Positions 1-35,656 of a stretch of DNA of 35,656 nt are shown piece by piece (within the stretch, counting starts at the first letter, position 1; each line of letters opens with the position of its first letter). Position numbers and translations under genes: made by a program. A model generated the notes under the pieces. It was not told where the DNA came from, ran no database searches, and saw only the letters and a list, made by a program, of their open reading frames with translations. The stretch spans positions 1-35,656 of the forward strand of contig CAZOBT010000001.1 of the NCBI GenBank assembly GCA_964578025.1, read 5' to 3'. This DNA is from an uncultured Rhodocyclaceae bacterium (lineage in GTDB: Bacteria > Pseudomonadota > Gammaproteobacteria > Burkholderiales > Rhodocyclaceae).

Positions 1-1
1 A

Positions 2-283
2 GGGCAAGTGCTAAGTTTGACCTTAGAAGGAATTCGTTATTTGGCGCAAGGTCGTTCTAGTGCGATTATCAATGGTGAACTGGTGTATGTCGGTAGTTTA
101 GTGGGGGAATATGTAGTCTTAGGGATTCGCCCTAATGAAGTCCAAGTACGGAAGGAACAAACGGTGGAAGTATTAAAACTTTCTTCCATCGAAAAAGCAT
201 TTGTTAAGTCAGAAAACAACACAGAGAAAACAACCCGGCAGTCACGTAAGACTAAGCAAGTTGTGCATAAGGTACAAAGATGA
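2..283 (+). CDS. mshK: MshK-like MSHA pilus biogenesis protein, probably 5'-truncated by the window edge
   Basis: The frame is open back to position 2. The stop TGA 281-283 overlaps the ATG of the downstream secretin gene (ATGA). The position directly upstream of mshL matches MSHA operons. No diagnostic motif was seen, so the call rests on synteny. Confidence 0.45.
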   Translation, partial: GQVLSLTLEGIRYLAQGRSSAIINGELVYVGSLVGEYVVLGIRPNEVQVRKEQTVEVLKLSSIEKAFVKSENNTEKTTRQSRKTKQVVHKVQR

Positions 284-2106
284 AGCTAGATGCAAAAAAG
301 GTGATGCAATACTGGATGTATTGGCTTCTTAGTGGTGTTTTGCTAGGCATAACGGCGTGTACCACACCAGGGCAGTTGCCATTAGGACAAGTGCATGAGC
401 AAATTGCTCGTGAATTGCAGCTTGCCGTTGCACAAAATCGGGCAGCCCAAAATCAAGACGCAAATAGTAATCCGCTCGCCCAAGCTTTCTTGCCGCCGGT
501 GAGTGGGGTAAGCAGCAAAAAGAAGGAAGAGCTACGTTTTGATTTAGCCGTGAATCAAGCCCCTGCCCAGCAAGTTTTTATGGCACTGGTATCTGATACC
601 AAATACAGCATGTCGGTCTCGCCAGATGTCTCTGGCCTGATTACGGTAAATTTAAAATCGGTCACGGTACGAGAAGCGTTAGAAGCGATCCGTGAAACCT
701 ATGGTTATGAATACACAATTTCTGGTAATCGCATTGTGATTCAACCGAATACCTTCCAAACCCGGATTTTCCAAATTAACTATCTGGCCTCAAAACGCTT
801 GGGGACAAGTGATTTGAGCGTGTCGTCCTCTGGTTCAAGTAGTAGTTCGAGTAGCAGTGGTAGCTCCAGTAGTAGTTCAGGCAGCAGTTCTAGTTCATCA
901 GGGTCAAGTAGTAGTTCAAGTGGTGGCTCCAGTGGTAGCAGCGGTGCAAGCAGTTCAGGTTCAGCTTCAACACGGGTACAAACAAGCTACGAGGCTGATT
1001 TCTGGAAAACGCTAGAAACAGCGTTAATGGCGATCGTGATGAATTCAAGCTCGGGCAGTAGCATTGGTGTAGGCAGTGTTCCTGCCAGTAACGCAAGTTC
1101 AGCAGGCGTAACAAGTAGCTCAGGAAGCGCATCCAGTGCCAGCTCCCCTCCAAGTCAGAATACATCGCCAGCAAGCAATAACGGCGGAACACCAAGTGTG
1201 ATTGTGAGCCCGCTTTCAGGCGTTGTACTGATACGTGCCGCTCCGAAGGAAATGCGCTTAGTCACCCAATATTTAGAGAAGACGCAACTGGTGATAGAGC
1301 GACAAGTTATGCTGGAAGCCAAGATTCTTGAGGTCTCTTTAAGCCAAGCGTATCAGTCAGGAATTAACTGGAGCAAATTGGATACAACGGGAACGAATAC
1401 TTCCGGTGTACGCTTGTTTGGAGAAGCCTTTGTCAACCCGTCTTTTGAGCAAGGATTTTTTGGTTTGGCGTTAGGGCGTAAGCAATTTCAAGGAGTCATT
1501 CAGCTCTTGGAAACACAGGGTAATGTTTCCGTCCTCTCAAGCCCACGTATTGCCACATTGAATAATCAGAAGGCGGTATTAAAAGTCGGTACGGATGAGG
1601 TCTTTATTACGGGATTTAGTATGTCATCAACCGTAACGGCTAATGCCGCCGCCGCTGTACCAACAGCAACAACATCTACCCTTTTTTCTGGAATTCTGCT
1701 GGATGTGATGCCACAGATTGATGATGATGACAATATTATTTTGCATATTCATCCTTCTGTCAGCCGCGTTACCGAAAAGGTCAAGAATTTTACCTTAGGG
1801 ACAAACTATGTCATTAGCTTGCCTTTGGCCTCACGCAATGTGAACGAAGCCGATAGTATGGTGCGTACTCGCAGTGGCGATATTGTGGCAATTGGTGGTT
1901 TGATGAGCCAAAATTCCAATGCAGATCGCCAAGGTGTTCCAGGGTCATTAGACCAACCATTCAGTGCGTTACTTGGGCAACGTACTAGTTCAATGGGCAA
2001 AACAGAACTGGTGATTCTTTTAAAGTCGACGATTATCTCTGGCAGTAAAACTTGGGTGCAAGACACTGAAGAGACAGAAGAGCGAGTCCGGCGCATTAAC
2101 AAGTAA
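280..2106 (+). CDS. mshL: MSHA pilus secretin lipoprotein MshL with two Ser-rich low-complexity inserts
   Basis: 608 aa. N-terminal signal sequence with lipobox LLGITAC. C-terminal secretin-domain stretch VLSSPRIATLNNQKAVLKVGTDEVF ... GGLM ... GVPG ... ELVILLK. Operon context is mshK-L-M-N-E-G. Confidence 0.85.
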   Translation: MKLDAKKVMQYWMYWLLSGVLLGITACTTPGQLPLGQVHEQIARELQLAVAQNRAAQNQDANSNPLAQAFLPPVSGVSSKKKEELRFDLAVNQAPAQQVFMALVSDTKYSMSVSPDVSGLITVNLKSVTVREALEAIRETYGYEYTISGNRIVIQPNTFQTRIFQINYLASKRLGTSDLSVSSSGSSSSSSSSGSSSSSSGSSSSSSGSSSSSSGGSSGSSGASSSGSASTRVQTSYEADFWKTLETALMAIVMNSSSGSSIGVGSVPASNASSAGVTSSSGSASSASSPPSQNTSPASNNGGTPSVIVSPLSGVVLIRAAPKEMRLVTQYLEKTQLVIERQVMLEAKILEVSLSQAYQSGINWSKLDTTGTNTSGVRLFGEAFVNPSFEQGFFGLALGRKQFQGVIQLLETQGNVSVLSSPRIATLNNQKAVLKVGTDEVFITGFSMSSTVTANAAAAVPTATTSTLFSGILLDVMPQIDDDDNIILHIHPSVSRVTEKVKNFTLGTNYVISLPLASRNVNEADSMVRTRSGDIVAIGGLMSQNSNADRQGVPGSLDQPFSALLGQRTSSMGKTELVILLKSTIISGSKTWVQDTEETEERVRRINK

Positions 2107-2142
2107 GATGGGGAAAACACAACAAGTACAAGGGGTGAACAG

Positions 2143-2976
2143 GTGTACCTAGAGCACTATGGCTTAAGCGAATATCCCTTCATGATTACACCGGATAGCC
2201 AAGCAATTTTTGTGAGCCGGGCATATCAAGGGGCTTTGAATACCCTACTGCTGGCTTTGGAAGGGGGCGAAGGCTTTGTCAAAGTGACTGGGGAGGTTGG
2301 CACAGGGAAGAGCTTGTTATGTCGGCGGCTGTTGCGAATCTTGCCTGATAGTGTTGTCACCGCGTATTTTCCCAACCCAATTTTGTCGCCAAAAACTTTG
2401 CTCAAAGCCTTAACTGAAGAATTGGGTCTTAAGGATTTGTCCGATAAAGACGAGTATCACCTGTTGCAAGACGTGAATAATCATTTGCTCTCGTTAGCAG
2501 CAAGTGGCAAACGCGTGGTGATGTGCTTGGATGAGGCACAAGCCATGCCTTTAGAAACTTTAGAGACGTTACGCTTACTTTCTAATTTAGAAACCGAAAA
2601 ATACAAACTTATCCAAATTGTATTATTTGGTCAGCCAGAGTTGAATGACCGGCTTAGAGATCGCTCTATCCGGCAATTATTACAACGCATCGCTTTCCAT
2701 GCCGAATTAGACCCATTGTGCCAAGAAGAGTTAGGTTTTTACCTAAATCATCGGATGCGTGTCGCTGGTTATCAAGGTGAGGATTTGTTTAATTCCAAAG
2801 TCATACGCGCTTTGTATCGTGCGAGTGGTGGCATTCCAAGGCTAGTAAATATTCTGACCCATAAATCGTTATTGTCTGCATTTAGCCGTGGCAAACGTAT
2901 TGTTAACTTTGATGACGTTCGCAATGCAGCCGCTGATACAGAAGGGGCATGTAATGTGCCATGGTGGTCTTTATGA
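2143..2976 (+). CDS. mshM: ExeA-like AAA ATPase MshM
   Basis: 277 aa with a GTG start after a GGGG RBS. Walker A GEVGTGKS and Walker B-like VVMCLDEAQ. Lies directly after the secretin gene, as in MSHA loci. Confidence 0.8.
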   Translation: MYLEHYGLSEYPFMITPDSQAIFVSRAYQGALNTLLLALEGGEGFVKVTGEVGTGKSLLCRRLLRILPDSVVTAYFPNPILSPKTLLKALTEELGLKDLSDKDEYHLLQDVNNHLLSLAASGKRVVMCLDEAQAMPLETLETLRLLSNLETEKYKLIQIVLFGQPELNDRLRDRSIRQLLQRIAFHAELDPLCQEELGFYLNHRMRVAGYQGEDLFNSKVIRALYRASGGIPRLVNILTHKSLLSAFSRGKRIVNFDDVRNAAADTEGACNVPWWSL

Positions 2977-4286
2977 GCTTGATTAATGATGTTCTGAAAA
3001 ATATTGATGCCCGCCAAGCCGGGGAGTTATCCCGCTTGAAACTGAATGCTGACGTGCACCCAGTACCTGAGATCAAACGCAAACCCAAGAAACTCTTGAT
3101 CGGCGGCATTGCTGCGGCTGTCCTAGCCATGCTTGGTGGTGCTGGGTTTTGGTGGTGGCAAACTCAGGGCAATATGCTGGGCGAGACAACACCAACCCCT
3201 CCAGCGATTGCTGCGGCTACCTTGCCACCGGCGACTCCCGTTCCTGCGGCTATTCCTGCGACTGAGCAAACCGGGATCAGCACTGTGAATACAAGCAATG
3301 CACCCGTGCCCCCTAACACGCCGCCAAGTCTACCTAATCCACCTAACCCGCCGAGTACTACCGCTGCTACCAGTGCTGTGGCGACCAACTCCATTCCTAA
3401 CCAAACCAAGCCAGCGAATCAGGACAATAAATCTGCCGGAGAAAAGGTAGAAAAAGCTGAAAAGGCAGAAAAAGCCGCCAAGCCGATGGCGGCAAGCAAA
3501 ACCGAGAAGGCGGAAAAGCCTAAACCCCCAGAAGAAAAAAGTAGTGCCACCCCGGAAGTCAATGGCTCTGCGCTACCGCCTCTGAGCACCGGCAACTCCG
3601 TAGAACGTGAAAAATCCGCGACTAAAACCGCCGGGAAATCTACTGCTGCACCAACAGCCAATGCGGTAAGCCCCCATGCGCACTCTAGTAATGCAGGGGC
3701 AGGCAGTATTTCAATTACCCCAAGTGTGCAAGATGCAAATAGCTTATATAAACAGGGGCAAAGCCAAATTAACGCACGGCGTTTTGAGGAAGGCATTGCC
3801 CAACTCCGCCAAGCCTTACAACAAGACCCAAAACATGTTGCCGCCCGACAACTGCTTTTTCAAACCCTGTTGAATGACTTGGCTCGATCCAATGATGCCC
3901 TAAAGATATTGCAAGAAGGTTTGGAGTTCTATCCACAAAATGCCAACTGGGCTAGCTCGGTGGCACGCTTGCAAGTCGACAAAAACGACTGGCATGGAGC
4001 GCAGGAAGTGCTGGCGAAAGCCTATGGTAGTGGTAACAATAATCCGGCCTATGTTGGCTTTTATGCCCATGTCCAACGTCATCTTGGCAAATCGCAAGAG
4101 GCTGTTGCCTTGTTTACCCAGGCGACTCGTCTTGCTCCCAATGAGGGACGTTGGTGGGTGGGTTTAGCGGATGCCTTAGAGGCAAGTGGGCGCAATGCTG
4201 AAGCTAAACAAGCGTATCGCAGTGCCTTAGAAACCGGAAATTTAAGTGCAGATTTAACGGCACTTGCCGAACGTAAAGCGCGTTAA
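2973..4286 (+). CDS. mshN: TPR-repeat pilus biogenesis protein MshN
   Basis: The ORF is open from 2961. The preferred start is ATG 2973 (MSLINDVLKNID...), which overlaps the mshM stop as ATGA. One TM segment, a long Pro/Ala/Lys-rich linker (KAEKAEKAEKAAK) and C-terminal TPR-like repeats. Confidence 0.7.
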   Translation: MSLINDVLKNIDARQAGELSRLKLNADVHPVPEIKRKPKKLLIGGIAAAVLAMLGGAGFWWWQTQGNMLGETTPTPPAIAAATLPPATPVPAAIPATEQTGISTVNTSNAPVPPNTPPSLPNPPNPPSTTAATSAVATNSIPNQTKPANQDNKSAGEKVEKAEKAEKAAKPMAASKTEKAEKPKPPEEKSSATPEVNGSALPPLSTGNSVEREKSATKTAGKSTAAPTANAVSPHAHSSNAGAGSISITPSVQDANSLYKQGQSQINARRFEEGIAQLRQALQQDPKHVAARQLLFQTLLNDLARSNDALKILQEGLEFYPQNANWASSVARLQVDKNDWHGAQEVLAKAYGSGNNNPAYVGFYAHVQRHLGKSQEAVALFTQATRLAPNEGRWWVGLADALEASGRNAEAKQAYRSALETGNLSADLTALAERKAR

Positions 4287-4333
4287 GCGTATTTGTCTAA
4301 GCTGTCTAAGTCGATCAAGAAAGTAGATGTTTT

Positions 4334-6037
4334 ATGCCGCCACCACCCAAAGTCCGACTTGGTGATCTCTTAATCCAACGTGGTTTATTAACCGAAAATC
4401 AGTTACTGCATGCCCTTGATGAACAGAAAAAAAGTGGGCAACGCTTAGGTCGTATCTTTGTTGATCTTGGCTATGTGAGTGAAGACGATATTGCTTTTTC
4501 CTTGGCTCAACAGTTACGCATTACCTATGTCAACTTACGCCAATTTGCCCCACGTCCAGAATTAACCCGGCTTTTACCCGAAGTGCAAGCCCGCCGTTTT
4601 CGGGCGATGGTGTTGGATGAACTGCCCGATGGGCGTTTACAAGTTGGCTTGGCTGATCCAACTGACCTACAAGCCTATGACGATATTTCGCGGGTAGTCC
4701 GGCGTGAAATTGACATTGCCGTTGTTGCTGAAGGCATGTTGATGTCTTTGATGGATCGGGTGTACCACAAAGGCGAAGAAATTACAGGTTTGGCACGCGA
4801 ACTCACCGCCGAATTAAGCGATGGTGGCGATTTAAGCCAAATGTTTGGCACAGCTTCTGCCGATGACGTACCCGTTGCCAAACTGCTCAATACGGTATTT
4901 GAAGAAGCCATTCGCTTCCGTGCTTCTGACTTACACTTTGAGCCACAAGAAACGACCTTGCGGATTCGTTTTCGTATTGATGGGGCGTTGCATATCCAAA
5001 CCGAAACGGATGTCAAAATTAATTCAGCTTTGGTACTGCGCATGAAGCTGATTTCTGGTTTGGATATTTCGGAAAAACGCTTACCGCAAGACGGTCGCTT
5101 TAACATGAAACTCAGTAATGGTTCGGTCGATGTGCGGATTTCGACCTTGCCAACGCAATATGGCGAATCGGTGGTAATGCGTTTGCTGAACCAAGGTTCG
5201 ATGGCGTTAGAGTTAGACAAAATTGGGATGCCACCGCGTGTGCTAGATCGCTTGCGTCATGCCCTTAGTCGTCCCAGTGGTTTGGTGTTGGTGACTGGGC
5301 CAACAGGCTCAGGGAAAACTACCACGCTGTATTCGGCTTTAAATGACTTGAACAGCCCAGATGCGAAGGTGATTACGGTTGAAGACCCAGTGGAATACCG
5401 TTTGCCAGGTCTGAATCAAGTACAGATTAACGACAAAATCGGTCTAACTTTTGCGCGGGTGTTGCGTACTGTTTTGCGGCAAGACCCGGATGTGGTGCTC
5501 GTTGGGGAAATGCGTGATCAGGAAACGGCTGAAATTGGGATGCGGGCGGCAATGACAGGGCACTTGGTGTTATCCACCCTGCACACCAATGACGCAATGA
5601 CTACCCCAATTCGTTTGCTTGATATGGGCGTACCCAAATTTATGGTGGCTTTGTCCGTGGTCATGGTGTTGGCGCAACGTTTAGTCCGGGTAATTTGTCG
5701 TACCTGTAAAGAACAATACGAACTGCCTAAAGTTGAGCGTGAATGGTTGCGTTATGAACTGGGCGATCATGTTGACCAATACACGTTCTATCATGGTAAA
5801 GGCTGTCCCGAATGTAACCAAACAGGCTACAAAGGACGTACCGGGGTATATGAATTCTTGGAAATGTCGGATGAGTTGGTGGATGCCGCGAATAGTGATG
5901 ACCACACGCTCTTTCTTTCGGCAGCGAAAAAACAAATGGCAGGGGAAACCTTGCGTCGAGATGCCGTGCGTTTAGCCATTTCCGGGAAAACGACAGTTTC
6001 TGAAGCCATGAAGATTAGTAATCAGTACGAAGGCTAA
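4334..6037 (+). CDS. mshE: MSHA pilus extension ATPase MshE (GspE/PilB family) with N-terminal MshEN c-di-GMP-binding domain
   Basis: 567 aa. Two tandem 24-residue MshEN motifs at residues 8-31 and 37-60. Walker A GPTGSGKTT. Tetracysteine CRTC...CPEC typical of GspE-type ATPases. Confidence 0.92.
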   Translation: MPPPPKVRLGDLLIQRGLLTENQLLHALDEQKKSGQRLGRIFVDLGYVSEDDIAFSLAQQLRITYVNLRQFAPRPELTRLLPEVQARRFRAMVLDELPDGRLQVGLADPTDLQAYDDISRVVRREIDIAVVAEGMLMSLMDRVYHKGEEITGLARELTAELSDGGDLSQMFGTASADDVPVAKLLNTVFEEAIRFRASDLHFEPQETTLRIRFRIDGALHIQTETDVKINSALVLRMKLISGLDISEKRLPQDGRFNMKLSNGSVDVRISTLPTQYGESVVMRLLNQGSMALELDKIGMPPRVLDRLRHALSRPSGLVLVTGPTGSGKTTTLYSALNDLNSPDAKVITVEDPVEYRLPGLNQVQINDKIGLTFARVLRTVLRQDPDVVLVGEMRDQETAEIGMRAAMTGHLVLSTLHTNDAMTTPIRLLDMGVPKFMVALSVVMVLAQRLVRVICRTCKEQYELPKVEREWLRYELGDHVDQYTFYHGKGCPECNQTGYKGRTGVYEFLEMSDELVDAANSDDHTLFLSAAKKQMAGETLRRDAVRLAISGKTTVSEAMKISNQYEG

Positions 6038-6046
6038 GCCAATCCC

Positions 6047-7321
6047 ATGCCCAGTTTTAGCTATAAAGGTCGCGCCGTTGACGGTAAAGCGGTACAAGGT
6101 ACATTAGAAGCCCAAGATCAGCGCGATGCGGCAACACAATTGCGTAACCGAGGCATTACGCCATTACAAATTGTGGCAGGTAAAGGTGGGGCGGCAAAAG
6201 CTGGAGCAAAAGGGAAAGCACAAGGTGAGGGCGGGCTGAAAGGGCTAGCATCTATGGATGTTGGTGCATTTTTTCAACCTCCGGTTAAACCCACTGATTT
6301 ACTTTTGTTTACTCGGCAAATCGCCACCTTGCTCAAAGCGGGCGTACCAATCATGCGCGCGCTCTCTGGCTTGCAAGAGTCCACACAGAATCCAACAATG
6401 AAGTCCTTGTTACAAGACATTCGCGAGAAGCTTGATTCGGGGCGTGAACTTTCATCGGCAATGTCAGCACATACCAAAGTCTTTGAACCGTTTTATCTCA
6501 ACATGATTCGTGTTGGCGAACTGACGGGGCAGCTTGATGAAATTTTCCGCCGCTTGTTTACCCACCTTGAATTTGAACAATTTATGCGTGAGCAGGTGAA
6601 ATCAGCCTTGCGCTACCCTTCATTTGTTATTTTGGCGATGCTGATTGCGATTGTGATTTTGAATGCCTATGTAATTCCCGCGTTTGCTAAAGTGTTCCAA
6701 GGCTTTGGTGCTGAATTGCCAACGATGACAAAGATATTGCTCGCAAGTTCGAGTTTTACAGTTAATTATTGGCCTTACATGTTAGTGCCTACCATTTTAT
6801 TGATAGGGGCTTTTAAGTATTGGACTTCCACCAAAAGCGGTAAATACACATGGGATTTCATCAAGTTAAAGATTCCCATTGCAGGCAAGATTATTCTGAA
6901 AGCGTCACTTTCGCGCTTCTCGCGTAGCTTTGCCTTGGCCTTACGTAGTGGTGTGCCATTGATCCAAGCTTTGAATAATGTGTCGCAAACCATGGATAAC
7001 GCCTACATGGTGTCGCGTTTAGAGAAGATGCGCGAGACGATTGAGCGGGGTGAAACGCTAATTCGCGCGGCGGCAGGGGCAACAATCTTCACCCCCATCG
7101 TGTTACAAATGATTGCCGTTGGCGAGGAGTCAGGGGCGATTGACGACATGTTGCAGGAAGTCGCAGAAATTTATCAGCGCGAAGTTGAGTATGAACTGAA
7201 AACATTGAGCCAACAGATTGAACCAATTCTAATTACTTTCCTTGGTGCAATGGTTTTGGTGCTTGCGCTAGGTATTTTCTTACCCATGTGGGATTTGGGT
7301 AAGGCCGCAAAAGGTAAGTAA
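6047..7321 (+). CDS. mshG: Type IV pilus platform protein MshG (GspF/PilC family)
   Basis: 424 aa. Duplicated GspF-type domain architecture with three hydrophobic segments. Lies immediately after mshE. Confidence 0.88.
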   Translation: MPSFSYKGRAVDGKAVQGTLEAQDQRDAATQLRNRGITPLQIVAGKGGAAKAGAKGKAQGEGGLKGLASMDVGAFFQPPVKPTDLLLFTRQIATLLKAGVPIMRALSGLQESTQNPTMKSLLQDIREKLDSGRELSSAMSAHTKVFEPFYLNMIRVGELTGQLDEIFRRLFTHLEFEQFMREQVKSALRYPSFVILAMLIAIVILNAYVIPAFAKVFQGFGAELPTMTKILLASSSFTVNYWPYMLVPTILLIGAFKYWTSTKSGKYTWDFIKLKIPIAGKIILKASLSRFSRSFALALRSGVPLIQALNNVSQTMDNAYMVSRLEKMRETIERGETLIRAAAGATIFTPIVLQMIAVGEESGAIDDMLQEVAEIYQREVEYELKTLSQQIEPILITFLGAMVLVLALGIFLPMWDLGKAAKGK

Positions 7322-7549
7322 TTTTTCACACTTTCTTAAGTCAAGAGTTGGTAAGCAAAAACAGTTACTTTCTGCGCACAAATGTAAGAATAGTTATAGA
7401 TTAGGCAAAGACGCTTTTCTTAATAAATTTTCTGATTACAATGGCCGCAAGTGGAAATTATCAGTGATGCAGAAAATTGAATAATTTCTATATATGTAGT
7501 CTTTAAGCAAAATTGTTCGTTTTTATTATTTCCTCCAAAGGAGTTCAAC
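7322..7549 (+). promoter_or_regulatory. AT-rich intergenic region presumed to hold the major-pilin promoter; RBS AAAGGAG lies about 7 nt before the ATG
   Basis: This 228-bp noncoding gap is the only large gap inside the msh cluster. It has a strong Shine-Dalgarno at about 7537-7543. I could not pin down convincing -35/-10 or sigma-54 GG-N10-GC elements. Confidence 0.3.
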
Positions 7550-8005
7550 ATGAAAAGCAATCGTGGTTTTACCTTGATCGAATTAGTTGTTGTTATCGTT
7601 ATTCTTGGCATCCTCGCTGCCACCGCTCTGCCTAAGTTCGTTGACTTGGGTCAAGATGCTCGCGTTGCTGCCATGAAAGGACTACAAGGCTCTATGCAGG
7701 CAGCAAACACCATTATTTATGCTAAAGCCTCAGTCCAAGCAACTCCAGCATTAGGTGAGGATACGAGCGTGCCAGTTAACGGTGTTAATATCAAAACGGC
7801 TTATGGTTATGCTAAAAATATTGAAGAGCTGAAAAAAGTGCTGGACACTTCTGCTGACTTTGAATTTGACACTACCAATAACAAAGTCAACCATAAGAAT
7901 GCTCCTGATAAAACCAAGTGCGTAATTAAATATGATCCTGCAACCTCTGCCACGGTAGCGCCTGTCTATAGCAGCTCAAGCACGGTTCTAACCTGCGGTA
8001 GCTAA
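7550..8005 (+). CDS. mshA: MSHA major pilin (type IV prepilin, N-methylation site G/FTLIE)
   Basis: 151 aa. Short leader MKSNRG followed by FTLIELVVVIVILGILAA. C-terminal Cys pair (KC...TCGS). Has its own promoter gap upstream and a strong terminator downstream. Confidence 0.85.
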   Translation: MKSNRGFTLIELVVVIVILGILAATALPKFVDLGQDARVAAMKGLQGSMQAANTIIYAKASVQATPALGEDTSVPVNGVNIKTAYGYAKNIEELKKVLDTSADFEFDTTNNKVNHKNAPDKTKCVIKYDPATSATVAPVYSSSSTVLTCGS

Positions 8006-8035
8006 TCTGGTTAGTCCCTTCGGGATGAGCTGATT

Positions 8036-8605
8036 GTGTTAAACGACTTGTCCCAAACAAAACCCCCGTCTCAAAACGGGGGTTTTTTGTCGTTGATTTT
8101 TTGCAGAGATTTCTGCAAAAACCGGGGGTTTACGCTGATTGAGCTGGCAGTGGTGATTACAGTACTTGGCATCGTATTGGCAATTGGTGTGCCACGTTTG
8201 TTAGAGCGTAGTGATTTTGATGCCATGGCATTCCGTCATGAATTGCGTAGTGCAGTGGCGCATGCTCAGCGCGTGGCGATTGCGTCTCGCCGTTTTGTTT
8301 GTATTGAAACGACAGCGAGTATGGTCAGTTTCACCCAAATTGATATTCCACCTGAAAATACCGGGGCAAGCTTAACGTGTACTACGCCGCTGAATTTGCC
8401 CAAAGGCCGACCTTCTTGCGCAGGTAATCCTGACCATCAGATTTGCCCACCGGGGAATGTGCAAATGAGTAATGTGGTGTTTATCTTTGATGCCGCAGGG
8501 CGACCGATTGCGAGTAACAAACAAGTCTTTACGACACCAATTCATATTGGTATTACTGATCAAGATGATTTGATTATTGAAGCTGAATCAGGTCATGTCC
8601 ATTAA
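8036..8605 (+). CDS. MSHA minor pilin (MshB/MshC-like prepilin); the true start is probably TTG 8087 or 8093
   Basis: Prepilin motif KNRG/FTLIELAVVITVLGIVLA. The maximal ORF (GTG 8036) would read through the terminator hairpin and give a 30-aa leader. In-frame TTG codons at 8087 and 8093 give an 11-13 aa leader. Confidence 0.7.
   Translation: MLNDLSQTKPPSQNGGFLSLIFCRDFCKNRGFTLIELAVVITVLGIVLAIGVPRLLERSDFDAMAFRHELRSAVAHAQRVAIASRRFVCIETTASMVSFTQIDIPPENTGASLTCTTPLNLPKGRPSCAGNPDHQICPPGNVQMSNVVFIFDAAGRPIASNKQVFTTPIHIGITDQDDLIIEAESGHVH
8059..8088 (+). terminator. Rho-independent terminator/attenuator after the major pilin gene
   Basis: The stem AAAACCCCCG (8059-8068) pairs with CGGGGGTTTT (8077-8086). 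The loop is 8 nt and a T6 run follows. Confidence 0.8.
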
Positions 8606-9083
8606 GCCTAAAAGCTCTTATCACGCTTATGCCTACTATCATCGCCAACACGGTGTGTTGTTGATTGAGTTAATCATGGCGATTGTGATTGTCAGTACTG
8701 CCCTACTAGGAATTAGTTCGGTCATTAACCTGACGCTGGAAAAAAGTGCCGATCCACTGGTGGTCAAACAACGAATGTTGATTGCCGATGGCTTAATGGA
8801 AGAAATTTTGAGCAAAGCTTATAACGATCCCGGTGTTGGGCATACAGCGACAGGGCAACGCCAGTATTACGATGATATTAATGATTATTCAGGCTTTCAT
8901 ATGGAAGGGATTCGCAGCATTGATGGCACGCCAATCCCTGAACTTGCCGAATATAACGTTAGTGTCAGTGTGACCCCTGCCACATTACCTAATGGCACAG
9001 TCGCCCGCTTAGTTCGGATTGAGGTTAAGGTCAATCGCTACGATGACTATGTATTAGAAAGTTATCGGACAGCGTATGAGTAA
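8577..9083 (+). CDS. mshD: MSHA minor pilin-like protein MshD-like
   Basis: Degenerate prepilin N-terminus HG/VLLIELIMAIVIVS. The alternative start ATG 8595 overlaps the upstream gene. Assigned by position in the operon. Confidence 0.55.
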   Translation: MKLNQVMSIKPKSSYHAYAYYHRQHGVLLIELIMAIVIVSTALLGISSVINLTLEKSADPLVVKQRMLIADGLMEEILSKAYNDPGVGHTATGQRQYYDDINDYSGFHMEGIRSIDGTPIPELAEYNVSVSVTPATLPNGTVARLVRIEVKVNRYDDYVLESYRTAYE

Positions 9084-9954
9084 GCAACTTTGCAGATCAG
9101 GGCGTATGTTGGTGTTACAACAAGGTTTCACTCTTGTTGAGCTAATTGTCACGATGGCGATTTTGGCGGTAGTCGCGGCAATTGTCGTGCAGCCCTTATC
9201 ACAGCCGTTTAAGAACTTCATGGAAATTACGCGGCGGGCGGAATTAAGTGATGCCGCAAACAGTACCTTGCGCCGTCTTGAGCGTGATGTGCATGAAGCC
9301 TTACCGAATAGTCTGCGGCAGCCAAGTAGTACCTGTTTGGAATATTTGCCGATTATTGCCGGGGGGCGGTATCGCGCCAATTTAAGCAGCAGGAATAGCG
9401 GTGATATTCTGGATTTTACGGGTGTGGATAATCGCTTTGATGTGCTTACTGGTTTTGGCCTCAGTGGATTACCCAATGGGGCGCACTTGGTGATTTATAA
9501 CCTAGGCATTCGTGGCGCAAATGCTTATGATCTTGATAACACGGCCTTTATTGCCACTGGGGCAAGCAATGCCAGCTCAGTGACCTTGATGCAAAGTAAA
9601 TTATTTCCATTTGCTTCGCCGGGGCAACGTTTTCAGGTTATCCCGAATGAGTCAAGGGTTTATGCCTGTGTTAACCTTGGACAGGATGCGGAAGGAAACG
9701 GCACTGGCTTATTAGTACGTTATCCCCGGAGCTTAGGGAATAGCGCGTTACCTGCCTTAAACAATTGCCCGGTGAGTACCTCAGAATTGCCCAGTGGCTA
9801 TATCACCCTTGGGCAAAGTTTAAGTCAATGCACCATTAACTATGGCACAGGGGTATATCAGCGCGATGCGGTACTCCAAGTGAATTTGGGTTTAAGTAAG
9901 CAAGAAACCGCGATTCAACTTAGGCATGAAGCACATATTGAAAATGTTCCATAA
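9076..9954 (+). CDS. mshO: MSHA biogenesis prepilin-like protein MshO-like
   Basis: 292 aa. Prepilin motif QQG/FTLVELIVTMAILAVV. The start overlaps the upstream stop. Order D-O-P-Q matches Vibrio MSHA loci. Confidence 0.6.
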   Translation: MSKQLCRSGRMLVLQQGFTLVELIVTMAILAVVAAIVVQPLSQPFKNFMEITRRAELSDAANSTLRRLERDVHEALPNSLRQPSSTCLEYLPIIAGGRYRANLSSRNSGDILDFTGVDNRFDVLTGFGLSGLPNGAHLVIYNLGIRGANAYDLDNTAFIATGASNASSVTLMQSKLFPFASPGQRFQVIPNESRVYACVNLGQDAEGNGTGLLVRYPRSLGNSALPALNNCPVSTSELPSGYITLGQSLSQCTINYGTGVYQRDAVLQVNLGLSKQETAIQLRHEAHIENVP

Positions 9955-10408
9955 CTTGCTTTTATCCCCCTATCGCCAACATGCAGGCTTTGCGTTACCT
10001 GCGGCGGTTTTCGTGTTGGTTATTCTGTCCGGTTTGGCGGCGTTTGCAGCTTCTTTAGCCTCGTTTCAACACAGTGGCTCAAGTCTTGAAGTGGTGGGGC
10101 AACGGGTTTATCACGCGGCACGTTCTGGGCTGGAGTGGGGGATGTATCAGGTACTTACTGCCCCCAGCAGTGCCTGTAATGCCACCGGAACAGATTTAGT
10201 GTTTGCGACAGATTCGCTACAAGGGATAAAGATCAGTGTGCGTTGCCAAGCGTTGAATGTCGATGAGTTAGATGCCGGGCAATTAGTTGAAATTACGGCG
10301 ACCGCCTGTAATGCCCCGCTTAGCACCTCCCCTGCGTGTCCCGGTAATGCGGCCAATAACAATAACTATGTCGAGCGGAAAATGTCCGCCGTGGTGGAAA
10401 AACCCTAG
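9926..10408 (+). CDS. mshP: MSHA biogenesis protein MshP-like
   Basis: 160 aa. N-terminal hydrophobic helix AGFALPAAVFVLVILSGLAAF (degenerate pilin-like). Alternative start ATG 9944. Assigned by position. Confidence 0.5.
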   Translation: MKHILKMFHNLLLSPYRQHAGFALPAAVFVLVILSGLAAFAASLASFQHSGSSLEVVGQRVYHAARSGLEWGMYQVLTAPSSACNATGTDLVFATDSLQGIKISVRCQALNVDELDAGQLVEITATACNAPLSTSPACPGNAANNNNYVERKMSAVVEKP

Positions 10409-10518
10409 CCAGGCTAATTTAATAATAGTTGGTCTATTGTTTATCACCCCATATTTAATGTGATTTTTTGGCTGATTTTTAATTTGGTCTTGTGTTTTGT
10501 GCCTGTTAGGAATTAACC

Positions 10519-12357
10519 ATGCGCCCCCATTTATTTTCTGTTGCAACCTTGCCTCTTGCCTTGGTGTGGGTTATCAGTTTGGCCTTGCCCAATGTGGCGA
10601 TTGCCGCCTTAGGGCGGCTCAATGCTTTTGAGCTAGATGCGTCTGGTACGGCGATTACGGGAAATTTATATACACGGGTAGTGGGGCAAACGCTGCAAAT
10701 TAGCGTAGTAGCACTTAGTCCTTCGAAGCGCGATGTGGATACTGGGACAACTGGCTCAGTCAAAGTGGAACTGCTGGGTGGGCAAGATTTATCGGGCAAC
10801 TTAGATACCAACAATTGCCCGAGCAGTGCCATTGTGGTGACGAGCGCGACGGGGACACTGACCGCCGGGCGGGGTTCAGCGCAACTAAATGTGGGGAATC
10901 AGCCGTTTCTTCATGCGCGTTTACGGTTGTCGTTTCCGGCAACAGGTACGCCAACGTTACAAGCCTGTGCCGAAGATGGCTTTGCGATTCGCCCCAGTGC
11001 CATTACCTTGCGCAGCACCACCAGCACAGGAAGCGCGACCAATACCAACGCTAGTGCTTCCGCAACACCAACGATTAAGGCGGGCAGCAATTTTTCTTTC
11101 AACTTGGAAAGCAATACCACAGGCTATAACGCCACTTTATGGCTAGATCGCTCGCGCTTACAGGCTCACTCGCCCACTGATCCCAGCCAAAATAGCGGTG
11201 GGGTCTTGGGAAATCTGGTGCTAAGCAATGGCGATGGTTTAGCGGTAAATGCCAACCTCAGCAATAACGCGACCTATGACGAAGTCGGCTATCTCAGCTT
11301 TTTGCCGGGCGCATGGCGTGATGATACTTACACCAGTATCGACCAGCCAAATGATTGTGTGCCACAACAAGCCCATGATGTTCCTGATAGTTCGGGTCGC
11401 GTAGGGTGTGCGGTTGGCAATGCCACCAACTATGTCCTTGGACGATTTACGCCCAGCTATTTTGTGATCGTTACCGCTCCGGTGCAGCCTGCTTGTACCA
11501 ATATGACCTACTATGGGCAAACTGGTTTGCAAACGGTGCTGGGTATTTTGGCAAAAGCCAGTAACGACATCATTACCAAGAATTATCAAGGGCAGTTGGC
11601 GCGGCTTGATCCCAACAATCGCAGTCAGTGGCAATTTACGGCGGACAATTTGCCCAGTGGCGTTACCCTCAGTGCTGGGGCAGCGGTGAACACGGGAACT
11701 TGGACGGATGGCAAGATCAATATCTTTCGTGCGGCGCATACGTTTTCTCGCCCAAGTGCGCCAATTGCCCCAGCTGACATTGTGATTAAAGCCCTACCGG
11801 TAGATGCTGATGGGGTAACGTTGGTAAATGGCACGGCTGTACGAGTGCATAACGAAGAAAGTACGCCATTACGCTATGGGCGTTTGCGTCTAATGAATGC
11901 GCATGGTTCAGAGCTGTTACCTTTACCCATGCTCATGAAGACGGAAATGTGGACGGGATCGGCATGGCGTACCAATGTGCAAGACAACTGCACTGGCACA
12001 AGTTTAACGATTCCTAGCAATAAGCCCCGGACACAAACGCCGAATGGTTTGCCCGGTTTATGGTTTAGTGGGGAAGAGGCCAGCATTGCCAATTACCTTG
12101 CGCCCAACGAAACATTTTTAAGCGTTGATTCTTGGGCTAATGGGGCAGGTCGGCTGCGTTTTTCTGCGCCGGGGAATGGCAACATGGGCTGGTTGGATGT
12201 GCTGCTACCTGTTCCCGATCACCTCAAAGGTTTCTGGGGCAATTGCCTTGGGCAAGCGGGGGGCAGTGCCAGTAACTTGAGTAATTACCCTTGTGCGCGT
12301 GCCACTTTTGGCGTTTACTCTTCTGGTAAAGTCGTTTTTCGGCGTGAGATTTACTGA
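10519..12357 (+). CDS. mshQ: Secreted MSHA-associated protein MshQ-like
   Basis: 612 aa with signal peptide MRPHLFSVATLPLALVWVISLALPNVAIA and a beta-rich Thr/Ser/Asn-rich body. It is the last large gene of the cluster. The call rests mainly on position. Confidence 0.45.
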   Translation: MRPHLFSVATLPLALVWVISLALPNVAIAALGRLNAFELDASGTAITGNLYTRVVGQTLQISVVALSPSKRDVDTGTTGSVKVELLGGQDLSGNLDTNNCPSSAIVVTSATGTLTAGRGSAQLNVGNQPFLHARLRLSFPATGTPTLQACAEDGFAIRPSAITLRSTTSTGSATNTNASASATPTIKAGSNFSFNLESNTTGYNATLWLDRSRLQAHSPTDPSQNSGGVLGNLVLSNGDGLAVNANLSNNATYDEVGYLSFLPGAWRDDTYTSIDQPNDCVPQQAHDVPDSSGRVGCAVGNATNYVLGRFTPSYFVIVTAPVQPACTNMTYYGQTGLQTVLGILAKASNDIITKNYQGQLARLDPNNRSQWQFTADNLPSGVTLSAGAAVNTGTWTDGKINIFRAAHTFSRPSAPIAPADIVIKALPVDADGVTLVNGTAVRVHNEESTPLRYGRLRLMNAHGSELLPLPMLMKTEMWTGSAWRTNVQDNCTGTSLTIPSNKPRTQTPNGLPGLWFSGEEASIANYLAPNETFLSVDSWANGAGRLRFSAPGNGNMGWLDVLLPVPDHLKGFWGNCLGQAGGSASNLSNYPCARATFGVYSSGKVVFRREIY

Positions 12358-12394
12358 GCAGAATTGACTAAGTACACAGAAGAGAGGAAATAGG

Positions 12395-12871
12395 ATGCAA
12401 GAAGATGTGCTCGCCCTCGACAAATTTAGCCATACCTTAGAATGGCTATTGGCATTACAAGGGCGTTATCCCAATTTAATCCAATTTGGGATTATTCATG
12501 TTGAATTTCATAATCGTCAGCGTTTAGGGCAGCTTTATGGGGCAAAAGATGCGATGGCAATGCTGACAAAATTAACCAGTGATCTGCGCCAAAAATTTCG
12601 TAAAACGGATTTGGTCGCCCGTTTGGGGATGGATTTCTGGATTCTTGTGCCGTATACCGAACCGGACACCGTCACGGAAAAAGTCCACACCCTTGTGGAG
12701 TTGGCCTCACAAGCCGGGTTAGGGGTGGTCTCTCGTGATGTGGCTGTGTTTTCGCACCAAGACCCGGTGTTACAAGAGGCAAGCTGTTGTGCAACACCAG
12801 AGTCTTTCTTGCTTTACTTAAAGCGTAATCACAATATCAATCGGCATTGGCAACCGAGTCCAATGCTGTGA
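12395..12871 (+). CDS. Stand-alone degenerate GGDEF-domain protein (GMD-F in place of GGDEF, RxxD I-site retained)
   Basis: 158 aa. The stretch FRKTDLVARLGMDFWILVPYT aligns with the canonical RxxD-x5-GG(D/E)EF-xxxxP block. YGAKDAMAMLTKL matches the GGDEF YGHxxGDxxL region. RBS GAGAGGAAA precedes the ATG. It lies only 37 nt after mshQ on the same strand. Confidence 0.7.
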   Translation: MQEDVLALDKFSHTLEWLLALQGRYPNLIQFGIIHVEFHNRQRLGQLYGAKDAMAMLTKLTSDLRQKFRKTDLVARLGMDFWILVPYTEPDTVTEKVHTLVELASQAGLGVVSRDVAVFSHQDPVLQEASCCATPESFLLYLKRNHNINRHWQPSPML

Positions 12872-12892
12872 GTGTGAGCGAAATAGGGCTAA

Positions 12893-13459
12893 CTAGCCGC
12901 TCTCCCCATACCCAATTTGCCGTAATAAGGCCGCGCTATGTTGTTGGATAGCAGTGGTTGAGCTGTTTGTTGGTAAGGCTGTTTGGGCAACTAAGGTACT
13001 TAATTCTTGCTCGGATAGTTTGGGTAATGGGCGAGCAAAATATTGCATAGCGGCTTGGGCAAAGCCTTGGCTTGCCTCCACGTTTTCGTTATTACCTTGG
13101 GCAAATGTTGTCTCAGTTAACACCACAGCGATTTGCTCAGTTTCAGAGAGGTGTAAAAGCACTAAGAAAGACCACAAAAAAGCCCGCCAAGCCGACACCT
13201 CATTATTGTTAGCCGGAGCTTGTTGCAGCAGTAAACGAGCCACTTGCTCAGGGAGGCGGCTATTGGGGTAAGCCGCTTTAATCAGCTTTGGCACGGTCGC
13301 AGGTAATTGCATGTGCAACTCTTCGGCGGTTTCCCAGTTTTTCCGTAATTCTGCCCAACGTGGTTGAAAAAATAATAGATCATCGCCAAGCAAACAGAGT
13401 ACTGGGAACGCAATTGCCAGTGTGCTACAGAAGATCAGCGTTTTGATAAAGCGGTACAT
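12893..13459 (-). CDS. Membrane-anchored protein with a degenerate GT51 (peptidoglycan transglycosylase)-like region
   Basis: The ORF is open to TTG 13501; ATG 13459 (MYRFIKTLIF...) is preferred. N-terminal TM helix. The C-terminal part (AQAAMQYFARPLPKLSEQELSTLVAQTALP) resembles the YF-x-K-x-LT-x-EAA-LA-P block of MtgA/PBP glycosyltransferases. The catalytic ED...F and RGxST motifs were not seen. Confidence 0.45.
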   Translation of the reverse strand: MYRFIKTLIFCSTLAIAFPVLCLLGDDLLFFQPRWAELRKNWETAEELHMQLPATVPKLIKAAYPNSRLPEQVARLLLQQAPANNNEVSAWRAFLWSFLVLLHLSETEQIAVVLTETTFAQGNNENVEASQGFAQAAMQYFARPLPKLSEQELSTLVAQTALPTNSSTTAIQQHSAALLRQIGYGESG

Positions 13460-13669
13460 CGTGGGCAGTCGTTTCGCATCGAAGAAAAATGAAGTTGGCA
13501 AGAAATGCTAATTCTGTCAAAAGTGATTCTAACTGATACTGGACAAACTGTTGCGAATTCCTGCGATTTGCCCGTATTGCAGCGAATCTGCCCACTAATT
13601 TTCTTGTCCCGTACAATCACGCCATTTACTGCGCAACAAACCACACAATAAACAAGATCAGGTACATCC

Positions 13670-15022
13670 ATGTCCGAGATACCGTCCTACACCGCCGCCA
13701 ACGCTTCCTGTCATACGCCGTATGCCGTGCGCCGCCGCCGTTTACTGGCGCAGCTTGCCGCCCTTGGTGATGGCGTGGCGATTTTGCCTACCGCTCCAGA
13801 AGTGATTCGTAATCGTGATGCGCATTTCCCTTATCGCTTTGACAGTGATTTCTTTTATCTGACGGGCTTTGCTGAACCGGAAGCCGTCTTAGTTTTGGTC
13901 GCTGATAGTCGTACTAAGACGCAACAAAGCATTCTGTTTTGCCGCGAAAAGCATGAAGAGCGCGAGATTTGGGATGGTTTCCGGTATGGCCCAGCAGCGG
14001 CGTGTGCTGATTTTGCATTTGATGCGGCTTACCCAATCGCTGAATTGGCGCAACGTTTGCCAGAGTTAATCGCTAATCACGATACCTTGTGGCATTCCCT
14101 TGGCTACAACAGCGAGTGGGATCAGCAGATCATTCTGGCCTTAACTACCGTGCGTAGCCAAGCCCGTGCGGGGAAAAAAGCTCCAAGCATGGTGCGTGAT
14201 TTGCAATCACTGATTCATGCCATGCGTTTGCTCAAAGACACACACGAAATTGCCCTGATGCGTGAAGCAGCGCGGATTAGCAGCTTGGGGCATTTACGTG
14301 CGATGCAAACATGCCGCCCTGGCATGGGCGAATATGCCTTAGAAGCCGAATTAAGCTATGTCTTTCGCCAACACGGGGCAGAAGCCCATGCTTATACGCC
14401 GATTGTGGCGGGGGGAGCGAATGCGTGTACCTTGCATTACGTGGCAAACAATCAGCCCTTACCGCCCGATGGCTTGGTGTTGATTGATGCAGGGTGTGAA
14501 TATCATGGCTATGCCGCAGACATTACACGCACCTTCCCCATCAATGGCAAATTCACGGCGGCACAAAAAGATTGCTATGAAATTGTCTTGGCGGCACAGC
14601 AAGCGGCGATTGCCGCAACGCGTCCGGGGCAAGCATTTATGGCTCCGCATGAGGCGGCGGTGAAGGTGTTGGCACAAGGGATGTTGGATTTGGGCTTGTT
14701 ACACGGTTCGCTGGATGGCGTATTAGAAAGCGAAAGCTATAAGCGTTTTTACATGCACCGCACCGGACATTGGCTGGGCATGGATGTGCATGATGTGGGG
14801 GAATACAAACAAGGGGAAGCGTGGATGCCGTTACAACCCGGCATGGTGTTAACCATTGAACCCGGCCTGTACATCCGTCCCGCCGCCGACATTCCGCCGC
14901 ACCTCGCGGGCATTGGCATTCGTATTGAAGATGATGCCCTTGTTACCACTGACGGCTGTGACATTTACACCACTGCCCCCAAAACCGTGACCGAGATTGA
15001 AGAGGTGATGCGCCATGATTGA
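13670..15022 (+). CDS. pepP: Xaa-Pro aminopeptidase (M24B)
   Basis: 450 aa. Motifs LIDAGCEYHGYAADITRT, HRTGHWLGMDVHD, TIEPGLY and GIRIEDD. It is followed by ubiH, as in enterobacterial pepP-ubiH synteny. Confidence 0.92.
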   Translation: MSEIPSYTAANASCHTPYAVRRRRLLAQLAALGDGVAILPTAPEVIRNRDAHFPYRFDSDFFYLTGFAEPEAVLVLVADSRTKTQQSILFCREKHEEREIWDGFRYGPAAACADFAFDAAYPIAELAQRLPELIANHDTLWHSLGYNSEWDQQIILALTTVRSQARAGKKAPSMVRDLQSLIHAMRLLKDTHEIALMREAARISSLGHLRAMQTCRPGMGEYALEAELSYVFRQHGAEAHAYTPIVAGGANACTLHYVANNQPLPPDGLVLIDAGCEYHGYAADITRTFPINGKFTAAQKDCYEIVLAAQQAAIAATRPGQAFMAPHEAAVKVLAQGMLDLGLLHGSLDGVLESESYKRFYMHRTGHWLGMDVHDVGEYKQGEAWMPLQPGMVLTIEPGLYIRPAADIPPHLAGIGIRIEDDALVTTDGCDIYTTAPKTVTEIEEVMRHD

Positions 15023-16277
15023 AAGTGCGGAACAACACACTGACCTTGCGATTATCGGCAGTGGCCCGGTGGGTTTAACCTTGGCTCTCGCTTTATACGA
15101 TAGCCCGTACCACCTGAGCCTGATCGACCGTCGTCCTGCCAATGCTTGGGAAAATGATCCCCGCGCCTTGGCCTTGTCCTATGGCGCACGGCAAGTATTG
15201 CAACAACTCGGTGCATGGCCAGAGGCCGAAGCCACGCCGATTCATAACATTCATATTTCACAACGGCAGGGCTTTGGGCGCAGCGAACTGGATCGCGACA
15301 CCTACCAACTGCCCGCCCTCGGTTATGTTGTGCCTTATCCCGCCTTAATGCGGGCGTTAACGGCGGCCTTGGCGCGGAAAGAAGCCGCCGCAACGGCACA
15401 GACTCCGCGTCTGCACTATTGTTATGACTACCAAATTACGCAGCAAGATAATCAGGTCAATCAGGCCGATCAGATCACTGTGCATTTGCAAGCTAACAAC
15501 GGGGGTAACGAGTTACGCCTGTTGGCAAAAATCGTGGTACATGCCGAAGGTACACCCTACGACGATCCGCAGGTCGACGTGAGTGACTATGGGCAATGGG
15601 CGGTCGTTACTGAGGTTGGCCTTGCTCCCTATGCCTTGCAACGACTTGGACAAGCCAACGTCCAAACCTCGCGGCAAATTCCGCATGGCTACCGCGCATG
15701 GGAACGTTTCACCCCCGATGGCCCCTTGGCCTTATTGCCCCTAAAAGACGGTTATTCCGTGGTGTTCACCCTACCGCCTGAAAAAGCCAAAGCGGTTTTG
15801 GCCTTAAACGATGTCGATTTTCTCGCGGCCTTACAACAGCAATTTGGCAGCCGTTTGCGCTTTACCCGCACCGCCGCCCGGCACGCTTTCCCCTTGGCCT
15901 TACGTTGGCGCAAGCAATTAACCAATAAGCAAAATGGGCGTGAAGTCTGGATTGGCAATACGGCACAAACGCTGCATCCGGTGTCAGGGCAAGGCTTTAA
16001 CCTCGGTTTGCGTGACGCATGGGAACTCGCCGAAGCGGTGTGGAACAGCCCTAGCCCCGCTGATTTACCCAAGGCTTTGCAAACCTATGCCAAGGGGCGT
16101 TGCGTTGACCGCCAAGGCAGTGCCTTATTTACCGATAAAGTCGTGCGTTTGTTTTCTAACGATTCTCCCCTACTGCATCATGCCCGTGGCCTCGGCCTCT
16201 TCGCCCTCGACCTCATCCCGCCCGCCCGCCACCTCGTGGCTAAACGCATGATCTGGGGAGCGCGGGCATGGCCTTAA
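15015..16277 (+). CDS. ubiH: FAD-dependent ubiquinone biosynthesis hydroxylase (UbiH/UbiF/VisC family)
   Basis: 420 aa. FAD fingerprint DLAIIGSGPVGLTLALAL and GNTAQTLHPVSGQGFNLGLRD. It overlaps the pepP stop by 8 nt. Confidence 0.85.
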   Translation: MIESAEQHTDLAIIGSGPVGLTLALALYDSPYHLSLIDRRPANAWENDPRALALSYGARQVLQQLGAWPEAEATPIHNIHISQRQGFGRSELDRDTYQLPALGYVVPYPALMRALTAALARKEAAATAQTPRLHYCYDYQITQQDNQVNQADQITVHLQANNGGNELRLLAKIVVHAEGTPYDDPQVDVSDYGQWAVVTEVGLAPYALQRLGQANVQTSRQIPHGYRAWERFTPDGPLALLPLKDGYSVVFTLPPEKAKAVLALNDVDFLAALQQQFGSRLRFTRTAARHAFPLALRWRKQLTNKQNGREVWIGNTAQTLHPVSGQGFNLGLRDAWELAEAVWNSPSPADLPKALQTYAKGRCVDRQGSALFTDKVVRLFSNDSPLLHHARGLGLFALDLIPPARHLVAKRMIWGARAWP

Positions 16278-16651
16278 TTGCGGGTAATTTTCAGACCAAA
16301 TAAATAATCGGCTTGTTAGGTATATTTAATAGGGCAATTTGTTGCAAAGACCAAATCTAACGTAGCGATTTCGGATGCTCCTCCAGCGTCGTAGCTTCGG
16401 CGGCTGTTTGGCGTTTATGCCTTAATTTTTAGGCAGAAGGCTGTCTGGAGGAGTTATTGCCACAACAAAAACACATAAAATAACAAAAATAACTTTTATG
16501 TCAGAAATGGTTTTCGTGTATTCTTGTGCCACAGTGTAATTTTCAATAACTCCTTGTAAATTTATTCCTTTTTGTGGGCTAAGGAATAAAAAGCGAGATT
16601 TCACACATAATACAATTCAGCCCAATTTAGATTCTCTGAAAGTTAGCTGCT

Positions 16652-17995
16652 GTGAAACCCAATTCTTTTGCCTTTTGCTGCATTAGTCTGAGCTTTTCTC
16701 TGCTTACTTCATTTGGCTGGGCGCAGGTGAATGAAGACGCAAATGAGCGTTTTTTTGATGGAGCACGGCAATACACCGTCCAAGTGCGTGCCTCTGTTCC
16801 CCGCCCGTTTGAGCCTGATTCGCGGGGTACATATCGTGGGGCAGGCTTTGTGATTGATAGCAAACGCGGTTGGGTGTTGACCAATGCACATGTGGTGGCA
16901 CGTTCACCCTCGCGGGTAGAAGTAGCGGCGTATGGGCAAGCCTATGTTCCCGCCAAGAAACTGTATGTTGATCCACACCTTGATCTCGCGGTGTTGGAGC
17001 TCCCTGCCGATGCCCCCCGCCCAACGACGCAAGCCCAGTTAGATTGCGGTGAGCTGCCCAAAACCGGCCACCCTGTTGGAGCCTTTGGGCATCCGTGGAA
17101 TCTCAGCTTTACTGGAACGAAAGGCATTATTTCTGGAGTCACTGTGCTACAAGGCACAGAAATGCTGCAAACCGATGCGCCGATCAATGGCGGGAACTCT
17201 GGTGGCCCCTTGTTAAGTTTGCGTACTGGCAAAATTGTGGGCATTAACACCGCGCAAATTCGTGGCTCACAAAACACCAATTTTGCGGTTGGCATGAAAT
17301 ATGCCTGCCGTGTAGTCGAGCTGTTAAAGGCAAATAAAGATCCGTCGCCGCCAAATTTGCAAGTGGCGTGGTATCAAGATGTGGATAACGAAAAGACCCT
17401 GCGTATTGCTAAGTATTACGGCAATAAGGAAGGCATTGTTTTCCAAAATGGCGATACCGTCATTGGCCTCCCCGGGGCAAGTAAAGCGGTTGAAAACGAA
17501 ACTCAGCTTTACCATGAACTACGAGGGTGGCAGGGGAATTTGCATTTACAAGTACGCCGTGATGGTCATCTCATAACCCTGAGTGGCAAAACACAACCCT
17601 ATAGCGCGATTGTGCAAAGTCGCGGTTTAGTCGCGGGGGGCGTGTTGTTTGGCAAAAACCCATTGCGTGATGCTGAAGAAATTCATGCTTCCGGTTTGAT
17701 GGTACATAGCGTCGAAATTGGCTCGGATGGCGAGGCGAAAGAGCTGCAACGGGGCGATTTCCTGCAATACGTCAACGGACGACCGGTGCGCACTTTAGAA
17801 GCCTTGTATGAACAATTGAAAGAAGCGAAAGGCTCAGTCAGTATCGCGATTAAACGCATGGGTAATAGTGATCGTGCTTTTGTCTATATTGAGCGTAAGT
17901 TGGATGTGCATAAGCTGGAATGGGTAGACGAATACAGCCTGCCACAGAGCGATGGTTCAACTGAAAACGTACTGCAAAATCAGAGTAAAAAATAA
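16652..17995 (+). CDS. Secreted trypsin-like serine protease (S1C) with C-terminal PDZ-like region
   Basis: 447 aa with a GTG start and a signal peptide. Catalytic triad contexts TNAHVV, DLAVLEL and GNSGGPL. Confidence 0.8.
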   Translation: MKPNSFAFCCISLSFSLLTSFGWAQVNEDANERFFDGARQYTVQVRASVPRPFEPDSRGTYRGAGFVIDSKRGWVLTNAHVVARSPSRVEVAAYGQAYVPAKKLYVDPHLDLAVLELPADAPRPTTQAQLDCGELPKTGHPVGAFGHPWNLSFTGTKGIISGVTVLQGTEMLQTDAPINGGNSGGPLLSLRTGKIVGINTAQIRGSQNTNFAVGMKYACRVVELLKANKDPSPPNLQVAWYQDVDNEKTLRIAKYYGNKEGIVFQNGDTVIGLPGASKAVENETQLYHELRGWQGNLHLQVRRDGHLITLSGKTQPYSAIVQSRGLVAGGVLFGKNPLRDAEEIHASGLMVHSVEIGSDGEAKELQRGDFLQYVNGRPVRTLEALYEQLKEAKGSVSIAIKRMGNSDRAFVYIERKLDVHKLEWVDEYSLPQSDGSTENVLQNQSKK

Positions 17996-18058
17996 AGTTG
18001 TAATCTGGGTGGCTAGGCAGGCTAAACTTTAGGTTTTCTTTGTTTATTCCTGTTTGTC

Positions 18059-19216
18059 ATGTCTAGCACACCTCCCAGCCAAGCGGCTGAAATCAGCCCA
18101 AATGCAAGCCAAAACACCAGCACCAATTTCCCCGAACTGCCCACGGCACGCATTGCTGCTGCCGGGAAATTAGGGCAACAAATTTGGTTAGATAACCTTA
18201 GCCGCAGTTTGGTCAGTGGCGGCGTTGATAGCCCACTGGCGCATTGGATTTTGGAACAAGGCATTTCTGGCCTGACCTCGAATCCAGCGATTTTCTTTAA
18301 TGCCATTAAAAACGATGCCGCCTATCAAGATGATTTGGCGGCGTTGCGCCAAACCTTACCCGGCGATAGCCCCGAAGCGTTAGAGCGGCGGTTTGAAGCT
18401 TTGGTCTTGCCCGATATTCAAGCCGCTTGTGATTTGTTTTTGCCTGCTTACCAAGCCACCAAGGGCAAAATCGGCTATGTCAGTTTTGAAGTCGCGCCCC
18501 GTCTAGCCCATGATGCAGCGGGGACAGTGGCGGCGGCAAAACGTTTGTGGGCAGAAATTGACCGCCCCAATCTGATGATTAAAATCCCCGCAACGAAAGC
18601 CGGTTTAAGTGCAATCACTGACACCATTGCGGCTGGGATCAATGTTAACGTCACGCTGATCTTCTCGAAAAAACAACTGAAAGCGGTACAAACCGCGCAC
18701 CGCGACGGTATTCAACGGCGGATCGGTGCGGGTTTCTCGGTAGACAATATCGCCTCGGTTGCCAGTGTGTTTATCAGCCGTACTGATACCGCCTTAGAAA
18801 AAGTTGAGCCGAGATTACCGAGCGGTCTGCAAGGGCAAATCGCCATTGCCTTGGCGAAAACCATGTATGTGGAATGGTTAGAAGACAATGTGGACAACGA
18901 TGGGCCACGCCAGTTGTTGTTATGGGCTTCTACCGGGACAAAAAACCCGAAATATTCTGACACTTACTATGTGGATAATCTGATTGGCCCATTTACGGTG
19001 AACACCGTTCCCGATGCCACGCTGGCGGCCTTTATCGATCACGGCAAAGTTGAAGCCCCGCCCACCCTGTATCGGGCGCATCCGTGGGCGAATACTGCTT
19101 TGGAGTTCTTAGCAGGTTTAGGCGTTGATCTGGATGTGTTAGGCGAAGAATTACAAGAAACCGGCCTCAAGCAATTTGAAGAAGCTTTTGCCAAGTTACT
19201 TGATTTGGTCGCCTAA
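18059..19216 (+). CDS. tal: Transaldolase (long, actinobacterial/plant-type subfamily)
   Basis: 385 aa. Motifs GQQIWLDNLSR, GLTSNPAIF, and NLMIKIPAT containing the Schiff-base lysine. Confidence 0.88.
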   Translation: MSSTPPSQAAEISPNASQNTSTNFPELPTARIAAAGKLGQQIWLDNLSRSLVSGGVDSPLAHWILEQGISGLTSNPAIFFNAIKNDAAYQDDLAALRQTLPGDSPEALERRFEALVLPDIQAACDLFLPAYQATKGKIGYVSFEVAPRLAHDAAGTVAAAKRLWAEIDRPNLMIKIPATKAGLSAITDTIAAGINVNVTLIFSKKQLKAVQTAHRDGIQRRIGAGFSVDNIASVASVFISRTDTALEKVEPRLPSGLQGQIAIALAKTMYVEWLEDNVDNDGPRQLLLWASTGTKNPKYSDTYYVDNLIGPFTVNTVPDATLAAFIDHGKVEAPPTLYRAHPWANTALEFLAGLGVDLDVLGEELQETGLKQFEEAFAKLLDLVA

Positions 19217-19240
19217 TTTGGTCTGAATCGCCATAAGGCA

Positions 19241-19270
19241 AGCCCCTGATGCTATATCAGGGGCTTTTTT
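19241..19270 (+). terminator. Rho-independent terminator of tal
   Basis: The stem AGCCCCTGAT (19241-19250) pairs with ATCAGGGGCT (19256-19265). The loop is 5 nt and a T6 run follows. Confidence 0.85.
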
Positions 19271-19405
19271 ATTTGGTCTTGGTTTTTCTGTGTGCGCAAT
19301 TGCCAGCGTATTGTTTAAACACTTTGTTACTTTTTTGCGCCTGTGTGATACCAATTTCTTACAAGAAAAGCCCACACTAAAGTCTCACTCACAGGGGAAA
19401 ACATC

Positions 19406-19831
19406 ATGAAAAACAATCGCTTAAACATGCATAAGCCAACAAAAATGGCAGTTTTGCAAAACCAAAACCCACGGATTTCCTTGAAAAATATGGTGATTTT
19501 GCCATTAATCCATGTTTTCTTAGTATTTGGATTAAATGCAAATTCCTACGCGATTCAAGAAAAAGTGTCAATGTCTAATGTTTTAGCAAATATGTCTGAA
19601 ACTGCTAATCCAAAAGAGTTGGGCGCACAAAAGATAGAAGTTGCATTTAACCAAGAAGATCGGCAGCAATTGCGTGACGAAATGCGTCAACAGTGGGGGG
19701 CGAATGGGGATGCCGCCAACCAAAAAGCGTGGAAACAAATGGGAACGGAGGATCGTGAGCGGATGCGTCGTGACATGATCCAAACAGCACCTGTTGATGT
19801 GCAACAGACTGCTAACCAAGTTCGCCGCTAA
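19406..19831 (+). CDS. Small hypothetical exported protein with two EDRxxhRxxM repeats (weakly CpxP/Spy-like)
   Basis: 141 aa. RBS AGGGGAA precedes the ATG. Hydrophobic signal-like segment MVILPLIHVFLVFGLNANSYA. Repeats EDRQQLRDEMRQQ and EDRERMRRDMIQ. Terminators bracket it on both sides, so it looks monocistronic. Confidence 0.5.
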   Translation: MKNNRLNMHKPTKMAVLQNQNPRISLKNMVILPLIHVFLVFGLNANSYAIQEKVSMSNVLANMSETANPKELGAQKIEVAFNQEDRQQLRDEMRQQWGANGDAANQKAWKQMGTEDRERMRRDMIQTAPVDVQQTANQVRR

Positions 19832-19861
19832 TTCACGTTTTACCCACTGTTTTCCCTTGAT

Positions 19862-19890
19862 TAGCCCGTGTGTTCACGGGCTATTTTTTT
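19862..19890 (+). terminator. Rho-independent terminator
   Basis: The stem TAGCCCGTG (19862-19870) pairs with CACGGGCTA (19875-19883). The loop is TGTT and a T7 run follows. Confidence 0.85.
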
Positions 19891-20093
19891 GCCCAAATTT
19901 GCCGCGTCTGGGGGCGTGCAGATGAGTTTGTGTCACAAACGAGCAGGCTGGCAGCGAAAAAATAACAATTTGCCGCCCGAAATAACAATTTATGGTGGGC
20001 GAAATGGCAAAGGAACACGCCAATATTTCCGGCTAATTCCGCAAAAACTGGACGTAAGCGGGTGAGAGTGGCGTTTTGCACCTTGGCGAATTG

Positions 20094-20129
20094 TTAAAAA
20101 GTATTAGGGCAACACTTGGTTGCCCTAAT
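20094..20129 (-). terminator. Rho-independent terminator of the M48 peptidase gene
   Basis: Perfect 11-bp stem ATTAGGGCAAC (20103-20113) / GTTGCCCTAAT (20119-20129). A T5 run follows on the minus strand (AAAAA on plus at 20096-20100). Confidence 0.75.
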
Positions 20130-20175
20130 CTATTTCCTACGGTGCAAGTAACGCTTGCCTAAGTTGCTACTGTTG

Positions 20176-21030
20176 CTACTGAGTTAGCCAATTGCGGCTG
20201 GGGGAATTGCGGTCTGCGCGGGTTTCTTGCATCAGTTGCCGCATTTGGGGTTCTAAGGCCGCTAAGGAGTCGATGCGTTTTTCAGGGGATGGATGGGTAG
20301 ATAAGAAATCGCTATTGCCTTGGTTTCCTGTGGCTGCCATCATCTTTTTCCACAAGCTGACGGCAGCGCGTGGGTCGTAGCCAGCACGGGCGGCGAATTC
20401 AATGCCCATGCGGTCGGCTTCCGTTTCGGCGGTACGGCTATTCGGTAAGGAAACCGCAGCTAAGGCAGCCATGCCTCCCGCCCCCAGAATCGCGTTACGT
20501 TGTCCGTCATTCTTACCCAGCAGCACCGCCGCGAGTGTTACGCCAACGCCTGTTGCCATCGACATCGACATTTTTTCGGCGGAGTGGTTGGCAATGGCGT
20601 GGGCGATTTCATGCCCAATCACTTGCGCCAGTTCATCATCGGTGGGTTTTACTTGATTCAATAGCCCGGTATAAACTGCCATTTTGCCGCCAGCCATACA
20701 GAAGGCATTCACGGTTTTCGGGTCATCAATAACGCGCATCGACCATTTCCAGCCTTGGGTATCTGGGCGATATTTCACCGCTTGTGTAATCAGGCGATTG
20801 GTAATGTATTCCACCCGTTGTGTGATGGCGGGATCACGGCTTAATTTGCCTTCTTTACTTAATGAGCCAACCATTTCGTTATAGGCGGTGAGCGATTCAG
20901 TAATCGCAGTTTGCTCAGAGACCAACATTAATTGCTTACGCCCAGTCATGCTATTGGTCGCACATGCCGCTAATACGGCAGAGGTACAGGCTAACAACAC
21001 AAATCGGGTCATTTTTTTCATCGTTTTCAT
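20176..21030 (-). CDS. M48 family zinc metallopeptidase lipoprotein (LoiP/YggG-like)
   Basis: 284 aa. Lipobox LLACTSAVLAAC. Zinc motif HEIAHAIANH. A downstream glutamate lies in TAETEADRMG. Confidence 0.85.
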   Translation of the reverse strand: MKTMKKMTRFVLLACTSAVLAACATNSMTGRKQLMLVSEQTAITESLTAYNEMVGSLSKEGKLSRDPAITQRVEYITNRLITQAVKYRPDTQGWKWSMRVIDDPKTVNAFCMAGGKMAVYTGLLNQVKPTDDELAQVIGHEIAHAIANHSAEKMSMSMATGVGVTLAAVLLGKNDGQRNAILGAGGMAALAAVSLPNSRTAETEADRMGIEFAARAGYDPRAAVSLWKKMMAATGNQGNSDFLSTHPSPEKRIDSLAALEPQMRQLMQETRADRNSPSRNWLTQ

Positions 21031-21064
21031 CGGGCAACCTAGCTGAAAGTAAGAAAGTTAGAAA

Positions 21065-21391
21065 TTATGCCCGTAGTTTTAAGCCAGCGATGCCCAGCAT
21101 AATCAAAACAATGCACAACAAACGCACAGGGTCTTGCGATTCATCAAACAAATAAATTCCTAACGCCGTTGTGCCTACCACGCCAATCCCTGTCCACACG
21201 GCATAGGCCGTGCCGAGTGGCAAGGTTTTTAAGGTGTAGCCTAACAGCACCACACTCGCCACCATCGCCAACACCGTCCCGACGCTCGGCCAGAAACGGG
21301 TGAAATGCTCGGTATATTTCAAGCCCACCGCCCACAACACCTCACAAACCCCCGCCAAAATCAACACCAACCACGCCCAATTTGTTTGCAT
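21065..21391 (-). CDS. sugE: SMR-family small multidrug/guanidinium exporter (SugE/Gdx)
   Basis: 108 aa with four TM helices. Conserved TM1 glutamate in AGVCEVLWAVGLKY. Motif LGTAYAVWTGIG. Confidence 0.88.
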   Translation of the reverse strand: MQTNWAWLVLILAGVCEVLWAVGLKYTEHFTRFWPSVGTVLAMVASVVLLGYTLKTLPLGTAYAVWTGIGVVGTTALGIYLFDESQDPVRLLCIVLIMLGIAGLKLRA

Positions 21392-21415
21392 TATTTTCCC
21401 TTATTCTTTTAAAAA

Positions 21416-21586
21416 TTAAGCTCGCTTAAATCCCATGCCTTGAATAAAGCGAAAGCCTTCCTCGTCGTTATAGCGACGCAAATTTACCGTTAAACCTTCT
21501 TCCTCGCTAATGCCAGCGGTACGGCAGGCTTCGCGTAGGGGGTATTCGCTTAAAATGCTTCCGCAAGTAATAAAAACAATGGACAT
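21416..21586 (-). CDS. Small hypothetical protein (56 aa from the last in-frame ATG; ORF open to TTG 21676)
   Basis: The ORF lies directly upstream of sugE, with its stop 24 nt before the sugE ATG. It contains three in-frame AAAAAAATGTCC units. No family was recognised. Confidence 0.3.
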   Translation of the reverse strand: MSIVFITCGSILSEYPLREACRTAGISEEEGLTVNLRRYNDEEGFRFIQGMGFKRA

Positions 21587-21670
21587 TTTTTTGGACATTT
21601 TTTTCTTCAAATTTTCATAACACACTGATATAAGACTATTTTTTAGCCTATTTTTCTCGGACATTTTTTT
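21581..21670. repeat. Three exact copies of GGACATTTTTTT (two tandem at 21581-21604, one at 21659-21670)
   Basis: Read directly from the sequence. On the minus strand each copy is AAAAAAATGTCC. They lie in the divergent region between fic and the small ORF/sugE. Confidence 0.9.
21606..21634 (+). promoter_or_regulatory. Candidate sigma-70 promoter for fic: TTCAAA-17 nt-TATAAG with an extended -10 TG
   Basis: TTCAAA at 21606-21611 and TGaTATAAG at 21626-21634 with a 17-nt spacer, 47 nt upstream of the fic ATG. This is a pattern match only. Confidence 0.3.
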
Positions 21671-21680
21671 AGACAAAATT

Positions 21681-22808
21681 ATGGAAAAAATCCAATTAGC
21701 TTGTTTGGAAAATTACGAACGCAAAATAGAAACCGCTCGTTCTGGGCATTTTGTGTTTCAGCTTGGGGTAAATCTACAGGAATTACTGTTACCCATGCAG
21801 CGGTTACAGGATGCGCACCAACGCTTTGCCTCTTCGCCCTTGGCAGAAGTGGCTAACCAACTCGAAAAAGAGGTGGTAGTAAGTAGCATCTTCGGCACAA
21901 ATACCATTGAGGGCGGGCAACTTACCGAAGAAGAAACAGAGGCATTGATTGAGCTGAACCCGGCGCAAATCCAAGAAATTGAACAACGTCGAGTGATTAA
22001 CTTGAAAGCCGCCTACATCAAGGCGCAAATGGAAGCAAAAGCCCCTAATTGGCAACTTTCCATCGACTTTATGCAACAAATTCATGCCCTGATTACTCAA
22101 GACATTCCCCATCCAGACAATCGCCCCGGCGTGTTACGCGATACTCCGAAGGGGCGCATGACGTATGTCGGTGCAGAAAGTCACGGTGGGCGATACAAGC
22201 CGCCGCAATATGGTGGGGATGTGGCACGGCTATTACATGAATTGGTGGATTGGCATCACACACTAGAGGCGCACGGTGTTAGCCCGCTGATTCGCGCCCC
22301 GTTGGTGCATTATTACTATGAGCTAATTCATCCTTTCTGGGATGGTAACGGGCGTGTTGGGCGAGTCATTGAGGTCAGCATTTTATTAGCGGCAGGGTAT
22401 CGTTATGCCCCTTTTGCCTTAGCCCGTTTTTACTTGGATAACATCCATGTCTATTTCACGCTGTTTAACCAGTGCCGCAAAGCGGCTGGTAAGCACCAAG
22501 CCTACCCCAATACGCCCTTTGTGCTGTTTCACCAAGAAGGCATGTTAGCAACGGTGAATCACCTGCATGACAGGGTAAATCGTTTTGTGAGTGTGTTGTT
22601 ATTTGAGCGGCGGATTCGTCAATTATTGGATAACAAAACCATCAATGCCCGACAGCACACCATCTTGGCGCAAATCATGGGGAGAAAAATTACCGTAAGC
22701 GAAATTCGCACCGCACCTTGGTATCAAGGGTTGTATTTGAAGCTTAGCGAAAAAACCAAATCCCGTGATCTAAAGCAACTGGTGGAGATGGGGTTGTTGG
22801 GAGACTAG
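21681..22808 (+). CDS. fic: Class II Fic-domain protein (AMPylase family) with N-terminal inhibitory motif and C-terminal wHTH-like tail
   Basis: 375 aa. Fic motif HPFWDGNGRVGR (22329-22364). Inhibitory (S/T)xxxE(G/N) motif TNTIEG (21897-21914) lies N-terminal to it. Confidence 0.88.
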   Translation: MEKIQLACLENYERKIETARSGHFVFQLGVNLQELLLPMQRLQDAHQRFASSPLAEVANQLEKEVVVSSIFGTNTIEGGQLTEEETEALIELNPAQIQEIEQRRVINLKAAYIKAQMEAKAPNWQLSIDFMQQIHALITQDIPHPDNRPGVLRDTPKGRMTYVGAESHGGRYKPPQYGGDVARLLHELVDWHHTLEAHGVSPLIRAPLVHYYYELIHPFWDGNGRVGRVIEVSILLAAGYRYAPFALARFYLDNIHVYFTLFNQCRKAAGKHQAYPNTPFVLFHQEGMLATVNHLHDRVNRFVSVLLFERRIRQLLDNKTINARQHTILAQIMGRKITVSEIRTAPWYQGLYLKLSEKTKSRDLKQLVEMGLLGD

Positions 22809-22872
22809 GAGAAACCAAAGACAGAAACCACGGCAAATGTTCCAACTTTAGATACACAACAGGTACATGGCT

Positions 22873-22908
22873 AAAAAAGCAAAAAGGCCACGTCCGAAAA
22901 CGCGGCCT
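22873..22908 (-). terminator. Rho-independent terminator after the tRNA (end of the rpoD-tRNA unit)
   Basis: Minus-strand stem AGGCCGCG / CGTGGCCT (one G-U pair) with an 8-nt loop, followed by TTTTTGCTTTTTT. Confidence 0.75.
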
Positions 22909-22924
22909 AAGTGCTTGATTAAAA

Positions 22925-23003
<79 letters not shown>

Positions 23004-23024
23004 TTGAAACTTGTTTTATGCTCG

Positions 23025-25007
23025 TTAGCTGTTATTGCTATCGAGGAAGCTGCGGAGTTTATCAGAACGGGACGGATGGCGCAGCTTGCGCAGTGCCTTG
23101 GCTTCGATCTGACGAATCCGCTCGCGGGTGACATCGAATTGCTTACCGACTTCTTCCAAGGTGTGATCGGTATTCATTTCGATCCCGAAACGCATCCGTA
23201 ATACCTTGGCTTCACGCGGAGTTAAGGTATCAAGGATTTCCTTGGTAATGTCACGCAGGCTGGAATACATTGCGGCATCAGCAGGGGCGAGCGTGGCGGT
23301 GTCTTCGATGAAGTCGCCAAGGTGTGAATCGTCATCGTCACCAATCGGCGTTTCCATCGAGATTGGCTCTTTGGAAATCTTCATGATCTTACGAATCTTA
23401 TCCTCGGGCATTTCCATTTTGTCTGCCAAGGTCGCGGGATCAGGTTCGTTCCCAGTTTCTTGCAGAATTTGGCGGCTGATACGATTCATCTTGTTGATGG
23501 TTTCGATCATATGCACGGGAATACGAATGGTGCGTGCTTGGTCAGCAATCGAACGCGTAATCGCTTGGCGAATCCACCAAGTGGCATAGGTCGAGAATTT
23601 GTAGCCACGACGGTATTCAAACTTATCCACCGCCTTCATCAAGCCGATGTTACCTTCTTGAATCAAATCAAGGAATTGCAAACCACGGTTGGTATATTTC
23701 TTGGCAATCGAAATCACCAAACGCAAGTTGGCTTCGGTCATTTCGCGCTTGGCGCGACGGGCTTTGGCTTCGCCGGTCGACATCTGCTTGTTGATTTCTT
23801 TCAAATCTTTCAAGGGAATGCCAATGCGATTTTGCAGGTTAATCAGCTTTTGCTGTTCTTCCTTAATCGCGGGGGCGTTGCGGCTTAAGATGCCAGCATA
23901 GGTTTTTGCGGCGTTATCAATTTCGGCATCCACCCACGCCAAATTGGTTTCATTACCGGGGAAGCTCTTGATGAAGTGCGGGCGTGGCATGGCGACTTTA
24001 TCCACACAAATCCGCTGAATCTTGCGTTCACAACCGCGTGCGCCATCGACCATGCTACGCACTGAATCACAGAGGCGTTCAATGGTGCGTGAGGTAAAGC
24101 GGATATGGGTTAATTGCTCAGTAATTTGGGTTTGTAATGCAACGTACTCAGGGTCAAGATGGCCTTTGGCGCGTAACACAACTTGGATTTCGTCATACAA
24201 GCGGCGAATTTCGGTAAAACGTACCATCGCATCCGCTTTCAGTTCAGCTAACGAGGCAGACATTGCACCGCCGCCATCTGCGTCGGCTTCTTCCTCTTCT
24301 GCCTCGTCTTCATCCTCTTCTTCGTCCAAGGCATCGGCAGGCACTTCTTCCGCTGCGGCTTCTTCGACGGCATTCGGGTCGACGAGGCCGTCAACCACAT
24401 CATCAATGCGTAATTCTTCGGTTTCGACCTTTGCCACCAAATCAAGGATTTCACCAATCGTGGTTGGGCAGGCGGAAATGGCTTGGATCATGTGCTTCAA
24501 GCCATCTTCAATCCGTTTGGCGATTTCGATTTCGCCTTCGCGGGTCAACAGTTCTACTGTCCCCATTTCGCGCATATACATCCGCACGGGGTCGGTGGTG
24601 CGCCCAAATTCGGAGTCAACCGAAGACAGTGCTTGTTCGGCTTCTTCTTCGGCTTCTTCATCATCGGCGACTGGAGCCGCATTGTCCGACATGAGCAGGG
24701 TTTCGGCATCAGGTGCTTCGTCATAGACCTGAATCCCCATGTCGTTAAAGGTGGTAATGATGCTTTCGATTTGTTCCGCATCGACCACATCATCTGGCAG
24801 GTGGTCATTGATTTCGGCGTAAGTCAGATAGCCGCGCTCTTTACCCAGCTTAATCAGATTTTTGAGACGAACACGACGCGCTTCTGCGTCAACCGGTGCT
24901 TCGTCAGGCGTGCCTTCGAGCAGGGCGCGCTCAGCCTTTTCCTTTGCTTTAGCGGCGCGAACCTTCTGAATTTCCTTCGCGCTTTCCTTTGCCTTGTCCT
25001 TAGCCAT
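23025..25007 (-). CDS. rpoD: RNA polymerase primary sigma factor RpoD (sigma-70)
   Basis: The ORF is open to TTG 25019; ATG 25007 (MAKDKAK) after GGAAG is preferred. Region 2 [41 protein letters not shown]. Region 4.2 [30 protein letters not shown]. Contains an acidic spacer. Confidence 0.97.
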
Positions 25008-25063
25008 GACCACTTCCAATGAAATTAGGAAAACCCGAAATTATACTATAACAACCCGATTTT

Positions 25064-26791
25064 TTACGGACGAGTCAAAAGTTGTAGGTAACGTTGTTTT
25101 TCTTCGGCACTTAACCCAGCTACGCCAAATTGTTTGGCTTTGGCTTGTAATTCATCCAAACTGCTCCGCCGTTGCCCATCGGCTAATTTCGCAATTGCCG
25201 CCGCAAACTCCATCTCAATTTCTTCCTCATCCATCGTAAATTCAAGGGCTTCTGCCGCTAGCGTTTCGATCAACGCCTCTTCACCTTGCCCGCGCAAACG
25301 TTCACATAAAGCGGGATAGCTGCTTGGCAAATTATGTGGTAAACACAAGGTGGCTAAACGTTGCAAGGCCGTGCCTTCAGCATCCGCTGCTAAGGCAGCG
25401 ACGGGAATTTGTGCCAAGAGGCTCAGGCGTTGTAGCACCAAGCGCAACAAGGTGCGATTTAACGACGGAGCGCGGCGTGGGCTACGTGCAGGCGGGGTAA
25501 ATTTGCTATTACTGGAGCGTAACTGGCATAAACGCTCGACTTCTTGTTGGCTAAAACCACTGGCTTCCGCCAGTCGTTTCACCAGTTGTAAGCGCAGCAA
25601 GGGCGCGTTGAGTTTGTGTAATAAGGGCTTGGCCTCATGCACAATTTGCGCTTTGCCTTCGGCCTGCGTCAGGTCACAACGTTGCCCTAATTCGCGTAGG
25701 AGGAAATCCGATAAGGGGGCGGCGTTATGCAGCAGTTGTAAAAATCCTGCTGCCCCTTCACGGCGGACATAGCTATCGGGGTCATCACTTTCGGGCAAAA
25801 AGGCAAAGGCCAAGCGTTTATTGTCGCTCAAAGCTTCTAAGGCGTTTTCTAAGGCACGCCATGCGGCTTTACGCCCGGCATTATCGCCATCAAAACAAAA
25901 GACCAGTTTATCGACTTGGCGTAATAGCTTTTGTACATGTGTTGTGGTGGTGGCTGTGCCAAGTGTGGCGACAGCATGACCGACCCCATGTTGTGCCAAG
26001 GCCACTACGTCCATATAACCTTCCACCACAATCACCGTGTTATGTTCGCGTAAGGCTGCACGGGCTTGTGGTAGACCAAATACTTCACGCCCCTTCTCAA
26101 ACAAGGGAGTTTCTGGGGAATTTAGGTACTTTGGTTCGCCTAGACCAATGACTCGCCCACCAAAGGCAATGACTTCGCCCTTGGGGTTAATGATCGGAAA
26201 CATCACCCGTTCACGGAAGCGGTCATAACGGCGGCCTTGTTCGTTACGAATGACGAGACCAGCAGTTTCTAAATCGTTGTTGTCGTAATCAGGAAAAATT
26301 GCCGCAAGGTTTTGCCACGCATTTGGGGCATAACCAATGCCAAACTTAGCGGCAATTTCCCCGGTGAGGCCGCGTTGTTTGAGGTAGGCAATTGCCTCAG
26401 GTGATTGTTTGAGTTGCTCGCGGTAATACTTAGCCGCCCGCGCCATGATCTCTAACAAGCGGGGTGCAAGGCCGATTTGTTGGGGCGGTGTATTGCCCCG
26501 CGTTTCCGGCACACTTAGCCCAACCCGTTTGGCTAAATCATGGATGGCATCAATAAAACCCAAGCCCTGATATTCCATTAAAAAGCTAATCGCCGTGCCA
26601 TGTGCGCCACAGCCAAAGCAGTGATAAAACTGCTTGTTGGGTGACACGGTAAAGGAAGGGCTTTTTTCGTTATGGAAGGGGCAACAGGCCGCATAGTTTG
26701 CCCCGGCTTTTTTCAGTGGGACATAGGCATCAATCAGGTCGACAATGTCGACCCTTGCCAGTAAATCCTGAATAAACGCTTCTGGAATCAT
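25064..26791 (-). CDS. dnaG: DNA primase
   Basis: 575 aa. Zinc finger CPFHNEKSPSF...CFGCGAHG. TOPRIM motifs VVEGYMDV and FDGDNAG. Lies in rpsU-dnaG-rpoD synteny. Confidence 0.97.
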   Translation of the reverse strand: MIPEAFIQDLLARVDIVDLIDAYVPLKKAGANYAACCPFHNEKSPSFTVSPNKQFYHCFGCGAHGTAISFLMEYQGLGFIDAIHDLAKRVGLSVPETRGNTPPQQIGLAPRLLEIMARAAKYYREQLKQSPEAIAYLKQRGLTGEIAAKFGIGYAPNAWQNLAAIFPDYDNNDLETAGLVIRNEQGRRYDRFRERVMFPIINPKGEVIAFGGRVIGLGEPKYLNSPETPLFEKGREVFGLPQARAALREHNTVIVVEGYMDVVALAQHGVGHAVATLGTATTTTHVQKLLRQVDKLVFCFDGDNAGRKAAWRALENALEALSDNKRLAFAFLPESDDPDSYVRREGAAGFLQLLHNAAPLSDFLLRELGQRCDLTQAEGKAQIVHEAKPLLHKLNAPLLRLQLVKRLAEASGFSQQEVERLCQLRSSNSKFTPPARSPRRAPSLNRTLLRLVLQRLSLLAQIPVAALAADAEGTALQRLATLCLPHNLPSSYPALCERLRGQGEEALIETLAAEALEFTMDEEEIEMEFAAAIAKLADGQRRSSLDELQAKAKQFGVAGLSAEEKQRYLQLLTRP

Positions 26792-26824
26792 GGGGCAAAC
26801 GCGGCGGAAGTTAGCTTAGCTGGC

Positions 26825-27292
26825 TTATAACTGGCTTTTCAAAATCGCAGAAACTTCGCCCATATCGGCTTTGCCTGCGAGTTCTGCTTTGAGCTGCCCC
26901 ATGGCTTTACCCATGACGGCAGGGCCAGTTAAGCCAGCGGCTTTAATTTCGCCAACCACACGGCTGATTACGGAGGTAATTTCTTCGGTGCTTAAACGTG
27001 CGGGCAAATAGGCCGTTAACACCTCAATTTCAAAGCGTTCGGCGGCAGCTAAATCTTCGCGTTGTGCCGCTTCGTATTGGCTGACGCTGTCTTTGCGTTG
27101 TTTCACCAGCTTTTCAACCACACTGACCACAGCGGCATCGTCTAAGGTGACGCGCTCATCAACTTCTTTTTGCTTGATTGCCGCCAGTAGTAAACGAATC
27201 GCGCTTAACTTTGCCGCTTCTTTAGCGCGCATTGCGTTTTTCATGTCGTTGTTAATTTGTTCTCTTAAATTGGTGCTCATCATCGTACTCAC
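26825..27292 (-). CDS. yqeY: GatB/YqeY domain-containing protein
   Basis: 155 aa. N-terminus LREQINNDMKNAMRAKE and the AAIKQKEVDER pattern are typical of YqeY. It lies between rpsU and dnaG. Confidence 0.85.
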   Translation of the reverse strand: MSTMMSTNLREQINNDMKNAMRAKEAAKLSAIRLLLAAIKQKEVDERVTLDDAAVVSVVEKLVKQRKDSVSQYEAAQREDLAAAERFEIEVLTAYLPARLSTEEITSVISRVVGEIKAAGLTGPAVMGKAMGQLKAELAGKADMGEVSAILKSQL

Positions 27293-27342
27293 ATCGTTAA
27301 TTTTTTAGAGGGGATAAAACGCAACAGCGAACGAAACCGCAA

Positions 27343-27377
27343 ACAAAAAAGCCACCGGCTTTGCAGCGGGTGGCTTT
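27343..27377 (-). terminator. Hairpin plus T-run after rpsU (internal attenuator of the macromolecular-synthesis operon)
   Basis: Minus strand AAAGCCACC...GGTGGCTTT followed by TTTGTTT, 21 nt after the rpsU stop. Confidence 0.65.
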
Positions 27378-27397
27378 GTTCCAGCAGTTTGCCCAGA

Positions 27398-27610
27398 TTA
27401 GTACATCTTGGGGGGCAAGGTCTGGCTGCGCAGACGCTTGTGCAAACGCTTAACCGCCGCTGCGAGCTTACGCTTACGCTCGGTGGTGGGCTTTTCGTAG
27501 AACTCACGGGCACGCAGTTCGGTCAACAGACCAGTTTTTTCAACAGAACGCTTGAAGCGGCGGATGGCAACTTCAAACGGCTCGTTTTCCTTAACGCGAA
27601 TGCTAGGCAT
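27398..27610 (-). CDS. rpsU: 30S ribosomal protein S21
   Basis: 70 aa: [48 protein letters not shown]... Confidence 0.98.
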
Positions 27611-27843
27611 TGAATCACTTCCTGAATCAGAGAGTCAGCAGCAGGGACAAAAACTACAATCCAAGCTGTGGGTTGGCTAAATACAACTAATTACGAAACA
27701 GTCAAAACTCTTGCTTGACGCTCGACCGTAACAGTCATTCAGCCAAGCGACAAAATTTAGCCCTCTATTATAACCAGATGATTTCGAGAACACCAAGTGA
27801 CTTACATGGTTGGATTGGTCATAGTCAGGTAAAATCGCGCCCC

Positions 27844-28899
27844 ATGCTAGTACTTGGTATTGAATCTTCTTGTGACGAAACCGGCATTGCCCTTTACGAC
27901 AGTGAAATGGGCTTGCTGGCGCATCGTCTGCATTCGCAAATTGCAATGCACGCCGAATATGGCGGTGTCGTGCCAGAATTGGCTTCACGCGACCATATCC
28001 GCCGCCTCATTCCTTTATTACGGCAAACCCTTGCCGCCACAGGGCGCAGCTTGTTGGATGTGGATGCGATTGCCTACACCCAAGGCCCTGGCTTATCCGG
28101 TGCGTTATTGGTTGGCTCATCCTTTGCCGAAGCCCTTGGTTTAGCCTTAGGCAAGCCAATGTTGCCGGTGCATCATTTAGAGGGACATTTGCTCTCGCCC
28201 TTGCTTTCTGCGAAACCGCCAACTTTTCCCTTTGTCGCCCTGTTGGTTTCAGGTGGGCATACGCAGTTAATGGAAGTTACCGGGGTGGGCGAATATCGTT
28301 TGCTCGGCGAAACCTTAGACGATGCCGCCGGGGAAGCCTTTGATAAAACGGCAAAATTGCTTGGTCTGCCCTATCCGGGCGGAGCATTGCTTTCGCGTTT
28401 AGCCGAAAGCGGCGAACCGGGCGTATATACCTTCCCGCGCCCGATGTTGCATCAAGGTTTAGATTTCAGCTTTTCTGGGCTAAAAACTGCCGTGTTAACG
28501 CAAGTGCGGCAGTTAAACCAAGCCAATGCCGAGTTAAATGTGGGCTTAGAGGCGGGGTTGAGCGAGCAAGACAAAGCCAATTTAGCCCATAGTTTTCAAG
28601 AAGCGATTGTGGAGGTTTTAGTGCACAAATCGCTACGCGCCTTGAAAGCCACGGGCTTAAAACGCTTAGTGGTTGCAGGCGGCGTTGGCGCGAATCGGCA
28701 ATTACGCGATGCCTTAAACACCATCGCCGCACGGCGGCGGTTTGCGGTTTTTTACCCAGAATTAGAATACTGCACGGATAACGGCGCGATGATCGCCCTT
28801 GCTGGATCATTGCGTTTGCAACACGGAGCCACCGCCCGTCCAGCCGGTAGCTTCGCCGTGCGCCCCCGTTGGCCGTTAGCTGAGTTAATGCAAGATTAG
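27844..28899 (+). CDS. tsaD: tRNA N6-adenosine threonylcarbamoyltransferase TsaD (Gcp)
   Basis: The ORF is open from 27715, but the conserved N-terminus [14 protein letters not shown] starts at ATG 27844. Metal site [11 protein letters not shown]. Divergent from rpsU, as in E. coli. Confidence 0.93.
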
Positions 28900-28945
28900 T
28901 CGTTTAGTCGTTGTTTCGTCGTTGTATAAAATAAAAGACCAAATT

Positions 28946-28990
28946 AAAAATAAGCCAATAAACCAAGTTAAATATGGCTTATTGGCTTAT
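28946..28990 (-). terminator. Possible terminator of plsY in the convergent tsaD/plsY gap
   Basis: 10-bp inverted repeat ATAAGCCAAT (28950-28959) / ATTGGCTTAT (28981-28990). The loop is large at 21 nt. A T5 run follows on the minus strand. Confidence 0.35.
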
Positions 28991-29004
28991 AGACTAAAAG
29001 TGGT

Positions 29005-29604
29005 TTAACTTTTCTTTTTGCTGCCGATTTTGCTTTCTTGCCCAGCGAGCAAGCGTTGGATATTGCCCCAATGTTTGCCAATGAGGGCAAGGCTTAACAA
29101 GCCAACGACTAACAACAAATCACCATGATTGCCTTCTAAAAATCCGGCGTACATTGGTGCAGCAGCGGCAGCCAGAATCGCAGCGAGGGAAGAGTAGCGC
29201 GACAGATAAGCTACGGCGATCCAAGTGCCTAGTACCAATAGACCAAGTACAGGATTGAGGCCAAGTAGTACGCCTGCGGCGGTTGCTACGCCCTTTCCGC
29301 CCTTAAAGACCAAAAAAATTGGGAATAAATGTCCAACAAAGGCGGCAAGGCCAACCCAAGCAATCAGGTTATCGCTGAGGCCATAACGCTGCGCTACAAA
29401 CACCGCAACCCAGCCTTTTAAGGCATCACCAAGCAGGGTAAACAAGGCCGCTTTTTTGTTACCACTGCGTAAAACGTTAGTTGCACCGGGATTGCCTGAA
29501 CCGTAGTGACGGGGGTCAGCCAGACCATAAAACCGTGAAACAACGACAGCAAAAGGGACAGAGCCAAGTAAATAGGCTAGAACGAGGGCGATAAGGATTT
29601 CCAT
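29005..29604 (-). CDS. plsY: Glycerol-3-phosphate acyltransferase PlsY
   Basis: The ORF is open to 29763, but the conserved start MEILIALVLAYLLGSVPF is at ATG 29604 (200 aa). Motif GSGNPGATNVLR. Confidence 0.92.
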   Translation of the reverse strand: MEILIALVLAYLLGSVPFAVVVSRFYGLADPRHYGSGNPGATNVLRSGNKKAALFTLLGDALKGWVAVFVAQRYGLSDNLIAWVGLAAFVGHLFPIFLVFKGGKGVATAAGVLLGLNPVLGLLVLGTWIAVAYLSRYSSLAAILAAAAAPMYAGFLEGNHGDLLLVVGLLSLALIGKHWGNIQRLLAGQESKIGSKKKS

Positions 29605-29685
29605 AGTTGGACAAAGTAAGCCAAGTAAAATGGCGGACAATTTTACACGGCATCCCCTTTTTACTACGGATTTAAGATAGGTTTT

Positions 29686-30057
29686 ATGGACACCATTTTT
29701 ATTAAAGACCTGAAAGTTGAAACGTGGATTGGCATTTATCCACGCGAAAAAGCCATGCCGCAATCGGTATTGATGTCATTGGAAATTGGTACATCCACTG
29801 TCTCAGCGGGCAATAGCGACAATTTAGGCGACACCATTGATTACGCAGAAGTCGTGGCGAAAATTCGCGCTGATGCCGCCGCCCAGCATTTCAACCTATT
29901 GGAACGCCTCGCTGAACATATTGCTAATTTGGTGCTCTATGAATTTGGTGCGCAATGGGTGCGTTTATCGATTGCCAAGTTGGGCATGATGCCGGGGGTG
30001 GGGCAAGTTGGTGTCTGTATTGAACGTTTTTCCCACCAGCTACAGGTTAATAAATAA
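29686..30057 (+). CDS. folB: Dihydroneopterin aldolase
   Basis: 123 aa. MDTIFIKDLKVETWIGIYPREK and TIDYAEV are typical of FolB. Divergent from plsY, as in E. coli. Confidence 0.88.
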   Translation: MDTIFIKDLKVETWIGIYPREKAMPQSVLMSLEIGTSTVSAGNSDNLGDTIDYAEVVAKIRADAAAQHFNLLERLAEHIANLVLYEFGAQWVRLSIAKLGMMPGVGQVGVCIERFSHQLQVNK

Positions 30058-30123
30058 TAGGAAATGTATCATTATGTAAATAATGATAAATCTGGCAAAA
30101 ACAAAACAATTTCCTATTATTTA
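30051..30123. repeat. Nested perfect inverted repeats: 15-bp outer arms and a 9-bp inner hairpin with a GTAA loop
   Basis: Outer arms TAAATAATAGGAAAT (30051-30065) and ATTTCCTATTATTTA (30109-30123). Inner arms TATCATTAT (30067-30075) and ATAATGATA (30080-30088). The structure overlaps the folB stop codon. Confidence 0.85.
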
Positions 30124-30220
30124 AATACTATGTTTCGTATGATTGTGCTGCTGTGTAGCAACTTGCCTGTTGCAGTGATTTTGTGACAGCTATCCTAGAT
30201 TTTGAGCAATGAGATAAAAG

Positions 30221-30850
30221 ATGAAGAGTCGTTTTAATCGGATATATAAAAGTGCTATGTGTTGTCTCCGAATAGCAAAGAATATTTTTCTATTTTTATT
30301 ATTGCCTAGTTGTGCATATGCTCAAACAATAGTTGCACCTAACCTCATGGTTATCTTTGCTAATGGTTATTCCATGAACTATTTCTTAGATAATCCAACC
30401 AAGAAAGATGTCCCTGGGGATACGATTGATACAAAAAAACATGACCATTTCAATGACTTAGGGGACATTGACTATTACGGAACTATTTATCCTAAATGGG
30501 GAACGATGTGGTCTGAGAAGTATTACGGCGAGTACAAAAAAAGCAAGATGTATATCGCCAAGCAAGCACTAGGTACGGTTTTGAGTACGTCTGTTTCAGA
30601 TAAAATTAATTTCGGCTTTGCGACGTTTCGCCAGACTTTTGGTATGGAGGCGGCCAGCGTCACTCTGACACAACGCAATGCTTATCTTGTGCCTGTGCCT
30701 AAAGACCGCACTATCTATGACAAAACAACCGCAGAGAAACAAGCTTATGGTTATGACGCAAATAATTTTAGTTACACAGATTGGCCATATATTAGGATTG
30801 GCTATGGTGGGCGTACAGCACAACTTGGTCAAGGGGGGGCTGGACTATAA
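30221..30850 (+). CDS. pilY1: PilY1/PilC-like pilus tip adhesin, N-terminal fragment (signal peptide plus start of a vWA-like domain); ends prematurely after a G7 tract
   Basis: Signal peptide IFLFLLLPSCAYA. NLMVIFANGYSMN aligns with the vWA MIDAS strand (DxSxS degenerated). SKMYIAKQALGTVL...INFGFATF is typical of the PilY1 vWA domain. The stop comes 8 nt after GGGGGGG (30833-30839). Confidence 0.7.
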   Translation: MKSRFNRIYKSAMCCLRIAKNIFLFLLLPSCAYAQTIVAPNLMVIFANGYSMNYFLDNPTKKDVPGDTIDTKKHDHFNDLGDIDYYGTIYPKWGTMWSEKYYGEYKKSKMYIAKQALGTVLSTSVSDKINFGFATFRQTFGMEAASVTLTQRNAYLVPVPKDRTIYDKTTAEKQAYGYDANNFSYTDWPYIRIGYGGRTAQLGQGGAGL

Positions 30851-33791
30851 CAAACAAGTCATTGATGACACTTCGGCGAGCTATACCACTGGTGGCTTGA
30901 TTAGTGTTTTTAAATATAACCCTACAGCATCCGATCAATCTTATTCTCATAGTTTGTATGGCTCTTCTTCTGTTTGGAATGACCTTGGTGCAACAGGAAA
31001 TATCAATCCGCCATCACCAACTAATCCAACAGTGACATGGAAACTCTGTAGAACTGAATTTCTTTCCTCTAGCAGCAACAATTTCCAGGCACTCTATTTA
31101 GCCGATAAAGACATGCCTTTTACATACAAAAACATGTATTCTGTTATGTTTATTGCATGGGGAAGCTCATTTGGGACAGATGGCTATATTGGTGGCAATG
31201 CGTTTACAACATGCCCAGCCCAAAATAATGCTGTATTAGAGGCTGGGCAGCGACGTTTGCGTATTGCAAATACCTATCGTTACAAAGGCGACCCTGCACC
31301 AAGAGTCTATTTTTCGGGGATTGCCAATTATGAGTACACGAGTGGTACAGGGATGCGAGGCGTACTCACCGGCTGGTCAGGGGAAACCACATATACCGAA
31401 ACTGATAGTGTAAATCGTACAGGTACGATGACAGCGAAGTACCCATCTGGCTCAGCCAGCCCATATCGTACCAATGCAGATGGACTGAAGAATGATCGGG
31501 CTTGGCTAGTAACTTCAACAACAACCAAAAATGCCACGCAACAAACTAATGCCAATCATATGGGTGTGTTCCTTGATTTGCCCCAACCCAACCTAGGCTA
31601 CCAAGACCAGCGCGGATTGATCAAAGATTTCATGCGTATAGAGCAAATGAATGATTCTGGTTTGGAATATAACCCTAGCAATCAGAGCATTGCTAACGCA
31701 AAAGGGATTGCAGCCAGTACCTATGCTTGGGCATCTGATCAAAGTCCAATTTATGATTCTTTGCATGGAGCATTGGCCTATTACAAAGCATACAAGGCGG
31801 TTGATACGTTTGATAGTTGTCGTTCCAATAACGTATTACTGCTTTTTGATGGTAAGGAAGATGCACACTGGATACTGGTAAATGGGCAACGGGTTTTTGT
31901 TAAACCGTCGGTGATGGCGGCGAAATTATTAGAGATCGGCGTGAAAACCTACGTTGTTTACCTTAGCTCTACTACTGGGGACATTGCTGATGCCAATGCG
32001 ATTGCCTTAGCTGGGGGAACGACTAAAGCCTACGCAGCTACTGATGCAACAACCTTGTTATCCGCCCTTGGGAGTGTGTTCTCTGGCCTTTCTGGTGAGG
32101 TGTTTACCGCCAGCCCCGCCTTACCTAAAACCTTGTCGGATACGGGTAGCTACGCCTATATTGCCTCACAGGAAAGTAATCCAACGGCAGGACACATGAG
32201 TGCCTACCAAGTGAATGCAAAGGGTGTTGTTGCCAGTGCGGCAAGTTGGGATGCTGCCGCATTGATGACCAATCCCAAGCGACAAAACGCACTATTGTCA
32301 AACAAGGCGGATGGAACGATGTTGGCATTTAACAGCCTTGATGATGCGGCTTTCAGTGCTTCTGGATCACCAGATGTTGCCACAATTAAAGCGTTCACAC
32401 TTGACCCTTCCTACAACTCAGGTGCATATCTGGCTGGGCGGAAGTCTGGGAGCTTTTTAGGGGCATTTAGTGATCAGAGTATTGCCCCTTTTATGCTGTT
32501 GCCAACATCAAACAGCCCCTCCTATTTAACTGATGCAAATTACGCCACATTTTTGCAAAACAACAAGTCGCGTACCAAACAAGTTCTGTTTCAGAATGAC
32601 GATGGTTTCCTGTATTCAGTCAATGCCAGCAGTGGTGATTTGCTCTGGGGGTGGTTGCCTCGTCCTCTAGCTGCTAGCCTAAAGAACTACACAACCTTCT
32701 GGAGTTCTGGCGCAATGCGCGGAGGCTCAGTGATTGTTGATGCCCCTGTAGGGAGTGGTTACGCTAGCTATGTGCTGGGTACAGCAAAAAGTGGAGAAAT
32801 CCATTATGCCTTGCGTTTAGATAGCACAGGCACTCCGGCTAAAGTTTCATGGATCAACCAAGTCAGCGGCATGACTTCGCCAACCGCACAAAGTCCGGTG
32901 GCTACCTACCTGTCCTCTGCACCCTACTACAAAACCTATGCCAATTACCTTGGAGTAAGTGGCACGAGCACCACCTTATATACCCAAGAAGTTGGTGATG
33001 GCACGACGGTCACCAGTGGCGCATTGGGACTGTCGCAACCTGCCACCAGTGAATTAGCCGTGAATCAAGGCACAGGTGTTGCCAAACTCTACTTGGGCGA
33101 TAAGGGGGGCGGCGTGTGGTTACTTGATGCCAGCACCTCAGCCGCCACAGCGGCGAGTAGCCTGACCAAGGCGGGGACACACTACAACAATCAACCTGTG
33201 CGCTATGTTGGTGCGTATACATGGAGTGGCAAGGATTATGTGTGGTCAACCAGTGACAGTGGTATCACGGTGTATGTGAAAGATACTACTAGTTCAACAT
33301 GGAAAAATCTTTGGGAGTCCCATGCTGGTGGTGCTGGGAAATGGGATGTTGAGACCTATACCGCTGACTCAACGGGAGCGAATGCGTCAGCAACAGGGAT
33401 ACAAAGTATTCCGAGTGGTTACAAAATTTCTGCCAGCCCCATTGTGGAAAAAGGCGCATTGATTGTGCCAATTACTCAAGCATCCACAACTGCCGCTGCG
33501 TCTTGTTCTGCTGGCGAAGGCTATTACTACTTCTTCCGCCTTGCGGATGGTTTTTTCCCTAAAGGCATTTTTTCCTTAGTTAAAAGCGATGGCACAACCA
33601 CACCATTAGTTGACAACCTCTATATTGGCAAAGGAAAACCGAAAAAGCCAACACCTGCTTTTGGTTCTGGAGGGAAATTCATTTTTGGGATTTCAGAACA
33701 AACAGGAAGCTCTGGTGGGAAAATGCCCGCTGTCAAAGTGGAAGGCTCTACTGGTGGTATTGTTTCTTGGCGAGAAGTAATTTCCCGATAA
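30678..33791 (+). CDS. pilY1: PilY1/PilC-like pilus tip adhesin, C-terminal fragment; real coding in this frame probably begins at the G7 tract near 30840
   Basis: Rest of the vWA-like region (LLLFDGKEDAHW). C-terminal beta-propeller signature VLFQNDDGFLYSVNASSGDLLWGWLP. The frame-0 translation upstream of the G tract looks non-protein-like. Removing one G fuses both fragments into 1189 codons. Confidence 0.75.
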   Translation: MLILCLCLKTALSMTKQPQRNKLMVMTQIILVTQIGHILGLAMVGVQHNLVKGGLDYNKQVIDDTSASYTTGGLISVFKYNPTASDQSYSHSLYGSSSVWNDLGATGNINPPSPTNPTVTWKLCRTEFLSSSSNNFQALYLADKDMPFTYKNMYSVMFIAWGSSFGTDGYIGGNAFTTCPAQNNAVLEAGQRRLRIANTYRYKGDPAPRVYFSGIANYEYTSGTGMRGVLTGWSGETTYTETDSVNRTGTMTAKYPSGSASPYRTNADGLKNDRAWLVTSTTTKNATQQTNANHMGVFLDLPQPNLGYQDQRGLIKDFMRIEQMNDSGLEYNPSNQSIANAKGIAASTYAWASDQSPIYDSLHGALAYYKAYKAVDTFDSCRSNNVLLLFDGKEDAHWILVNGQRVFVKPSVMAAKLLEIGVKTYVVYLSSTTGDIADANAIALAGGTTKAYAATDATTLLSALGSVFSGLSGEVFTASPALPKTLSDTGSYAYIASQESNPTAGHMSAYQVNAKGVVASAASWDAAALMTNPKRQNALLSNKADGTMLAFNSLDDAAFSASGSPDVATIKAFTLDPSYNSGAYLAGRKSGSFLGAFSDQSIAPFMLLPTSNSPSYLTDANYATFLQNNKSRTKQVLFQNDDGFLYSVNASSGDLLWGWLPRPLAASLKNYTTFWSSGAMRGGSVIVDAPVGSGYASYVLGTAKSGEIHYALRLDSTGTPAKVSWINQVSGMTSPTAQSPVATYLSSAPYYKTYANYLGVSGTSTTLYTQEVGDGTTVTSGALGLSQPATSELAVNQGTGVAKLYLGDKGGGVWLLDASTSAATAASSLTKAGTHYNNQPVRYVGAYTWSGKDYVWSTSDSGITVYVKDTTSSTWKNLWESHAGGAGKWDVETYTADSTGANASATGIQSIPSGYKISASPIVEKGALIVPITQASTTAAASCSAGEGYYYFFRLADGFFPKGIFSLVKSDGTTTPLVDNLYIGKGKPKKPTPAFGSGGKFIFGISEQTGSSGGKMPAVKVEGSTGGIVSWREVISR

Positions 33792-33868
33792 AAAGAACCT
33801 AAAATGTCAAAAATGTGAATAGATTGCTATTGTTCGCATAGCTCTTTTCGTATGATCCCCATTACACA

Positions 33869-34417
33869 ATGAAAGAATATGTTGATATGTTGAACTCTTG
33901 CCACCAAGAACATCGATTATTCCCTAGTAAGAACCGTGGTTTTACTCTTGTAGAGTTAATGGTCACGCTAGCTGTATTAGCGATTTTAGTTAAGTTGGCT
34001 TTGCCAAATTACAGCAATTTCGTTGCTAAGAGTCGCCGTACTGAAGCCACAACCCAACTTTTACAGATAGGTGTATTACAAGAACAGTTTTTCCGAGATT
34101 TCCGAGGCTATGCTGCAGGTAGTAGTGCTACTGGCAGTGCGCCAACTTCTCCGAATTACTTGGATGGAAAAATCGCTTGGGCTGCCCCAACGAATGCTTA
34201 TTTTGATTACACCATTGCCCTAGATACGGCAGGAACAACGAATGACATTAAACGGATGAATTTTGTTGCGACGGCAGATGGTAAATCCGGTACGACAGTC
34301 GATAAATATACCTATGCTATTAACAGTGTTGGTATTCGGTGCTTACGTGAAGATAGTGTTGCGGTTGGTTTAACAGCGACTGCTACGGCTTGCCCTAGTG
34401 GTTCAACTGTGTGGTGA
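33869..34417 (+). CDS. pilE: Type IV minor pilin PilE-like
   Basis: Prepilin motif KNRG/FTLVELMVTLAVLAILVKLALPNYSNFVAKSRRTEA. The likely start is ATG 33887. It follows pilY1 as pilE does in Pseudomonas. Confidence 0.75.
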   Translation: MKEYVDMLNSCHQEHRLFPSKNRGFTLVELMVTLAVLAILVKLALPNYSNFVAKSRRTEATTQLLQIGVLQEQFFRDFRGYAAGSSATGSAPTSPNYLDGKIAWAAPTNAYFDYTIALDTAGTTNDIKRMNFVATADGKSGTTVDKYTYAINSVGIRCLREDSVAVGLTATATACPSGSTVW

Positions 34418-35010
34418 ACATGATGTACCCGAGACAAGCGATGTATCGAAGCCAAGGTTTTACCCTTGTTGAGCTAGGGATTACCTTGGCTGTTGTTGGC
34501 ATTTTGCTTTCAATGGCGGTACCCGCTTATGTGCGTACCGTTGCTGAAAACCGTGCTTTTGCCTTTGTTGAAGCCTTGAAAGTGGATGTGCAATGGGCAC
34601 GGACACAAGCGATGGCACATAACACCTACACAACAATTAATTTTACAGACAACAATTGTTCTACTTGGACTGTGTCAGTTAATGGCAATGTTCTTGAGGG
34701 GCGCGGTATGAGCAATGCCGAGTTGGCAAAGAATTATCCGGGAGTTAGTTGTTCGTTTACTGGCTCAACTCCTACCTTTAATGGTGAGGGAATGTGGGTC
34801 GCTAAGTCGATGGGGACTAATCTTAATGTACTTACCCAGGTTTGTTTGCAGTCTGGTGCGAGCCGCTGTGCGCCAAGTCCCTCGTTTGGTTTTTCCGGGT
34901 TCTCTAGTGGAGCCAATGACTTTGTTGTCACCATCGCTGCAACTGGTACAGATCGAAAATGGCAGATGGGTGTAGGTGGTGCTGGTGATTTACGTCTGGT
35001 GGCACAATGA
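34411..35010 (+). CDS. fimT: GspH/FimT-family type IV minor pilin
   Basis: Prepilin motif SQG/FTLVELGITLAVVGILLSMAVP followed by FAFVEALKVDVQWARTQAM (GspH/FimT-like). The likely start is ATG 34420 or 34423. Confidence 0.7.
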   Translation: MVNMMYPRQAMYRSQGFTLVELGITLAVVGILLSMAVPAYVRTVAENRAFAFVEALKVDVQWARTQAMAHNTYTTINFTDNNCSTWTVSVNGNVLEGRGMSNAELAKNYPGVSCSFTGSTPTFNGEGMWVAKSMGTNLNVLTQVCLQSGASRCAPSPSFGFSGFSSGANDFVVTIAATGTDRKWQMGVGGAGDLRLVAQ

Positions 35011-35462
35011 ACGAATTATTTGCCCCAACCAAATGGAAGACACGCGAAGAGGGTATATCCCTAGTTAGTGTGTTGATCGCCATTATTGTGTTTGCCTTTG
35101 GCTCGTTAGCGTTAGTGAATGCCTACGTCAAAAGCAGAGCCGTGGTCACAGATAACAAATATTATTTAACGGCAAGTAATTTGGCTGAGTCATTACGTGG
35201 AACGTTGATCTTCTCTACCACATCACTTGCTGCTGCTAATGGTTTTAGTACCGACGGTAGTTCAGGTGATACCCAACTAGTGGCATGGGGAAATCGGGTA
35301 AAAAATGAATTGCCGTCAGGAAGTGCAACTGTCAAAACGGTTGATCCGGTCACAAGCAGTGATAAAACTTGCACAACAGCACCTTGCACAGTACAGGTAA
35401 CTATTTCGTGGCAAAAAGACCTCAAACATACAAAAACTTACCTTTTACAGATAGGGTTTTAG
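35007..35462 (+). CDS. pilV: Type IV pilus minor pilin PilV-like
   Basis: 151 aa. The N-terminus EEG/ISLVSVLIAIIVFAFGSLAL is typical of PilV. ATGA start/stop overlap with the upstream gene. Confidence 0.65.
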   Translation: MNELFAPTKWKTREEGISLVSVLIAIIVFAFGSLALVNAYVKSRAVVTDNKYYLTASNLAESLRGTLIFSTTSLAAANGFSTDGSSGDTQLVAWGNRVKNELPSGSATVKTVDPVTSSDKTCTTAPCTVQVTISWQKDLKHTKTYLLQIGF

Positions 35463-35465
35463 CAC

Positions 35466-35656
35466 ATGTCTAATTTGCCTAATTCCCGACTAAATTCTCG
35501 ATTCGCATCAGTGCGTGGTTTTGGCCTAGTTGAGCTGATGGTGGCAATTGTTGTCACACTCATCCTTGGTGTTGCTGTGGCTGCTTTGTTTTCTTATTTA
35601 ACAGGTCAAGCGACAAGACAACGAGATGATATAGAAGTGATTCGAGCCTCTCGTGC
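35466..35656 (+). CDS. pilW: Type IV minor pilin PilW-like, 3'-truncated by the window edge
   Basis: Not in the ORF track, which has no stop for it inside the window. My translation from ATG 35466 is MSNLPNSRLNSRFASVRG/FGLVELMVAIVVTLILGVAVAALFSYLTGQATRQRDD..., a prepilin N-terminus with the PilW-like YL.G motif. Confidence 0.6.
   Translation, partial: MSNLPNSRLNSRFASVRGFGLVELMVAIVVTLILGVAVAALFSYLTGQATRQRDDIEVIRASR

Follow-up and report, generated by a model that had tools for sequence, protein, structure and literature searches.

The 158-aa product of the gene at positions 12395–12871 (+ strand) is a stand-alone protein made of one degenerate GGDEF domain. The gene lies directly after an mshQ-like gene in the window, that is, the whole 35,656-nucleotide stretch of DNA analyzed here. 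We are highly confident that the product is a dead GGDEF fold. It carries the defining sequence features of degenerate-GGDEF I-site receptors and is a predicted member of that group. Our preferred reading, which we hold tentatively from the sequence and from analogy with known receptors, is that this lineage may have recruited an I-site c-di-GMP receptor or adaptor to its msh operon.

The open reading frame starts with ATG. Its product matched Pfam PF00990 with 26.0 bits (gathering score 23.8, E = 8.9e-6), and the match covered residues 30–102 only. The TIGR00254 match was under the model cutoff. NCBIfam contained no curated family for the protein and gave cyclase equivalogs only below threshold. 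A family profile made from 72 homologs was then compared with solved PDB structures, and the best match was the cyclase DgcR (6zxm, E = 1.4e-7). The protein was also modeled using AF2 with the family alignment as input. The model had a pLDDT of 82.6, a pTM of 0.79, and the element order H-E-H-E-E-H-E-H-H. Foldseek analysis of this model indicated that every match at E ≤ 0.001 was a GGDEF domain with a probability of 1.0; YfiN, Dcsbis, SiaD, PleD, and TM1788 were among these significant matches. The top 50 matches were nearly all GGDEF domains; the exceptions were adenylyl cyclases and a single designed ferredoxin fold. TM-scores of the model to GGDEF domains were 0.39–0.64, and those of the significant matches were roughly 0.45–0.64. 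As modeled, the GGDEF fold is strongly diverged and simplified, and the single-sequence match is marginal. An N-terminal sensor or dimerization domain is absent, and the 158-aa protein is the GGDEF domain alone. A preliminary description of this DNA had read the product as a bare GGDEF fold with no sensor domain and had proposed a GGDEF HMM search and a structure prediction as checks. Pfam (above the gathering score), the family profile, and the AF2 model with its Foldseek matches all bore this reading out.

The 72 homologs were 150–190 aa long and were at 37–57% identity. In an exhaustive profile search of 1.84 billion representatives, only 27 clusters reached E ≤ 1e-30, and the count at E ≤ 1e-10 was 52, nearly all of them stand-alone proteins of 150–175 aa. 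Species-level genomes carrying the family belonged to Rhodocyclaceae (Azonexus, Propionivibrio, Dechloromonas, and Azospira) and to the Nitrosomonadales-type Betaproteobacteria Gallionella, Sideroxydans, Methylotenera, and Thiobacillus. It is a small, uncharacterized stand-alone family. Two tryptophan residues, W17 and W82, are atypical of GGDEF domains and were invariant in the core family.

The mshQ-like gene directly upstream (10519–12357, + strand) matched Pfam DUF6701 with E = 1.6e-56, and its homologs are named MshQ by JGI. The spacer between the two genes is 37 nt (12358–12394, + strand) and contains a Shine-Dalgarno sequence, AGAGG (12383–12387), 7 nt ahead of the ATG. No convincing terminator was found at this junction. 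The sole + strand candidate (12299–12314) lies inside mshQ, and the count of terminator-like sites was not above that of shuffled sequences. These results agree with the preliminary description, which had placed the start 37 nt after mshQ behind a ribosome-binding site with no terminator in between. A consensus scan found neither a promoter nor a terminator consensus within the 37-nt spacer, and the only promoter-like + strand site (12486–12514) falls within the GGDEF gene. Folding of the junction was no better than that of shuffled sequence (z = −0.40). A promoter of its own, or a terminator parting the GGDEF gene from mshQ, was rejected, as neither the scans nor the folding rose above shuffled controls.

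Downstream, a convergent gene of 202 aa (12893–13501, − strand, called as an ORF) ends the + strand transcription unit. It ends 21 nt past the GGDEF stop codon and is followed by pepP and then by a ubiH-like gene. No strong hairpin was found between the stop codons of the GGDEF and convergent genes. The similarity of the convergent gene to Pfam Transgly, a transglycosylase, was sub-threshold (19 bits, GA 27).

Four contigs of close relatives (L049–L052, 98% protein identity) kept the order mshP, mshQ, GGDEF gene, convergent gene, and pepP, with the mshQ–GGDEF spacer reduced to 17 nt in L050 and L051. The GGDEF gene differed from those of the close relatives by 5–13 synonymous and 3 nonsynonymous changes, and all three nonsynonymous changes were in the variable C-terminal tail. 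By this comparison, the gene is under purifying selection. A pseudogene or degraded remnant was rejected because length and motifs are conserved over the 72 homologs and the ratio of synonymous to nonsynonymous changes indicates selection. Co-transcription with mshQ in this lineage is likely, judging from the arrangement of the junction. In the sense of co-expression, the gene is probably an msh gene here.

The MSHA-type pilus genes occupy positions 280–10408 (+ strand) and were recognized by Pfam matches to Secretin, AAA_22, TPR, T2SSE with MshEN, T2SSF, and N_methyl. They include the secretin gene mshL, mshM (AAA), mshN (TPR), mshE, and mshG, together with five genes for pilins or pilin-like proteins, mshO and mshP among them. 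The mshE gene (4334–6037, + strand) matched both T2SSE and MshEN. Its translated N-terminus contains two 24-residue RLGxx...Q motifs 5 residues apart (4355–4513, + strand), which read RLGDLLIQRGLLTENQLLHALDEQ - KKSGQ - RLGRIFVDLGYVSEDDIAFSLAQQ. This pair agrees with the published c-di-GMP-binding motif, and the present explanation of c-di-GMP control of MSHA pili is that MshE binds the nucleotide directly through its MshEN domain (PMC11656802). The motor ATPase of the operon had been taken for a c-di-GMP receptor from the start, and the MshEN match together with both motifs points to the same assignment.

To analyze the linkage of the family to pili, 45 species-level family loci were scanned for msh and pilin genes in flanks of at most 10 kb per side. 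In about 39 of the 45, neither kind of gene occurred within 10 kb, and only about 4–6 were near msh or type IV pilus genes. In addition, every ORF within 7 kb of the gene was clustered across 46 loci. Leaving out spurious ORFs overlapping the family gene, no neighbor family was common to more than 5 of the 46 loci, so no conserved operon partner was found, and that candidate was dropped. The recurrent neighbors were housekeeping genes (adh_short/GST, miaB, pyrC, moaA, typA, tadA, and recQ). A reverse survey took MshQ as its starting point. Its homologs in other species were at most 37% identical, and the four nearest loci were inspected. None of these four non-conspecific mshQ loci carried a family homolog. 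Judged by these surveys, the gene does not belong to the conserved core of MSHA loci (the mshH–Q set).

The pilus-adjacent loci were dispersed over the family tree. In one (L019), the family gene directly follows an mshP-like gene at the end of the cluster, with an integrase next. In two Dechloromonas loci (L013 and L006), it is convergent with mshN. In another (L027), a gap of 120 nt separates it from a downstream type IVa minor-pilin operon (fimT/ComP-like, fimU/GspH-like, pilW, and pilY1). In Methylotenera mobilis 13 (L029), a sigma54 response regulator gene and mshM, L, N, E, and G lie downstream of it. At least three independent pilus adjacencies in 45 loci give P of about 0.0015–0.01 under a null of 0.5–1% per locus for a chance position at a cluster boundary, a null that was assumed with the background not measured and that is applied to few events. 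Such repeated independent arrival beside type IV pilus clusters makes a functional pilus link plausible. Because the family is mostly away from pilus genes, the protein is plausibly an accessory sensor and not a core pilus component. Across the family, the pilus link is plausibly recurrent but facultative, that is, accessory and lineage-specific.

The preliminary description had read the gene as the last of the MSHA operon and had proposed a survey of MSHA loci for a gene in this position after mshQ. The survey went against general conservation, with 0 of 4 non-conspecific mshQ loci carrying the gene and about 39 of 45 family loci free of pilus genes. The part of the reading that stands is local: the tight junction in this lineage and its close relatives, together with the few other pilus-adjacent loci.

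These surveys bear on the strongest rival to recruitment, in which the protein would be a general, pilus-independent c-di-GMP buffer or adaptor and its place after mshQ an accident of rearrangement. The housekeeping surroundings of most family loci, with no neighbor in more than 5 of 46, fit such a role, as do the four related mshQ loci that all lack the gene and the precedent of CdgA, which is a c-di-GMP sink when overexpressed (PMC3271064). However, type IV pilus adjacency arose independently in at least three other lineages, and the very tight spacing to mshQ is kept or shortened in relatives. We consider the buffer unlikely, although it comes nearest to the preferred reading. In a stronger form of the pilus reading, the whole family would serve the type IV pili of Betaproteobacteria as a minimal I-site module dedicated to sensing c-di-GMP for them. 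A receptor of about 160 aa would dock on the MSHA or type IV pilus machinery, either at the minor-pilin/MshQ–PilY1 priming module or at MshE, and would give a second input or reservoir independent of MshEN; the pilus-adjacent loci would be the trace of this partnership. We regard this extension as rather doubtful.

Under the preferred reading of recruitment to the msh operon, c-di-GMP would be bound at R69 and D72, probably as an intercalated dimer as in CdgA, PelD, PopA, and BcsE. As the protein has no output domain, it must contact a partner or hold c-di-GMP locally, and it may therefore act through protein–protein contact or through local holding of the nucleotide. In this Rhodocyclaceae lineage, the msh minor-pilin/mshQ transcription unit may have acquired the gene at its 3' end, so that the protein would be made together with the pilus. 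The most plausible partner here would be the co-expressed MSHA machine. Its most likely role would then be to give that machine an accessory input of c-di-GMP or a local reservoir of it, beside the MshEN site of MshE; BcsE beside BcsA-PilZ would be a comparable arrangement. Action on type IV or MSHA pili, taken as a claim of its own, is possible but leans toward doubtful.

The binding step depends on the I-site. The RxxD motif reads RKTD (R69–D72; 12599–12610, + strand), and five residues (LVARL) separate it from G78 of the signature. R69 and D72 were invariant in 72 of 72 homologs (37–57% identity). A wider set took in stand-alone relatives with identities as low as 20%, and here R69, D72, W17, W82, and P86 each had a conservation of at least 90%. 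RxxD persisted in this set, and the active-site remnant G-x-D was lost. Only one column of the wide alignment (A3) was fully invariant: R76 (12620–12622, + strand), an arginine between the I-site and the signature hairpin, which aligns to the DgcR arginine ahead of GG(D/E)EF. RKTD itself aligns to FRKSD of DgcR, which reads FAKSA in 6zxb, a PDB entry titled "I-site mutant". The family profile gave wild-type DgcR a score of 34.4 bits and the I-site double mutant 25.6 bits, about 9 bits lower. The preliminary description had placed RKTD exactly five residues before the signature and had considered the I-site retained at canonical spacing. Both the coordinates and the LVARL spacer agree with it, and the invariance of R69 and D72 and their alignment to the mutated DgcR I-site extend it.

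In the alignments, RxxD is the most conserved feature of the family. An additional basic I-site residue is expected on helix alpha3, where the extra arginine is R390 in PleD and R402 in PelD. The aligned position, H98, is variable, so the I-site may be incomplete; K96, two residues earlier, was at least 90% conserved. I-site geometry was judged from alignment and secondary structure. Generally, only about 44–57% of GGDEF domains have RxxD (PMC3974145), and the motif is therefore not needed for the GGDEF fold. We consider it fairly probable, from motif conservation and from the receptors compared below, that the window protein binds c-di-GMP at its I-site.

A nucleotide-free protein–protein scaffold would place a different meaning on the same residues, with R69, D72, R76, W17, and W82 forming a partner-binding or structural surface. 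W17 and W82, invariant and atypical for GGDEF, do suggest a novel surface; the fold is strongly diverged (TM about 0.5–0.6), and the canonical alpha3 basic residue is not conserved by alignment. Yet the spacing and position of RxxD are exactly canonical and aligned with a proven I-site. A motif that is absent from about half of GGDEF domains is nevertheless the best-conserved element here. The scaffold is improbable on these grounds.

Several characterized proteins were compared with the window protein. CdgA (Bd3125) of Bdellovibrio bacteriovorus binds c-di-GMP with a Kd of about 2 µM, has no cyclase activity, and is located at the prey-invasion pole; its receptor role was predicted from the degenerate signature and RxxD, and binding was shown afterwards (PMC3271064). 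In CdgA, as in the window protein, RxxD precedes a degenerate signature by five residues. The two were likened by described features, and they differ in that CdgA has a full-length GVNEF signature, whereas the window protein has GMDF with a deletion. The degenerate GGDEF domain of BcsE binds c-di-GMP via RxxD and serves as a second c-di-GMP module beside BcsA-PilZ (PMC7439463). It shares RxxD on a degenerate GGDEF fold with the window protein, in which the site is predicted. However, BcsE is a multidomain protein (RecA-like, REC*, and GGDEF*) with the partners BcsQ and BcsF, and the window protein is single-domain. BcsE is also a conserved member of the enterobacterial cellulose secretion system, whereas the window gene is not conserved in msh loci.

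PelD and PopA use RxxD of inactive GGDEF domains as a receptor site (PMC3974145, PMC7439463). PelD has transmembrane and GAF domains and PopA has two REC domains, whereas the window protein has no further domain. FimX is c-di-GMP-responsive, has a dead GGDEF domain, and controls a type IV pilus extension ATPase (PMC11656802; see also PMC5595344). It differs in binding c-di-GMP via its EAL domain and not via an I-site, and in being about 700 aa long with REC and PAS domains. Its GGDEF domain (3hva) was a mid-ranking Foldseek match to the AF2 model (rank 41). Among degenerate-GGDEF I-site receptor candidates, the window protein is unusual in being a bare domain.

The closest relatives in sequence and structure are active I-site cyclases (DgcR, PleD, WspR, TM1788, and YfiN), in which the RxxD position and the next arginine are identical. 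The window protein differs from them in having neither the catalytic determinants nor a regulatory or dimerization domain. The family profile was compared with all PDB sequences at E ≤ 10; active-type cyclases were found, and PelD, BcsE, PopA, and the GGDEF domain of FimX were not. Specific kinship to any of these four was rejected for lack of a match in this search. By analogy, the window protein appears functionally closest to CdgA and conceptually closest to BcsE, and by sequence it is a member of neither family.

This kinship with active cyclases raises the idea of a trans-acting decoy, in which an active cyclase would have its GGDEF domain bound by the dead one, directly or via dimeric c-di-GMP, and productive dimers would be blocked. 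Cyclase catalysis requires the dimerization of two GGDEF domains (PMC7825114). The nearest sequence relatives are indeed I-site-bearing cyclases and not PelD or BcsE, and a PAS-GGDEF-EAL gene lies 3–4.5 kb from the family gene in four related loci. Across the 46 loci, however, no cyclase was a conserved neighbor, and there is little precedent for a stand-alone domain that acts in this way. We judge the decoy quite improbable.

The loss of catalysis was analyzed with a HMMER alignment to DgcR. The signature reads G78-M79-D80-F81 (12626–12637, + strand), one residue less than GG(D/E)EF, and aligned as "d.gadf" against "FgGEEF". This one-residue deletion falls in the signature hairpin, and the GMDF-type pattern is family-wide. 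G78 and D80 were at least 90% conserved in the core family of 72 homologs and lost in distant members. The degenerate metal- and substrate-binding segment, canonically DxD..K..ND..GHxxGD, spans H35–M54 (12497–12556, + strand). H35 aligns to the first metal Asp and is followed by a 2-residue insertion, H39 aligns to the second Asp, G45-Q46 to the Asn-Asp pair, and M54 to the Asp of GHxxGD. The same replacements hold throughout the family, with His for the metal Asp, Gly for Asn, and Met or Ala for Asp. The guanine- and metal-ligand roles of these Asn and Asp positions are also known from PleD. In YfiN, Mg is held by the first Asp and the acidic residue of the signature (PMC7825114). Because the signature hairpin is one residue short and the metal Asp and Asn/Asp residues are replaced, catalysis is lost, and the alignment indicates that the 158-aa protein is almost certainly unable to make c-di-GMP. 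The damage, as aligned, is far more extensive than single substitutions such as AGDEF. The preliminary description had regarded the active site as lost from the GMD-F signature, which the DgcR alignment upholds. It had also mapped DxD...ND to HVE...RL; the residues were instead H35, H39, G45, and Q46, and the loss of catalysis stands. A nucleotide function kept at the A-site, either GTP sensing of the FimX/PdeA type or weak cyclase activity, is highly improbable: some degenerate signatures (AGDEF and SGDEF) stay active (PMC3974145), FimX GDSIF is predicted to bind GTP weakly with GTP stimulating phosphodiesterase only when the motif is intact (PMC11656802), and K143 on the C-terminal helix aligns with the Lys of the AK..GRN motif, but the degeneracy here is far wider, combining the signature deletion with family-wide replacement of the metal and Asn/Asp residues, and the G-x-D remnant decays in distant members.

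Several family members are labeled "diguanylate cyclase" in public sources. These labels are unsupported by sequence, and the family should therefore be left out of counts of c-di-GMP-synthesizing enzymes in Rhodocyclaceae, Gallionellaceae, and Methylotenera genomes. If recruitment to the msh operon is true, c-di-GMP control through MshE would gain a further layer from a second receptor of the I-site type encoded in the operon, much as BcsE accompanies BcsA in cellulose secretion. The protein would also be a very small single-domain model for the I-site alone as a receptor.

The window was also scanned for structured RNAs. No c-di-GMP riboswitch or other structured RNA was detected, and the sole Rfam match was a tRNA (22928–23003, − strand). 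The host is an uncultured Rhodocyclaceae bacterium, and the best non-self matches of its RpoD were 82–83% identical and came from Rhodocyclaceae, Azonexus, and Dechloromonas. The GC content was about 48%.

Homologs of the 158-aa degenerate GGDEF protein (family members) were also found beside type IV pilus genes in other genomes. In an uncultured betaproteobacterium (locus L027, 10604-17937), a minor-pilin operon of the type IVa class (ComP/FimT-like, GspH/FimU-like, PilW, and PilY1) was located 120 nt downstream of the family member. Here, the family member is associated with a pilus of a non-MSHA kind. In Methylotenera mobilis 13 (L029, 9974-20455), the family member shared its strand with the genes that came after it, which were, in order, an NtrC-type sigma54 response regulator gene, mshM, mshL, a TPR gene, mshE, and mshG. 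The msh cluster of a Dechloromonas MAG (L013, 10001-20327) consisted of mshQ-like, pilin, mshO, mshP, mshL, mshM, and mshN genes. Its last gene was mshN; at that end lay the family gene, in convergent orientation, together with recQ. Neither mshE nor mshG was present within 10 kb; therefore, the cluster appears to be split precisely at the position of the family gene and recQ.

Four related Azonexus or Rhodocyclaceae-type loci (L002, L003, L014, and L045) had in common a gene for a PAS–GGDEF–EAL protein, which was located about 3–4.5 kb upstream of the family gene and was not adjacent to it. The L003 contig, whose family member was 58% identical, comes from a MAG labeled 'Bacteroidota bacterium'. 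As its neighbor genes grouped with those of the Azonexus/Rhodocyclaceae loci, this contig was probably mis-binned.

In the window, MshQ (10519-12357) has 612 aa and is shorter than nearly all of its homologs, which mostly have 760–1067 aa. Its Pfam match to DUF6701 begins only at profile position 131. Judged from these two features of the sequence, the window MshQ looks like an N-terminally shortened form.

Downstream of the GGDEF gene (12395-12871, plus strand) is a convergent ORF (12893-13501, minus strand) of 202 aa, which was called as 188–189 aa in relatives. Its N-terminus is hydrophobic, and its sole Pfam similarity was to a transglycosylase, at a sub-threshold score of 19 bits versus a GA of 27. 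The stop codons of the two genes are separated by 21 nt, and no terminator hairpin was found between them, so the two convergent transcripts may overlap.

Two other features of the window were recorded. A 1037-aa ORF (30678-33791) had zero matches at E ≤ 1e-5 in the Pfam search. The GC content where it starts is the lowest in the window (0.41 versus about 0.48), and the ORF may be of horizontal origin. A gene for a Fic/DOC-domain protein (21681-22808) lies near a tRNA gene (22928-23003, minus strand), with the rpoD–dnaG region downstream.

Follow-up and report, generated by a model that had tools for sequence, protein, structure and literature searches.

A single-base frameshift at a run of seven guanines interrupts a gene of the PilY1 family in one assembly of an uncultured Rhodocyclaceae bacterium. 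The window analysed here, a stretch of 35,656 nucleotides, contains the sequence GGGGGGG at exactly 30833–30839, within a gene on the + strand. One gene is split exactly at this run, and among the 12 assemblies compared the split is unique to this one. As its cause, we favour a very recent, non-programmed slipped-strand insertion of one G into a chance G6 run of a divergent PilY1-family gene, an explanation to which we give about an even chance of being correct. The event itself is a further example of a known, ordinary kind. For annotation, we advise caution: the two open reading frames belong to one PilY1-family gene and are best annotated as such, with a frameshift or mis-assembly confined to this contig.

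A first-pass annotation had taken the upstream open reading frame, ORF1 (30221–30850, 209 aa), and the downstream one, ORF2 (30678–33791, in the +1 frame relative to ORF1), for two halves of one gene, and the comparison with public sequences bears this out. Deletion of one G in silico produced an uninterrupted open reading frame of 1189 codons, in which the junction reads ..LGQGGLDYNKQVIDD.., and the repaired 1189-aa protein is the exact product of the intact gene in SRR28338924 (contig L002). From 30103 to 34754, the single extra G is the only difference between the window and L002, confirming the break at the G run that the annotation had proposed. In the in-frame alleles, the G6 run consists of two adjacent GGG codons encoding Gly205-Gly206; in the window, the run comprises codons 205–206 and one extra G, so that the G6 of the relatives is expanded by one base and a stop codon is reached in the ORF1 frame four codons past the run. 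A G8 version, with one G added, is also out of frame.

The 5′ fragment of the gene (30221–30850, + strand) encodes the signal peptide, strand 1 and helix 1 of a von Willebrand factor A (vWA)-like core and the start of an insertion, and ends at a TAA past the frameshift. The remaining 983 codons (30840–33791, + strand), now in the +1 frame, encode the rest of the insertion, the second half of the core and the beta-propeller. This downstream part is fully open, and its nucleotide sequence is identical to that of the intact alleles, with no difference from L002; the 995-aa length of the NCBI product implies a restart at the ATG at 30804. ORF1 thus holds the signal peptide and the start of the vWA region, as first annotated, while the placing of the break within the vWA-like domain had to be revised: the tract lies outside the core, in a variable, indel-rich stretch of the beta-rich insertion (approximately residues 138–500) by which the core is split. 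The length of the G7 run is no more than chance expectation. It is the sole G/C run of at least 7 bases in the window, against 2.8 expected from mononucleotide shuffles of the window, and runs of at least 6 bases number 9, against 10.8 expected; GGG accounts for 24% of the Gly codons in the window’s genes.

Alleles of the tract were collected from contigs that encode near-identical proteins or carry the window’s exact FolB just upstream, and 11 other assemblies were found to span the site. This small sample represents the same species-level population, and seven of its members are SRR192384xx runs from one accession series. The site reads CAA GGG GGG CTG (G6) in 10 of the 11 (SRR28338924, SRR32910794, SRR13003747, SRR19238465, -68, -70, -76, -78, -82 and -85), in agreement with the earlier proposal that six Gs restore the full-length gene of 1189 codons. 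In the eleventh, ERR12320369 (L001), it reads CAA GGA GGG CTT, the run being interrupted synonymously and in frame. All 11 are in frame, and G5, G7, G8 and G9 were seen in none of them, at the resolution of metagenome assemblies, which report the majority state only and would let low-level G6/G7 switching within populations escape. Six alleles match the window base for base, the extra G aside, over the part of the gene that each contig covers, suggesting that the change is very recent and was followed by no decay.

Protein-level searches gave a similar picture. A near-identical 1189-aa protein was recovered that differs from the restored protein by four substitutions; its 90% cluster contains three intact versions from Logan assemblies together with the window’s 995-aa C-terminal call, and the truncated 209-aa product is a singleton in a collection of ~15 billion proteins. 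The next-nearest orthologue (59% identity, contig L017 of SRR16308657) reads CAAGGAGCTGAC at the site, and the tract is absent. Among 13 orthologues from other species, the longest G/C run ranges from 5 to 7 bases, including some in-frame G7 runs, and none reaches 8. JGI metagenome contigs scanned for the flanks together with any tract of 5–10 nt gave 0 matches, and a search for an independent assembly of the same strain via the window-specific PilV allele found contigs that end before the tract.

The assignment of the gene to the PilY1 family had also been part of the first-pass annotation, and it is upheld by a profile match, a predicted fold and the neighbouring genes. The label therefore denotes distant homology and conserved linkage, which together support a divergent PilY1 relative. 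The restored protein matched no family in Pfam or NCBIfam at E ≤ 0.01. Its homologues, 24 detectable cluster representatives among 5.8 billion protein clusters, are 1185–1327 aa long, and none of the 24 matched the PilY1/PilC models (Pfam PilY1/Neisseria_PilC and NCBIfam), even at E ≤ 1. When a profile of this 24-member family was searched against PDB sequences, the only match was 3HX6 (3hx6_A), the C-terminal domain of Pseudomonas aeruginosa PilY1 (PaPilY1), with an E value of 8.8e-11 and an alignment of profile positions 738–971 to chain residues 38–286. The size of the restored protein, 1189 aa, falls within the ~1000–1300 aa of the PilY1/PilC family. Its N-terminus, MKSRFNRIYK..IFLFLLLPSCAYA followed by QT, displays n-, h- and AXA-type c-regions, and as read from the sequence it represents a putative Sec-type signal peptide of approximately codons 1–34, with ..SCAYA before and QT.. 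after the predicted cleavage site. The nearest named homologue, at 43% identity, is from Crenothrix polyspora; the hosts of the family are Crenothrix, Thiotrichales, Sedimenticola, Chromatiaceae and Halothiobacillus-type genomes and metagenome-assembled genomes.

An AlphaFold model of the restored protein, built with the family alignment (mean pLDDT 79.6), predicts a disordered, helical N-terminal signal region, an alternating beta/alpha core (strand 41–46, helix 109–121, strand 130–135, and helices and strands within 510–622) that is split by a beta-rich insertion of ~360 residues, and a C-terminal all-beta domain (approximately residues 780–1175) forming a beta-propeller. In a Foldseek search against the PDB, the C-terminal domain retrieved many beta-propellers (BamB, LGI1-EPTP and WD40 proteins), and 3HX6 was absent from the top 50; these generic matches support the fold without being specific to PilY1. 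For the core, Pfam VWA matched 4 of the 24 full-length family members (best E 0.022) and 8 of 19 cores from which the insertion had been excised (best E 3.1e-4), and a profile of the insertion-excised core found nothing credible among PDB sequences. The vWA assignment is accordingly plausible but weak. The metal-ion-dependent adhesion site (MIDAS) motif DxSxS is replaced by G-N-S-x-S-M in the family, in which the N and the second S are invariant across the subfamily, and by A-N-G-Y-S-M in the window protein.

An EF-hand-like Ca2+ loop controls extension and retraction in PaPilY1 and in the PilC proteins of Neisseria and Kingella. At the position of the PaPilY1 loop ..ADNNSDGVAD.., the window protein reads ..AVNQGTGVAK.., and the family loop is shorter and non-acidic, the alignment there being approximate. 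The acidic Ca2+-binding loop of PaPilY1 thus has no counterpart at the aligned position, and a site elsewhere in the protein is possible. By sequence, then, two features of the PilY1 family are missing from this divergent subfamily: the curated models do not match it, and it has no Ca-binding loop at the aligned position. More general interest than the frameshift would attach to a deeply divergent PilY1 subfamily that escapes the present family models.

Directly downstream of the split gene are genes resembling the core minor pilins. The first (33869–34417, + strand) encodes a PilE/ComP-like type IV pilin of 182 aa that matches Pfam N_methyl and ComP_DUS above cut-off. It is followed by a FimT/FimU (GspH-like) minor pilin gene (34441–35010, + strand; 189 aa as called in L001 and L002, with a mechanical ORF start at 34411), which matches Pfam N_methyl and, weakly and below cut-off, NCBIfam GspH and ComGD. 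A PilV-like minor pilin gene (35007–35462, + strand, 151 aa) matches TIGR02523 type_IV_pilV at E 8.8e-9, below the curated cut-off. The 5′ part of a PilW-like minor pilin gene (35466–35656, + strand) is cut by the window end; its equivalent in L002 scores 29 bits against the Pfam PilW cut-off of 26, and PilW is above the Pfam cut-off in both L002 and L017. Beyond PilW, synteny with relatives indicates a 175-aa open reading frame occupying the PilX position, followed by a CbiA/GATase_3 gene. A promoter and terminator scan of the region gave results at chance level and was uninformative.

Taken against P. aeruginosa PilY1 and its fimU-pilVWXY1E module, the window locus shares a large secreted protein of ~1200 aa, a C-terminal beta-propeller, a putative N-terminal vWA-like Rossmann core (Pfam VWA in 8 of 19 excised cores, best E 3e-4) and linkage to PilE-, FimT/U-, PilV- and PilW-like genes. 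The window protein differs from P. aeruginosa PilY1 in having no Pfam or NCBIfam match, the PilY1/PilC family model included, in a non-canonical MIDAS, in an acidic Ca-binding loop that is not conserved at the aligned position, and in a vWA core split by the ~360-residue beta-rich insertion. Gene order also varies: the PilY1 gene precedes the minor pilins in the window lineage, whereas it stands last in the loci of L017 and Crenothrix polyspora.

The tip module, a PilY1-like gene with five pilin genes, spans ~6.8 kb and was compared between the window (30100–35656), L017 (2566–9333) and L002 (3499–10338). The shared flanks are tsaD-plsY-folB on the left and the CbiA/GATase_3 gene on the right. 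In L017, these flanks are 95–97% identical to the window type, with protein identities of 97% for TsaD, 99.5% for PlsY and 94% for FolB; its module proteins are 41–62% identical to the window type, with no megablast-detectable DNA similarity. The window-type order is folB, PilY1, pilin, FimT, PilV, PilW and the PilX position, and the L017 order is pilin, FimT, PilV, PilW, the PilX position and PilY1; the Crenothrix polyspora locus (L004) runs pilin, FimT, PilV and then PilY1. From these sequences, the tip module as a whole behaves like an exchangeable cassette, set between chromosomal flanks that are nearly identical. Such a cassette, like the divergent subfamily, would be of more general interest than the frameshift.

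In L003 and L033, the PilY1-like gene diverges from that of the window in the signal-peptide region (window 30140–30350) and further downstream, overall identity being 88% for L003. For L030 and L031, no difference from the window occurs up to 33040, beyond which the divergence is sharp (33041–33474). These mosaic PilY1-like alleles suggest recombination within the gene.

Returning to the frameshift, nothing else in the gene has changed, so the split is either very recent or artefactual, and the eleven other assemblies are intact, which argues for an ordinary recent mutation or an assembly error and not for a built-in switch. Both a recent null allele and a homopolymer error thus stand as explanations. 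A fixed pseudogene, the other alternative that had been raised, is ruled out insofar as an old one is meant: the gene carries no further disabling changes and its sequence is identical to that of intact alleles.

On the favoured reading of recent slippage, the frameshift truncates the protein after 209 residues and leaves 983 codons, including the PilY1-type beta-propeller, out of frame. A product restarted inside ORF2, at the ATG at 30804, would lack a signal peptide, and hence no full-length tip protein would be exported. Polarity on the pilin genes is also conceivable: the gene stands first in the cluster (PilY1, pilin, FimT, PilV, PilW and the PilX position), so that the minor pilins behind it may be expressed less strongly when ~2.9 kb of mRNA goes untranslated. 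In a population carrying the allele, the tip or priming complex of this type IVa pilus would thus be defective. A loss-of-function allele of this kind could be favoured, for example under pressure from pilus-dependent phages. Reversion from G7 to G6 would be possible at the ordinary rate of a short homopolymer, the site not being an evolved contingency locus. Loss of function, polarity and selective advantage are consequences that we infer from the allele and its position. What weighs against recent slippage is that a singleton difference from otherwise identical alleles is exactly what an error would look like, and that the longest G/C run in the window is the likeliest place for one.

That the organism truly carries G6 and an intact gene, the seventh G having arisen in one contig through a miscalled homopolymer, polishing or the mixing of strains, is a serious contender, to which we assign an appreciable but clearly less than even likelihood. 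The window holds the only G7 among the 12 assemblies, the rest of its gene is identical to six intact alleles over the stretch that each contig covers, the site is the window’s longest G/C run, and the truncated product is found nowhere else. Ordinary homopolymer frameshift pseudogenes and draft-assembly errors share this appearance, a single +1 at the longest G/C run of one assembly in an otherwise pristine gene; the sole difference here is that no second such event occurs in the window.

This cleanness was assessed in several ways. When +1 and −1 changes were simulated at all 187 homopolymers of at least 5 bases, a long open reading frame was restored at the G7 run only, the sole other simulated “gain” being a trivial fusion of the adjacent yqeY and rpsU; the other 186 homopolymers, 54 of them of at least 6 bases, displayed no frameshift signature. 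Over ~24 kb of the window that could be compared with assemblies of 95–99.7% identity, all indels apart from the tract were multiples of three, compensated or intergenic, and all other scanned genes of the window gave full-length domain matches. With no other uncompensated 1-nt coding indel in those ~24 kb, the contig does not seem generally prone to homopolymer errors, and its otherwise clean state favours a real variant. In addition, the 42.7-kb contig is of a size more typical of short-read assembly, in which G7 miscalls would be rare. The clean remainder of the window and the contig size tilt the balance towards a real allele; that the difference is a singleton at the longest G/C run speaks for an artefact.

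The first-pass annotation had raised a third reading, an evolved slipped-strand switch like that of Neisseria pilC, in which G6 would be ON and G7 OFF for the tip protein; we consider it improbable. The likeness to pilC1 and pilC2 of N. gonorrhoeae and N. meningitidis lies in a change of frame, attributable to slipped-strand mispairing, exactly at a G homopolymer of a PilY1/PilC-family gene. The OFF allele carries no secondary damage and would hence be reversible, and in this species, diversifying pressure clearly acts on the tip module. The Neisseria pilC tract reportedly lies in the signal-peptide region, unlike the tract here, which is at codon 205 in a variable loop. Phase variation of pilC by slippage in its poly-G tract provides the precedent (Jonsson 1991, as cited in PMC4471445; PMC5953494).

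The tract itself argues against such a switch. Comparison of related genomes had been set beforehand as the check, and the relatives are essentially uniform at G6 (10 with G6 and one with an in-frame GGAGGG), with one length in 10 of the 11 other assemblies and no G5, G8 or G9. Runs of six or seven Gs are below switching lengths: the PhasomeIt cut-off is G ≥ 9 and pilC is listed at G9–20, varying widely between isolates (PMC5953494), and deep sequencing identified homopolymers of at least 8 bases as the variable ones in Neisseria (PMC5084427). Short-run switching is nonetheless conceivable, because rare variation has been found in Neisseria at the 7-base run of siaD and the C5/C6 run of NMB1760 (PMC5953494, PMC5084427). 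Whereas the pilC tracts are conserved features of the pathogens’ alleles, the tract here, G6 in 10 of 11 assemblies and G7 in the window only, is interrupted synonymously in one allele at no apparent cost and has no counterpart in the nearest orthologue or in other family members; such runs are also not enriched over chance. Of the features of a contingency locus, then, neither the tract length, nor length polymorphism between strains, nor conservation or enrichment of the tract is found. We rank the switch below the null allele and the error because the tract is neither conserved nor enriched and is below switching lengths.

As the first gene in its cluster, the gene may, in an extension of the switch, toggle the whole tip-complex operon. 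Less probable still is a more specific form, in which the PilY1-like gene has moved to the head of the minor-pilin operon and its short G6/G7 run switches reversibly and at low frequency, silencing the tip protein together with, through polarity, the whole priming complex. If true, it would mean that an uncultured, free-living gammaproteobacterium turns its pilus tip ON and OFF in the manner of pilC, for example to evade phages specific to the pilus. Mixed G6 and G7 within populations, if found, would show that pilC-type phase variation also occurs in environmental bacteria, outside host-adapted Neisseria, and at tracts that are unusually short.

Finally, synthesis of the full-length protein from the G7 allele by ribosomal +1 frameshifting or transcriptional slippage is very improbable: GGG GGG G would let tRNA-Gly re-pair in the +1 frame, and both frames are fully open on either side of the tract, but the in-frame stop lies four codons past the run instead of at the shift site, most known slippage sites are A/T runs of at least 9 bases, and all relatives and orthologues encode the protein in a single frame, which rules out programmed frameshifting as a conserved state.

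Several other features of the window and its relatives were recorded. SRR28338924 (L002 1356–2472) and SRR13003747 carry a 1.1-kb insertion between tsaD and plsY (window 28904–29004) that is absent from the window and most other assemblies; it contains a 288-aa open reading frame with no Pfam or NCBIfam match. At 280–12357, the window holds a complete MSHA-type pilus cluster, comprising a secretin, an AAA_22 MshM-like protein, a TPR MshN-like protein, an MshE ATPase with an MshEN domain, a T2SSF platform protein, four or five prepilin-like genes and a DUF6701 MshQ-like gene. It would therefore constitute a second type IV filament system besides the one with the frameshifted gene. Its pilin region is an indel hotspot between strains (~8089–8120), and an 18-bp in-frame indel (AGAAAAAGCTGAAAAGGC) in the TPR MshN-like gene (3449–3466) is present in the window and absent from L019 and L025. 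Past the cluster, a 158-aa open reading frame (12395–12871) is matched by the central part of the GGDEF domain only (profile positions 32–108 of 161); its length is conserved in L018, which suggests a short, possibly degenerate GGDEF-like protein with no window-specific break. A Fic/DOC-family gene (21681–22808, 375 aa) lies between an M48 peptidase gene and rpoD.
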